A DNA stretch of 55,061 nucleotides from an uncultured Rhodospirillaceae bacterium (GTDB taxonomy: Bacteria > Pseudomonadota > Alphaproteobacteria > UBA8366 > GCA-2717185). The stretch covers positions 1-55,061 of the forward strand of contig CAYLTU010000002.1 of NCBI GenBank assembly GCA_964386465.1, read 5' to 3'. Both the position numbers and the translations under genes were made by a program. The notes under the pieces were generated by a model that saw only the letters and a list, made by a program, of their open reading frames with translations, was not told the origin of the DNA and did not search any database. Position 1 is the stretch's first letter, and each line of letters starts with the position of its first letter. Positions 1 to 55,061 of the stretch are shown one piece after another.

Positions 1-1431
1 ATCGCCACGGTCTGGGCGCGGCAGAAACCGGGCACGGACGTGGCTTGGATCAACGGGCTCCTGCATGTCATCGTTCGTGACGGCCTGATGAATACCGATT
101 TCATCGAGTCCCGCACCGAGGGCGGCGAAGCTGTGGAGAAACTGGTCGCCAGCTATACACCGGAGCGCGTCTCGGAAATCACCGGGGTTCCGGCCGAGCT
201 TATCGAAGAGGCGGCACACCTCTACGCCAAGGCGGAACGGGCATCCATCGTCTATTCCATGGGCATCACCCAGCACGTCACCGGCGTCGACAACGTCCGG
301 TCGCTGGCAAATCTGGCAATGATCACCGGGCAGATCGGCCGGCCCGGCACCGGTGTCAATCCGCTGCGCGGTCAAAACAATGTCCAGGGTGCCTGCGACA
401 TGGCTGCCCTGCCAAACTTCTTCCCCGGCTACCAACAGGTTGCCGATGCTGATATCCGGGCCAAGTTCGAAAGAGCCTGGAACGTTGAACTCCCCGATGC
501 CCCAGGCATGACGGTAACGCAAATGTTCCCGGCCGTCCTTGAGGGAAAAATTAAGGCTATGTACATCATGGGTGAGAACCCGGTGCTCTCCGATGCCGAT
601 GTCACGCATGTCGAGGAGGCGCTTGAAAAACTCGACTTCCTTGTTGTGCAGGACATTTTCCTCACCGAGACCGCAAAATTCGCCGATGTCGTTTTGCCGG
701 CGTCTTCGTTCGCCGAGCGCGACGGGACCTACGCCAATACGGAGCGCCGCGTACAACTGACGAGGCCGGTGGTGCGGGCCCCGGGCCAGGCGCGGCGGGA
801 CCTGGAGATCGTCTGCGACATCGCCACCGCCGTCGGTTATCCCATGACCTACGCCTCGACATCGGAGGTCAATGACGAGATGCGCGGGCTGACGCCTTCC
901 TACGGGGGCATTTCACATGAACGGCTTGAGGCCGGGGAGCAGCTTCATTGGCCCTGCCCATCGGACGATCACCCGGGAACACCGATCCTGCACCGCGAAA
1001 CCTTCACGCGCGGCCTTGGCCAGTTCCACCCGGTTGAATACAAGCCCGCCGACGAGGAAACCGATGCATCATTCCCAATCGTGCTGACAACCGGCCGCAT
1101 GCTGGAACACTACCACACGGGAACCATGACCCGGCGGAGCAAGGCCTTGGACGGCCTCGTTCCCGGCCCCTTTGTCGAGGTAAGCGGCGCCGACGCGACG
1201 CAAATCGAAGTCGAGGATGGCGACCCTGTGAGGGTAACCTCGCGCCGTGGCTCCATCATCCTGCCCGCCAAGGTGGGAAGCAGGGTGGACACGGGCGTCC
1301 TCTTCATCCCGTTTCACTTCTGGGAGGCGGCGGCCAATGTTTTGACGAACCCGGCGGCTGATCCAACGGCGGGAATTCCGGAATTCAAGGTTTGCGCCGT
1401 AAAGCTGGAGCGGGCACCGGAAGCTAGCTGA
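1..1431 (+). CDS. Formate dehydrogenase alpha subunit (molybdopterin oxidoreductase), C-terminal part; 5' end lies outside the window
   Basis: Frame 1 is open from base 1 (IATVWARQKPGTDVAWINGLL...) to the TGA at 1429-1431. The product carries FdhA-type molybdopterin-oxidoreductase blocks (YSMGITQHVTG, NPLRGQNNVQGACDMA, GENPVLSDAD, TTGRMLEHYHTGTMTRR). It also has the C-terminal molybdopterin-dinucleotide-binding barrel (FVEVSGADA...VRVTSRRGSI...FIPFHF). Confidence 0.9.
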   Translation: MATVWARQKPGTDVAWINGLLHVIVRDGLMNTDFIESRTEGGEAVEKLVASYTPERVSEITGVPAELIEEAAHLYAKAERASIVYSMGITQHVTGVDNVRSLANLAMITGQIGRPGTGVNPLRGQNNVQGACDMAALPNFFPGYQQVADADIRAKFERAWNVELPDAPGMTVTQMFPAVLEGKIKAMYIMGENPVLSDADVTHVEEALEKLDFLVVQDIFLTETAKFADVVLPASSFAERDGTYANTERRVQLTRPVVRAPGQARRDLEIVCDIATAVGYPMTYASTSEVNDEMRGLTPSYGGISHERLEAGEQLHWPCPSDDHPGTPILHRETFTRGLGQFHPVEYKPADEETDASFPIVLTTGRMLEHYHTGTMTRRSKALDGLVPGPFVEVSGADATQIEVEDGDPVRVTSRRGSIILPAKVGSRVDTGVLFIPFHFWEAAANVLTNPAADPTAGIPEFKVCAVKLERAPEAS

Positions 1432-1514
1432 CTCATTCAGCCATCATCGGGCGGCGGCTGGACCATCGGCGCGGGGTTGGAGACAATGGCGGTGCGGCGG
1501 TAAGGAAGGAATTG

Positions 1515-2399
1515 ATGGTGGATTCGATAAGGGAAAACTCACCGGTGGGCTATATGGAGCGGACGCGGCGATACTACCGCGCGCTCGGATACAACAACGA
1601 CTATAACTGGTCGCACTACGACGACGTGCCGTTCGCCGCGCCGAAGCGGCCGCTGTCGGAGAGCCGGGTGACGATCGTTACGACGACGAGCCCGCCCGGC
1701 GGGCCGCGCGACGGCGACCGGATGCTCAAGGAGGTGTGGAGCGGCCCGACCACGGACACGCCGTCCGACCTGTATACGGAGTTCATGTCGTGGGACAAGG
1801 AGACGACCCACACCCGCGACCGGGAAAGCTATCTGCCGATCCTGGCGCTGCGGGCAATGGCCGCGGAAGGCCGTATCGGCGGGTTGACCGAGCGTTTCCA
1901 CGGTGTGCCAACGACTTACAGCCAACGCCGGACGGTTGAACGGGACGCACCGGAAATCGTGCGCCGATGCCGGGAGGACGCCGCCGATGTCGCCCTCCTG
2001 GTCCCCATGTGACCTGTCTGCCACCAAACCGTGAGTTTGGTCGCAAGAGCACTCGAAGCCGAAGGCATCGCGACTGTCGTCGTCGGGTCGGCCCGCGATA
2101 TCGTCGAACATTGCGGCGTACCGCGCTTTCTCTTCACCGACTTCCCGCTCGGCAACCCCGCGGGACCGCCCTACGACCGGGCCGCCCAAGCGGCGATCGC
2201 GGCCCAGGCGTTCGATCTGCTGGAATCGGCGAAAGGCTCCCGGACGACCGTGCAGGCGCCGCAGTTGTGGCCGGATGGCGAGGGTTGGCGCCGCGTCTAC
2301 AATTATATCGGTCCGGAAAACCGCGATGCTCTACGCGCGGAGGGCGCCGCGCGCCGGGAACGTCAGGCGGCGGACAAGCGAAGCCTGGCGGCGTCGTAA
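1515..2399 (+). CDS. GrdB/PrdB-family (glycine/sarcosine/betaine/D-proline reductase protein B-like) putative selenoprotein; TGA at 2010-2012 read as Sec
   Basis: ORFs 1512-2012 and 2031-2399 are in the same frame and separated only by TGA. The joined product reads ...DVALLVPM-U-PVCHQTVSLVARALEAEGIATVVVGS...FPLGNPAGPPYD, which matches my recollection of the GRDB family with a UxxC/CxxC centre. There is no SD sequence before the internal GTG at 2031, whereas a strong SD (AAGGAAGGA) lies 5 nt before the ATG at 1515. A hairpin follows the TGA. Confidence 0.7.
2019..2045 (+). promoter_or_regulatory. Putative bacterial SECIS hairpin downstream of UGA 2010-2012
   Basis: Perfect 7-bp upper stem: ACCAAAC (2023-2029) pairs with GTTTGGT (2035-2041). 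The loop is 5 nt, CGUGA, and contains G-U. A 3-bp lower stem (2019-2021 / 2043-2045) is separated from the upper stem by a C.C mismatch. The stem starts 11 nt after the UGA and the loop about 18 nt after it. Confidence 0.5.
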
Positions 2400-2427
2400 G
2401 CGGCGGACGGACGGTGCAGGACGCGCG

Positions 2428-3354
2428 ATGACACGGACACTCTATTTCGATTGCAGCGCCGATATGAAGGCGCTGTACGAATCGACCGAAGGCATGGCGG
2501 ACATTCTGCCGTCCTTGGAACTGCGGCTCGGCGACCCCGACCCGTCGGAACTGCCCGGCCTGCTTTCAGGCTATACCGGCGTCCTCAACGGTCACACCCG
2601 AATGTCGGCCGAACTGCTGGACGCTTGCCCCGACGTGAAGGTCGTCGTCTTCCTCGGCACCGGGGTCGCCAGCTATGTCGACATGGAGGCGGCCGCGGCG
2701 CGCGGCATCGCGGTGCACGGGATCGCCGGTTACGGCAACCGCACCATCGCCGAGCATAGTTTGGCGCTGATGCTGGCCGGTGTGCGCGGGGTCGCGCGGC
2801 TCGACCGCGAGATGCGCGCGGGGACCTGGCGGCCTGACAGCGGTTTCGAACTGGAAGGCAAGACCTTGGGAATCGTCGGGCTCGGCGGCGTCGGACGCAC
2901 CATGGCCAAGCTGGGCGCGGCGCTCGGCATGAAGGTGATCGCCTGGAACCGCAGCGGCGTGCCGGACGGCGTCGATTGCGATTATGTCGAGATCGATACG
3001 CTGATGGCCGAATCCGACGTCGTCACCCTACACATCGATCTGGTGCCGGAAACCGAAGGCATCATCGACCGCCGCCGTCTCGAACTGCTTCGGCCGCACG
3101 CCGTACTTGTCAACGCGGCGCGCGGTGCCCTGGTCGACGAGGCGGCGCTCGCCGAAATGCTAAAAGACGGCCGCATCGGCCATGCCGCGCTCGACGTCTA
3201 CGGCACTGAACCGCTGCCGGCGGACAGCCCGTTTCGCGGTCTCGACAACGTCACCCTGACACCACATGCCGCCTGGGTCTCGCCCGAGGCCGCGACGCGG
3301 TTGCTGCGGATGGGGATCGAGCGGCTGCGCGACGCGATTGACGAGTTGCCGTAG
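2428..3354 (+). CDS. D-isomer-specific 2-hydroxyacid dehydrogenase family (NAD-binding), glyoxylate/hydroxypyruvate/phosphoglycerate dehydrogenase-like
   Basis: Start set at the ATG at 2428 (MTRTLYF...). Rossmann motif GIVGLGGVGRTMAK is present. Family blocks LLRPHAVLVNAARGALVDEAAL and ALDVYGTEPLP...LTPHAAW are also present. Confidence 0.85.
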   Translation: MTRTLYFDCSADMKALYESTEGMADILPSLELRLGDPDPSELPGLLSGYTGVLNGHTRMSAELLDACPDVKVVVFLGTGVASYVDMEAAAARGIAVHGIAGYGNRTIAEHSLALMLAGVRGVARLDREMRAGTWRPDSGFELEGKTLGIVGLGGVGRTMAKLGAALGMKVIAWNRSGVPDGVDCDYVEIDTLMAESDVVTLHIDLVPETEGIIDRRRLELLRPHAVLVNAARGALVDEAALAEMLKDGRIGHAALDVYGTEPLPADSPFRGLDNVTLTPHAAWVSPEAATRLLRMGIERLRDAIDELP

Positions 3355-3393
3355 CGCTGAAATTAGCCGTGATTCAGGAAGACGGATAACGAT

Positions 3394-5832
3394 ATGACCA
3401 AATCATTCCCCACCAGCGCCACCGTCGTCGTCATCGGCGGCGGGGTGATGGGGTGCAGCACGGCCTATCATCTCGCCAAGGCGGGCTGCCGCGACGTGGT
3501 GCTGCTGGAGCGCAAGCAGCTGACGTCGGGGACGAGCTGGCATTCGGCGGCGCAGGTCCGGGCGCTGCGGTCGAGCGAGAATCTGACGCGGATGATCCAG
3601 TACAGCGCCGAGCTGTACCAAAACCTGGAGGCTGAGACCGGGCAGTCGACCGGCTGGCTCAAGACCGGCAGCCTCAGCTTGGCCACGAACCAGGAGCGCT
3701 TCACCCACATCAAGCGACAGGCCTCGCTGGCGCGGCTGTTCGGCGTCGAGGCCGAGGTCGTCTCGCCGGAGGAAGCGGGCCGGCTGTGGCCGCTGATCCG
3801 CACCGACGATCTGGTCGGCGCGGTGTGGTCGCCGGAGGACGGGCGGGTCAATCCGAGCGACCTGTGCGCGGCGCTGACCAAGGCGGCGCGGGCGAACGGT
3901 GCCCGGATCGTCGAGGATGCGCCGGTCACCGGCTTCACCGTCGAGAACGGCAGAGTGAGCGGGGTCGAGACGCCGCACGGGACGATCGCCTGCGAGACCG
4001 TCGCGTTGTGCGCCGGACTGTGGTCGCATTCGGTCGCCGCGTTGGCCGGCGTGTCGGCCCCGCTGCATGCCTGCGAGCATTTCTACCTGCTGACCCAGCC
4101 GATGGAGGAGGTCAAGGGTCACCTGCCGACCTTGGGCGACCACGACGCGCATCTCTATTTGCGCGACGATGTCGGCGGGCTGCTTGTCGGCAGTTTCGAG
4201 CCGGGCGCGCGGGCCATCGGGCTCGACAAGCTGCCGAAGGATTTCGCCTTCGACCTGCTGGCCGAGGATTGGGACCATTTCGAGCCGATGCTGATGAACG
4301 GCATCCACCGCATTCCGGCGCTGGAAAAGGCCGAGGCGCGCATGCTGTTGAACGGACCGGAGAGCTTTACGCCGGACGGCCGGTTCCTGCTCGGCGAGTC
4401 GCCGGAGCTGCGCGGCTTCTTTCTCGGCTGCGGCATGAATTCGGCCGGCATGGCGAGCAGCGGCGGGGCGGGGCGCTGGCTCGCCGAATGGATTCTGGCG
4501 GGCGAACCGACCTTGGACATGTGGCCGGTCGATATCCGCCGCTTCGCGCCCTTCCACAACAATATGCGGGCGCTGCGCGAACGCGCGCCGGAAGTGCTGA
4601 CAAGCCACTACGTTACCGAGGCGCCGCACCGCGAGTTCGAGACCGCGCGCGATATACGCCATGGACCGCTGCACGAACGCCAAGCGGCGAAGGGCGCGCA
4701 TTTCGCGCCCCGCATGGGCTGGGAACGGCCCAGCTTCTATGCCGACTCGCCGGTCGATACGACGCCGACTTTCGCGCGGCCGGCCTTTGACGGTTACGTC
4801 GCGGCGGAACAGGCGGCGGCGCGCAACGACGTGGCGCTGTTCGATCAATCGAGCTACGGCAAGCTGCGCGTGCGCGGGCCCGACGCGGAGGCGCTGCTGC
4901 AGCGGCTCTGCGCCAACGACATGGCAACAACCCCGGGCCGGGTGATTTATACCGGGATGCTGAACGTGCGCGGCGGTTACGAGTCCGACTGTACGGTGTT
5001 CCGCCATGCCGCCGGTGATTATCTGGTCGTCACCGGTACCGCCCAGCCGGTTCGCGACATGGACTGGATCAAGCGGAACATGGCCGACGAAGACGTGCGG
5101 ATCGACGATGTCACCGTCGGTACCGCCGTCATGGCGCTCGCGGGACCGAAGGCGCGCGAGCTGATGCAAGCGGTCAGTGATGCCGATTTTTCGAACGATA
5201 GCTTTCCCTATATGACGTGGCGCGACATTGAAATGGGTCCTTGGACGGTACGGGCGGCGCGCCTCAGCTACGTCGGAGAACTCGGTTGGGAGCTCTACAT
5301 GCCGACCGAATTCGCGGCGGGCGTGTACGACTTGCTATTCGAGGCCGGCGAAGATTTCGGATTGCGCGATGCGGGCATGATCGCCATGACCGGGCTGCGG
5401 CTCGAGAAGGCGTATCGGGCGTGGGGTCACGATCTGACGCCGGAGACGACACCTTTGGAAGCCGGGCTGGGCTTCGCCGCGAAGATCGATCACAACACGC
5501 CTTTCATCGGACAGGACGCCTTGAAACGGCAGCGGGATGAGGGCTTGGGAAAGCGGCTCGTCATCTTCACCTTGGACGATTCCGAGGCGCTCCCCATCGG
5601 CGGCGAGCCGATCGTCTGGAACGGCGCCTTCGTCGGCCAGGTCACCAGCGCGGGTTATGGCCACACGCTGGGCCGCGGCGTGGCGATCGGCCGGGTGACG
5701 GCCAACGGGACAAACGTCGAGGACATGGTCGCCGCCGGCGGTTTCGAGATCGAGATCGCCTGCGAACGCTTCGCCGCATCTGCCGGCTTCCGCGCGCCCT
5801 TCGATCCCTCCGGCGAAAGGCTGCGCGGGTAA
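3394..5832 (+). CDS. Dimethylglycine/sarcosine dehydrogenase family protein (DAO FAD domain fused to GcvT aminomethyltransferase/folate-binding domain)
   Basis: 812 aa. N-terminal dinucleotide fold VVVIGGGVMGCSTAYHLAKAG. The C-terminal half has GcvT-like blocks (YGKLRVRGPDA, YVGELGWELYMP, GLRLEKAYRAWGHD). The length is typical of DMGDH/SARDH-type enzymes. Confidence 0.9.
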   Translation: MTKSFPTSATVVVIGGGVMGCSTAYHLAKAGCRDVVLLERKQLTSGTSWHSAAQVRALRSSENLTRMIQYSAELYQNLEAETGQSTGWLKTGSLSLATNQERFTHIKRQASLARLFGVEAEVVSPEEAGRLWPLIRTDDLVGAVWSPEDGRVNPSDLCAALTKAARANGARIVEDAPVTGFTVENGRVSGVETPHGTIACETVALCAGLWSHSVAALAGVSAPLHACEHFYLLTQPMEEVKGHLPTLGDHDAHLYLRDDVGGLLVGSFEPGARAIGLDKLPKDFAFDLLAEDWDHFEPMLMNGIHRIPALEKAEARMLLNGPESFTPDGRFLLGESPELRGFFLGCGMNSAGMASSGGAGRWLAEWILAGEPTLDMWPVDIRRFAPFHNNMRALRERAPEVLTSHYVTEAPHREFETARDIRHGPLHERQAAKGAHFAPRMGWERPSFYADSPVDTTPTFARPAFDGYVAAEQAAARNDVALFDQSSYGKLRVRGPDAEALLQRLCANDMATTPGRVIYTGMLNVRGGYESDCTVFRHAAGDYLVVTGTAQPVRDMDWIKRNMADEDVRIDDVTVGTAVMALAGPKARELMQAVSDADFSNDSFPYMTWRDIEMGPWTVRAARLSYVGELGWELYMPTEFAAGVYDLLFEAGEDFGLRDAGMIAMTGLRLEKAYRAWGHDLTPETTPLEAGLGFAAKIDHNTPFIGQDALKRQRDEGLGKRLVIFTLDDSEALPIGGEPIVWNGAFVGQVTSAGYGHTLGRGVAIGRVTANGTNVEDMVAAGGFEIEIACERFAASAGFRAPFDPSGERLRG

Positions 5833-5836
5833 GGTC

Positions 5837-6163
5837 ATGCCGCGGGTCGAGGCGTTGTGGCGCTATCCGGTGAAATCCCTGCTCGGCGAAACCTGTTCGC
5901 CGATGGCGGGACGCCGTGCGGCGACGATCTGGAAATAAAATCCCTGTTGCCCGAAGCCCTGGGACGGCCCGTCACGCCGGCGCGCGAGGGCGCGACCCCG
6001 CATTTCGATGCCGGACCTGTCCATATCGTAACGACCAGCGCGCCCGCTTGGCCGCAGAACCGCTTGCCGGATCGACCAGCGACGGTTTCGCCCCAACATC
6101 GTGATCAATGACCAACGCGCGCCGGCGCCGGCCGTCGGTTGCGCCGGTAAGGCGCTTGAATAG
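5837..6163 (+). pseudogene. Decayed MOSC-domain gene remnant (frameshifted and internally deleted)
   Basis: The ATG at 5837 opens MPRVEALWRYPVKSLLGETCS (MOSC N-terminal barrel motif YPVKS..GE), and the frame stops after 33 codons (TAA at 5936-5938). Two further frames carry HFDAGPVHIVTTS and IDQRRFRPNIVIN (6071-6163), both recognisable MOSC blocks. The total is about 330 nt, against more than 600 nt expected for an intact gene. Confidence 0.55.
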
Positions 6164-6373
6164 CGCGCGAATTTACAGAACCACATCTTGTGGTTTTCAG
6201 CCTGGCCGATCAGCGGTCAAATTTGGCGGTGATTACTACGACGCATCGCAACAATTTGCGACTATGCGCCAGACCATAATGTGTTAGGGCAGGTCGGCTA
6301 TCGAATTAAGACCGGAAACGGGCCTGACGCCAAATTAGGCTCGAAGAGTGCAAGGAGCGGAAAAAGGGTTTTC

Positions 6374-9300
6374 CTAATTCATCTCATCAAGCAATGCTTT
6401 GGCTTCGATCAAGTCGGGGGTGTCGAAGCCTTCGGTGAACCAATCGTACGCGGGCAGCAATTTGTCGTAAGCCTCATTTCGTCTGCCTTGGTCATTCCAA
6501 AGCCGGGCGAGGACAGTAGTTGCGCGAAGTTCGTAACTGCGGGCCGAGCGCAGCCGGGCATCCTTGATCGCAGTTTCCAAGGCCTGTTGCGCCTGATCGA
6601 AAGCCTGCCTGCCGCGAGTGATATGCGCAATTCCGAGAATGCGGTACAGCTCAGCTAGAAAGAAATGTTCGCCCGTCTTTCGAGCGCAACTAATGCCTTC
6701 CTGGGCCGCACGTATGGATTCTTCCGGTTCGCCAAGTCGTTGCCATGCGTCGGCGATAAGCGTAAGAAAATAAGTTTGAACGAATACCGTGCCCATAGAA
6801 CGTCGCCGCTCAAGATATTCCCGCATTGCGACCGCCGCGTGACGATCCTGTTCCGTACGAACTGCAAGCCAAGCTTTGAGCAACTGCACCTCGGTGAAGT
6901 ATATCTCCAGACCGAATTTATCGATCAATGGCGCGATGTAATTGAGCCGACTTTCGAGCGTTTCAAGATCGTCTAGAAGTTGCGGCAGCACATTGGCCCA
7001 ATTGTAAGCATGACCAATAATTTGCGGATGCCCTAACTCTGCCGCGTGCTCCAGGCCTTGGCTGTTCCGAGCTATCGCTTGCTCGGGATAGCCTAAGGCA
7101 AAAAGCGCATTGCCACTATTGATAAGCCCGCATTCGCGCGCATCGTGACCACCAAAAGCCATGGCGTGATCAGCGTGACGCTCAACATCGTAAATCGCAA
7201 GAACTCGATCAGCGTGTTCGCATGTGCCTTGCAGGTTGCCTTGAAACAGATATGAAGAAAACAATGCATGGTGCGCCTGCACTTCGTAGTCGACGTCGGC
7301 CCGAGATTTTGCGTCCTCAAGCAGCTTTTTGGCCATCGGAATAGATTCGGTATATTCCGCGCGGGCGTTTTGGATTCGCCATAGTGCCCATTCAACCCTG
7401 AACCAACTCTTTCGGTCATTAAGGTCTTCGGCCAACGCGCTGGAGCGCCGCTGGACTTGCTCCGTTTGCACGGAAGCTGGGCCATGGCAGTTCATAACAG
7501 CAACATTAAGTCGTCCGAGAAGCTCCAGTTCACGGCGCTTCAGATCTTCGCTACGAGGCAAGTTATGGAGTTGTTCGATAGCGTGCTCGAATGCCGAGGC
7601 TGCCTCGGCCATGGCGGAGCGATTCTGTGCCAGGGTGCCGGCTTTCGCCCATGCAATCGCCGCCGCGTCATGACGATTCGCCGCTGTCAAATGATGCGCC
7701 ATTACTTCTGGCGCGGTCCCGGACGGACTGTTGGTCAGCGAATCAGCAATCTTCCCATGGAGCTGTTCGCGTCGGCTCCTGAGCAGACTGGCGTACGCGG
7801 CTTCTTGGATCAAGGCGTGTTTGAAGGTGTATCTCGCGTCGTGAGATGTACCGGAACGAAAGACCAGTTCGGAACCAGTCAGTCTGTCCAATGCCACCTC
7901 CAGGTCCACTGCGGTCATTTCGGCAACAGGCAGAACTAGATCGTACGAAAACTCGCGCCCGAGGACCGCGCCAATCTGCGCGATTTTCTTTGCTTCCGTA
8001 CCCAATCTGTCGATGCGCGCAAGCAGAGACGATTGCAAGCTATCTGGGATATCCGCCTCCGCAACGTCAAACCCACTTTCGACCAATGATTTGGTCAGTT
8101 CCTCGATGAAAAGCGGCACCCCATCCGTGCGTGCGACAATTCGTGCCATAACGTCTTTCGGCACGTGGTCACCGGCGATCGCTCCCACGATCTCGGCAAC
8201 TTGCGCCTTACCGAGTCGGTTGAGTTGTAGAGAGGTGACATGATTGTGGCCGCTGGGCGGTAACTGCCATTCGGGGCGGTGTGTGATGATGAGCAAGACC
8301 CGTGCTTGCTGCAAGTGTCCAATAATCAACTCCAGAAGTTCCAAACTGGTGGGGTCGATCCAATGGCTGTCCTCAAATAGAAACAAAACCGGTTTGTGCG
8401 CGGCCAACTGCATCAGATGCGAAACGAGCGCCTTCAGAAGGAGTTCCTTGGTTTGTTGTGACGTTTGTTCGAGCGCGCCGTGGCGCGTTTCATATGGCAA
8501 TGAAAGGAGGTGTGCGAACAACGCCGTATGGGACTCGACGTTATCGTCCGTTTCCCGCAGCATACTAGCCAATTTGTCGAGTTTGTGCTCGCTATCGTCG
8601 TTCGGTCGAAAGCCACAAGCATACTGCAACTGCTGGATCGTTGGGTATAAGGCACTGTTGCTGTGATATGATGAGCATTGATAACGAACGCGGAAGTGAT
8701 CGCTTTCTGCCACCTGATCATGCAAGCCTTGCATCAATCTCGACTTTCCAATGCCTGCTTCACCTGAGATCAGCACAACCTGCCCTTCGCCACCTAACGC
8801 AAGTCGCCAACGATCCAGCAATAATTGCAACTCTGCTTCGCGCCCAACGAAGCGCGTCGTTCCGCCGCTATGTGCAGCTTCAAACCGACTTTCCGCCACC
8901 ACTTCGCCCACGATGCTCCACGCCTGCACTGCCGCTTTGAATCCCTTCAAGTTATGAGCGCCAAGATCATCGACATTAAAGGTTTGTCCGACCAGACGGT
9001 ATGTGGGCTCGCCAATCACCACTTGCCCCGGCTCGGCAACATCCTGAAGTCGCGCCGCGAGGTTGGGAGTTTCGCCGCTCACCGCTTCCACATCGCTACC
9101 GCTTTCCCCGACCAGGTCGCCGACCACCACTTGTCCAGTGGCAATGCCAACGCGCGCGGCCAAGGCGGCGTGGCCGGCCATCTGCTCGGAAGAGACGGCA
9201 ACGACGGCGTTTAGACCCGCCCGCACCGCCCGCTCTGCCTGATCCTCATAGGCCTGCGGCCAGCCGAAATAGGCGAGCACACCGTCGCCCAGATATTTCG

Positions 9301-9733
9301 CCACGTGGCCGCCATAGCGCGTCACCGCATTGACCACCGCATCCTGATACCGGCGCATGACATCTCGTAGGTCTTCCGGATCGAGTTGCTGCGATAGCGC
9401 CGTCGAGCCCACCAGGTCGCAGAACATCACTGTCAATTGCCGGCGTTCGGCCGACGGTGAGACTGACGGGGCGTTCTTCGCGGGGGATACCATGTCATCG
9501 GCATCGTCCGCCGATACGCCTGGCACCGCCAAGGCACCGATTGCGCGGATAAGAATTTTACGACGCCCCATCGTGGCGACACCGAGATCCTTCAAATCAC
9601 TGTCGTTGAGATCAGCAGCAAGGTCGAGATTTATCTCGTTCTCTTCAAAGGCGTCAGCGTAACCCGCCAGCCCTAATCCATCCAGCCATGCTCGTATGCT
9701 GCTCGCCATGCTTTGCCTCCCCAACACTCGCAT
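6374..9733 (-). CDS. Multidomain SAM-domain / class III adenylate-guanylate cyclase / STAND (AAA_16) ATPase / TPR-like protein
   Basis: 1,119-aa ORF; the likely start is MASSIRAWL at 9709. SAM-like N-terminus: LDGLGLAGYADAFEENEINLDLAADLNDSDLKDLGVATMGRRKILIRAI. Cyclase blocks: RRQLTVMFCDLVGST, KYLGDGVLAYFG, GETPNLAARLQ. Walker A GEAGIGKS lies at 8741-8767, and a Walker B-like PVLFLFEDSHWID follows. The C-terminal ~600 aa is a helical repeat region. Confidence 0.9.
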   Translation of the reverse strand: MRVLGRQSMASSIRAWLDGLGLAGYADAFEENEINLDLAADLNDSDLKDLGVATMGRRKILIRAIGALAVPGVSADDADDMVSPAKNAPSVSPSAERRQLTVMFCDLVGSTALSQQLDPEDLRDVMRRYQDAVVNAVTRYGGHVAKYLGDGVLAYFGWPQAYEDQAERAVRAGLNAVVAVSSEQMAGHAALAARVGIATGQVVVGDLVGESGSDVEAVSGETPNLAARLQDVAEPGQVVIGEPTYRLVGQTFNVDDLGAHNLKGFKAAVQAWSIVGEVVAESRFEAAHSGGTTRFVGREAELQLLLDRWRLALGGEGQVVLISGEAGIGKSRLMQGLHDQVAESDHFRVRYQCSSYHSNSALYPTIQQLQYACGFRPNDDSEHKLDKLASMLRETDDNVESHTALFAHLLSLPYETRHGALEQTSQQTKELLLKALVSHLMQLAAHKPVLFLFEDSHWIDPTSLELLELIIGHLQQARVLLIITHRPEWQLPPSGHNHVTSLQLNRLGKAQVAEIVGAIAGDHVPKDVMARIVARTDGVPLFIEELTKSLVESGFDVAEADIPDSLQSSLLARIDRLGTEAKKIAQIGAVLGREFSYDLVLPVAEMTAVDLEVALDRLTGSELVFRSGTSHDARYTFKHALIQEAAYASLLRSRREQLHGKIADSLTNSPSGTAPEVMAHHLTAANRHDAAAIAWAKAGTLAQNRSAMAEAASAFEHAIEQLHNLPRSEDLKRRELELLGRLNVAVMNCHGPASVQTEQVQRRSSALAEDLNDRKSWFRVEWALWRIQNARAEYTESIPMAKKLLEDAKSRADVDYEVQAHHALFSSYLFQGNLQGTCEHADRVLAIYDVERHADHAMAFGGHDARECGLINSGNALFALGYPEQAIARNSQGLEHAAELGHPQIIGHAYNWANVLPQLLDDLETLESRLNYIAPLIDKFGLEIYFTEVQLLKAWLAVRTEQDRHAAVAMREYLERRRSMGTVFVQTYFLTLIADAWQRLGEPEESIRAAQEGISCARKTGEHFFLAELYRILGIAHITRGRQAFDQAQQALETAIKDARLRSARSYELRATTVLARLWNDQGRRNEAYDKLLPAYDWFTEGFDTPDLIEAKALLDEMN

Positions 9734-9819
9734 TGTAGCAGATCAGGTCGATGGGGCCATGACGGCTTCGGGTCAACAGCTGCCCGTCAGAGTTCGCTAA
9801 TATAACGGTCGCTGCTTAG

Positions 9820-9995
9820 CTAGCCCGTTCTTAACCCCGCCTGTTTCATCAGCGGGATGACGTTGTCGGCGAAATAGGCCGGAACCGGCGCGAAATCGAA
9901 AAATTGATCTGCATCCCGTCGCGGCCGGCCGCCCTGAGGGCCGCCGACTGCGCGACGACCTGTTCCGGCGTCCCGAATATCTGGACGTCGCCGGC
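9820..9995 (-). pseudogene. C-terminal remnant of a luciferase-like (LLM) flavin monooxygenase gene, frameshifted
   Basis: One minus-strand frame reads AGDVQIFGTPEQVVAQSAALRAAGRDGMQINF. A shifted frame then reads DFAPVPAYFADNVIPLMKQAGLRTG* (stop at 9820-9822). These resemble the last ~55 aa of LLM-class oxidoreductases. No upstream body of the gene exists, because the neighbouring gene ends at 10015. Confidence 0.35.
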
Positions 9996-10014
9996 GCGCG
10001 GCTGGCGGCGACCG

Positions 10015-10893
10015 TCATTCGGCCGCTTGCGGCGGGGCCTCCCGGTAGATTTCACGCCGCGGGTCCCACTCCGCCGCGCCGGCCTTGCCGAAAGCTTCCG
10101 CCGGGCTGAGGTCGGCGAGCGGCACCGGATGCCGTCCTTCCGCCTTCATCGCCGACAAGGCCTGCTCGCAGGCGCCGACCACCTGGATGAACAGCAGTCC
10201 TGGTACGATGGCGATGCGGTAGCCCATTTCCTTCGCCTGGGCGAAGTCGACTTCCGGCGACTTGCCGCCGCGCACCACGTTGAGAAGGCAGGGGCCGTTG
10301 ATTTCGCGCGGCGCCGCCGCGATCTCGTCCATTGTCTGCGGCGCCTCCAGGAATGCCACGTCGGCGCCGGCCTGCAGCGCCGCATTGCAGCGCCGGACCG
10401 CTTCCTCGAAGCCGAGCGAGGCGCGGGAATCGGTGCGTGCGATGATGACGAAATCGGGATCGCGCCTGGCGTCCGCCGCGGCGCGTATCTTGGCCAGATA
10501 GTCGTCGAGCGGGATCAGTTCCTTGTCGTCGAGATGGCCGCAGCGTTTGGGGAAGGCCTGGTCCTCGATATGGACGCCGGCGACACCGGCTTTCTCGAAC
10601 GCGCGGATCGTACGGAAGGTGTTGAGCTCGTTGCCGTAGCCATTGTCGGCATCGGAGATTACCGGCTGGTCGACCGCGTCCGTGATCCGGCCGGCGTTCC
10701 CGACCATCTCGCTCATCGTCAGCAGCCCGTAATCCGGGTAGCCGAATCCGCACGAAGTGCCGCCTCCGGTCATGTAGACGGCGGAGAACTCGGCTTGCGC
10801 GATCAGCTTCGCGGTTAGTCCGTCATACGCGCCGGGCGCGACCACCATGCCGTCGCTCTGCATCAAATCCCTTAACTGCTTGCCCTTTGACAT
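10015..10893 (-). CDS. Isocitrate lyase/PEP mutase superfamily enzyme (methylisocitrate lyase / carboxyvinyl-carboxyphosphonate phosphorylmutase-like)
   Basis: Start set at the ATG at 10893 (MSKGKQLRDLM...). Family blocks VVAPGAYDGLTAKL, ISDADNGYGN and GVHIEDQAFPKRCGH (the K[KR]CGH signature) are present, as is IIARTDS. Confidence 0.85.
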   Translation of the reverse strand: MSKGKQLRDLMQSDGMVVAPGAYDGLTAKLIAQAEFSAVYMTGGGTSCGFGYPDYGLLTMSEMVGNAGRITDAVDQPVISDADNGYGNELNTFRTIRAFEKAGVAGVHIEDQAFPKRCGHLDDKELIPLDDYLAKIRAAADARRDPDFVIIARTDSRASLGFEEAVRRCNAALQAGADVAFLEAPQTMDEIAAAPREINGPCLLNVVRGGKSPEVDFAQAKEMGYRIAIVPGLLFIQVVGACEQALSAMKAEGRHPVPLADLSPAEAFGKAGAAEWDPRREIYREAPPQAAE

Positions 10894-11009
10894 CGTCTTC
10901 TCCTCATTCCTCGCAGCATCGTACGACGTTATTACACCGGCATGAGAGGTGCAATTGCACCGGAAATTCGACGCGGGTATCGTGGGGCGAAACGGCAAGG
11001 AATTCGAAC

Positions 11010-12197
11010 ATGGCAGAGACCTATGACGCGATCGTCGTCGGCGCCGGTGTGATCGGCGCGTCGACCGCTTTCCATCTGGCCAAGCTGGGCGATTTGAAGG
11101 TGTGCGTCGTCGAGCGCGGCGCGGTGTGCTCCGGCGGTACGGCGAAATCCTGCGCGATCGTGCGCAGCCACTATTCCGTGCTGACGAACACGCAGCTGAC
11201 GGTGAAGAGCATCGAGATGTTCGGCCAGTTCAAGGACTGGCTGGAAGACGACGAGGCGGAATCCGGCTTCATCAATTCCGGCTACATCATCGTGGCGCCG
11301 GAAGGCGATTTCGCGTCGAAACTGGCGGATAATATCGCGATGCAGGCCGGCGTCGGCGCCGATACGTTCCAGATATCCAAGGAGGAAGCGCTGGAACGGC
11401 ATCCCCTGCTGTCGCTCGACGATGCGCGGACGATCGGCTACGAGCCGAACTCCGGCTACGCCGATCCTTACCTGACGACGACCAGCTTCCTCAACGCGGC
11501 GCGGCGTAAGGGCGTGACGATCAAGACGGAGTGTCCGGCGACATCGTTGATCCTCGAAGGCGGCAAGGTGAAGGGCGTCGAAACCGCACAGGGGACAATG
11601 CATGCCGATACCGTGATCGTCGCGATCGGACCGTGGTCGCGGACGCTGACCGATCCCGCCGGTATCGATATTCCGCTCGACGTGTCGCGGCACACGGTGC
11701 TGACCTTGCAGACGAACGACGAGTACGCGCGGACTTTGCCGATCGTCAAAGACCTGGCGACCGAGAACAAGATGTATTTCCGGCCGGCGACCGGTGGCGT
11801 CGCGCTGGTCGGGACCGGGGACCATGGCGACCCGATAACCGACCCGGATGCGATGGACGAGAATGTCGGCGACGATTTCGTGTTGCATATGGGCGGCCTG
11901 GTCGCGCACCGCATGCCGAGCTTTGCCGAAGCGCGGTTAACGGACAGTTGGGTCGGCGCCTACGACATAACGCCGGATTGGAATCCGGTGTTGGGGTTCG
12001 TGCCGGATGTCGGCGGTCTGATGGTGAATTTCGGCTTCTCCGGGCACGGCTTCAAGCTGGCGCCGGCGATCGGCAAGGTTCAGGCGCAGACCGTACTCGG
12101 CCAAGCCACCGACGTGGATATCGGCGGCTACGGGCTTGACCGGTTCGCGTCCGGCCAGCTGCTCACCGGAGCCTACGGGATCGGTTCGATAAGTTAG
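11010..12197 (+). CDS. FAD-dependent oxidoreductase, DAO family (sarcosine oxidase beta / D-amino-acid dehydrogenase-like)
   Basis: Start at the ATG at 11010. N-terminus YDAIVVGAGVIGASTAFHLAKLG is a dinucleotide fold. The C-terminal block FGFSGHGFKLAPAIG is typical of the DAO family. The gene is divergent from the ICL/PEPM gene. Confidence 0.85.
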   Translation: MAETYDAIVVGAGVIGASTAFHLAKLGDLKVCVVERGAVCSGGTAKSCAIVRSHYSVLTNTQLTVKSIEMFGQFKDWLEDDEAESGFINSGYIIVAPEGDFASKLADNIAMQAGVGADTFQISKEEALERHPLLSLDDARTIGYEPNSGYADPYLTTTSFLNAARRKGVTIKTECPATSLILEGGKVKGVETAQGTMHADTVIVAIGPWSRTLTDPAGIDIPLDVSRHTVLTLQTNDEYARTLPIVKDLATENKMYFRPATGGVALVGTGDHGDPITDPDAMDENVGDDFVLHMGGLVAHRMPSFAEARLTDSWVGAYDITPDWNPVLGFVPDVGGLMVNFGFSGHGFKLAPAIGKVQAQTVLGQATDVDIGGYGLDRFASGQLLTGAYGIGSIS

Positions 12198-12479
12198 TTA
12201 GTGGGCGATCATCGCCGAGTCGTTAACCATCTGCCGCATCGCGCCATAGAACTCGCGCCAGTCGGCGGGGCCGGTAGTCGATGCCGGGATATCGGCAATT
12301 TTTTCCGCCATCTCGTCGACATCGTGATCCGCCATCAGGCCGGCGACCATGATGCTCCAAAGGCGGTCATTCGGCAGCGCGCGCAGCACAACCGGCATTT
12401 CCTCGGCCATTTCCCGCAGTAGCATGCCTATCGCGGCGTTTCGGGTCATCGGTCGGTCCTCCCACTCACAGCTTTCCAT
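12198..12479 (-). CDS. Hypothetical small protein (start may be the MTRNAA Met at 12449)
   Basis: Open frame of 93 codons, convergent with and abutting the FAD oxidoreductase stop. No recognisable motif. Coding status is inferred only from length and GC-rich third positions. Confidence 0.4.
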   Translation of the reverse strand: MESCEWEDRPMTRNAAIGMLLREMAEEMPVVLRALPNDRLWSIMVAGLMADHDVDEMAEKIADIPASTTGPADWREFYGAMRQMVNDSAMIAH

Positions 12480-12602
12480 GCCACGGCAAATGCAAGCCGC
12501 GTGCCGGTTGGCCGATCGGGTAGGACGTTAGGTCATGGACTCATAAACTGACCTTAAGGCGTCGCGTCACGCATTCTATCGTACAGGCCGGGCCCGAACG
12601 CT

Positions 12603-13113
12603 TCAGCGATAGGCCATGTCCTGGATCAGGATGTGGTGATTCAGCCAATCCTTCAGGTAGTCGGCAAGCGCACCCGCGAGTTCGGGCGCGGATTCCGCGT
12701 TGAACTCTTTGCGCAGGCCGCGAATGTAAAGGGCGAAAGCGTCGTGCTCTTTCTTGTGCCCGGTGGTCTCCTTAGTAGTCGCAGGCATCCATGATCCGCG
12801 CTTCTCGCGTGAAATGGATGTCGATATAGTCGATCAGACGGCTCAGCAAATCGTCCAGAACGTCATAGGCGTTCTCGGCGCTGACACTTTCATGCAGCCG
12901 GTTTATGAGATGGATTAGAGCCTTGTGATCGTTGTCGATCAAGGCGACGCCCACGCTCATCGAATCGTTCCATTGGTAGAACAAGATGCCGCGCTCCGAA
13001 TGGATGGTGGAACCGTCGACAAGCGGCGTAATCCGGATTCGGCATGCGCAATAGCGACCAATTGGCTCTGCGTCGGCTTGACGCGGCGCATGCGGCGGCG
13101 TGATATCCGGCAT
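12603..13113 (-). pseudogene. Bacteriohemerythrin-like gene interrupted by a 1-nt frameshift
   Basis: The N-terminal part (13113-12775) reads ...FYQWNDSMSVGVALIDNDHKALIHLINRL...IDIHFTREARIMDACDY and stops at the TAA at 12772-12774. The C-terminal part continues in the +1 frame as ...TTGHKKEHDAFALYIRGL...LKDWLNHHILIQDMAY. Together these give the full hemerythrin His/Glu ligand pattern (H..H, HF..E, H...H, HI...D). Confidence 0.65.
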
Positions 13114-13143
13114 GGTTTCGATCGGGAATAGGCAGCCGTACGC

Positions 13144-14013
13144 GTGACATCCTTCGTCACAGGCATGGTGCTTCTGGCGGCCGTTTTGCACGCGACTTGG
13201 AACGCGGTGGTCAAGAGCGGTACGGACAGGTTGCTGACGCAGACCGTTGTCATCGGCGTCGCCTCGCTGGTCGGGCTTTGCGCCTTGCCGTTCCTGCCCT
13301 TTCCCGTTGCTGCAAGCTGGCCCTGGCTTCTGGCGTCGGTGATGATTCACCTGGTGTATTTTCTCGCGCTGACGGCATCTTACGAGCACGGCGATTTCAG
13401 TCAGGTCTATCCGATCGCTCGCGGCAGCGCGCCGCTTCTCGTCGCGGCGGCGGCACCCTTCCTGTTTGGCGAGACGCTGAGCGTGGCAGGTTCCCTCGGC
13501 GTCGCCGTGATTTCACTGGGAATCCTGAGCCTGGCCTGGCAGCCTGATCTGTTTCGGCGACGGCCGGAAAAACCGATACTGTTCGCACTGATAACCGCCG
13601 TAACGATCATGGGTTATTCGCTGGTCGATGCGCGCGGTGTCCGGATCGCGGCGGCGGCGGACGGCGATACGGGTGCGTTCGGATACATTGCGTGGTTATT
13701 CTTCCTTTGCGGACCGGTACTGGCAGCCGTTGTACTGCCCAGACGCCGCGGCCGTTTACGCGGTTTCATGGGCGACGACCGGGGCCGCAGCATTGGCGGC
13801 GGCATCGTTGCCTGCGCCGCCTACAGCTTGGTGCTGTGGGCCTTCAGTCTCGGTGCCGTTGCCTCGGTAACGGCCTTGCGGGAAACGTCGGTCGTGATCG
13901 CGGCGGGGATCGGCGCGGTACTGTTCCGCGAAGCGTTCGGCTTTCGCCGTATCCTGGCGGCCGTGGCGGTTGCGCTTGGGGTCGTGCTGCTTAATGCGGG
14001 CGGTGCACCATAA
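13144..14013 (+). CDS. EamA/DMT-family transporter
   Basis: 289 aa and strongly hydrophobic, with about 10 predicted helices. N-terminal AAVLHATWNAVVK and central YPIARGSAPLLVA blocks are typical of EamA-like proteins. Confidence 0.8.
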   Translation: MTSFVTGMVLLAAVLHATWNAVVKSGTDRLLTQTVVIGVASLVGLCALPFLPFPVAASWPWLLASVMIHLVYFLALTASYEHGDFSQVYPIARGSAPLLVAAAAPFLFGETLSVAGSLGVAVISLGILSLAWQPDLFRRRPEKPILFALITAVTIMGYSLVDARGVRIAAAADGDTGAFGYIAWLFFLCGPVLAAVVLPRRRGRLRGFMGDDRGRSIGGGIVACAAYSLVLWAFSLGAVASVTALRETSVVIAAGIGAVLFREAFGFRRILAAVAVALGVVLLNAGGAP

Positions 14014-14071
14014 CTTCATAGGCGGAAGTGCGCCCTTTCGGCGCGGCCGCCGGCCACCTATATTCCAATCC

Positions 14072-14650
14072 ATGGAGAAACAATCGCCTGCCTGGCTGCG
14101 GCCGACGATCGAATACGGCCCGCTGGGCGTATTCCTGATCGCCTATTACAAGTTCGATCTGTTTGCCGCCACGGGCGCGTTCATGGTCGCCACCGTGGTG
14201 GCCTTGGCCGCCTCCTACATATTCGAGCGCCGCGTCCCGATCGTCCTCGTCGTCACCGCCGTCATCGTCATGGTGTTCGGCGGTCTGACATTGATCTTCG
14301 ACGACGACCGGTTCATCAAAATGAAGCCGACGATCGTCCAGGCGTTGTTCGCGGTCGTTCTCTTGGGCGGTCTCGCCATCGGCAGGCCCTTGCTGAAGCC
14401 GTTGCTCCACGCGGCATGGCAATTGACCGATCAGGGGTGGCGTTCGCTGACGTTGCGGTTCGGCTTGTTCTTCGCGGCCATGGCCGTGATCAACGAAATC
14501 GTCTGGCGCACGCAGACCACGGACTTTTGGGTCAATTACAAGGTCTTCGGAGCGCTCGTCATTACCTTCGCCTTTACGGCTTGCCAGGCGCCGCTGATCA
14601 ATCGGCATCAGGTCGATCCGGACGAAGCCGAACTGCCGGAAGGCGATTAG
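14072..14650 (+). CDS. yciB: Inner-membrane protein YciB (intracellular septation protein A family)
   Basis: Start at the ATG at 14072 (MEKQSP...). The product is collinear with my recollection of E. coli YciB: FGGLTLIFDDDRFIKMKPTIVQALFA and FWVNYKVFGALVITFAF. Confidence 0.9.
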   Translation: MEKQSPAWLRPTIEYGPLGVFLIAYYKFDLFAATGAFMVATVVALAASYIFERRVPIVLVVTAVIVMVFGGLTLIFDDDRFIKMKPTIVQALFAVVLLGGLAIGRPLLKPLLHAAWQLTDQGWRSLTLRFGLFFAAMAVINEIVWRTQTTDFWVNYKVFGALVITFAFTACQAPLINRHQVDPDEAELPEGD

Positions 14651-14653
14651 CGC

Positions 14654-15208
14654 CTATTCCGGCGGATTGGTCCGTGCGACGAAAGCCGTTTCGCCGGCCA
14701 CTTCGCGGTGATGATTCAGGGCCCAGTGAACCGACGGGAAGGCGATGCGGTCCCAGGGAATGGAATCCCAGTCGAACAGTTCGACCTCGAGGCTTTCCTC
14801 GCCCGGCGCAATATCGGGCGACAGCAGCCTCGCGCGGTAGATGAGTTGCACTTGGCTGATGCGGGTCACGTTGTAGACCCCCAATAGCGCGTCGATCTCG
14901 ATTTCGGCGCAGGCTTCTTCTTTCGCTTCCCGCTTGGCGCCGGATTCCGCGTCCTCGTTCAGTTCCAGGTAGCCCGCCGGTATGGTCCAGTAGCCGTGAC
15001 GCGGCTCGATCGCGCGCCGGCACAGCAGGATGCGATCCTCCCAGGTAACGACGGCGCCGACGACGACCAGTGGATTATCGTATTTGATATAGGCGCATTC
15101 AGGACAAACCAGCCGAGGCCGGTTGTCTCCTTCGGGGATCTCTCGGATCCGGGGGCCGATTTCGGGCGGTTTGAAAGGCTTCGGGGTTGTGCTGCCGGAA
15201 TCAGACAT
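14654..15208 (-). CDS. NUDIX hydrolase with N-terminal zinc-ribbon
   Basis: The segment [14 protein letters not shown] is zinc-ribbon-like. The Nudix box [32 protein letters not shown] is present. Confidence 0.9.
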
Positions 15209-15368
15209 ACCTGTAATCTGGACCGCAGCCGCGATCCAGACAAGCCCCGCCGGTAGATGTAAGGATTTGCTAGATCGGGTCGTGGTTTGTCGGAATCGCT
15301 TTCAGTGATCCGACAACCGCGTGAATCTGATCTAACTGATTGATTGAGAGCGGATTCACAAGAATAAC

Positions 15369-15389
15369 CGAACCCATGAAATGGGTTCG
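15369..15389 (-). terminator. Putative intrinsic terminator hairpin after the small Ser/Gly-rich ORF
   Basis: Perfect 9-bp stem CGAACCCAT / ATGGGTTCG with a 3-nt loop, 19 nt downstream of the stop at 15408 on the minus strand. It is followed by the T-rich tract GTTATTCTTGTG. Confidence 0.45.
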
Positions 15390-15407
15390 TCTAAACTTGA
15401 TTCGCTC

Positions 15408-15626
15408 CTAGACCGTTATGTCCAGCTGGCTCCCGCGCGATGAATCGCCGCTCGACGACCCTTGGCTGTCCGTGCTGCCGGATTGGGTGGCGCCGGCAAC
15501 GGATGTAGAGTTTCCGGCCTCGTCCCCGGTCTGGTTCTCGGCTTGCAGGGTCTGCTGCGCGCCGCTCGATTGAGATGAACTCAGAACGGTTGATGCTGCC
15601 GATCCCGCAATTTCACTGATAGCCAT
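15408..15626 (-). CDS. Small Ser/Gly/Gln-rich low-complexity protein (72 aa), function unknown; weak resemblance to YjfB-type putative motility proteins
   Basis: A good SD (GGAG) lies 8 nt upstream of the ATG and a hairpin terminator lies downstream. The ORF sits in an AT-richer intergenic patch. Sequence: MAISEIAGSAASTVLSSSQSSGAQQTLQ...SSRGSQLDITV. Confidence 0.5.
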   Translation of the reverse strand: MAISEIAGSAASTVLSSSQSSGAQQTLQAENQTGDEAGNSTSVAGATQSGSTDSQGSSSGDSSRGSQLDITV

Positions 15627-15725
15627 TCGTTACTCCGTTTCTCGGATATGTGGTCAGTTGAGAAAGAACATAACCGCGATCCCTTAAGAAAGGCTTAAGG
15701 TCGTCTGAACAGAGAGAATTTCCTT

Positions 15726-16967
15726 TTATTTGGAGCGACTTACGCGCCATATCGTATTCGAGGCCGCGTCCGCGATCAGCAGGCTGCCATCGTTCCAAAG
15801 CGCCAGTCCGGCAGGACGGCCAATGACCTGGGCCTGATGCGCGCCGCTCCAGCCTTGTTTGGAGTCGATCCAGAATCCAGTGACGAAATTCTCGTACCAG
15901 CCAAGCGGGCGCCCATTCTCGAAAGGAACGCGGACGACCTTATAGCCGGTCGGTACGGCGGAATTCCAGGATCCCTGGAAGGCGACGAAGGCATCGTCGC
16001 GCCAGTCGGGGGGGAACTGTTCGCTGTTGGCGAACGCCATGCCGATCGGCGCGGAATGCGACTGGAACAGGACGTCGGGCGTAATGGTCTGTGTGATCAG
16101 GTCCGGTCGCAAATTCGCGTATCCGGGCATCGGGTTCGGGCCGATATAGGCGTACGGCCACCCGTAAAAGCCGTCTTCCCGCACTTGCGTCAGATAGTCC
16201 GGCACCAGCCCGTCGCCCATGCCGTCGCGTTCGTTGACGACGGTGAAAAGAGCACCCGTTTGCGGGTGGAAGGCGATGCCGACCGCGTTGCGCAGCCCGC
16301 TCGCGAAGACCTTGCCATTGGCGCCGTCGGCGTCGAACCGTTTGATCGTCGCGCGCGGCAAGGGTTCCTCGGCGATATTCCCCTCGCTACCGATCGCGAC
16401 GTAGAAGTGCCGTCCGTCCGGGGCGAAGACGATATTGCGGGTCCAGTGGCCGCCCGGGTCACCGAAGGCGCCGGCCGGAGTGATCCGCTCGGGTTCCGTG
16501 CCGGCCTTTTTCTGACCGGGCTCGAACGGAACACGCCAGACGCCTTGAAGGTCGGCGATATAGAGAAATTTATCCCGCAGCGCCAATCCGTGCGGTGCGT
16601 CGAAACCGTCGGCATAGACCGATTTCTCGTCGGCTACCCCGTCGCCGTCCGTGTCGATCAGTAGCGTTACCGTGTCGACGCGCGGCTGCGCCAGGAAAAC
16701 CTCGCCGCTGGGCGCGACGGCCATCCATCGAGCATGGCTCAACTTTTCCGCGAAAACGGTAACGGTGAATCCGGGTGGCGCGACCGGCATCTGGCCCGGC
16801 CGCCGGGCGACGATATTCGAGCCGTTGGAAGCGCTGGGCGTGAGAAAGGGTTCGGGCAGGTCCGCGGGCTTGACGTGGAAGCGCTGTCCGGGCTGGTCTG
16901 CAGGCGGTTCGGCCGACAGCGGTGCGGCCGCGGCCATCATCAGGACGTGCCATGCAAATCGTTTCAT
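15726..16967 (-). CDS. PQQ-dependent sugar (sorbosone/aldose) dehydrogenase family, secreted
   Basis: Start set at the ATG at 16967, giving a signal peptide MKRFAWHVLMMAAAAPLSAEP. Beta-propeller-type repeats are present, with blocks FYVAIGSEGN, GLRNAVGIAFHPQTGALF, NERDGMGD and FYGWPY. Confidence 0.8.
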   Translation of the reverse strand: MKRFAWHVLMMAAAAPLSAEPPADQPGQRFHVKPADLPEPFLTPSASNGSNIVARRPGQMPVAPPGFTVTVFAEKLSHARWMAVAPSGEVFLAQPRVDTVTLLIDTDGDGVADEKSVYADGFDAPHGLALRDKFLYIADLQGVWRVPFEPGQKKAGTEPERITPAGAFGDPGGHWTRNIVFAPDGRHFYVAIGSEGNIAEEPLPRATIKRFDADGANGKVFASGLRNAVGIAFHPQTGALFTVVNERDGMGDGLVPDYLTQVREDGFYGWPYAYIGPNPMPGYANLRPDLITQTITPDVLFQSHSAPIGMAFANSEQFPPDWRDDAFVAFQGSWNSAVPTGYKVVRVPFENGRPLGWYENFVTGFWIDSKQGWSGAHQAQVIGRPAGLALWNDGSLLIADAASNTIWRVSRSK

Positions 16968-17124
16968 CCGCCCCACTACCGTCGAATCGGGTCTATTGAA
17001 ACCTAGCAATTTTCAACCGGTGCCGGCAGCAAATAAATGGAAATAGACCTTGAGTGGAAAACGTGCTATTGAAAATACAGTATAGACAATCACTTATGAG
17101 AAATTTGAGATAAGTTTTACGAAG

Positions 17125-18288
17125 ATGGACCCGTTCGAATCCAGCGTCTCCTGGCGCAAGCGCCCTAGCGTGAAAAGCGTCCAGGAATTGCTCGCCATGG
17201 CGCACGACCGGTCGCGCGAAGGCCGGGAATTCCTGGTGACCGCGGCGGGAGAGTTCATCGCCGAAGAAAACGGCGTGCTCAACGAAAAAGAGCGCGCCCT
17301 TATGACCGATATCCTGAACCGTCTGGTGAAAGAGGTCGAGGTCTCGGTACGTCAGAAGCTCGCGCAACGCTTGGCCGATGCGGAGAATGCGCCTCATACA
17401 CTTATAGTTGAGCTGGCGAACGATGAAATTGAAATCGCGGCGCCGGTTCTCAACCGCAGCAAGGTATTGAAAGATATCGATCTGATTGAAGTGGTTCGGC
17501 ATAAGACCCTGGAGCATCAGCTTGCCGTCGCGGTGCGTGAGTCGATTGCGGCGCCCGTATCCGACGCGTTGGTGCAATCCGGCAATCCCGATGTCGTCGA
17601 GACGCTGCTCAAGAACAAGGGTGCCGCGCTCGCTCCGGAAACGCTGGAAACCGTTATTGAACAATCGCGCGAGCGCCGGAATTATCAGGAACCACTGCTG
17701 CAGCGCGAGGAGCTTGGCCCGGAATTGGCCAAACGAATGTATTGGTGGGTGTCCGCCGCGCTTCGTACGGCGATCCTCGACCGTTACGAGCTCGATCCGG
17801 AAGCGTTCGACGACGCCATGGAGGACGCCGTTCACGAGACGCTGGCGGAGGCAGGAGTCGACGCCGGGAGGAAAGCGCCGGAAACGCTCGCCGCGCTGCT
17901 AAAGATCGACGAGGTCGCGCAGAGTGAATTGGTCAAGGCGTTGCGGGAGGGCGATATAACGAAGTTCCAATCGTTAATTCAAAAGGCGACGGGGCTCGGT
18001 CTGCCGCTGCTGCGTGTCCTGCTTTTCGAACCGGGCGGAGAGCGCCTCGCCATCGTCTGCCGCGCCATCGAAATGGCGCCCAAGGTCTTCGCCGCGATCT
18101 ACCGGCTGTTGCGCATGTCGTCGGATGGCGCGACACCGCTGAAGCGCGGTGAGTTGACTCGGATCGCGTCACTCTATCTGGACATAAATCCGGATTTGGC
18201 GTTGGCCGTCTTGCGGCAGTGGCGCCGGAACCCGGATTACCTCGCCGCGATCGAGCAGGTTACGGGTAAGCCGGCACGACTTTCATAA
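17125..18288 (+). CDS. DUF2336 domain-containing protein (paralogue 1)
   Basis: 387 aa, helical-repeat protein. It shares the core LANDEIEIAAPVLNRSKVLKDIDLIEVVRHKTLEHQLAVAVRESI...SDALVQSGNPDVVETLLKN with the ORFs at 18365 and 34470. Confidence 0.8.
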   Translation: MDPFESSVSWRKRPSVKSVQELLAMAHDRSREGREFLVTAAGEFIAEENGVLNEKERALMTDILNRLVKEVEVSVRQKLAQRLADAENAPHTLIVELANDEIEIAAPVLNRSKVLKDIDLIEVVRHKTLEHQLAVAVRESIAAPVSDALVQSGNPDVVETLLKNKGAALAPETLETVIEQSRERRNYQEPLLQREELGPELAKRMYWWVSAALRTAILDRYELDPEAFDDAMEDAVHETLAEAGVDAGRKAPETLAALLKIDEVAQSELVKALREGDITKFQSLIQKATGLGLPLLRVLLFEPGGERLAIVCRAIEMAPKVFAAIYRLLRMSSDGATPLKRGELTRIASLYLDINPDLALAVLRQWRRNPDYLAAIEQVTGKPARLS

Positions 18289-18364
18289 CCGCGCGACCGG
18301 ACTGGGAAATTTCTGTAACATGGCGGACAAATGCAGGGAGCGCGACCGCGGCGGAAAATAGCCA

Positions 18365-19465
18365 ATGGCGCAACAGGGACAAAATATCGAAGCACTGCTT
18401 CAGATTGCGCTTGACCCATCGTCGTCGGGCCGCAACGCGTTGGCGAAATCCGTCGTGGATATCTGTTTGGAGGACGGCGCGTCTCTCAGCGCTCGCGAGG
18501 TCGAACTCACCTTCGATATCCTGCACAAGCTCTTGCAAAGTGTGGAAATGGGGGTTCGTCGCGATTTGGCCCAACGTCTGGCCTATCGCGCTGACGTCCC
18601 ACGCGACCTGATCGTGACCTTGGCCAACGATCAGATCAACGTCGCCTATCCCGTACTCGTCGAGAGCGAAGTCCTGGAAGATTCGGATTTGATCGCGATC
18701 GCGCGCAAGCAACCTGCCAGCCATCAGATCGCGATCACCTTGCGCGAGCGCGTCAGCACGGATGTCTCGGAAGCGCTGATCGACACCGAGAATGTCGACG
18801 TTATCGATTCTCTTATGCGGAACCCGGCAGCGGAAATTGCACCGGTGACGATGGAACGGCTGGTGGAGATGTCCCGCGAAACGCCACCGCTTCGCCGGCC
18901 GTTGCTGCAAAGGCAGGACTTGCAACCGGAACTGGCGCGACAGATGTCGGAGTGGGTCGGTGATGCGTTGAAGGAATTCATCACGACGAACTACCCGGCG
19001 GCATTCGACAAGGTCGAATTCGATATCGACGAAGCCGTTCGCAGGGTCTCCGGTGAGTCCGATACGGCAGCGGAAAGCGATTTGAACGCGCGGGTCGCCG
19101 ATATCGAGAATACCGGCGGCATTACGGCCGATACCTTGATTGAGGCGTTGGCCCTTGACGATATCGAACTGTTCGAAGCGCTATTCGCGCGGCGAACCGG
19201 CATCGATACGGTCGCGATGCCGGTGCTGGTTTACGACCCTGGCGGTGAGCCTTTTGCCATCGCTTGCAGGGGCTGCGGCTTCTCGCAGGAGGAATTCGAA
19301 ACGCTTTTCCTGCAATTAACAAAATCCCTGGCGGGCGAACATGATGCGGACTCCGAGGAGTTCAGACGCATTAGCGTTTACTACAAGAAGCTGGATGACG
19401 GCGCCGTCCGCAGCGTTATCGACGAATGGACGCGAGCACCGGCAAAAGCGTGGGATACCGCCTAA
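18365..19465 (+). CDS. DUF2336 domain-containing protein (paralogue 2, tandem)
   Basis: 366 aa. Core: LANDQINVAYPVLVESEVLEDSDLIAIARKQPASHQIAITLRERV...SEALIDTENVDVIDSLMRN. It lies 76 nt downstream of paralogue 1. Confidence 0.8.
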   Translation: MAQQGQNIEALLQIALDPSSSGRNALAKSVVDICLEDGASLSAREVELTFDILHKLLQSVEMGVRRDLAQRLAYRADVPRDLIVTLANDQINVAYPVLVESEVLEDSDLIAIARKQPASHQIAITLRERVSTDVSEALIDTENVDVIDSLMRNPAAEIAPVTMERLVEMSRETPPLRRPLLQRQDLQPELARQMSEWVGDALKEFITTNYPAAFDKVEFDIDEAVRRVSGESDTAAESDLNARVADIENTGGITADTLIEALALDDIELFEALFARRTGIDTVAMPVLVYDPGGEPFAIACRGCGFSQEEFETLFLQLTKSLAGEHDADSEEFRRISVYYKKLDDGAVRSVIDEWTRAPAKAWDTA

Positions 19466-19540
19466 GGTCCTTGAAATCTCGACAAATATAGTCCCTGCTT
19501 GTACTTCCAGCGGATTCCTGGATCGGGAGCGGAAACAACA

Positions 19541-21064
19541 ATGGCGCTGCAAGGCCTGCCCATAGCATTGCTCGGTCTTTTCGCGATCGCCATCGCGGCG
19601 CTTCTGGTGGGCTACCGGTACACGAGAAGCCGTCCGGTACGCCAGCTGCTGACGTCGGGCATCATGTTCACCTTGGTCAGCGCGCTGGTTCTCGTCGTTA
19701 CGTATATCCCGGAATGGGTCAACCTCGCGCCGGACGATGTTTCGGTCGTGCTGTTTATTCAGATCGCCCATGTGCTTTGGTGGGTTTCCCTCGCACGCAT
19801 GTCGATCCGGGCTTCCGACGTGCTGCTGTGGCGCGGACTGTTAGCCGCACAGACGGTTCCCAAGCTTTTGAAGGACGTTCTAGGCGCGGTCTATTACATC
19901 GTCGCGTTATTCGCGATTGTCGCTTTCGTCTTCGAGCAGCCGGTAACGGGTCTGTTGGCGACATCGGGCGTTGTCGCCGTTGTTTTGGGCTTTGCGCTGC
20001 AAAATACGCTGAGCGATGTTTTCTCCGGCATCGCACTGAATATGGAACATCCCTTTCGGCAGGGGGATTGGATCCGCCTCGACACCGGCCTCGAGGGGGA
20101 GGTTGTCGAGATCAACTGGCGGGCGACTCACTTGCGGAGCCGGCACGATACGGAGATCGTCCAACCGAATTCCAGCATGGCGACAGCCCGGATCATAAAT
20201 TTCCATTATCCGGACGTCAGTTACGCTTTCAACGTCCAGGTCCGGGTCGCCTACAAGGTGCCGCCGGCCCGTGTGAAATCGACCCTGAAGGCGGCTGCCC
20301 TGGCATGCGAGCACATCAAGCGGCATCCCGGACCGATCCCGCGCATTCTGAGTTTTGAGGATTCCTTCGTCATGTATGACCTCAAGGTCTGGGTGTCCGA
20401 TTTCTCCAAGCATCCGGACCATGTCGACGATTTGATGACCAGCATCTGGGAACATATGCGCTGGGCCGGCATTACCGCGGCCTTCCCGCAGCGCGATATC
20501 CATATTTTCGAGGAGAAGGAGCGCGACGAAACCGATTCCCTCGCGGTCGGCGAGCTGCTCGACCGGGTCGATCTGTTCGCATCGCTGGAGATGGAGGAGA
20601 AGAACGAACTCGCCTCGAAGCTGGAACAGCGCCATATCCGGCCCGGCCAGCAGATCGTCCAGCAGGGCGTCGAGGGATCCTCGCTCTATGTCGTCGCCGA
20701 GGGGCTCATGGAGGTTCGCGTCCGCTTCGACGAGGATGGTCCCGACCGCAAGGTCGCGCAGGTCGGGCCCGGCGACTTCTTCGGCGAGATGTCGCTGCTG
20801 ACGGGCGCGCCGCGCAGCGCGACGGTCGTTACGCTGACCGACTCGGTGATCTATAAAATCGAAAAAGTCCATCTCGAACCGATTCTGAAAGCGCGGCCGC
20901 TGATCGCCGAATCCCTGGTGTCGCTGCTCAGCCTGCGCCAGGAAGCGACCAAGGCGCTGGCCGACGGCGAGGATGGCGACAGTCTGGACAGTCAGCAGAT
21001 CGATACGACCTACGCGGATCAGATGCTCGGTCGCATCCGGAACTTCTTCCAGCTTACCCACTGA
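19541..21064 (+). CDS. MscS-family mechanosensitive channel with C-terminal cyclic-nucleotide-binding domain
   Basis: Start at the ATG at 19541. After N-terminal TM helices comes the MscS core (GVVAVVLGFALQNTLSDVFSGIALNMEHPFRQGDWI). The C-terminal cNMP domain ends in GDFFGEMSLLTGAPRSATV. Confidence 0.9.
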   Translation: MALQGLPIALLGLFAIAIAALLVGYRYTRSRPVRQLLTSGIMFTLVSALVLVVTYIPEWVNLAPDDVSVVLFIQIAHVLWWVSLARMSIRASDVLLWRGLLAAQTVPKLLKDVLGAVYYIVALFAIVAFVFEQPVTGLLATSGVVAVVLGFALQNTLSDVFSGIALNMEHPFRQGDWIRLDTGLEGEVVEINWRATHLRSRHDTEIVQPNSSMATARIINFHYPDVSYAFNVQVRVAYKVPPARVKSTLKAAALACEHIKRHPGPIPRILSFEDSFVMYDLKVWVSDFSKHPDHVDDLMTSIWEHMRWAGITAAFPQRDIHIFEEKERDETDSLAVGELLDRVDLFASLEMEEKNELASKLEQRHIRPGQQIVQQGVEGSSLYVVAEGLMEVRVRFDEDGPDRKVAQVGPGDFFGEMSLLTGAPRSATVVTLTDSVIYKIEKVHLEPILKARPLIAESLVSLLSLRQEATKALADGEDGDSLDSQQIDTTYADQMLGRIRNFFQLTH

Positions 21065-21078
21065 TCGGTGCGCGACGC

Positions 21079-22272
21079 TCAACCCTGCTGCAGCGCCGCC
21101 ACGCCGGGCAGCGTCCGGCCTTCCAGCCACTCCAGAAATGCGCCGCCGGCGGTCGAGACGTAGCTGAAGCGCTCCGCCACGCCGGCATGGACCAGGGCCG
21201 CGACCGTATCGCCGCCGCCGGCCACCGTCGTCATCTTACCGGACTCCGTGAGGGCCGCCGCCGTCTTCGCGACGGCGACTGTTGCCGTGTCGAAGGGCGG
21301 CACTTCGAAGGCACCCAGCGGGCCGTTCCAGACCAGGGTGCGGCAATCGTCGAGCTGCGCTTCGATCGCCGCGATACTCTTCGGGCCGAAATCGAGGATC
21401 ATCTGCTCCGCCGGTACCGCCTCCAATCCCACGATTTCGCTCGCGGCACCCGCTTCGAAGGCGGCGGCGACGACGGCGTCCTCGGGCAGTACGATGCGGC
21501 AATCCTGCGCCTCGGCCTGCGCCAGGATATCGCGCGCGGTGTCCGCCAGATCCTGCTCGCACAGGCTGGCGCCGACCGCGATCCCTTGCGCGTACAGGAA
21601 CGTGTTGGCCATGCCGCCGCCGATGATCAGGCGGTCGACCTTGGCGACCAGATGGCCGAGGACGGCCAGCTTGCTGGAAACTTTCGCGCCGCCGACGATC
21701 GCGGCCAGCGGCCGCCGCGGATCGTCCAGCGCAGCGCCGAGCGCCTTCAACTCCGCTTCCATGTTGCGGCCGGCTGCCGCGGGCAGCTTGTGCGCGATGC
21801 CCTCGGTCGAGGCGTGCGCCCGGTGTGCGGCGGAGAACGCGTCGTTTACATAGCAATCGCCGAGCGCTGCCAGGGCGGCGGCGAATTCGGGGTCGTTCGC
21901 CTCTTCGCCGGGATGAAAGCGCAAATTTTCCAGTAGCAGCACACCGCCTTCCGGAAGGGCTGCGATCGCGTCTTCCGCTGCGCCGCCGATGCAATCGGAA
22001 GCGAAAGCGACGGCTTTGCCGTCCAGCGACTTCGCCAGGGCGGCGACGACGGGCTGCAGCGACATTTCCGGTACGGTCTTGCCCTTGGGCCGTCCGAAGT
22101 GGGAGATGACGACAATGCGGGCGCCGCCATCGGCCAGTTCGGTGATGGTGGGGGTGAGCCGGTCCAGGCGGGTCGCGTCCGTAACCCTTCCGTCGCGCAT
22201 GGGCACATTCAGGTCGCCGCGCAGGATGACGCGGCGGCCGGCAAAATCGAGGTCGTTTAGCGTTTTGAACAT
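21079..22272 (-). CDS. pgk: Phosphoglycerate kinase
   Basis: 397 aa. N-terminus: [25 protein letters not shown]...[14 protein letters not shown]. Glycine-rich segments: GGAKVSSKL and GGGMANTF; GGGDT. Confidence 0.97.
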
Positions 22273-22342
22273 GGGCGGTCTTCTACCACGTGCAACCGAG
22301 AACCGGACAGGCTATCTTCGTGAAAAGGCAACGAGGCAGACT

Positions 22343-22585
22343 GTGCTGAGCGACGAACAACGCGGCGAACTCGTGACGTGGCTGCGCGACCAGGAAAACA
22401 TCCCGGCCGAGCCGCAGGAGATCGTCGCGACGGGAAAAACGCTCGACTATTACGTCGGATGTTGGGGCACGGCGCAAAAGACGGCAGCCACCGGCGCCGG
22501 CACGGCGCTGTCGATCTGGCAAGGCGAAGGATACTTCTTTTTAATCGCGGACTATGGGGATTTCCGGGCCGCCGCCGTTTTCTGA
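22343..22585 (+). CDS. Hypothetical small protein (GTG start)
   Basis: This is the in-frame tail of ORF 21989-2585 lying outside pgk: VLSDEQRGELVTWLRDQENIPAEPQEIVATGKTLDYYVGCWG... No family was recognised. Confidence 0.3.
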   Translation: MLSDEQRGELVTWLRDQENIPAEPQEIVATGKTLDYYVGCWGTAQKTAATGAGTALSIWQGEGYFFLIADYGDFRAAAVF

Positions 22586-22593
22586 GTCAGCTG

Positions 22594-23322
22594 CTATCGG
22601 CCCAACCGGTGGGCGTGGAGCCTCTCATAAAACGGAGCGCACCGACCGGCGAGATCTTCCAGTTCCGCTGTCAGGACGACTTGCTTTGGCTTGTACGCCA
22701 CGAAGCCGGTCGAATCGGTCACCGAGCCATACCAGTATTTGCTCCAAATTCCATCCGTCTCTCTGGGACCGGGCGGCCAGGACAGCATCGCATCGGTGAA
22801 GGTCAACCCGACGCTTTCGCAAAGGGCCGACAATAGTTTGGTTGGATCGCGCAACACGTCCTCCGCGTCGAGGACCGGTGGCGGTGATCCGGTTTCTTCG
22901 AAAAGAGTGTCGAACAGAGCCGCCTGCTGCGGCAACCCTGTATCTTCAAGGGTCACCGTCTCGCGTACCCGCGTGTAGGACGCCAGGACTTCGCGGGGAT
23001 CGCGGATCAAAAAACAGTTGCGGAGCACGCGCAGCCAATCCTGTTCGATCTCGGGCAACAAGTGATGCGACATATGCTTCTGGTACCAGACGGCGCGGCC
23101 TTCCGGCGCCGGCCCGCACAGCGTGCCCGCGACCTTGCGCCAGTCGTCGGGTTGTGCCGCGATAACCTCGTCGCGCCCCGGATGGTCGAGCCCGGTCCGC
23201 CGCAGAAAGTAGCCATAGAGCGGCTCGTCCGTGACCGCGGTGTCCGGCCGGTTGCCGAAGGCGCGCAACATCGCGGTGGAGATGTTGCGCGGGCCCGACC
23301 ACATGGCGATACGCAGCGTCAT
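22594..23322 (-). CDS. Sulfotransferase-like P-loop family protein (function unknown)
   Basis: Start at the ATG at 23320-23322, which overlaps the upstream gene's TGA (ATGA). The N-terminal MWSGPRNISTAMLRAF (P-loop-like) and the FLIRDPREVLASY block resemble the sulfotransferase-like family that is fused to class IV aminotransferases in plants (from memory). Confidence 0.7.
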   Translation of the reverse strand: MTLRIAMWSGPRNISTAMLRAFGNRPDTAVTDEPLYGYFLRRTGLDHPGRDEVIAAQPDDWRKVAGTLCGPAPEGRAVWYQKHMSHHLLPEIEQDWLRVLRNCFLIRDPREVLASYTRVRETVTLEDTGLPQQAALFDTLFEETGSPPPVLDAEDVLRDPTKLLSALCESVGLTFTDAMLSWPPGPRETDGIWSKYWYGSVTDSTGFVAYKPKQVVLTAELEDLAGRCAPFYERLHAHRLGR

Positions 23323-24227
23323 TCGGCGCCGCACTCGCGCTCGATCAGGCCGCGATAGAGATCTCGCAGCCGCGCCGTCATGGGGCCCAGCTCTCCGCTG
23401 CCCAACGTCCGGCCGTCGATGTTCGCGACAGGCGTCAACCCGCCGAAGGTTCCGGTCACGAAGGATTCCTCCGCCCCGTAGACCTCGGTCAGCGAGAAGT
23501 TCTTTTCGTGTACCGGAATGCCGTTCTCGCGGCACAGCGCGACGACGTTGCCGCGGGTAATCCCCGGCAGGCAGTAGTCGCCGGTCGATGTCCAGACCTC
23601 GTCATGCCGGACGATGAAGAAATGGGTCGAGTTGCAGGTCGCGACGAACCCGTGCGGATCGAGCATCAGCGCTTCGTCCGCGCCCGCCTTGTCGGCCTGG
23701 ATGCAGGCGGCGATGCAGTTCAGCTTGGAAAGGCTGTTCCATTTCGGGTCCTGGGTGTCCGGCGCGCCGCGATGGACATGCACCGTGAACAGGCTCAAAG
23801 GCGCGACCTCGCGCGCTTTCTTGTATTCCGGGATGATGACGATGGTCGGTCCACCGACATTGGCGTTCGGGTGCTGATAGGGCGTGCGCTTGAGGCCCCG
23901 GCTGACGACCAGGCGGATATGCACACCGTCGGTCATGCCGTTGGCGTCGCAAGTCCGCTGGATCTCCGCCGCGAGCTGGTCCGGCGTCATGCCGATATCG
24001 ATATCGACGGCTTTCAGGTTTTCGTAAAGCCGTCCCATATGCTGGTCCAGGAAGGCGAGCTTGCCGTGATGAAGGCGCATGCCTTCCCACATGCCGTCGC
24101 CCAGCAGGAAACCGCTGTCGAAGACGGAAATCTTCGCGTCCGGCCTGGGGTTGAGCTCGCCATTGATATAGATGAGGGCGGTTTCGTTGCGCGGATCGTC
24201 TTCGTAAGCGTGCGTTCCGGTTGCCAT
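23319..24227 (-). CDS. Class IV (branched-chain / D-amino-acid) aminotransferase family protein
   Basis: 302 aa. Blocks: SVFDSGFLLGDGMWEGMR, ATCNSTHFFIV, LPGITRG and ESFVTGTFGGLTPV. Confidence 0.9.
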   Translation of the reverse strand: MATGTHAYEDDPRNETALIYINGELNPRPDAKISVFDSGFLLGDGMWEGMRLHHGKLAFLDQHMGRLYENLKAVDIDIGMTPDQLAAEIQRTCDANGMTDGVHIRLVVSRGLKRTPYQHPNANVGGPTIVIIPEYKKAREVAPLSLFTVHVHRGAPDTQDPKWNSLSKLNCIAACIQADKAGADEALMLDPHGFVATCNSTHFFIVRHDEVWTSTGDYCLPGITRGNVVALCRENGIPVHEKNFSLTEVYGAEESFVTGTFGGLTPVANIDGRTLGSGELGPMTARLRDLYRGLIERECGAE

Positions 24228-24364
24228 CGGGTCTCCCTGCCTGCGTCATTTGGGGGCATGATCGTGAAGTAGGGTTTTGCCCGCATGGTTGCGATGGTTC
24301 AAGTCCCTGCGATAGGTTCTGTTATGAGCATTAGGAAAAAATCATTGCATATGACGGCACAATC

Positions 24365-24829
24365 GTGACGGACCGGCACGCGCACATGAAGGCGCTGCGG
24401 GAGACCGGGTTCTGGGGCCGTGCGGCGGCGGGGTGTCTGATCCAGGCGCGCGAGACGGGGCGAATTCTGATTCCGCACCGGTCGGAACATTGCCAGCAGC
24501 CGAATACCTGGGGCACCTGGGGCGGCGCTATCGATTCCGGTGAGTCGCCGGAGGAGGCGGTACTGCGCGAACTGGCGGAGGAAGCGGGTTTCGCCGCGCC
24601 GGAAGAGATCATTCCGTTGTACGTTTTCCAGCACCAATCCGGCTTCAGCTACCACAATTTCCTTGTGATGGTAGCGGTGGAATTCGAACCCGACATTAAT
24701 TGGGAAACACAGGCCTTCAACTGGTTCCGATTCGGCGATTGGCCGGAACCGGCGCATTTCGGTCTGACGGCGCTGCTGACGGATGCGGAGAGCATTGCGG
24801 TCTTGGAAAAGCGGGCGGCGGCACGCTGA
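24365..24829 (+). CDS. NUDIX hydrolase
   Basis: Nudix box WGGAIDSGESPEEAVLRELAEEAGF. GTG start at 24365 (alternative ATG at 24386). Confidence 0.85.
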   Translation: MTDRHAHMKALRETGFWGRAAAGCLIQARETGRILIPHRSEHCQQPNTWGTWGGAIDSGESPEEAVLRELAEEAGFAAPEEIIPLYVFQHQSGFSYHNFLVMVAVEFEPDINWETQAFNWFRFGDWPEPAHFGLTALLTDAESIAVLEKRAAAR

Positions 24830-24848
24830 TAAAAAGTGCGGTTCCGCG

Positions 24849-25298
24849 CTAGCGATCGTCGAAGTCGGTCTGCAGGAACGACACCAGCACGTCGCACGGC
24901 GATACCGTGAGAAGGTTCTTCGACGTCGACTTTCGCCACCAGCGTTCAATGGTGTTGCGCCGGCGATGCCCCACGACGATGAGATCGGCGCCGATTTCCC
25001 GCGCCGTTGCGGTTATCTCGTCGACCGGATCGCGGTAGCCGAGCCGGCCTTCCGCCTTGACCCCACGTTGACGCAGCCGCTCGACGCCTTCGTCCAGATA
25101 GGAGCGGATTTCGCGCTGTTCCTCGTTGACCAGGTCGGACGGATTGACGCCGCCGGCGATGGGCATTGTGGTCGACGAGGTAATGACGGCGAGAAGATGC
25201 GTTTCCGCCTTGCAGAATTCGGCGATTTCGGCACCCTGACGCAACGCGGCCCGGTATTCCGGGCTTCCGTCATATGCGAGAAGGATCTTCTTGTACAT
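24849..25298 (-). CDS. Universal stress protein (UspA family)
   Basis: MYKKILLAYDGSPE...ADLIVVGHRRRN...SKNLLTVSPCDVLV. The start overlaps the 3' end of the upstream MFS gene by 29 nt. Confidence 0.85.
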   Translation of the reverse strand: MYKKILLAYDGSPEYRAALRQGAEIAEFCKAETHLLAVITSSTTMPIAGGVNPSDLVNEEQREIRSYLDEGVERLRQRGVKAEGRLGYRDPVDEITATAREIGADLIVVGHRRRNTIERWWRKSTSKNLLTVSPCDVLVSFLQTDFDDR

Positions 25299-26853
25299 TT
25301 TTTACCTGCCCTGCCCGTTTCAATATCCAAACCGGGATCAAGGCGCAAACAAAAACGATGCTGATGCAGCTGAAGCCGTCTTGGAATCCAAAGGTCGTGG
25401 CCTGCGCTTCGATGACGTTGCCGAGATAGTGCAGCGCGCCGGGCTGGTGGATCGCCGCCGGCACGCCGCTTTCGTTGAGCAGATGCTGGACCGCGTCGAG
25501 AAATTCCCGGCTGACCGGATTGGCCGGCGTCTGGGTCGCCGTCAGCGCATCGCTGTGGAACTGGGTGCGCTGCGAGATCAGGACGACCAGCGAGTTGATG
25601 CCGATCGAACCGCCCAGCTGCCGCATGAAATTCAAGGCGCCCGAACCGCGGTTTAGCTGATCGGAGCGCAAGGTTCGCATGGCGCTTGATACCAGCGGCG
25701 GCATGATCAACCCCATGCCGAACCGACCGATCATGGTGAAGATCGCGACGGCCCAGAAGGTAGTGTTCGTATCGGCTGTGGTCATCAGCGCGGCTCCCAA
25801 TGCGAAGCACAGCAAACCGATCATGATCGGATAGTGTGCCGGCACCCGGTCGGCGAAGCGGCCGGAGAAGGGAAACAGCGCCATCAGGACAAGACCCGCG
25901 GGGATCAGGGCCAATCCCGCTTCCGTTGCCGAATAGCCGCTGACCGTCTGTACGAAAACCGGGATGGCGTAGCTCGACGCCATGTTGCCGAATCCGAACA
26001 CGGTGGCGACCAGCACGGCGGCCGCGAATGCCGGGTTGGCGAACAGGCTCATGTCCAGCAGCGGCGATTTCGAACGCAATTGCAGAACCACGAAGATGCC
26101 GAATGCCACCAGAGCGGTCGCCGCGCGGGTCATGATCAGATCGGATGTCCATCCGAAGCGCTGCCCGTCCGCCATGGCGGACAGCAGGTTTATCAACGCG
26201 ATGACGAGGACGATGATCCCCGACCAGTCGAACGGCGGCAGACGGCGCCACTCGATGGGCCCCGGCATCAGGAAAGCGCCGAGAACAAAGGCGGCGGCGC
26301 TAAACGGCAGCGGTATGTAGAAGATATAGCGCCAGGAAAACGTATCGATCGCGAGTCCGCCGATGAACGGGCCGATCCCGGGAGCCAGCATGATCGCCAT
26401 GCCGTACAAACCCATCGCCAGGCCGCGACGGTTTTCGGGAAAGACCTGGAACAGCAAGACCATCACCAGCGGCTGACTGACCCCGGCGGAAAATCCCTGC
26501 AATATGCGGCCGAGGATGATGAAGTCGTAGGTCGGGCTCGACGCCGCGATCGCGGTCCCGATGAAGAAAACCACGATGATGAGAAGGAAGGTCAGGCGTT
26601 GCCCGAACGCCTCGACCAGCCATGTGTTGAGCAACTGGCTGATTGTCATCGTGGCGATGAAGGCGGTCGCCATCCATTGTGCGAGGTCCAGCCCGATGCC
26701 GTAGGCGCCCATGACGCTCGGCACCGCGACGTTAACGATCGTCACCGACAACACCATCGACATGACGCCGAGCATGCCGGCGAAGGCGACGAAATAGCGG
26801 TAATGGGGACCGTACCGCGCGAAGCGGTCTTCGATCGTCGGGCCTGACGCCAC
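25270..26853 (-). CDS. MFS transporter, DHA2 (EmrB/QacA, 14-TMS) drug-efflux family
   Basis: 527 aa and highly hydrophobic. N-terminal blocks VNVAVPSVMG and LDLAQWMATAF are typical of EmrB-type permeases. It lies downstream of a HlyD/EmrA gene. Confidence 0.9.
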   Translation of the reverse strand: MASGPTIEDRFARYGPHYRYFVAFAGMLGVMSMVLSVTIVNVAVPSVMGAYGIGLDLAQWMATAFIATMTISQLLNTWLVEAFGQRLTFLLIIVVFFIGTAIAASSPTYDFIILGRILQGFSAGVSQPLVMVLLFQVFPENRRGLAMGLYGMAIMLAPGIGPFIGGLAIDTFSWRYIFYIPLPFSAAAFVLGAFLMPGPIEWRRLPPFDWSGIIVLVIALINLLSAMADGQRFGWTSDLIMTRAATALVAFGIFVVLQLRSKSPLLDMSLFANPAFAAAVLVATVFGFGNMASSYAIPVFVQTVSGYSATEAGLALIPAGLVLMALFPFSGRFADRVPAHYPIMIGLLCFALGAALMTTADTNTTFWAVAIFTMIGRFGMGLIMPPLVSSAMRTLRSDQLNRGSGALNFMRQLGGSIGINSLVVLISQRTQFHSDALTATQTPANPVSREFLDAVQHLLNESGVPAAIHQPGALHYLGNVIEAQATTFGFQDGFSCISIVFVCALIPVWILKRAGQVKNVQEDPSRI

Positions 26854-26938
26854 GCTGTCTTCCTGTCTTTGCCGAAATACCGCCCGTCAGGCGGAAACGA
26901 TTCGACCGCGCGGGAGGGCTCCGCTGGTATTGGGCGCC

Positions 26939-28180
26939 TTACTGGTCGCGGATATCGATATTGATTTCGACCATCATGCCGGGGCGCAGCTTGCGGTCCT
27001 TTTGGTCGATCGCGATGCGCACGGGCAGCCGCTGCGTGATCTTCGTAAAATTGCCGCTTGGGTTGGGGCTCGGCAGCAGCGCGAACTCGGCAGTAGTCGA
27101 ATTCCCGATCGCGATGACATGTCCAACGAAGTCCAGCTCCGTATTGTCGTTGTCGGGAGATTCGATGCCCACAACGCTGAGAACCCGGTCGATCGATCCT
27201 TCGCCCGGATAGGCGTCGACCGCGACGTCGACCTTCTGACCGATGCGCAGCTTGCGGACTTCGGTTTCCTTGACGTTGGCTTCGATCCAGATCGTGTCCG
27301 GATTGTGCACCAGCGCCAGCCGCTGCCCCGGCGTGACATATTCGCCGACCTCGACGAAGGTCTTGTCGACGACGCCGATCACCGGCGCGCGGATGCTGCG
27401 ATCGGCAAGATCCAGTTTCTGCTGCTGCAGTTGCGCGCGCAGCCAGCCTTCTTCGTATTTCAGCTTGGCGATCTCGCCATCCAGGACGTTTAGCCGCGCC
27501 CGCTCCGCTTCCGCTTCCAGCAGCTTGTCGCGGGCCGCCTGGACTTCCGCGACCGCCGTGCCGTACTCGCCGGCCAGCTGCTGCTCGCGCGCCGTGGCTT
27601 CGTCATGTTGCTTGCGCGATATGATCTTTTTCTGAAACAGGGATTTGGTCCGCTGCAACTCGGTCCGGGCAAGCTGTAATTGCGGCTTCAGGGAAGATAC
27701 TTCCGCCTGCGCCGTTCCGAGGACGGATTTCTGCGTCCGGTAACGGCTTTTCGTTTGCTTGTCGACGAGTCCCTTTTCGGCGACCAGACGCTGGCGCTCC
27801 GCGTCGACACCTTGCACGCGCGACACAAGCTGTTCGGTCAGCAATTCGGATTCGCGGGCATCGATTCGCACGATCACCTGCCCTTTGCCGATGTCGTCGC
27901 CTTCGCTGATACTCATTTCCGTCACCCAGCCGGCGACCCGGCTGCTGACCGTGATCAGGCTACCGGCGATACGGGCGTCGTATTCGTAGACATGGGTAAA
28001 CCGGCTGCGGACTTCCTGGAAGCCCCAATAGCCGCCCACGCCGAGCACCAAAAGGAGGATGATGTACCGAATCCAGCTCCGGTTGCGGCGTGGCGGCGGC
28101 GGTGCTGATTCCGTCGTCTTAGGTTCCGTTTCTTCGGTTTCCGATTTCGTGTCGTCTGACACTCGTACTTCCTCCTGCAA
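26939..28180 (-). CDS. HlyD/EmrA-family membrane-fusion (periplasmic adaptor) protein
   Basis: A single N-terminal TM segment (WIRYIILLLVLGVGGYWGF) is followed by a long coiled-coil region. The C-terminal barrel has the block FTKITQRLPVRIAID. Confidence 0.9.
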   Translation of the reverse strand: MQEEVRVSDDTKSETEETEPKTTESAPPPPRRNRSWIRYIILLLVLGVGGYWGFQEVRSRFTHVYEYDARIAGSLITVSSRVAGWVTEMSISEGDDIGKGQVIVRIDARESELLTEQLVSRVQGVDAERQRLVAEKGLVDKQTKSRYRTQKSVLGTAQAEVSSLKPQLQLARTELQRTKSLFQKKIISRKQHDEATAREQQLAGEYGTAVAEVQAARDKLLEAEAERARLNVLDGEIAKLKYEEGWLRAQLQQQKLDLADRSIRAPVIGVVDKTFVEVGEYVTPGQRLALVHNPDTIWIEANVKETEVRKLRIGQKVDVAVDAYPGEGSIDRVLSVVGIESPDNDNTELDFVGHVIAIGNSTTAEFALLPSPNPSGNFTKITQRLPVRIAIDQKDRKLRPGMMVEINIDIRDQ

Positions 28181-28492
28181 TAACGCCGCGCTCCTGCCGG
28201 GATATCGACGACCTTCCCTTTGGCGTTACGCCTGTCTGGCGTCCGACCGGAAAGTGTTTTCCCGCCGCAAGCACGATCCGCCGCCGAATTCCAAAGAATG
28301 TGGCGTACGACCGCACAACAAAATTCGGCTGCTTCGGATGCCAAAGGCGGTGGCAAAGCGCTCTAAATCTCAATGTCCTGAATCATACACATCTGCGCAG
28401 TCGGATCAATATTACCGCTGATGAGGGATTCGTTGCGCGGCCAATCCGGTTGCTTTTAGATATGAGTGTTACACTGGAAAAGGGAAATTCCG

Positions 28493-29434
28493 ATGTCGAG
28501 AGTGATTACAGTGGGCGGCGCGCAGATGGGGCCGATCGCGCGCGCGGACAGCCGGGCGGTGGTGGTCGAGCGTATGATCGGGCTGCTCGATACCGCGCAC
28601 GCGCGCGGCTGCGCCCTCGTCGTCTTTCCGGAATTGGCCTTGACGACCTTCTTCCCGCGCTGGTGGATGGAAAGCCAGAACGAGATCGATTCCTTCTTCG
28701 AGAGCGAGATGCCGGGGCCGGAAACACAACCCCTGTTCGACCGGGCGCGCGAACACGGCATCGGCTTCTATCTCGGCTATGCGGAGAAGACGGTAGAGGA
28801 CGGTGAGACGCACCGCTACAACACGGCGATCCTGGTCGATCAGGAGGCCAACATCGTCGGCCGATACCGCAAGGTGCATCTGCCCGGCCACTACGAACAC
28901 GAACCGGAGCGTCCCTGGCAGCATCTCGAAAAGGGCTATTTCGAGGTCGGCGATCTCGGCTTCCCGGTATGGCGCACGATGGGCGGCGTGATGGGCATGT
29001 GCCTGTGCAACGACCGGCGCTGGCCCGAAACCTTCCGCGTCATGGGGATGAAGGGGGTCGAGATGGTGATGCTCGGCTACAACACGCCGGCCGCGAACGC
29101 CGTCGGGCCGGAACCATTCCACGTCCGCATGATGCACAACCACATCACCATGCAGGCCGGCGCCTACCAGAACGGGACCTGGGTCGTCGGCGTCGCCAAG
29201 GCCGGGCCGGAGGAGGGCTGCGACCTGATGGGCGGCAGCGTCATCGTCGCGCCCTCGGGCGAGATCGTCGCCCAGGCGCATACCTTGGGGGACGAGTTGA
29301 TCGTCGCCGAATGCGACCTCGACGAATGCACCTTCAACAAGACGACGATCTTCAATTTCGAAGCGCACCGCCGTCCGGAGCACTACAAGATCATCACCGA
29401 ACAGGTCGGCGTGACCCCGCCGCCGGAGGAATAA
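28493..29434 (+). CDS. N-carbamoyl-D-amino-acid hydrolase (D-carbamoylase; nitrilase superfamily)
   Basis: Collinear with my recollection of Agrobacterium DCase: GPIARA, FPELALTTFFPRW, EMPGP, YRKVHLPGH, LCNDRRWPE, FNFEAHRRPEHY. The Glu-Lys-Cys catalytic triad contexts are all present. Confidence 0.9.
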   Translation: MSRVITVGGAQMGPIARADSRAVVVERMIGLLDTAHARGCALVVFPELALTTFFPRWWMESQNEIDSFFESEMPGPETQPLFDRAREHGIGFYLGYAEKTVEDGETHRYNTAILVDQEANIVGRYRKVHLPGHYEHEPERPWQHLEKGYFEVGDLGFPVWRTMGGVMGMCLCNDRRWPETFRVMGMKGVEMVMLGYNTPAANAVGPEPFHVRMMHNHITMQAGAYQNGTWVVGVAKAGPEEGCDLMGGSVIVAPSGEIVAQAHTLGDELIVAECDLDECTFNKTTIFNFEAHRRPEHYKIITEQVGVTPPPEE

Positions 29435-29438
29435 CGCG

Positions 29439-30095
29439 ATGACCGAATCCATCGTCGTCATCAACCCGAACTCGACCGCCGCTTGCACCGAGGCGATCGA
29501 TACGGCGATGCAACCGCTGCGCATGGCGGGCGGGCCGGGGATCGAGTGCGTCACCATGGCGGAGGGTCCAGCGGGAATCGAAAGCCAGCACGATTCCGAC
29601 AGCATCATCATGCCGCTCTGCGACTACATCCATGCGCGGGACAACGAGGCGGGCGCGTTCGTTATCGCCTGTTTCAGCGACCCGGGCCTGCACGCCGCGC
29701 GCGAGAAGACGGACCATCCGGTGCTGGGTATCGCCGAATCCGCCTATATGACGGCAATGACCCAGGGGGAAAAATTCGGCGTCATTTCGATCCTGGAACC
29801 GTCGGTGAAGCGGCACGGTCGCTATGTGCGGCAAATGGGCATCGCAGCGCGCAGCGCCGGCGACCGCGCCATCGGTCTCGGCGTGGTCGAACTCGCCCAG
29901 GCGGACAAGGTGCTCGACCGCATGATCGAGACGGGCCGCGCCTTGCGCGACGAGGACGGCGCCGACGTGCTGATCCTCGGCTGCGCCGGCATGGCGCGCT
30001 ACCGCGACCGGGTTTCCGACGCACTGAAGGTTCCGGTCGTCGAGCCGACTCAATCCGCTGTTACGATGGCGTTGGGACGGCTGCGCTGCGGGTAG
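29439..30095 (+). CDS. Asp/Glu/hydantoin racemase family protein (hydantoin racemase-like)
   Basis: 218 aa. Blocks VINPNST, FVIACFSDPGL and VLILGCAGM provide the two catalytic Cys contexts. It lies 4 nt downstream of the carbamoylase gene. Confidence 0.85.
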   Translation: MTESIVVINPNSTAACTEAIDTAMQPLRMAGGPGIECVTMAEGPAGIESQHDSDSIIMPLCDYIHARDNEAGAFVIACFSDPGLHAAREKTDHPVLGIAESAYMTAMTQGEKFGVISILEPSVKRHGRYVRQMGIAARSAGDRAIGLGVVELAQADKVLDRMIETGRALRDEDGADVLILGCAGMARYRDRVSDALKVPVVEPTQSAVTMALGRLRCG

Positions 30096-30159
30096 CGGCG
30101 TTGGTGCTGTTGATGTTGGATTGACGACATCGTTGGAACAGCCAATTTTTGATAATTTA

Positions 30160-30177
30160 CATTTGTATTTACAAATG
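30160..30177. promoter_or_regulatory. Perfect palindrome CATTTGTA-TT-TACAAATG upstream of brnT (candidate operator/promoter)
   Basis: 8-bp arms with a 2-nt spacer, 12 nt upstream of the brnT ATG, inside an AT-rich stretch. It overlaps possible -35 TTGATA (30149-30154) and -10-like TACAAA hexamers. Confidence 0.35.
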
Positions 30178-30188
30178 ATATTGTTTCC

Positions 30189-30485
30189 ATGACCGAATTC
30201 GAGTGGGACGATGTTAAGAGCGCCGAGAATTTGGCCAAGCATGGCCTCAGTTTCGAAGAAGCTGCGCGAATTTTCCAAGGCTTCGTACTGACAAATGTCG
30301 ATGACCGTGAAGATTACCGAGAAGTACGAGAAATCAGCCTCGGATTACTGGAAGGGCTGGTCGTTCTAAGTGTTGCGCACACGGACCGGAGTGGCGTCAC
30401 TCGAATTATCTCGGCTCGGAAAGCGACAAGAGCGGAGCGGAGCCTATTTTATGAGTATCTCGAAAAAGCGATTGGCGGAAATTGA
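30189..30485 (+). CDS. brnT: BrnT-family (DUF497) type II toxin
   Basis: MTEFEWDDVKSAENLAKHGLSFEEAARIF...TRIISARKATRAERSLY-like tail, characteristic of the BrnT/DUF497 family. Confidence 0.9.
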   Translation: MTEFEWDDVKSAENLAKHGLSFEEAARIFQGFVLTNVDDREDYREVREISLGLLEGLVVLSVAHTDRSGVTRIISARKATRAERSLFYEYLEKAIGGN

Positions 30486-30708
30486 CGCGATTGAGGATGA
30501 CGAGATCGATACGTCCGACATTCCGGAACTGGATCGATCTTTCTTTGAGAATGCGCGATTTCTCATACCGAGCGTTTCGGCCAAAAGAACGGTAACGATG
30601 CGCTTGGATCAGGATGTATTTGATTGGTTTAAGGGCCAGGGCAAAGGGCATCTTACGCGAATGAATGCCGTGCTCAGGGCCTACATGCTATCCAGGCAAT
30701 CTGATTGA
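30451..30708 (+). CDS. brnA: BrnA-family antitoxin
   Basis: Start at the ATG at 30451, overlapping brnT by 35 nt. The block DDEIDTSDIPELDRSFFENA...VTMRLDQDVFDWFKGQGKGHLTRMNAVLRAYM matches the BrnA pattern. Confidence 0.85.
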   Translation: MSISKKRLAEIDAIEDDEIDTSDIPELDRSFFENARFLIPSVSAKRTVTMRLDQDVFDWFKGQGKGHLTRMNAVLRAYMLSRQSD

Positions 30709-30733
30709 ACAATCATTCGTTTAGGCCGCTCGC

Positions 30734-31588
30734 CTAACGCGCCTTGTTCCGTGTATAGTCGCAGACCGTCTCGATTAGCTTGGTCATCACCCGGCGCTGT
30801 TCGTCGAAATGCCCGTCGCGCTTCTTCATGTTGCGCTCGTCCCAATAGAGCCGGCGGTTGATCTCGATCTGAAGGCTGTGACGATCCTTGTCCGGATCGC
30901 TGTAGGCGCGGACCAGTTCGACACCCTTTTGCCCGTCATTTATGCCGACATGGAAGCCGAAGCCGGCCAACGTCTCGCGCACCAGTTCGGTGAACTCGGC
31001 GCCGGCGGTCGTGCCGTCGCGATTCCCCAGCACGTAGTCGTTTTCGTTCGGCTCGCCGGCCTTCTCGAATCCGGTCGCCCATTTCGACGGCATCGAATGG
31101 CAGTTGATGTGCCAGGCGGCGCCGAAGTTTTCATGCGTCGCGTCGAGTGTCTCGCGCAAGGTGTCGTGATAGGGCCGCCAGTATCGTTCGATACGATTTC
31201 TGACCTCCGCAACCGAGAGCTTGCGTTCGTAGATCGCCTTGCGGTCGCGGCCGGATTGGGTGCGGATCAGCCCCATGCCCGACTTGGTCTTGTGGCTTAC
31301 CTCCAGCGGATGCGGCCAGTCGCCGTCCAGCATGTCCGGATCGATGTCCGCCGGCGACCGGTTGGGATCGATATACATGCGGCTGAACTCGGCCGCGATC
31401 AGCGGCGCGCCATGGTCGGGGGCGGCGGCGAAGAGTTCCTCGACATGAGGGTCCTCTCCGCGCCGCAGCATCGACAGCGGCACGACGTAATCGAAATCGT
31501 CCGGGTAATGGCTGCCGCTGTGCGGCGAATCGAACACCACGGGGGCGGGATCGCCGCGCGGCGGGATGACGGTGACGGGGACTTGCAT
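30734..31588 (-). CDS. N-formylglutamate amidohydrolase (FGase) family protein
   Basis: Blocks: VFDSPHSGSHYP, YIDPNRS, INCHSMPS. The start lies 2 nt after the stop of the upstream hydantoinase gene. Confidence 0.85.
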   Translation of the reverse strand: MQVPVTVIPPRGDPAPVVFDSPHSGSHYPDDFDYVVPLSMLRRGEDPHVEELFAAAPDHGAPLIAAEFSRMYIDPNRSPADIDPDMLDGDWPHPLEVSHKTKSGMGLIRTQSGRDRKAIYERKLSVAEVRNRIERYWRPYHDTLRETLDATHENFGAAWHINCHSMPSKWATGFEKAGEPNENDYVLGNRDGTTAGAEFTELVRETLAGFGFHVGINDGQKGVELVRAYSDPDKDRHSLQIEINRRLYWDERNMKKRDGHFDEQRRVMTKLIETVCDYTRNKAR

Positions 31589-31590
31589 GA

Positions 31591-33057
31591 TCAGAACAGG
31601 ATTTGCGCGCCGAAATTGCGTTTTGGATCGAGTTCACGCTGCACGCGGCCGAGCGGCTTGGCGCTGTCCGGCATATCGCAGGGCTGGAATACGCCGCTGC
31701 CTTGTTCGACGTGCAGTTCGCCATCGTCGACCACAACCCGCCCGCGGCTCAGCACGGTGACCGGCCAACCGGTCAGTTCCATGCCTTCGTAGGGTGTGTA
31801 GCCTGTATTGTCGTGCAGCATCTCGGCGGTCACCGTCACGTTGCGGTCAGGGTCCCAGATCGCCATGTCCGCATCGGCGCCGATGGCGATCGTTCCCTTG
31901 CGCGGATAGAGCCCGTAGATCTTCGCGTGCGCCGTCGAGGTTATGTCGACGAAGCGGTGAATATCGATGCGGCCCTTGCCGACACCTTCGGAGAACAGCA
32001 ACGGCAGGCGCAGCTCGATACCGGGCACGCCGTTTGCGATCTCCTTGAAGGAAGGGTTGGGTCCGGCCTTGAGCTTGCCGGTCTCGTCGAAGCGGTAGGG
32101 TGCGTGGTCTGAAGAGACGACCTGGAAGACGCCGGTCTGTATGCCGTGCCAGATCGCTTCCTGGCCCGCCTTGTCGCGCGGCGGCGGGCTGCAGCAGAAC
32201 ATAGCGCCGTCCATACCGTCGCGGTCGAGATCGTCGAGGGTGAGAAATAGATATTGCGGACAGGTCTCGCCATAGACCTTCAGGCCCTTGGCCTGCGCCA
32301 TGCGGATCTCCTCCATCGCCTCCTCTGCCGAGACATGGACGATCAGCAGCGGCGTATCCAGTAGCCGTCCGAGCGATATCGCGCGGTGCGTCGCTTCGCC
32401 TTCGGCGACTTCGGCATGGCTGACGCCATGATAGACCGGTGCCCGGTTGCCGCCGTCGATCAGCCGTCCGGCCAGCCAGCGGATCATGTCCCAGTTCTCT
32501 GCATGGATCATGGTCAGCGCGCCTTCGCGCCGTGCGGTCGAAAGCACTTCGAGCATCTGGTAATCGTCGAGCTTGGTGCCGTCATAGGTCATGTAGACTT
32601 TGAACGACGTGTAACCGTCGCGGATCAGCGCCGGCAGTTCCTGGCCCAGCACCTGTTCGGTCGGGTCGGTGATGATCAGATGGACGGCGTAGTCGATGAC
32701 CGCCTTGGCGTCGCCGCGCGCGCGGTAATCCTCGACGATGGTGCGCGCGGACTGGCCGCGGTGCTGGGCGGCAAATGGGATGATCGTCGTCGTGCCGCCG
32801 AACGCCGCGGCGACCGTGCCGCTGTGGAAGTCGTCGGCGCACATCACGCCCATGCCGGACACTTGTTCGATATGGCAATGGCTGTCGATCCCGCCGGGAA
32901 GAACCAGCTTGCCGGAGGCGTCGATCTCGCGTCCACCGTCGTCCAATCCGCTGCCCAGCGCGGCGATCTTGCCGTCGCGCACGCCCACATCGCAAACGGT
33001 CCTGTCGGTCGCCGTGATGACCTCGCCGCCGCGTATGACCAGATCGTAAGCTGCCAT
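31591..33057 (-). CDS. D-hydantoinase / dihydropyrimidinase (cyclic amidohydrolase)
   Basis: 488 aa. N-terminus YDLVIRGGEVI, metal-ligand motif GGIDSHCH, carboxylated-Lys context SFKVYMTY, and blocks IHAEN and VSSDHAP. Confidence 0.92.
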   Translation of the reverse strand: MAAYDLVIRGGEVITATDRTVCDVGVRDGKIAALGSGLDDGGREIDASGKLVLPGGIDSHCHIEQVSGMGVMCADDFHSGTVAAAFGGTTTIIPFAAQHRGQSARTIVEDYRARGDAKAVIDYAVHLIITDPTEQVLGQELPALIRDGYTSFKVYMTYDGTKLDDYQMLEVLSTARREGALTMIHAENWDMIRWLAGRLIDGGNRAPVYHGVSHAEVAEGEATHRAISLGRLLDTPLLIVHVSAEEAMEEIRMAQAKGLKVYGETCPQYLFLTLDDLDRDGMDGAMFCCSPPPRDKAGQEAIWHGIQTGVFQVVSSDHAPYRFDETGKLKAGPNPSFKEIANGVPGIELRLPLLFSEGVGKGRIDIHRFVDITSTAHAKIYGLYPRKGTIAIGADADMAIWDPDRNVTVTAEMLHDNTGYTPYEGMELTGWPVTVLSRGRVVVDDGELHVEQGSGVFQPCDMPDSAKPLGRVQRELDPKRNFGAQILF

Positions 33058-33187
33058 CGATCGCCTCCCGCCGTCATTGCTTCGGGCGCAACTTTACAAC
33101 CCGTCGCGGCCTGTACAAACGATTACCGACCCTTGCAACGCCACTACTTATCGGTAAAAGGGGCGCTGCACGGAATTTGGAGCCCCC

Positions 33188-33577
33188 ATGAACGATTCAT
33201 TCGCACCCGACGCCGACTCCTACCATCGGTTTCTCGACTATTCGGTCGTCGAAGCTGGCGACGGTTTCGTACGGCTCGAAATGACCGGCTTCGATTGTCA
33301 CCGAAACCGGCAGGACTACATCCATGGCGGTGTGTTGATGTCGCTCATGGATATCGCCGGTATCATGGCGGGTGTCCGGGGGGGCGGCAACGAGCGTAAG
33401 GCCGTGACGGTCAATCTGAACTGCAATTTCCTAGCCACCGCCATGGGAAAGACGGTGCACGCGGAGGGGCGCTTAATTCGCAAAGGCCGCTCCATGTTTT
33501 TCTGCGACCTGCGCGTGGTCGATGCCGCCACGGGAAAGATCTATTCGACCGGGCAGGGTGCCTATAAGTTTCTTTAG
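33188..33577 (+). CDS. PaaI/hotdog-fold thioesterase family protein
   Basis: 129 aa. The YIHGGVLMSLMDIAG block is typical of PaaI-type thioesterases. Confidence 0.8.
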   Translation: MNDSFAPDADSYHRFLDYSVVEAGDGFVRLEMTGFDCHRNRQDYIHGGVLMSLMDIAGIMAGVRGGGNERKAVTVNLNCNFLATAMGKTVHAEGRLIRKGRSMFFCDLRVVDAATGKIYSTGQGAYKFL

Positions 33578-34305
33578 CGGCGCGCGCCGCCAATCAATAC
33601 GACATTGCCGTGCAGGTGAAGGATCTGCGGCGTCAGGCCCGCGGCGGGAAACCAGTCGAGATAGTCGGTCAGGCTCGCCGGCCGGTTGTCCGTACCGAGA
33701 TCGTCCTGATAGGCATGGAAACTATCGGCCGTTCGCATGCCCCTGCCGTGCACCTGCTCGATCCGCGACCAGATACTCTGCTGCAGCGGAAACAGCGCCG
33801 ACTCGGTCAGGCGTATCCGATCGTACAGCAGAAAAAAGCCGCCCGGCGCCAGGCGCCCGGCCGCGTAACCGATAACCGCCTGTTTTGCGGAATCCGGCAG
33901 ATCGTGGAAGGTCAGCGCCGTGCAGATCGCGCCGTAGTTCCGGTCGGGTATCGCGATCTCGGTGATCTTCTCCAAATCGCCTTCGACCGCCGTGAAGGCG
34001 CTGCCGGCAAGATTGGCGCTTGCCTGTTGCAAGGCATCGGGGTTCCGGTCGACACCGACGATGGAAAGGCCGGGATGCTTTTCGAGGACGAGGTGCGCCA
34101 CGTAACCGACGCCACAGCCCAATTCGAGGACCGCTTCACCGTCCAGGACGGTCTCCGCGATCAAGGCCGCGAGAATGTCGAGCTGTTCGCCGCGTGTCGG
34201 ATGTCGTTGAACCGGATCGTCCAAGGGTCTCTCCTGATTTTTTTCGATGGATCGAGTGACGCCGCATAATGTCAGCGAAGTGCGGCAATATATGAAACGA
34301 CTCAT
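33574..34305 (-). CDS. Class I SAM-dependent methyltransferase
   Basis: SAM motif I VLELGCGVGY, followed by GVDRNPDAL and the motif post-I/II spacing. Its stop overlaps the convergent thioesterase stop by 4 nt. Confidence 0.8.
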   Translation of the reverse strand: MSRFIYCRTSLTLCGVTRSIEKNQERPLDDPVQRHPTRGEQLDILAALIAETVLDGEAVLELGCGVGYVAHLVLEKHPGLSIVGVDRNPDALQQASANLAGSAFTAVEGDLEKITEIAIPDRNYGAICTALTFHDLPDSAKQAVIGYAAGRLAPGGFFLLYDRIRLTESALFPLQQSIWSRIEQVHGRGMRTADSFHAYQDDLGTDNRPASLTDYLDWFPAAGLTPQILHLHGNVVLIGGARR

Positions 34306-34469
34306 TACTTCGCTTCGATTGCAGTTGTTTTTACCTCAACATGGCGAAGCTAGAGAATACAAAAAAACGAATTATTAACCTTATGTTATAGTATTATCTG
34401 CGGATAGAATCGTGTCCCCGTTTGTGCAACGGGGCCGTTGGCGATGAGTTTGAGTTTGGAAGGCATGAA

Positions 34470-35573
34470 ATGACCGAATTGGGCGGTGACGCGCTTTTCG
34501 CGTTGGCACGGGATAAATCGGCGGACGGGCGGAAGGCTTTGGTCGAAGCGATCGGGTCCCTGTCGGCCGGCGAAGGATCGCCTTTGACGGATCGCGAACG
34601 CGGCCTGATGTTCGATATTCTCGGTCACCTCGTGCATGAAACGGAAATGTCGGTGCGCCGAACCGTAAGCGCCTGTCTTGCGGAGTTGCCGGATGCGCCC
34701 CGCGACCTGATCCGGCTGCTTGCGAACGACGATATCGAAATCGCCTATCCTGTACTGACCAATAGCGGCGTCCTGCAGGACGACGACCTGATCGAGGTGG
34801 TCAGTCACCGCACGCAGGAACATCAACTCGCCATCACAATCCGCAGCACCATCAACGAGGCGGTATCGGACGCGCTGGTTGAAACCGGAAACGAGAATGT
34901 CATCCGGTCCCTGTTGAAGAACACCGACGCCAAAATCTCCCGCAGCACGATGGAACATCTGGTCGAGCAGTCGAAGCGCGTCGATTCCTTCCAGGAACCG
35001 ATCCTGCACCGGCGCGAACTCGACCCTGAACTGGTCAAAAACATGTTCACCTGGGTCTCTTCCGCGCTGCGCCAATACATCGTCGACGATTGGGACCTGG
35101 ATTCGGCAACCGTCGACAATTTGCTGGAACGGGCGACGGCGCGCGAGGTGCAAGCCGCTGCCTACGACGCGCGGGAACTGTCCAAGTCGCAGCAGCTGGC
35201 GGAAAACCTCGAGGCGATCGGCAAGGTGACGCCGGAAATGATGCTTGGCGTCCTGCGGGAGGGCGAAGTCGCCTTGTTCATCGCCATGTTCACACGGTTC
35301 ACCGCCCTCGACGAGACCTTCGTGCGGCGCATGCTGTTCGAGCATGGCGGCAACGCGCTGGCGATCACCTGCAAGGCGGCGGGCATAGGCAAGGCGATCT
35401 TCGCGTCGATCTTCGCGCTGACACGCAACAAGCAGAATTCGGACGAGGAAGACTTGCGCAAGGAAACCCGGCAGTGCCTTGCGATATACAACAAGACGTC
35501 GCGCGACAAGGCGATGGAAACGGTCCAGCGCTGGCAGGCGAACAACGCCGCCATGAGCGCGTTGAAACAATAG
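34470..35573 (+). CDS. DUF2336 domain-containing protein (paralogue 3)
   Basis: Start set at the ATG at 34470 (MTELGGDALF...). Core: LANDDIEIAYPVLTNSGVLQDDDLIEVVSHRTQEHQLAITIRSTI...SDALVETGNENVIRSLLKN. An AT-rich leader precedes it. Confidence 0.8.
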   Translation: MTELGGDALFALARDKSADGRKALVEAIGSLSAGEGSPLTDRERGLMFDILGHLVHETEMSVRRTVSACLAELPDAPRDLIRLLANDDIEIAYPVLTNSGVLQDDDLIEVVSHRTQEHQLAITIRSTINEAVSDALVETGNENVIRSLLKNTDAKISRSTMEHLVEQSKRVDSFQEPILHRRELDPELVKNMFTWVSSALRQYIVDDWDLDSATVDNLLERATAREVQAAAYDARELSKSQQLAENLEAIGKVTPEMMLGVLREGEVALFIAMFTRFTALDETFVRRMLFEHGGNALAITCKAAGIGKAIFASIFALTRNKQNSDEEDLRKETRQCLAIYNKTSRDKAMETVQRWQANNAAMSALKQ

Positions 35574-35601
35574 TGGATTGTATCCACTAGAGGCGGGCCT
35601 T

Positions 35602-37134
35602 ATGGCGGAAGCGAAGCGTCGGACTAGAGAGTTGAAATCAGTGACGGACGACAAAGCGATCGCGGCGACGGCAATTGGCAAGGCTGCGGCGGCCGAACAC
35701 CGCCTTTACAATCTGGGCCGGCTGGTATCCGCCTGGATTTGGGAAACCGACGCGGAGTTTCGCCTGACCGACGTGTCCTATCGCGTGTTCGATATGCTCG
35801 GCCTGCACCCGCAGGAACTGATTGGCCGGCGGCTCCGGGATATCGGATCTTTCGTGACCTTGGAGGACTTTCCGGCCGGGGGCGAAAGCCAGTCGACCTT
35901 TCGCGACGTCTTCTTCGAAGTACCGAACCGGGAAGGGCAGAAGCGCTTATTCCTGGTCAGTGGCCTTCCCGTATACGATCAGGATACGGGCGAATTCCGC
36001 GGTATGCAGGGCATTGCCGAGGACGTGACCCGGCATCCCAGGGCCGATGCGGAGTTCGAAAAGCTCTTCGAGTCGCTGGAACAGAGCCTCGTTCTCGTGA
36101 TGATCGCCAATTCCGAAGGCGAGATCGAATATGCGAACGAGAAGTTTCAGGAGGCTACCGGCTATAACCTTGAGGAACTGAAACGGATTTCGCCCTGGAA
36201 CCTCGTCGACATGAAAAAGGACGAGCGCGAACAAAAGCTTGAGCACATCCGCGAGGGCAATGAATGGATCGGCGAGTCCCACTATCGCCGCAAGAACGGT
36301 GCCTTGTTCTGGGCCGCGGAACGAATTTCGCCGATCCCCGCACAGGATGGCGGGATCGATCGCCTGTTATGGGTGATCGAAGATAAGACGGCGCGGCGGG
36401 TTTACAGCACCCATCTTCAAAATCGCGCCGATCCCGAACTTTTCACCGACATGCCGAGCCGCATCCGCAACGCGGTGTTCCTGGTCCTCTCGAGCGAAAA
36501 CTGTCTGATGGCGAAGCTGCAGGTCGAGAATTTGGCGCTGGACGACGCGCTGAACAGGCTGCCGCTCGGCATGATTGTCGTCGATGCGTTCGCAAGACCT
36601 ATCCGCATGAACCGGGCTGCAAAGGCGATCCTGGACGCCGACGACGGCCTGTCGCTAGGCCGCGACGGTTTGCAGGGCGAATCGGACGGCCAGCTGATCA
36701 AACTGAAGGATGTCATCTGGCGCGCCGGTCGAATCAAAAAAGGCAAAAAGGACGATGACACTGGCGCGATCGCGCTGGAAAGGCCTTCGGGCGACCGGCC
36801 GCTTTCGCTGGTCGTCACGTCGTTGCGGACGGAATCGCATTATTTCGACAAGGACCGGCCGGCTGCCCTGATTTTCCTCGGCGATCCGGAGACCCATCCG
36901 GAGTTCGACGAAGACCGGCTTAGCAGGCTGTACGGGCTGACCAGGGCCGAAGCGCGTTTGGCGGCGCTGCTGGCACAAGACCTGAGTCTCGCGGACGCAG
37001 CCGACGAGCTGTCGGTCAGCCAGCATACCGTGCGGACCCATGTGAAGCGGATTTTTTCCAAGACGACCACGGAGCGGCAATCCGGCCTGATCCGGCTCCT
37101 GCTTAGCGGCCCCGCGTCCGTTAGCCCCGATTGA
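35602..37134 (+). CDS. PAS-domain sensor / LuxR-family (GerE HTH) transcriptional regulator
   Basis: Two PAS-like segments (WIWETDAEFRLTDVSYRVFDMLG... and IANSEGEIEYANEKFQEATGY...YRRKNGALFWAAERISPI). C-terminal HTH: LTRAEARLAALLAQDLSLADAADELSVSQHTVRTHVKRIFSKT. Confidence 0.85.
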   Translation: MAEAKRRTRELKSVTDDKAIAATAIGKAAAAEHRLYNLGRLVSAWIWETDAEFRLTDVSYRVFDMLGLHPQELIGRRLRDIGSFVTLEDFPAGGESQSTFRDVFFEVPNREGQKRLFLVSGLPVYDQDTGEFRGMQGIAEDVTRHPRADAEFEKLFESLEQSLVLVMIANSEGEIEYANEKFQEATGYNLEELKRISPWNLVDMKKDEREQKLEHIREGNEWIGESHYRRKNGALFWAAERISPIPAQDGGIDRLLWVIEDKTARRVYSTHLQNRADPELFTDMPSRIRNAVFLVLSSENCLMAKLQVENLALDDALNRLPLGMIVVDAFARPIRMNRAAKAILDADDGLSLGRDGLQGESDGQLIKLKDVIWRAGRIKKGKKDDDTGAIALERPSGDRPLSLVVTSLRTESHYFDKDRPAALIFLGDPETHPEFDEDRLSRLYGLTRAEARLAALLAQDLSLADAADELSVSQHTVRTHVKRIFSKTTTERQSGLIRLLLSGPASVSPD

Positions 37135-37829
37135 GCGTCCCGCCGAAATCGGCGGTGGCCGCGTTTTTCGACCGCGAAGCCGATACCTGGGATGGGGCGC
37201 ACGGTCCGGAGTCCGGACGGGCCGGTGAGTTCGCTGCCCGCGCCGCGTATCTGCGGGCCCTGTGCGGAATGCTCGGCAAGCCGACCGTCATCGATCTCGG
37301 TTGCGGAACTGGACGCCAGTTGATCGATCTCGCCGACCAGATCGAGGCGGGAGTCGGGCTCGACCTGTCGCCGGAGATGGTCGCGCGCGCGGAAGCGAAC
37401 GCGGCGCGCCTCGGCGCCGATGCGAAGATCGTTTTCCGGACCGGCGATACCGCGTCGGCCCGGCCGGAACAACTCGGCCGGTTCGGGCTCGCGCTCTTCG
37501 TCGGTTCCCTGGAGCACGCGCCCGATCAGGCCGCCCTGCTCGCCGCGGCGGCAGGCCTCCTCGAACCGCAAGGCCGTCTCGTCGTCATCATGCCGCACCC
37601 TCGCAATCCCGGCGTCCTGCTTGCGTGCAGGGGCGGCGCCGTGCCGCAAGGCGTGCCGCTTCGTCATCTCACGCCGCGTGCGTTGGCGGCGCTCGGTCGC
37701 ACTGTCGGATTGCGGATGGAGACGGTAAGCGGTCTACCCTACCGGGCATCCGGAGCGGTGCTTGCCGCGGCCGTTCGGCGCTGGCCCCTTGTCGCCGGCG
37801 CCTATGCCGCGCGCTTTGCGCTCGCTTGA
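37131..37829 (+). CDS. Class I SAM-dependent methyltransferase
   Basis: Motif I VIDLGCGTGRQ followed by GLDLSPEMV. The TTG start at 37131 overlaps the regulator's stop; an alternative GTG lies at 37155. Confidence 0.8.
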   Translation: MSVPPKSAVAAFFDREADTWDGAHGPESGRAGEFAARAAYLRALCGMLGKPTVIDLGCGTGRQLIDLADQIEAGVGLDLSPEMVARAEANAARLGADAKIVFRTGDTASARPEQLGRFGLALFVGSLEHAPDQAALLAAAAGLLEPQGRLVVIMPHPRNPGVLLACRGGAVPQGVPLRHLTPRALAALGRTVGLRMETVSGLPYRASGAVLAAAVRRWPLVAGAYAARFALA

Positions 37830-37889
37830 CAAGCGCCGACGTCGAATGGCTTCATCGCCCTGCATAAACTGCGGTCGAGGGAGGGTCGA

Positions 37890-38084
37890 ATGAGCGGAAA
37901 GGACAATACCGAGGCTTTGAAAGCGGCGCGCGTCGCCGGTCTCCACCGGATGGCGGAAAATTTCCCCGACGATGTCGTCCGTGCCTTCGAGTTCGCCAAA
38001 TCCCTGCGCAATCGGATGACAATCGATGTCGCGCCGTCCGACGAACCCGCGCATGTCTATCGCGCCGGCGGAGGCGGCCAATGA
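37890..38084 (+). CDS. 64-aa AtzG/GatC-like small protein (DUF4089-like), translationally coupled to the amidase
   Basis: SD GGAGGG lies 7 nt upstream of the ATG. The stop TGA (38082-38084) overlaps the amidase ATG at 38081 (ATGA). The C-terminal ...APSDEPAHVYRAG resembles the acidic-Pro-Ala tail I recall for AtzG/DUF4089 partners of amidase-signature enzymes. Confidence 0.5.
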   Translation: MSGKDNTEALKAARVAGLHRMAENFPDDVVRAFEFAKSLRNRMTIDVAPSDEPAHVYRAGGGGQ

Positions 38085-39481
38085 CCGATTTTGCCTACCT
38101 GACCATCGCCGAAGCGGCGAAGCTGCTTTACGGCAAGGAAATCTCGCCGGTGGAATATACCCAGGCTCTTCTCGACCGCATCGCGGCGCATGACGGGCCG
38201 CTGCATTCCTTCCTGCATGTCGCGTCCGAGGGGGCCCTCGACGATGCGCGCGACGCCGAAAGCGAAATCATGGCCGGTAATTGGCGCGGCCCGCTGCACG
38301 GCGTGCCTTACGCGCTGAAGGACATTATCGACGCGGCCGGCCTACCGACGACCTGTCACTCGAAGGTCATGCAACGAAACAGCCTGCCCGAAACCGACGC
38401 GGACGTGACGGCCCGTTTCAAGGATGCCGGCGCGGTGCTGGTCGGCAAGACGGCGACGCACGAGTTTGCGATCGGCGGGCCATCCTTCGACTTGCCCTGG
38501 CCGCCGGCGTGTAATCCCTGGAACCCGGCGCACTTCACGGGCGGCTCTTCAAGCGGATCGGGCGCGGCGCTGGCGGCCGGATTCGTGCCGGCCGCGCTTG
38601 GCACCGACACGGGCGGCTCGGTGCGCAACCCGGCATCGATGTGCGGCCTCGTCGGCATGAAGGCGACCTATGGACGGGTCAGCCGGCGCGGTGTCTTCCC
38701 GCTCTCCTTCACCCTGGATCATGTCGGACCGATGACCCGGACGGTCGAGGACAATGCGATCCTGCTCAACATCATTGCCGGGCACGACCCGCAGGACCCG
38801 GGCAGCGCACCCATCGAGAAGCCGGATTTCACGGCGTATCTCGGCCGCGACATCAAGGGCATGCGGATTGGCGTCATCCGGCACTTTTTCGAAACCGACA
38901 TGCAGGCCGATCCGGAGATGGCGAAAGGCATCGAGGACGCGCTTGACGTGCTGCGCGGATTGGGCGCGGAGGTGCGTGACATTAATCTTGCGCCGCTCGA
39001 CCAATACGCCGCCACGAACCGGGTAATCCTTTTATCGGAGGCTTATGCGATCCACGAGAAATGGTTTCAGGATCGACCCGAGGATTACGGTGAATTGGCG
39101 CGGCAGCGGATCATGGGCGGTGCCTTCATCCGGGCGGCGGATTACGTGAATGGAACGCGGGTCAAGGCGCAGTTGGTGCAGGCCTACAACGAGGAGATGG
39201 CGGATTTCGATGTCGCCGTCACAGCGTCCAGCATGGATCCGGCTTGCCTGATCGAGGACAAGGAAGCGACCGAGGCAACGTATGGCCGGCAGGCGCGCGC
39301 ACCCTTCAATGTGCTGGGGGCGCCGGCGCTCGCGGTGCCGACCGGTTTCTCGAAGGCTGGCCTGCCCCTCTCGATGCAGATCGTCGGCAAGGCATTCGAC
39401 GAGGCGGTGATCTATCAGGTCGCGCACGCCTACGAGCAAGCCACCGCCTGGACCGAGCGCCGGCCTTCGCTCGCCGCGTGA
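38081..39481 (+). CDS. Amidase-signature (GatA-like) amidase
   Basis: AS signature GGSSSGSGAALAAGFVPAALGTDTGGSVRNPA. Catalytic Lys context PYALKDII. 466 aa. Confidence 0.92.
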   Translation: MTDFAYLTIAEAAKLLYGKEISPVEYTQALLDRIAAHDGPLHSFLHVASEGALDDARDAESEIMAGNWRGPLHGVPYALKDIIDAAGLPTTCHSKVMQRNSLPETDADVTARFKDAGAVLVGKTATHEFAIGGPSFDLPWPPACNPWNPAHFTGGSSSGSGAALAAGFVPAALGTDTGGSVRNPASMCGLVGMKATYGRVSRRGVFPLSFTLDHVGPMTRTVEDNAILLNIIAGHDPQDPGSAPIEKPDFTAYLGRDIKGMRIGVIRHFFETDMQADPEMAKGIEDALDVLRGLGAEVRDINLAPLDQYAATNRVILLSEAYAIHEKWFQDRPEDYGELARQRIMGGAFIRAADYVNGTRVKAQLVQAYNEEMADFDVAVTASSMDPACLIEDKEATEATYGRQARAPFNVLGAPALAVPTGFSKAGLPLSMQIVGKAFDEAVIYQVAHAYEQATAWTERRPSLAA

Positions 39482-39493
39482 CGGACCGGGTTT

Positions 39494-40558
39494 GTGGAGG
39501 GGCCTTCGTTCAAATCGCGCGACGACGCGGTCAAGCAGGACTGGGACGCCCTCGACCGGCATCTCAATAGCCGTGGCCATGCTCTGACCGGTGACGAGCC
39601 GCCGCGCCAGTTTGCTTCCGGCTTCGGCAATATCAACTATCTGCTCGAGTTGGATGGCGAATTGCGCGTGTTGCGGCGACCGCCGACCGGGCCCGTGCCG
39701 CCGGGCGCGAACGATATGGGCCGGGAGAGCAAGATCCTGACCGGTCTGTGGCGCGAATTTCCACTTGCGCCGAAATGCCTGCTTTTCTGCGACGAAGCGG
39801 CGGTGCTGGGCGCGCCCTTCTTCATCATGGAATACCGGCCGGGCCTGGTGATCGGCGGCGAGATGCCGGACGACGTCGCGACCCGCGGAATGCCGGGGGC
39901 GGCGATCGGCAAGACGCTCGTCACCTTGCTGCACGATCTGCATCGCGTCGACCCGGTGGCGGTTGGGTTGGACGATCTGGGGCGGCCGGAGGGGTTCCGC
40001 GAGCGCACCGCTGCGGGTTGGATCAAACGCGCGCGAATGGCCTGGGATGGCGAGCCGCCATCGGTGGTCGACGAAATAGAGGGTTGGCTCGGCGTCGAAC
40101 GAAAGCTCCCGGAACAGGCCATCGCCTTTCTGCACAACGACTTCAAGCTCGACAATGTGGTGCTCGATTTGGAAAGCCTGGAGCCCGTCGCGGTGCTCGA
40201 CTGGGATATGGGGACGCGCGGGGACCCGCTGGTCGATCTCGGCGCGATGCTGGGTTATTGGACCGAAGCGGGTGACCCGGAGGCGATGCAGCAGCTCAAG
40301 CAGATGCCGACGGCCGGGTACGGCTTTCCGAGTCGCGAGGCGGTCGCCGCCGATTACGCCGCGCGCACCGGCCGAGACCTGTCGGAGTTTAAATGGTACC
40401 GCGTGCTGACCAGCTTCAGGGTCGCTGTCATCTTCCAGCAATTGCACAGGCGCTATCGGGAAGGCGGCGCCGGCGATCCCCGTTTCATGGAATTTGGCAG
40501 ACTGGCGGAGGGCTTGCTCGACTTCAGCCACGAAGTCGCACGAGGCCGCATTTTTTAA
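39494..40558 (+). CDS. Phosphotransferase (APH/choline-kinase-like) family protein
   Basis: GTG start. Blocks: FGNINYLL, FFIMEYRPG, FLHNDFKLDNVVL (Brenner motif HxDxxxxN) and DWDMGTRGDPLVDL. Confidence 0.8.
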   Translation: MEGPSFKSRDDAVKQDWDALDRHLNSRGHALTGDEPPRQFASGFGNINYLLELDGELRVLRRPPTGPVPPGANDMGRESKILTGLWREFPLAPKCLLFCDEAAVLGAPFFIMEYRPGLVIGGEMPDDVATRGMPGAAIGKTLVTLLHDLHRVDPVAVGLDDLGRPEGFRERTAAGWIKRARMAWDGEPPSVVDEIEGWLGVERKLPEQAIAFLHNDFKLDNVVLDLESLEPVAVLDWDMGTRGDPLVDLGAMLGYWTEAGDPEAMQQLKQMPTAGYGFPSREAVAADYAARTGRDLSEFKWYRVLTSFRVAVIFQQLHRRYREGGAGDPRFMEFGRLAEGLLDFSHEVARGRIF

Positions 40559-42378
40559 CCGATCAAACCGCCATCGTTCTTCGTGACGGCGACGACTGCC
40601 GAGCGCGGCGTTGTATCGCCGCCGTCCGGGAAATGGCTGCCGCCCTGATCGCCCGGATGCTGGATGCCGACGAACAAGGTCTTGCGGTCGGGGCTCCAGG
40701 TGAGGCCGGTAACTTCACATTCCCGAGGCCCGACGAGGAATCGCCGGATTTCTCCCGTATCGGGATCGCCAACGAGCATCTGATTGTTGCCCATGCCGGC
40801 GAAGTCGCCCTTGTTGCCGGTATCGCCGTCCGTCTGGATCCACAGCAAGCCGTTCGCGTCGAAGGCCAGCCCATCCGGCGAATTGAACATATTGTCGGCC
40901 GTCACGTTCTTCGAGCCACCCTTGCTATCGCTATGAACAGTTGGGTTTCCGGCGAGCACGAACAGGTCCCAGGCGAACCCGGCGCTTTCGTGATCGCCTT
41001 CGTCCGGGGCCCAGCGCACAATCTGGCCGTACTTGTTACCAGCGCGCGGGTTGGGACCGCCGACCGGCGTTTCGTCGCCGCCTTTGTTCGGCATCTTGCC
41101 GCGATGCTTATTGTTGGTCAGTGCGCAATAGACCTCGGCCTTTCTCGGGTTCGCCGCGACCCACTCCGGCCGGTCCATCGTCGTCGCGCCCACGGCCGAG
41201 GCGGCCTGGCGCGTGTGGATGCAGATTTCCGCCTGCGAGCTCATGCCGGTCGCGGCGGGCGTCAGTTCGAGCCATCTGCCGCGATTATCGCGCTCGAACT
41301 TGGCGGCGAACAGGCTGCCGTTTTCGAGAAGGTCGGTGTTGTCGCCGCCTTCGATATATTTGCCGGCACTGACGAATTTGTAGAGATACTCACCCCGCTC
41401 GTCGTCGCCCATATAGACCACGACCTTGCCGCTGCCGGCCAGGGTGAGTTCCGCGTTCTCGTGCTTGAAGCGGCCCAGCGCGGTGCGTTTCCTGGGCGTT
41501 GAGGCCGGGTCGAGCGGATCGATCTCGACGACATAGCCTACGCGGTTCGGCTCGTTGGGATGTTTTGCGATATCGAATCGCTCGTCGGTCGTCGCCCAGC
41601 CATTGTCGGCTCTTTTTCTGACCACGCCATAGCGCGCTAAATCAGGTCCGGGAACATATCCTTGTTCACCAACCGAAAACGCGTAGTCGAAATTCTCTTC
41701 GCAGGACAAATAGGTGCCCCAGGGCGTGTGTCCGCAACCGCAGTTGCTCCATGTTCCACGCGTCAGCGTACCGGTGGGGTCGCCCGATGTTTTGAGCAAG
41801 TCGTGGCCGCGGGCCGGGCCAGTAATCCGCATTGGGGTGTCAGCCGTAATGCGCCGGTTGTAGGACGAATCCATGACGACTGACCATCTGCCGTCGCGTT
41901 GGGCGATTTCGCAAATGGCAACGCCGTTGCCGGCCATGCTTTTTCTGACGTCGTCGGCGTTCGCCGGGCGCGTGAATATCCGGTTGGCGAAGATGATGTC
42001 GCGGTTCACATATTCATGATTGACCGCGATGATAGTTCGCTTGCCCTTTGCGAATAAGTACATGCCGTCATTGTTGTCGCCGAAGGCCAGTTCCTGACTT
42101 TCACCGGTGCCTCGGCTCTCGTGATCGAATGGCACGCCGTTCGACCAGAGCGGATCGCCCCACCTGACGACAACATGCCAGCTGTAGCCCTCCGGAACCG
42201 TGACGGTATCGTGCTTATTGGCCGCCACCGGGTCGAAGTTGAGACGGCTGTCGGCTTGCAACCCTTGTGCTGTTCCGCCCATCACGAAGGCCGTCGCGCC
42301 GAACGCGACGCCGCCGGCAAGGACGCGCCGCCGGGAAATCAGGCTTTCCGCGAGCTTTTCGAAGTCGGTTTTCTTCAT
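40555..42378 (-). CDS. phoX: PhoX-family alkaline phosphatase (Tat-secreted)
   Basis: Twin-arginine leader SRRRVLAGGVAFGATAF. Beta-propeller PhoX/DUF839 blocks include NCGCGHTPWGTYLSCEEN, MDRPEWVAANP, FNSPDGLAFD and QHPG. Confidence 0.9.
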   Translation of the reverse strand: MKKTDFEKLAESLISRRRVLAGGVAFGATAFVMGGTAQGLQADSRLNFDPVAANKHDTVTVPEGYSWHVVVRWGDPLWSNGVPFDHESRGTGESQELAFGDNNDGMYLFAKGKRTIIAVNHEYVNRDIIFANRIFTRPANADDVRKSMAGNGVAICEIAQRDGRWSVVMDSSYNRRITADTPMRITGPARGHDLLKTSGDPTGTLTRGTWSNCGCGHTPWGTYLSCEENFDYAFSVGEQGYVPGPDLARYGVVRKRADNGWATTDERFDIAKHPNEPNRVGYVVEIDPLDPASTPRKRTALGRFKHENAELTLAGSGKVVVYMGDDERGEYLYKFVSAGKYIEGGDNTDLLENGSLFAAKFERDNRGRWLELTPAATGMSSQAEICIHTRQAASAVGATTMDRPEWVAANPRKAEVYCALTNNKHRGKMPNKGGDETPVGGPNPRAGNKYGQIVRWAPDEGDHESAGFAWDLFVLAGNPTVHSDSKGGSKNVTADNMFNSPDGLAFDANGLLWIQTDGDTGNKGDFAGMGNNQMLVGDPDTGEIRRFLVGPRECEVTGLTWSPDRKTLFVGIQHPGDQGGSHFPDGGDTTPRSAVVAVTKNDGGLIG

Positions 42379-42587
42379 CGATACGTTGTTGCCATCGTCG
42401 GAAATGTTTCCCGCGGTTTTCCGCCCTACGCGATCTCCTCGGAACGGCCGCGTACAAACAAGAAGCGCTTAGCCGAGGCCGGACCTTGCATATTTCGATT
42501 ATACGGTTGTCCTTCGACGCTTTTGTAACGAATTGCGCTCGCCGCCGCTTGCGGTAACATGCAGCGCCGCCAGGAAAGGGAAATTGT

Positions 42588-43997
42588 ATGTCCGGTATGC
42601 TTCACCAGCCCATTCAAGCGATTGCTGCAGCACTCCGCGCCGGGAAGGTAACGAGCGTCGAACTCGCCCAGGAAGCGATCGACAACCACGGCCGCTGGGG
42701 TACATCGCTCGGCGCCTACAAATGCCGCAAGGACGATCGTTTCCTCGCCGAAGCGCGGGCGGCCGACGCTGCATTCGCCGCCGGGCTCGATTTCGGTTCG
42801 CTGCAGGGCATCCCGGTTTCGGTCAAGGATTTGTACGGCGTGTCCGGCTACCAGACCTTCGCCGGCAGCCCCGCGGCATTGCCTGAGAAATGGGAAATGG
42901 AAGGGCCGGTCGTCGGCGCGTTGCGCGGGTCGCTGGCGCCGGTTGCGGGCAAGACCCATACGGTCGAATTCGCATTCGGCGGCATCGGCACCAACGCCCA
43001 TTGGGGAACGCCGCGCAATCCCTGGGATGCGGGGGCACATCGCGTGCCTGGCGGGTCGAGCGCCGGCGCCGGGGTCAGCCTGTGCGAAGGATCGGCCTTG
43101 CTGGCGCTGGGCAGCGACACGGCGGGATCGGTGCGCGTGCCGGCGAGCTTTACCGGCAATGTCGGTGTCAAGACGAGCTTCGGACGCTGGTCGGTCGAGG
43201 GCATCGTACCGCTGAGCCCCAGCCTGGATACCGCCGGCGTGCTGGCCCGGAATGTCGCCGACGCGATTTTGGCTTTCGCGGCAATCGATCCGCTGAGCGA
43301 CGTGCCCGGCGAGGCGCTGCTGGCGGGGTTCGGTGATATCGCCGCCGCGGACATCCATATCGGCGTCTGCGATCATTTCTTCGAAGACTGCGATCCCGGT
43401 GTCGCCGAAGGCGTGCAGGCGGCGCTCGATGAGTTGGCGGCGGCGGGCGCCCGAATTACCGCCATCGACCTGCCGGAAGCCGCCGCTGCCGACGAAATAT
43501 TCCTACAGGGCGGTCTCGCGGCGCCGGAGTTCGCCGCGTTCATCAATGGCGAGATGGCCGAGCGCAAGGCGACGTTGGACCCGAATGTCGCGGCCCGTTT
43601 CGACAGCATGGAGGCGATCACCGCGGTGGATTACCTGCTTCGCCGCGACCGGCTGCGTGAACTGGCCGCGTCGCTCGAGGACCGCATGGCGGAGATCGAT
43701 GTCGTGGTCGGGCCGACGGTGCCGATCACGCCGCCTACCGTGGACGCGGTCGCCGACGGCGATGGTTACCGCACACACAATATGGGCGCCCTGCGGAATA
43801 CGCGGACGGGGAATATGCTGGCCCTTTCCGCGGTAACGATACCGGTCGCGCTGGACGCGGCGGGCATGCCGGTCGGCTTGCAGGTCATGGCGCCGCTGGA
43901 CGAGGACGAGCGCGCGCTCGCCGTCGCCCTCGCCTTCGAGAACGTTCTGGGCGACCGGGCGCATCGGCTGGGCGAACCGCCGATGTGCAAGGGTTAG
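42588..43997 (+). CDS. Amidase-signature amidase (second copy, divergent sequence)
   Basis: AS signature GGSSAGAGVSLCEGSALLALGSDTAGSVRVPA. Lys context PVSVKDLY. 469 aa. Confidence 0.9.
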   Translation: MSGMLHQPIQAIAAALRAGKVTSVELAQEAIDNHGRWGTSLGAYKCRKDDRFLAEARAADAAFAAGLDFGSLQGIPVSVKDLYGVSGYQTFAGSPAALPEKWEMEGPVVGALRGSLAPVAGKTHTVEFAFGGIGTNAHWGTPRNPWDAGAHRVPGGSSAGAGVSLCEGSALLALGSDTAGSVRVPASFTGNVGVKTSFGRWSVEGIVPLSPSLDTAGVLARNVADAILAFAAIDPLSDVPGEALLAGFGDIAAADIHIGVCDHFFEDCDPGVAEGVQAALDELAAAGARITAIDLPEAAAADEIFLQGGLAAPEFAAFINGEMAERKATLDPNVAARFDSMEAITAVDYLLRRDRLRELAASLEDRMAEIDVVVGPTVPITPPTVDAVADGDGYRTHNMGALRNTRTGNMLALSAVTIPVALDAAGMPVGLQVMAPLDEDERALAVALAFENVLGDRAHRLGEPPMCKG

Positions 43998-44007
43998 GCT
44001 CCTAGTC

Positions 44008-45138
44008 GTGGCGGAAATCGCGGATGTGGTTATCGTCGGCGGCGGCCTGCACGGCTGTTCGACGGCGCTGCATCTGGCCCGGCGCGGCGTTAAGCCCCTT
44101 GTCATCGAAAAGGACCATGTCGGCCGGCACGCATCCGGCGTCAATGCCGGCGGCGTCCGGCGGTTGGGCCGCGATTTCGCCGAAATTCCATTGTCGGTCG
44201 CCTCGATGGAACTTTGGCATGGCATTGAAGATCTGGTCGACGACGACTGCGGATTTCACGCCACCGGTCAGGTCAAAATTGCGGAATCCGAAGAGGAACT
44301 CGACGCATTATCCGAGCGTGCGCGGCGCGTGCGCGAACTCGGGTACGAACACGAAGCCATCGTCGACAAGGAAACATTGTTCGATTTATTGCCAGCCGCG
44401 GCGCCCCACTGCGTGGGCGGAATGCATGTCGCGGGTGACGGTTACGCCGATCCGGCGCGGACGACGGCTTCCTTTCGCCGAAAAGGCGAATCGCTTGGCG
44501 TTCGCTTCTTTGAAGGGGTTACGGCAACCGGTTTTCGACGAGAAAACGGAATCTGGCTAGTTACGACCGACGCGGGCGTCTTCGAGGCGCCCGTGCTGGT
44601 CAATTGCGGCGGCGGCTGGGCCGATCGGGTCACGGCCTCGCTGGGCGAATTCGTCCCGCTGGAAGTTGTCGCCCTTATGATGATGGTGACCGCGCCGATG
44701 CCGCCGTTCGTCGAACCCGTGGTCGGCTCCCAGGGACGCAACTTTTCGTTCAAGCAGTCGACAAACGGCACGGTCATCATCGGCGGCGGCCATCGCGGGA
44801 CGCCCTATCGCGACGAAAATCGGACCGTCATCGATTTCGGCGGGCTTGCGATCAGCGCCCGGACGACCAGCGCTCTGTTCCCGATCATGGCGGAGGCCAG
44901 CCTCCTGCGCAGCTGGGCCGGTATGGAGGCCTTTACGCCGGACGGGATACCCGTCATCGGACCCAGCGCGGTGGCCGAGGATGCGTATCACGCGTTCGGT
45001 TATTGCGGGCATGGGTTTCAACTCGGACCCATCGTCGGCAGCCTGATCGCCGACCTCGTGACCAGCGGCAACACCAACCTGCCGATCGAACCGTTTCGGA
45101 TCGATCGTTTCGCCAACACAACGGAGAACGAACAGTGA
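44008..45138 (+). CDS. FAD-dependent oxidoreductase, DAO family
   Basis: GTG start. Dinucleotide fold DVVIVGGGLHGCSTALHLARRG. C-terminal block FGYCGHGFQLGPIVG. Confidence 0.88.
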   Translation: MAEIADVVIVGGGLHGCSTALHLARRGVKPLVIEKDHVGRHASGVNAGGVRRLGRDFAEIPLSVASMELWHGIEDLVDDDCGFHATGQVKIAESEEELDALSERARRVRELGYEHEAIVDKETLFDLLPAAAPHCVGGMHVAGDGYADPARTTASFRRKGESLGVRFFEGVTATGFRRENGIWLVTTDAGVFEAPVLVNCGGGWADRVTASLGEFVPLEVVALMMMVTAPMPPFVEPVVGSQGRNFSFKQSTNGTVIIGGGHRGTPYRDENRTVIDFGGLAISARTTSALFPIMAEASLLRSWAGMEAFTPDGIPVIGPSAVAEDAYHAFGYCGHGFQLGPIVGSLIADLVTSGNTNLPIEPFRIDRFANTTENEQ

Positions 45139-45497
45139 CGATCAAGCGGGGACCGGAAAGCTATCCCGGCCGGACACGGACCGTTCAACATAACGGTGTC
45201 ATTCACATTGTCGTGTCCGCGCCGGACAAGACCGGCACGATGGCCGGGCAGACGAAACAATGTCTCGATTGGCTCGATTCGTTTCTGGCCGAGGCCGGCA
45301 CCGACAAATCGAAAATTATCAAGGCGACGGTCTATCTGGCCGACATGGCCCGAAAATCGGAAATGAACGATGTCTGGGTCGCCTGGGCCGACCGCGACAA
45401 TCCAAATGCCAGAGTATGCGTTGGCACTACCTTCGAACCGCGAAATCCGCCGGAACAGCTGCTTGTCGAAATGGATGTCTGCGCTGCGGTCGATTAG
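45135..45497 (+). CDS. RidA/YjgF/RutC-family reactive-intermediate deaminase-like protein
   Basis: The GTG at 45135 overlaps the upstream TGA (GTGA). The block GQTKQCLDWLDSFLAEAGTDKSKIIKATVYLADMARKSEMNDVW fits the RidA family pattern. Confidence 0.8.
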   Translation: MTIKRGPESYPGRTRTVQHNGVIHIVVSAPDKTGTMAGQTKQCLDWLDSFLAEAGTDKSKIIKATVYLADMARKSEMNDVWVAWADRDNPNARVCVGTTFEPRNPPEQLLVEMDVCAAVD

Positions 45498-45588
45498 AAC
45501 GTAAGGTACGGATTCCAGGGAAGAATCCTAGATACCAACACCGATATTCCGGATTGCCAAATTCGCGAACAGTTTTTAGAATCGGCGT

Positions 45589-45837
45589 ATGGCGATAGAC
45601 GATCCCGGCATTCCGTCAAACGCACCCGGTGGGGTCGGCGTTCCCGTCTCTCAACCCCCGCCGCCGCGGGAGGATGCGCCGGCGCTGGTCGAGAAACCGA
45701 GGCGGCAAGCCCGAGCGCCCTTCGATCCGTTCGATCTCGACGCGGCATTGACCCGTCTGGCCGAGTTGCTGGCTTTCGACGCGGATTCGCCGCGGCGGAA
45801 CGTTCCACGTGGATTCTATCTCGATATTCTCGTCTAA
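45589..45837 (+). CDS. Hypothetical Pro-rich small protein (82 aa)
   Basis: Open frame only, with no family recognised. Ends ...PRGFYLDILV. An imperfect hairpin lies just downstream (45843-45861). Confidence 0.3.
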   Translation: MAIDDPGIPSNAPGGVGVPVSQPPPPREDAPALVEKPRRQARAPFDPFDLDAALTRLAELLAFDADSPRRNVPRGFYLDILV

Positions 45838-45966
45838 AAATTGGATTCGACGCCTCGAATTCTGCCGCCGTTAAACTCTGATTAAAGCTTTTTTTTTAAT
45901 TTCGCCTGGGATGCGATCGCGCATTGGCAACCTGGCCCATGCTCGGGTCTAGAATTTTGGAGCGCG

Positions 45967-46350
45967 GTGAGAGTAGTCGAGGAACGAGTCGCGACGATGG
46001 AGTCAAACCAAAGAACAACCGTCGAATTCGAGCAGAAGTTCTTCACGGCCGTGGAAGGGTCGTACTTCTGCAAGTCGAAGCATACGAGCGAACCGGTCTT
46101 CGTCATGAATTTGGGCGGCGAAGAGGTCCTGTTGCCGTTGCCCGGAATCCGGCGCGAGTTCCAAATCGACGAAGAGTCGGCCGACGAAGAGATGCTGGAT
46201 CTCGTCTCCAGCGGCCTCGATTACGTGAAAGTGTTGATGCCCGGTGACGATCTGCCACCGGAACTGCTTACCGGCGAAGCGTCTTGGGAGATTTCCGAGC
46301 AGCATCGTACGATTGCGCGACAGCGAATCAGTATGCAGCTTGTGTCCTAG
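45967..46350 (+). CDS. Hypothetical protein (127 aa; GTG start with SD GGAG 6 nt upstream; alternative ATG at 45997)
   Basis: GC-rich third positions in this frame. The product is acidic and plausibly globular. It ends at the TAG at 46348-46350, immediately followed in frame by the next ORF. Confidence 0.55.
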   Translation: MRVVEERVATMESNQRTTVEFEQKFFTAVEGSYFCKSKHTSEPVFVMNLGGEEVLLPLPGIRREFQIDEESADEEMLDLVSSGLDYVKVLMPGDDLPPELLTGEASWEISEQHRTIARQRISMQLVS

Positions 46351-46974
46351 ATGTCCGGTGACGAAAATCTGATCACCGATCCCGAGCAACTCATCCAGAT
46401 CGCCGACGATCCCGGCGTGAAGGAAAAAATCAATCAGGCGTTCAACGAGGCCGCTAAGGAAATCGACGCCGACGACGCCAGCATGGTCCTCGACTTGATC
46501 GAGGAATTGGCCGAGGAACTCGCCTACATCGAAACGCTCCGCGATCAGTTCCGCAGCGTGCTGCAGATGCAGGAGAAGATCTGGAAGCTTCGGAAGGTGG
46601 CCGCGAAGAACCGCAGCATCCTCGATACCACGACGTCGGTCGGGAAACTTCTCGCCATCGCCGTTCAGGAATTCGGCGAGGAATTCGATATGGCGGACGG
46701 GCAGACCGGCGAGATCATTTCCGTGTTGAAGAATATCGGGACGCAGAAGGATTACATCCGCAGTGTCCGCAATTCCGTCTATCGGCGTCTCGTCGCGTGG
46801 GACCATCTGCTGCGCGGCTGGGAACGGGAGCCGGGACGCCTGACCGAGACCGCGCCTGACCTGCTGCGCGAGACCTATCGTTTCCTGGCGCCGCGCTACA
46901 TGCAGATGGACGACTGGCTGCTCGCCAGCCAGGTACAAGGCAACCAGGAAGATATGGCCGAACAGGTCTGGTAA
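46351..46974 (+). CDS. Hypothetical helical protein (207 aa)
   Basis: The ATG is the codon directly after the upstream TAG. There is a strong GC3 bias in this frame. No own SD is visible. The antisense 311-aa ORF has shadow-like composition. Confidence 0.6.
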   Translation: MSGDENLITDPEQLIQIADDPGVKEKINQAFNEAAKEIDADDASMVLDLIEELAEELAYIETLRDQFRSVLQMQEKIWKLRKVAAKNRSILDTTTSVGKLLAIAVQEFGEEFDMADGQTGEIISVLKNIGTQKDYIRSVRNSVYRRLVAWDHLLRGWEREPGRLTETAPDLLRETYRFLAPRYMQMDDWLLASQVQGNQEDMAEQVW

Positions 46975-46978
46975 CCGG

Positions 46979-47905
46979 TCAAACGTCCATCCCCATCAGG
47001 TCGCGCGCATAGTCCGTCGCGTCGAACGGCCGCAGGTCTTCCGCGCCTTCCCCGACCCCGATCGCATGCACCGGAAGGCCGAATTTTTCCGCCAACGCTA
47101 CGATCACGCCGCCCTTCGCGGAGCCGTCGAGTTTGGTCACGACCAGCCCGCTGACCGCCACCATGTCGCGGAATATCTCGACCTGACTGTGCGCGTTCTG
47201 GCCGACCGTCGCGTCCAGCACCAGCACGCAATCATGCGGCGCGCCTTCGTCGAGTTTCTTCAGCACGCGGCTGATCTTCTCCAACCCGGCCATCAGGTCG
47301 GCCTTGTTCTGCAGCCGCCCGGCGGTATCGATCAGCAACAGGTCGGCGCCCTTCTCGCGGGCCGCCTGCAGCGCGTCGAAGGCGAGGCCCGCCGCGTCGC
47401 CGCCCGGCTTGCCGGCGATCACCGGACAACCGGCCCGTTCGCCCCAGATCTTCAACTGTTCGACCGCGGCGGCGCGGAACGTGTCGCCCGCCGCCAGCAT
47501 CACGTCGAGGCCTTGCGCCCGGTAGTGCTGCGCCAGCTTGCCGATTGTCGTCGTTTTACCGCTGCCGTTGACGCCAACGACCAGAACGACATGCGGCTTT
47601 CGCGACGGTTCGATGTCGAGCGGCGTCGCGACCGGTTCGAGGATCTTTCCGATGTCATCCGCCAGCGCGCCGCGCACTTCCTCGTCGCTCACTTCCTTGT
47701 CGAAGCGGGTCGCGGCAAGGCTTGCGGTCAACTTCGCGGCGGTCGACGGCCCCAGGTCGGCGGTGATCAGCACTTCTTCGAGCTCTTCCAGCGCTTCGTC
47801 GTCGAGCTTGCGCTTGTTGAAAACCCCGGCGATGCCGTCGGTCAGTTTCGTCGTCGATTTCGACAGGCCCGATTTCAGGCGGTCGAGCCAACTGGTTTTG
47901 TTCAT
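46979..47905 (-). CDS. ftsY: Signal-recognition-particle receptor FtsY
   Basis: Start MNKTSWLDRLKSGLSKS at 47905. SRP GTPase motifs: GVNGSGKTTTIGKLA, DTAGRL, TKLDGSAKGG. Confidence 0.95.
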   Translation of the reverse strand: MNKTSWLDRLKSGLSKSTTKLTDGIAGVFNKRKLDDEALEELEEVLITADLGPSTAAKLTASLAATRFDKEVSDEEVRGALADDIGKILEPVATPLDIEPSRKPHVVLVVGVNGSGKTTTIGKLAQHYRAQGLDVMLAAGDTFRAAAVEQLKIWGERAGCPVIAGKPGGDAAGLAFDALQAAREKGADLLLIDTAGRLQNKADLMAGLEKISRVLKKLDEGAPHDCVLVLDATVGQNAHSQVEIFRDMVAVSGLVVTKLDGSAKGGVIVALAEKFGLPVHAIGVGEGAEDLRPFDATDYARDLMGMDV

Positions 47906-49140
47906 GCGGCGCACCGCCCCGTGAGCGCGTCGCCGTCGCGTCCGATGATGCTCATGGTCGCGATGGACCCGTCCGGCAGCGGCTGCTCGGCACGGATGGG
48001 TGCGTAGTGTTCCGTGCGGCCAACGCCGTCGGACTCGACCAGCACGGTAGCCTTGTTGCCGATTTGGCGGTCGAGAAATCGGTGCGAGGCTTGTACGCCC
48101 GCCTGTCGCAACCGCGCCGCGCGTTCCCGACGGACCGGACCGGGTACCTGCGGCATGCGCGCGGCGGGCGTGCCGGGCCTTTCCGAATAGGGGAAGACGT
48201 GCAGCCAGGTCAGGCCGCATTCCGCGATCAAATCGAGAGAGCGCTGGAACATCGCTTCCGTCTCGGTCGGAAAGCCGGCGATCAGGTCGGCGCCGAACGC
48301 GACGTCCGGGCGCAATGCGCGGATGCGGCCGCAAATGGCAATGGCGTCGGCGCGGCTGTGCCGCCGCTTCATGCGCTTTAGGATCAAATCGTCACCCGCC
48401 TGCAGCGACAGGTGGAAATGGGGCATCAGGCGCGGTTCGTTTTCGATCAGCTGCAACAGATCGTCGTCGATCTCGATGCAGTCGATCGAAGAGATGCGCA
48501 GACGTGGCAACTCCTGTACTTGGGCCAGCAAACGCCGCACCATCTGTCCTAGCGACGGCTGTCCCGGTAGGTCCGAGCCAAACGATGTGATATCGACGCC
48601 GGTCAGCACGATTTCCGAGTAGCCGTTCTCGACCAGGTTGCGGACCTGATCGGTGATTTCCCCAATTGGCGCCGATCGGCTGTTGCCGCGGCCAAAGGGG
48701 ATGATGCAGAAGGTGCAGCGATGGTCGCAGCCCTGCTGGACCTGAACGAACGCGCGGGCGCGGCCTTCGAAACCTTCGACCAGATGGCCTGCCGTCTCGC
48801 GCACCGCCATGATGTCGCCGACCAGGACGCGCGCGTCGGAGCGATAGGCGGCCTCGGTCAGTTTTTCGGCGTTGCCGATCACGCGGTCCACTTCGGGCAT
48901 GGCGGCGAACGCGTCGGCATTTACCTGCGCCGCGCAGCCGGTGACGATGATCGCCTTGTCCGGGTTCGCGCGCCGCGCCTTGCGGATCGCCTGCCGCGCC
49001 TGGCGTTCGGCTTCCCGCGTCACGGCGCAGGTATTGAAGATGATCGCGTCTTTCAGACCAGCCGCGCGGTCGCGCATCACTTCCGACTCGAAGGCGTTGA
49101 GCCGGCAACCGAAGGTGATGATTTTCGGGTCGCCGCTCAT
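47902..49140 (-). CDS. mtaB: tRNA (t6A37) methylthiotransferase MtaB (MiaB-like radical SAM)
   Basis: Start MSGDPKIITFGCRLNAFE at 49140. Radical-SAM cluster motif QQGCDHRCTFCIIP. C-terminal TRAM-like region. Its stop overlaps the ftsY start (ATGA). Confidence 0.9.
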   Translation of the reverse strand: MSGDPKIITFGCRLNAFESEVMRDRAAGLKDAIIFNTCAVTREAERQARQAIRKARRANPDKAIIVTGCAAQVNADAFAAMPEVDRVIGNAEKLTEAAYRSDARVLVGDIMAVRETAGHLVEGFEGRARAFVQVQQGCDHRCTFCIIPFGRGNSRSAPIGEITDQVRNLVENGYSEIVLTGVDITSFGSDLPGQPSLGQMVRRLLAQVQELPRLRISSIDCIEIDDDLLQLIENEPRLMPHFHLSLQAGDDLILKRMKRRHSRADAIAICGRIRALRPDVAFGADLIAGFPTETEAMFQRSLDLIAECGLTWLHVFPYSERPGTPAARMPQVPGPVRRERAARLRQAGVQASHRFLDRQIGNKATVLVESDGVGRTEHYAPIRAEQPLPDGSIATMSIIGRDGDALTGRCAA

Positions 49141-49967
49141 GCCGCGCCGCTCGTCTCGTCCAGGGTGCCGGTAAAGGAGAGGGCGACGGGGCCGCTCATC
49201 ACGACATGGTTGTCGGCCCGCCAGTCGATGAACAGCGAACCGCCATCGAGCAGGACTTCGACCTGGCGCTGCGTCAGATCGCGGCGTGCGGCGGCCACGG
49301 CTACCGCACAGGCGCCGGAGCCGCATGCCTGCGTGACGCCGGCGCCCCGTTCCCAAACCCGCATGCGGATGCGGTTGCGGTCGAGGATGCTCACGAATTC
49401 GACGTTGGTGCGTTCCGGGAACAGCGGATCGGTCTCGACCGCCGGGCCGTATTGCGCCGGATCGACCGCGTCGGCGTCGTCGACGAAGAAAATGCAGTGT
49501 GGATTCCCGATTCCGACCGCGACCGGGTCCGAGAAAGGACCTGTGGAGAGATCGAGATGCAGCGTATCCATGTCGCGGGCAAGCGGGATGTCGCGCCAAT
49601 CGAGCTGCACACCGCCCATATCGACGGCGACGAGACCGCGTTCGTCGACATGCGCCGGCAATAGCCCGGCGACGGTTTCGACGGCTATTTTGTCCGTGTC
49701 CGCTTCCTGCATCAGCCGGGAGACGATACAGCGCGTCGCGTTGCCGCAGGCCTGCGCCTCGCTGCCGTCCGAATTGAAGAAGCGCAGGAATCCCGCCGCA
49801 CGGCCGTTGCGCGGCGGTTCGATCAGGACGAGCTGGTCGCAACCGACGCCGCGGCGGCGGTCGGCGATCAGCCGGATCTGATCCTCGTGCAGCGCATAGG
49901 GCTCGACCCTTGCGTCGATGACGACGCAGTCGTTGCCGATGCCATGCATTTTCGTGAACGGTATCAT
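49137..49967 (-). CDS. dapF: Diaminopimelate epimerase
   Basis: N-terminus MIPFTKMHGIGNDCVVID. Catalytic Cys contexts NSDGSEAQACGNATRC and VTQACGSGACA. Its stop overlaps the mtaB start (ATGA). Confidence 0.95.
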   Translation of the reverse strand: MIPFTKMHGIGNDCVVIDARVEPYALHEDQIRLIADRRRGVGCDQLVLIEPPRNGRAAGFLRFFNSDGSEAQACGNATRCIVSRLMQEADTDKIAVETVAGLLPAHVDERGLVAVDMGGVQLDWRDIPLARDMDTLHLDLSTGPFSDPVAVGIGNPHCIFFVDDADAVDPAQYGPAVETDPLFPERTNVEFVSILDRNRIRMRVWERGAGVTQACGSGACAVAVAAARRDLTQRQVEVLLDGGSLFIDWRADNHVVMSGPVALSFTGTLDETSGAA

Positions 49968-50040
49968 CGCGATTCACCCGCTTTCGCGGCGTTATATGGC
50001 GATCCCGGGCGGACTGTCCAATGGATTTGCGGCAGCGGCC

Positions 50041-51012
50041 CTACAGCCCTAGCAGCGTTTCCGCGTTGCCGTGCAGGATCTTGGCCTTGTCGTCCTTGTT
50101 CAGCATCAGGCCTTCCATCCATTTCGGGCCGGGCTCCTGCGGCACGAAGGGGTAGTCGACGGCGAACAGGATGCGGTCGACACCCATTTCCTGGATGCAG
50201 CACAGCAGCGCCGGATCGGAGAAGAAGCCGCTCGTCGTGATGTAGAAATGCTTCGTGAACAGGTCGCGGAACGGCACGCCCGCGGCGCCTCGGCGGTTCA
50301 GCGCCATGTCGATACGCCATAGCAGGAACGGCAAGGTTTCGCCGAGATGGCCGAGGATGATCTTCGTGCCCGGGTATTTCTCCAGCACGCCGGACAGGAC
50401 GATACGGATGCCGGCCGTCGCCGTCTCCATCGTGAAGCCCCAGCCCGCCGTCAGGAACCCCGGATGCTCCTTGGCGTAGTCCTTGAAATAGGCGTTCATC
50501 ACGTCGGGATGCGGGATCGCCGGATGGATGTAGAGCGGCACGTCCAGCGCTTGCGCCCGCTCGTAGATCGGCCAGAAACGCCTGTCGTCGAAGAACAGCC
50601 GGTCCGGTCCGGTCAGCCCGTGGATCATCGCGCCCTTGAAGCCGAGCTTGTCGACCGACCGCTCCAGCTCGTCCGCGGCGGCGGCGGGGTCCGTCGTCGG
50701 CAGCATGGCAAAGCCGGCGAAGCGGTCGGGATGCGCGCTGCAGATGTCGCGCAGCCGGTCGTTCGCCGCCATGGAAACGCGAACCGCCGTTTCGGCGTCG
50801 AGCCGCTGCGGCCCCGGCGGCGCGTGCGACAGGACCTGCACATCGATTCCGGCCGCGTCCATCGAAGCGATCCGTCCTTCACCGACATCGTCCAGCTCGG
50901 TCCGCAGCATGCGCGCGGCGTTGCCGTCGATCCCCTCGAACAAAGGCGCGACCTCGGGATCGAGATAGTGTTCTTCGATGGCGATGACGCGCTGATCGTC
51001 GAGTATGGTCAT
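50041..51012 (-). CDS. Amidohydrolase_2 (ACMSD-like metal-dependent hydrolase/decarboxylase) family protein
   Basis: Start at the ATG at 51012 (MTILDDQRVIAIEEHY...). Blocks: IDVQVLSH, YIHP, GHLGE and FAVDYPF. Confidence 0.85.
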   Translation of the reverse strand: MTILDDQRVIAIEEHYLDPEVAPLFEGIDGNAARMLRTELDDVGEGRIASMDAAGIDVQVLSHAPPGPQRLDAETAVRVSMAANDRLRDICSAHPDRFAGFAMLPTTDPAAAADELERSVDKLGFKGAMIHGLTGPDRLFFDDRRFWPIYERAQALDVPLYIHPAIPHPDVMNAYFKDYAKEHPGFLTAGWGFTMETATAGIRIVLSGVLEKYPGTKIILGHLGETLPFLLWRIDMALNRRGAAGVPFRDLFTKHFYITTSGFFSDPALLCCIQEMGVDRILFAVDYPFVPQEPGPKWMEGLMLNKDDKAKILHGNAETLLGL

Positions 51013-51091
51013 TCTGATTGTCCGTTCTGGCATTCGACGGTTTGGACGATACACTACCGATCTGAATTTCCTATCCGCCAGGCCGAGGATC

Positions 51092-51949
51092 ATGAAGTTT
51101 CCCGCCTTCGACTACGCATCACCGACGAGCCTTTCCGAGGCGGTCGCACTGCTGGCCGCGCGGGGTGATGACGCGATGGTGCTGGCCGGTGGGCAGAGCC
51201 TGATGCCGATTTTGGCTTTCCGGATGGCGTCGCCGGGTTTGCTTGTCGATCTGAAGAACCTGCCGGGCCTCGACGGGATAGACCTCGACGACAAGGGCGT
51301 ACGGCTTGGCGCGCGTGTCCGATGGTGCGATATCGAAAGACATGAAGGCCTCGCAACGGCCCATCCTTTGTTGGTCGAGGCAACACGCCACATAGCCCAT
51401 TATCAGATCCGCAACCGCGGTACCGTCGGCGGCAGCCTCGCGCTCGCCGATCCGGCCGCCGAGATGCCGGGAATCGCCGTAGCGTGCGACGCGGAATTGG
51501 TTGTCTTCGGTCCGGGCGGCGAACGAATTGTACAGGCGGCGGACTTCTTTCACGGTCCAATGACAACGGACCTTTCACCGGACGAAATCCTGACTGCGGT
51601 GCGGCTGCCGAAATGGCCTGCGGAGCGGCGCTGGGCATTCCGGGAATTCGCCCGGCGGCGCGGCGATTTCGCACTGGCCGGGATCGCGCTGCATTACGAC
51701 GTATACGACCGCGGGCGGGCGGTGGGCACGCATATCGGCGTCATCGGCGCTTCGGACCGCCCGCACCGTCTGCCGGCCGCCGAGGCGGCGATCGACGGTA
51801 CGGAGGTGGATGCCGGCGCCATCGCCGATGCGGCCGAAGCCGCGGCTGCGGAAGTTTCGCCGATGGCGGACCATCATGCGCCGGCGGACTACCGCCGCGC
51901 CCTCGTCGCGACACTGGTTGAGCGCGCGCTTCTGGCGGCGGCGTCATGA
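51092..51949 (+). CDS. Xanthine dehydrogenase-family FAD-binding (medium, CoxM/CutM-like) subunit
   Basis: Start at the ATG at 51092. Blocks: FDYASPTSLSEAVALL, LAGGQSLMPIL, IRNRGTVGGSLA. Confidence 0.88.
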   Translation: MKFPAFDYASPTSLSEAVALLAARGDDAMVLAGGQSLMPILAFRMASPGLLVDLKNLPGLDGIDLDDKGVRLGARVRWCDIERHEGLATAHPLLVEATRHIAHYQIRNRGTVGGSLALADPAAEMPGIAVACDAELVVFGPGGERIVQAADFFHGPMTTDLSPDEILTAVRLPKWPAERRWAFREFARRRGDFALAGIALHYDVYDRGRAVGTHIGVIGASDRPHRLPAAEAAIDGTEVDAGAIADAAEAAAAEVSPMADHHAPADYRRALVATLVERALLAAAS

Positions 51950-52425
51950 AGGTAGCGTTCGAAGTCAACGCCGAAGCCGTCGAGGTCGAGGTCGAGCCGC
52001 GTCTCAGCCTCGCGGATTGTCTGCGCGATGTGCTCGGTCTGACCGGCACCCATCTCGGCTGCGAACACGGCGTTTGCGGGGCGTGCACGGTGATCGTCGA
52101 CGGCGAGGCGGTGCGGTCCTGCCTGGCGCTGGCGGTGCAGGCCGACGGCCGGAAGACCTTAACCGTGGAAGGGCTGAGCGACGACGAAGGGTTAAGCCCG
52201 TTGCAGGCGGCGTTCCGCAAGAACCACGCACTGCAATGCGGTTTCTGCACGCCGGGCATGATCACTACCGCACACGCGTTGCTCTCCGAAGAGCCCGGCG
52301 CCGACGCCGACCGGGTGCGCGAGGTGCTGTCGGGCAACATCTGCCGCTGCACAGGTTATGTGCCGATCGTCGAGGCGGTGCTGGAGGCGCGGGCCGCGTA
52401 CACGGACGGGGAGGACGGGTCGTGA
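51946..52425 (+). CDS. (2Fe-2S)-binding small subunit (CoxS/CutS-like)
   Basis: Cluster motifs: GCEHGVCGACTV, SC, QCGFCTPGM, CRCTGY. The start overlaps the upstream stop. Confidence 0.92.
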   Translation: MKVAFEVNAEAVEVEVEPRLSLADCLRDVLGLTGTHLGCEHGVCGACTVIVDGEAVRSCLALAVQADGRKTLTVEGLSDDEGLSPLQAAFRKNHALQCGFCTPGMITTAHALLSEEPGADADRVREVLSGNICRCTGYVPIVEAVLEARAAYTDGEDGS

Positions 52426-54719
52426 CGGCGCCGAACCGCCTGATCGGTAGTCCTCTGGAGCGGGTCGAGGATTTGCGCCTGCTGCGCGGCCGCGGGCAGT
52501 TCGTTGCCGACCTAAACCGGGAGGGCCAGCTTCATGCGGTCATCTTGCGCAGTCCGGCCGCGCATGGTCATCTCCGAAATATCGATACCGCCGCGGCGCT
52601 GCGGCTCGCTGGCGTGCACACGGTCCTGACGGCGCGCGATCTTGGACCCACCGTGCCCGTTCTGCCGATCCGGTTGCAGCCGTTACCGGAGCTCGAACCG
52701 TTCTGCCAGCCGATGCTGGCGGATGAGAAAGTCCGCTATGTCGGCGAACCGCTCGCCGTGGTCGTGGCCGATAGCCCGGCGATAGCGGAAGACGCGCTCG
52801 ACCTGATCGATGTCGATATTGCACAGCTTCCGGCGATCACCGAGCGGAAGCAAGCAGAGTTGGGTGACACGATTCTGTTCGATGAACACGGCTCGAATGT
52901 CTCGATGCAATGGAACGCCGTCAAGGGCGATGCGGACGCCGCCTTCGCCGATGCCGACTACACGCGGCGGGAGACATTCCATGTGCAACGCCACGCCGCC
53001 CTGTTTTTGGAGCCGCGTGGATTTGTCGCCGAGTGGGACGCGGCGGCCGAAAGGCTGACAGTGTGGGGTGCGGCCAAGGTTGCCTTCGCCAACCGCAAGA
53101 TCCTGGCCGCGACGATGGGCCTGGAGATTGACCGGATCGACATGGTCGAAGGCGATGTCGGCGGCAGCTTCGGGTCGCGCGGCGAGTTCTATCCGGAAGA
53201 TTTCCTGATCCCCTTCGCCGCGCGCCATCTCGGCCGGCCGGTCAAATGGATCGAGGATCGGCGCGAGCATTTGATGGCGGCGAATCATGCCCGCCAAATC
53301 GAGTGCGATGTCGAAATCGCGGCGACCGAGGACGGCAGGATCCTTGCGCTGCGCGGCCGGAACTGGACCGACAACGGCGCCTATATCCGCACCAACGGTT
53401 CGATCGCGCCGCGCAACGCGGCCCAATTCATGTCCGGACCGTACGATATCGAACATATCGCCCTGACAAGCTTTTCGCTGACGACGAACAAGACGCCGAC
53501 CGGTACCTATCGCGCGCCCGGGCGGTTCGAGCCGGATTTCGTGCGCGAGCGGCTGATCGACCTGATGGCCAAGGATCTTGATCTGGACCCGCTCGACGTG
53601 CGGCGCCGCAATCTCGTGCCGGCCGCCAAGATGCCCTATCCCCTGGCGACCATGACGCCGTTCGAGAGCGTCACCGAATTGGACAGCGGCGACAATCACG
53701 CGCTGCTCGACCGCTGTCTGGACGAATTCGGCTGGGCGGAGAAGATCAAGCTGCAAGGCGAATGCGTCGACGGCCGATATCACGGGGTTTCCGTCGGGTG
53801 TTTCATCGAAGGCGGCGCGTCCGGCCCCAGCGAGGACGCGCGGATCGTTCTGGAAACCGACGGAACTTTCTCCGTCTATCTCGGTTCCTCGGGGGTTGGC
53901 CAGGGCATCGAAACCATCATGGGCCAGATCGCCGGCGATGCGCTCGAGGTGCCGTTCGAACGCGTTCGCGTTCACTATGGTTCCACTGCGTATGTCGCGG
54001 AAGGCTACGGCTCGTTCCACTCCCGCTCGACCGTGATGGGTGGATCGGCGATCGTGCTGGCAGCCGAAGCATTGAAGGAAAAGCTTAAAATCATCGCATC
54101 GACATTGCTCGGTTGCGCCTCGGACGGGGTAACGCTCGATTCCGAAGGCGCGCGCGACGGTGCGGGCAATGCGGTGCCCTATGCTGAACTGTCCGGCGAC
54201 CCGGTCGAGGCCGAAGCGCGGTTCGAGAGCAAAAAGTACACCTATTCCTATGGCAGCCTCGCGGCGCATGTCGCGGTCGACCCGAAGACCGGACAGGTCG
54301 ATGTCCTCGACGTCGCGTCGAGCAAGGATGTCGGCCGCATGATCAACCCCGCGACCCTGAACGGGCAGTCGGTCGGTTCGATCGTGCAGGGTCTCGGCGG
54401 CACGCTGTTGGAGGAGTTCGTCTACGATTCGGACGGGCAGCTGCTCACCGGGACGCTAGCCGACTACCTGCTGCCGACCGCCACCGACTTCCCGAATATC
54501 CGTTCCACCGTCGTCGAGCTGGCGCCGTCGCCGCACAACCCGCTCGGCGCGAAGGGGGCAGGCGAAGGCGAGATCATTCCGGTCGGCGGCGTGATCGCCA
54601 ACGCCGTCGCTCAGGCGCTCGCCGAGTTCGGGGTCGAGCCGATGGCGCTACCGCTGTCGCCACCGAATGTCTGGCGTCTGATCCAGGACGCGCAATCGAA
54701 GCAAGGAGTGTCGTCATGA
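52422..54719 (+). CDS. Molybdopterin-binding large subunit of a xanthine dehydrogenase/aldehyde oxidase-family hydroxylase (CoxL-like, not bona fide CODH)
   Basis: The GTG at 52422 overlaps the upstream TGA. N-terminus: GSPLERVEDLRLLRGRGQFVADL. Active-site loop: GTYRAPGR (about 53502-53525). The block GAKGAGEGEIIPVGG is near the C-terminus. Confidence 0.9.
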   Translation: MTAPNRLIGSPLERVEDLRLLRGRGQFVADLNREGQLHAVILRSPAAHGHLRNIDTAAALRLAGVHTVLTARDLGPTVPVLPIRLQPLPELEPFCQPMLADEKVRYVGEPLAVVVADSPAIAEDALDLIDVDIAQLPAITERKQAELGDTILFDEHGSNVSMQWNAVKGDADAAFADADYTRRETFHVQRHAALFLEPRGFVAEWDAAAERLTVWGAAKVAFANRKILAATMGLEIDRIDMVEGDVGGSFGSRGEFYPEDFLIPFAARHLGRPVKWIEDRREHLMAANHARQIECDVEIAATEDGRILALRGRNWTDNGAYIRTNGSIAPRNAAQFMSGPYDIEHIALTSFSLTTNKTPTGTYRAPGRFEPDFVRERLIDLMAKDLDLDPLDVRRRNLVPAAKMPYPLATMTPFESVTELDSGDNHALLDRCLDEFGWAEKIKLQGECVDGRYHGVSVGCFIEGGASGPSEDARIVLETDGTFSVYLGSSGVGQGIETIMGQIAGDALEVPFERVRVHYGSTAYVAEGYGSFHSRSTVMGGSAIVLAAEALKEKLKIIASTLLGCASDGVTLDSEGARDGAGNAVPYAELSGDPVEAEARFESKKYTYSYGSLAAHVAVDPKTGQVDVLDVASSKDVGRMINPATLNGQSVGSIVQGLGGTLLEEFVYDSDGQLLTGTLADYLLPTATDFPNIRSTVVELAPSPHNPLGAKGAGEGEIIPVGGVIANAVAQALAEFGVEPMALPLSPPNVWRLIQDAQSKQGVSS

Positions 54720-55061
54720 GCACCGCCCGCCATCCCCGTGCGCCAGAGCTGGACGGCGTGTCGCTGCAGGACATCATGGACCGCTATGTCGGCCGCTACC
54801 GTGAAAAGGTGCCCGATTGGGCCGCGTTCGAGGACGCCAAGATCGAAGGCTACAAGCGCGCCCAGCACCGTTTTATTGGCGTCGGCGGCTCCGGCAAGCA
54901 TGACGATCCGAACGCCATCCCGGCCGGCGTCATCCACGGCTTCGAGAACAGGAGCCTGGAGCCGGTCTACTTCCAGGTTATGCTCGGCCGCGGCAGGCCG
55001 GAGGCGATGGGCTACGCCGACGACGCGCTGTTCGAGCGGCGCGACGCGCATTTGAAGGACG
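54716..55061 (+). CDS. Hypothetical protein (possible cupin-like), 3' end outside the window
   Basis: The ATG at 54716 overlaps the large-subunit TGA (ATGA). The frame stays open to the window edge: MSTARHPRAPELDGVSLQDIMDRYVGRYREKVPDW...IPAGVIHGFENRSLEPVYFQVML. It is absent from the ORF track because it has no stop. Confidence 0.4.
   Translation, partial: MSTARHPRAPELDGVSLQDIMDRYVGRYREKVPDWAAFEDAKIEGYKRAQHRFIGVGGSGKHDDPNAIPAGVIHGFENRSLEPVYFQVMLGRGRPEAMGYADDALFERRDAHLKD

Follow-up and report, generated by a model that had tools for sequence, protein, structure and literature searches.

An in-frame UGA codon at positions 2010 to 2012 of a contig from an uncultured Rhodospirillaceae bacterium (GenBank accession number CAYLTU010000002.1) very probably encodes selenocysteine (Sec) within a single PrdB-like protein. 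The contig was analyzed over a stretch of 55,061 nucleotides, termed the window. Selenocysteine in a U-P-V-C motif had been proposed in an earlier sequence-only reading, made without database searches, and it is now supported by an alignment column occupied by either TGA or a cysteine codon in 80 genomes and by a covarying hairpin located 3' of the UGA.

One reading frame interrupted by a TGA codon

Translation of positions 1515 to 2402 on the forward strand gave one frame of 294 codons, extending from ATG 1515 to the TAA that ends at 2399, with the TGA at 2010 to 2012 as its sole interruption. The two open reading frames (ORFs) listed for this region, 1512 to 2012 (+, 166 aa) and 2031 to 2399 (+, 122 aa), share this frame, exactly as the sequence-only reading had described. 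Across the junction the translation runs ...DVALLVPM, then the TGA, then PVCHQTVSLVARALEAEGIATVVVGS...; with Sec read in, the junction peptide of the fused product becomes ...LLVPM-U-PVCHQTVSLVAR, and the mass of the gene product is predicted to be approximately 32 kDa. The strong Shine-Dalgarno sequence reported for ATG 1515 was found (Table 1), and inspection of the sequence ahead of GTG 2031 revealed no purine-rich or Shine-Dalgarno-like stretch, again as had been reported. The GC content at third codon positions (GC3) in the selenoprotein frame is 0.84 in the part 5' of the TGA and 0.76 in the part 3' of it, and the coding bias therefore runs on across the TGA as claimed, although a value of 0.73 was also obtained for frame +1 of the downstream part. 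As TGA serves as the ordinary stop codon in 11 of 27 Pfam-supported genes of the window, any recoding at 2010 to 2012 would be local and the genetic code standard rather than reassigned.

TABLE 1 Coordinates of features in the window
Feature	Position	Strand	Remarks
Formate dehydrogenase alpha, 3' part, Cys type	1-1431	+	Outside the system; TIGR01591, 578 bits; N-terminus cut by window edge
Shine-Dalgarno-like AAGGAAGGA	1502-1510	+	4 nt 5' of ATG 1515; read from sequence
CDS part 1, 165 codons, Met1-Met165	1515-2009	+	Start aligned with Met of full-length homologues; public gene calls end here
UGA, predicted Sec codon, residue 166, first residue of U-P-V-C	2010-2012	+	Cys in this column in all full-length homologues; TGA/TGY only across 80 genomes
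CDS part 2, 128 codons, plus TAA stop (2397-2399)	2013-2399	+	Aligns at high identity with C-terminal half of full-length homologues; dN/dS 0.08-0.34 versus ten relatives
TGC, Cys169, presumed resolving Cys of UxxC	2019-2021	+	Nearly invariant column
SECIS-type hairpin	2020-2044	+	Core stem 2023-2029/2035-2041, loop CGUGA 2030-2034, two outer pairs 2020-2021/2043-2044
GUG (Val codon) in hairpin loop	2031-2033	+	False start codon of downstream ORF fragment; GTG in 73/73 Sec genes and 1/8 Cys genes
D-2-hydroxyacid dehydrogenase	2429-3354	+	Pfam 2-Hacid_dh_C, 196 bits; directly downstream
CN_hydrolase	28466-29431		Opposite to antisense ORF
Asp/Glu racemase	29439-30092		Opposite to antisense ORF
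N-formylglutamate amidohydrolase	30737-31588		Opposite to antisense ORF
Amidase	38081-39481		Opposite to antisense ORF
Kinase-like gene, following the amidase	39494-40558		Opposite to antisense ORF
DUF2336			Opposite to antisense ORF
FtsY-like SRP54 GTPase	46982-48334		Opposite to antisense ORF
CO dehydrogenase/xanthine dehydrogenase-type molybdenum hydroxylase, FAD-binding and large subunits	51005-54716	+	Window end

The TGA codon exchanges only with cysteine codons

A search with the fused product, in which U was replaced by C, identified 1886 relatives. The best of these are approximately 291 aa long, cover 92 to 99% of the query at 54 to 60% identity, and carry the source names "glycine reductase" or "PrdB". 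The sequence-only reading had proposed aligning Cys-containing homologues with the codon at 2010 to 2012, and in all full-length homologues a Cys occupies this column, within P-L-C-P-V-C-H-Q-T, with similarity extending to the C-terminus.

To a comparative set of 80 loci, obtained by scanning one genome per species (species-representative genomes), Alphaproteobacteria, Myxococcota, Deltaproteobacteria, Spirochaetales, Flavobacteriales, Pseudomonadales, Burkholderiales, and Acidobacteriota all contributed. The codon aligned with the window TGA is TGA in 72 of the 80 genomes and TGT or TGC in the remaining 8, while TAA or TAG was found at this column in none of them. Carriers of TGA include Rhodospirillaceae, Reyranella species in culture (R. 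massiliensis 521, R. soli, and R. aquatilis among them), Hyphomicrobiaceae, Myxococcota, Deltaproteobacteria, and Spirochaetales, as well as Flavobacteriales, Pseudomonadales, Burkholderiales, and Acidobacteriota. At least 123 open codons follow the TGA in every one of the 73 TGA genes (72 genomes plus the window). When the window was compared with ten relatives, dN/dS downstream of the TGA ranged from 0.08 to 0.34 and was equal to or lower than the upstream value in nine of the ten comparisons; by this measure the downstream part is under purifying selection. A TGA is also present at the same site in contig L001, which was assembled independently and shares 99.4% identity with positions 1 to 2035 of the window.

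These comparisons bear on a rival reading in which the locus is a pseudogene of a Cys enzyme, its TGA having arisen by nonsense mutation or through misassembly. Homologues of the Cys form do exist, and in one genome a single TGY-to-TGA change would look the same; however, the codon recurs in the independent assembly and in 72 of 80 species from several phyla, neither of the other two stop codons ever takes its place, and the downstream half is open with low dN/dS. A pseudogene is thus considered extremely improbable.

A covarying hairpin follows the UGA

The core of a SECIS-type hairpin begins 10 nt after the UGA and conforms to the consensus ACCARAC-CGUGA-GUYUGGU, which corresponds to positions 2023 to 2041 of the window. 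The hairpin was predicted in the window and at nearly all TGA loci. Taken by itself, the window sequence does not fold with exceptional stability (z = -0.77 in a shuffle test), and support for the hairpin therefore comes from the comparison across genomes. Paired bases were found in 97.7% of hairpin cells, versus 21 to 35% in controls in which the partner column was slid, compensatory changes were identified in three pairs, and the observed covariation score was reached by none of 500 shuffles. At pair 18-28 the Sec genes comprise 29 A-U, 43 G-C, and 1 G-U combinations with no mismatch, and the pair is formed in four of the eight Cys genes. This pair joins the wobble position of a Gln codon to the first position of a Leu codon; neither change alters the protein, and the result is a compensatory swap from CAA/UUG to CAG/CUG at synonymous sites. 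Pair 15-31 changes from C-G to U-A in three genes, accompanied by an amino acid change from Val to Thr or Ile.

Of the two loop codons, GUG is fixed in the Sec genes (Table 1), and AGU occurs in 69 of the 73 Sec genes and two of the eight Cys genes. Pairs 18-28 and 19-27 are broken in four and six of the eight Cys genes, respectively. On this pattern of substitutions, the hairpin structure is held by selection in TGA genes and relaxed in most Cys genes. An intact hairpin sequence, CACCAGACCGTGAGTCTGGT, was observed in one Cys form (TGT) from a Bradyrhizobium metagenome-assembled genome (L021:6478-6522), which suggests a recent Sec-to-Cys replacement in that lineage; in the remaining Cys forms the hairpin has been lost.

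In the fdhF-type SECIS of Escherichia coli the upper stem lies approximately 10 to 11 nt downstream of the UGA and carries a small apical loop with G-U, and the hairpin described here resembles it in both spacing and loop. Like that element, the window hairpin is located within the coding sequence, directly 3' of the UGA; unlike it, its sequence is family specific and has no Rfam model, as searches of Rfam returned nothing relevant at either the gathering or a permissive threshold. By analogy with other bacterial SECIS elements, the hairpin would recruit SelB carrying Sec-tRNA(Sec), and we infer that decoding of the UGA depends on SelB.

Public gene calls break the gene at the Sec column

A profile search of 1.84 billion cluster representatives, with the Cys homologues as the basis of the query, returned 1746 matches at an E value of ≤0.001 and 131 at ≤1e-30. 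Among the top 150 representatives, approximately 29 end one residue before the Sec column and approximately 22 start at profile position 165 or 160, which is 2 to 7 residues past it; approximately 16 start at position 165, matching GTG 2031. One public entry (P0002) is a truncated call of 165 aa that is 98% identical to the first part of the coding sequence. The splitting or truncation that had been predicted for standard gene callers is therefore seen on a large scale. In the sequence-only reading, homologues terminating here or encoded by a separate pair of genes were to count against a selenoprotein; such entries are literally present in protein databases, but they are gene-calling artifacts of the same TGA.

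The same entries match what would be expected if the locus encoded two proteins, one of 165 aa ending at TGA 2012 and another of 122 aa starting at GTG 2031. Opposing this, GTG 2031 lacks a ribosome-binding site and falls in the invariant hairpin loop, each Cys form is one polypeptide of 291 aa that is colinear with both halves, and the six codons that separate the TGA from the GTG, which would be intergenic if there were two genes, are nearly invariant (PVCHQT). We give the two-gene arrangement almost no weight. Taken together, the single frame, the TGA/TGY column, the open downstream part with its low dN/dS, the TGA in L001, and the standard code lead us to exclude a pseudogene, a sequencing error, two genes, and a reassigned code. 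The gene should be annotated as one selenoprotein of 294 residues and not as two hypothetical fragments; public protein sets widely show the same split for this family, which scores below threshold with every Pfam and NCBIfam model.

Selenocysteine machinery and readthrough

No selA, selB, selD, or tRNA-Sec gene was found in the 55-kb window or in the examined flanks of relatives, a span that in the case of the window is too small to be informative, and no tRNA-Sec gene was found in 60 related loci. Neighboring gene clusters of SelA- or SelB-like size were considered and rejected, as they proved to be antisense artifacts and a PBP2. The TGA at 39479 was rejected as a second recoding site, being the ordinary stop of an amidase gene after which a kinase-like gene follows in frame.

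The formate dehydrogenase alpha gene noted upstream in the sequence-only reading is present, ending at 1431, but it was rejected as a sign of Sec use because it encodes a Cys-type enzyme. In L001 the gene occupies positions 1 to 2475 and includes N-terminal Fe-S domains, has no in-frame stop, and encodes ...DHCARLCHSST..., NNVDHCARLCHSST; the Cys of this motif sits at the position occupied by Sec in E. coli FdhF. Adjacency to this gene thus lends no support to Sec decoding, and the organism apparently inserts Sec into the PrdB-like protein but not into its formate dehydrogenase. A formate dehydrogenase gene beside the PrdB-like gene was not seen at other loci among the 80 genomes.

Readthrough of the UGA by a near-cognate tRNA (Trp or Cys), with no Sec machinery involved, would be compatible with the sel genes not being found in the window or the examined flanks, and a C directly after UGA makes the stop leaky. 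However, the column exchanges only with Cys in a UxxC redox motif, which is the classic Sec/Cys signature; a hairpin with SECIS-typical spacing and a GU loop is selected only in TGA genes; and the family is listed among accepted selenoproteins. Near-cognate readthrough is therefore judged very unlikely, and insertion of Sec is the preferred explanation.

Genomic neighborhood

A D-2-hydroxyacid dehydrogenase gene lies directly downstream of the selenoprotein gene (Table 1), and a cluster of this type is also found downstream in the closest relatives (L002, L003, L004, and L006), being present at 8 of the 80 loci in addition to the window. The ORF listed for it, 2275 to 3354 (+), overlaps the last 125 nt of the selenoprotein gene, and the Pfam match within this ORF starts at its residue 93. 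The likely start is ATG 2429, just past the TAA at 2397 to 2399.

None of PrdA, PrdC, GrdA, GrdE, GrdC, and GrdD was found among the genes of the window. Similarly, no PrdA, GrdE, or GrdA partner was found near the gene in the 80 genomes, in which one may lie elsewhere, and the Pfam-annotated flanks of the Cys forms contained no PrdA, PrdC, or Grd partner domains. No neighboring family was present at more than 15 of the 80 loci and hence none qualified as a conserved partner; CoA-transferase III was the most common (15 loci), followed by 2-hydroxyacid dehydrogenase (8 loci). Rarer recurrent neighbors were TauD, PhyH, amidase, enoyl-CoA hydratase, luciferase-like monooxygenase, SDR, gamma-glutamyltranspeptidase, and formamidase, and in one Cys form (L082) cytochrome oxidase genes adjoin the PrdB-like gene.

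Within a subclade of Cys forms, two representatives (P0122 and P0126) have a PrdB-like domain fused to acyl/acetyl-CoA synthetase (AMP-binding) domains, and at other loci (L082:5050-7864 and L052:4033-5985) the PrdB-like gene is found immediately downstream of an AMP-binding acyl/acetyl-CoA synthetase gene. This association may offer a functional hint limited to the Cys-form subclade. A general link to acyl-CoA synthetases was dropped, as AMP-binding flanks were present at 2 of the 80 loci, both of them Cys forms.

Other genes in the window

Three paralogous DUF2336 genes were identified at 17125 to 18285 (+), 18365 to 19462 (+), and 34422 to 35570 (+), two of which are in tandem. The gene at 6374 to 9733 (-) encodes a protein of 1119 aa with SAM, adenylate/guanylate cyclase, AAA_16 ATPase, and TPR domains; the GC content of this stretch is 54 to 55% versus 62% for the window, with a GC3 of 0.60, and a horizontal origin of the gene is possible. 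In the GC-rich DNA of the window, many of the longest ORFs are antisense shadows that lack a Pfam match (28466 to 31588, 34389 to 35681, 39032 to 40531, and 46982 to 48334), and the real genes on the opposite strand (Table 1) have GC3 values of 0.75 to 0.87.

Predicted structure and possible function

A structure was predicted with AF2 for a Cys homologue rather than for the fused Sec protein, with medium confidence (pLDDT, 74.5; pTM, 0.78). The model has an alpha/beta fold in which the CxxC lies between a strand (residues 151 to 154) and a helix (residues 159 to 174), the second Cys being in the first turn of this helix. No significant relative was found in the PDB by sequence search or by Foldseek with the AF2 model. 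Mapped onto this model, Sec166-Pro-Val-Cys169 follows a beta strand and leads into the N-terminus of a helix, where redox-active CxxC motifs usually lie.

Following the GrdB/PrdB paradigm, the selenolate would attack an electrophilic substrate carbon or a disulfide, Cys169 would resolve the adduct by forming an Se-S bond, which would then be re-reduced by a cellular dithiol, for example thioredoxin. By this analogy, the mechanism with the most support is a GrdB/PrdB-type selenol/thiol redox cycle carried out by a stand-alone enzyme. As no PrdA, GrdE, or GrdA partner was found in the window or near the gene in the 80 genomes, the enzyme probably acts alone, on what would be a small molecule. 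The enzyme is probably not a D-proline or glycine reductase, and with no such partner nearby the name "proline reductase" is probably wrong. The family is abundant in ocean and soil bacteria, where it occurs amid variable small-molecule catabolic genes. On balance we lean toward the view that the PrdB-like family is a stand-alone selenoenzyme of aerobic heterotrophs whose reaction is unrelated to the Stickland-type reduction of D-proline or glycine. If this is true, the twenty-year-old "proline reductase" label is a misnomer hiding an uncharacterized selenium-dependent activity. The finding bears on the role of a very common "PrdB" selenoprotein in aerobes that have no adjoining proline reductase partner gene.

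Comparison with PrdB, GrdB, and the marine "PrdB" family

The sequence-only reading had assigned the protein to the GrdB/PrdB family. Superfamily homology spanning the TGA was recovered, but all curated cutoffs were missed. The strongest match was to TIGR04483 (PrdB), at 74.5 bits against a cutoff of 300 (E value, 8e-21); it spans the TGA and aligns residues 84 to 244 of the fused protein with profile positions 66 to 226 of 238. TIGR01918 scored 30.8 bits against a cutoff of 65.45 (residues 97 to 221, profile positions 277 to 404 of 431), and PF07355 (GRDB) scored 17.9 bits against a cutoff of 22 (residues 26 to 162, profile positions 202 to 344 of 347). The GrdH/GrdF/GrdB equivalog models gave 23 to 37 bits against cutoffs of 600 to 800, with remote matches that span the TGA. 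By these scores, homology to the PrdB and GrdH/GrdF/GrdB models is remote but clear. The missed cutoffs, together with the U-P-V-C-H-Q-T motif, place the protein in a distinct PrdB-like branch of the GrdB/PrdB superfamily and not in PrdB or GrdB proper.

The window protein is homologous to clostridial PrdB (TIGR04483) over approximately 160 residues across the Sec, and both have UxxC, the motif given for PrdB in reviews. Unlike clostridial PrdB, it has approximately 80 extra N-terminal residues, and no PrdA pyruvoyl proprotein or PrdC neighbor was found beside genes of the window type. The hosts also differ, those of the PrdB-like family being aerobic Proteobacteria and similar groups whereas those of clostridial PrdB are Stickland fermenters; the cytochrome oxidase genes beside the PrdB-like gene in L082 are one example of the aerobic setting. 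With respect to GrdB/GrdF/GrdH, the window protein resembles 55% of GrdB at its C-terminal end, a part that contains the Sec region, but is approximately 140 residues shorter. The GrdB motif has been described as UxxCxxC (PMC13188914), whereas the window motif, U-P-V-C-H-Q-T, lacks the second Cys at +6. In contrast to GrdB systems, grdA, grdE, grdC, and grdD were not found in the window or at the 80 loci.

The closest known system is the marine "proline reductase PrdB" family of UxxC selenoproteins described by Zhang, Fomenko, and Gladyshev in 2005 (PMC1088965) and by Zhang and Gladyshev in 2008 (PMC2398784). The family was represented by 42 genes in the Sargasso Sea data, making it the third most abundant known selenoprotein family there (PMC1088965), and by 235 Sec and 110 Cys forms in the GOS data, in which it was among the most abundant families (PMC2398784). 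Both papers give the "PrdB" name and counts only and do not discuss the missing PrdA partner or covariation (PMC1088965, PMC2398784). Since the family, together with its UxxC motif and Sec codon, was already published in 2005 and 2008, the biological gain from the window gene is small.

A sequence in the 2005 supplement reads ...RFYGIPTDYSQRQT...LLVPLuPVCHQTVGLVARHLESNGIPTV...GVPRFLFTDFPLGNP... (PMC1088965), and another entry, AACY01202822, labeled GrdB and not PrdB, reads ...LLVPNuPVCHQTVSLVARHLE... and has the same hairpin DNA (PMC1088965). The window protein shares with this family the motifs RF(H/Y)G(V/I)PT-YSQR-T...LLVP-x-U-PVCHQTV(S/G)LVAR-LE...GVPRFLFTDFPLGNP, the UxxC, a TGA aligned with Cys, and the hairpin DNA TGA CCC GTC TGC CAC CAG ACC GTG AGT CTG GTT. 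Judged by these shared features, the window gene belongs, as an ordinary representative, to a selenoprotein family that has been known since 2005, and for it the Sec call is correct and not new; it shows no essential difference from the marine "PrdB" genes and represents another orthologue of them.
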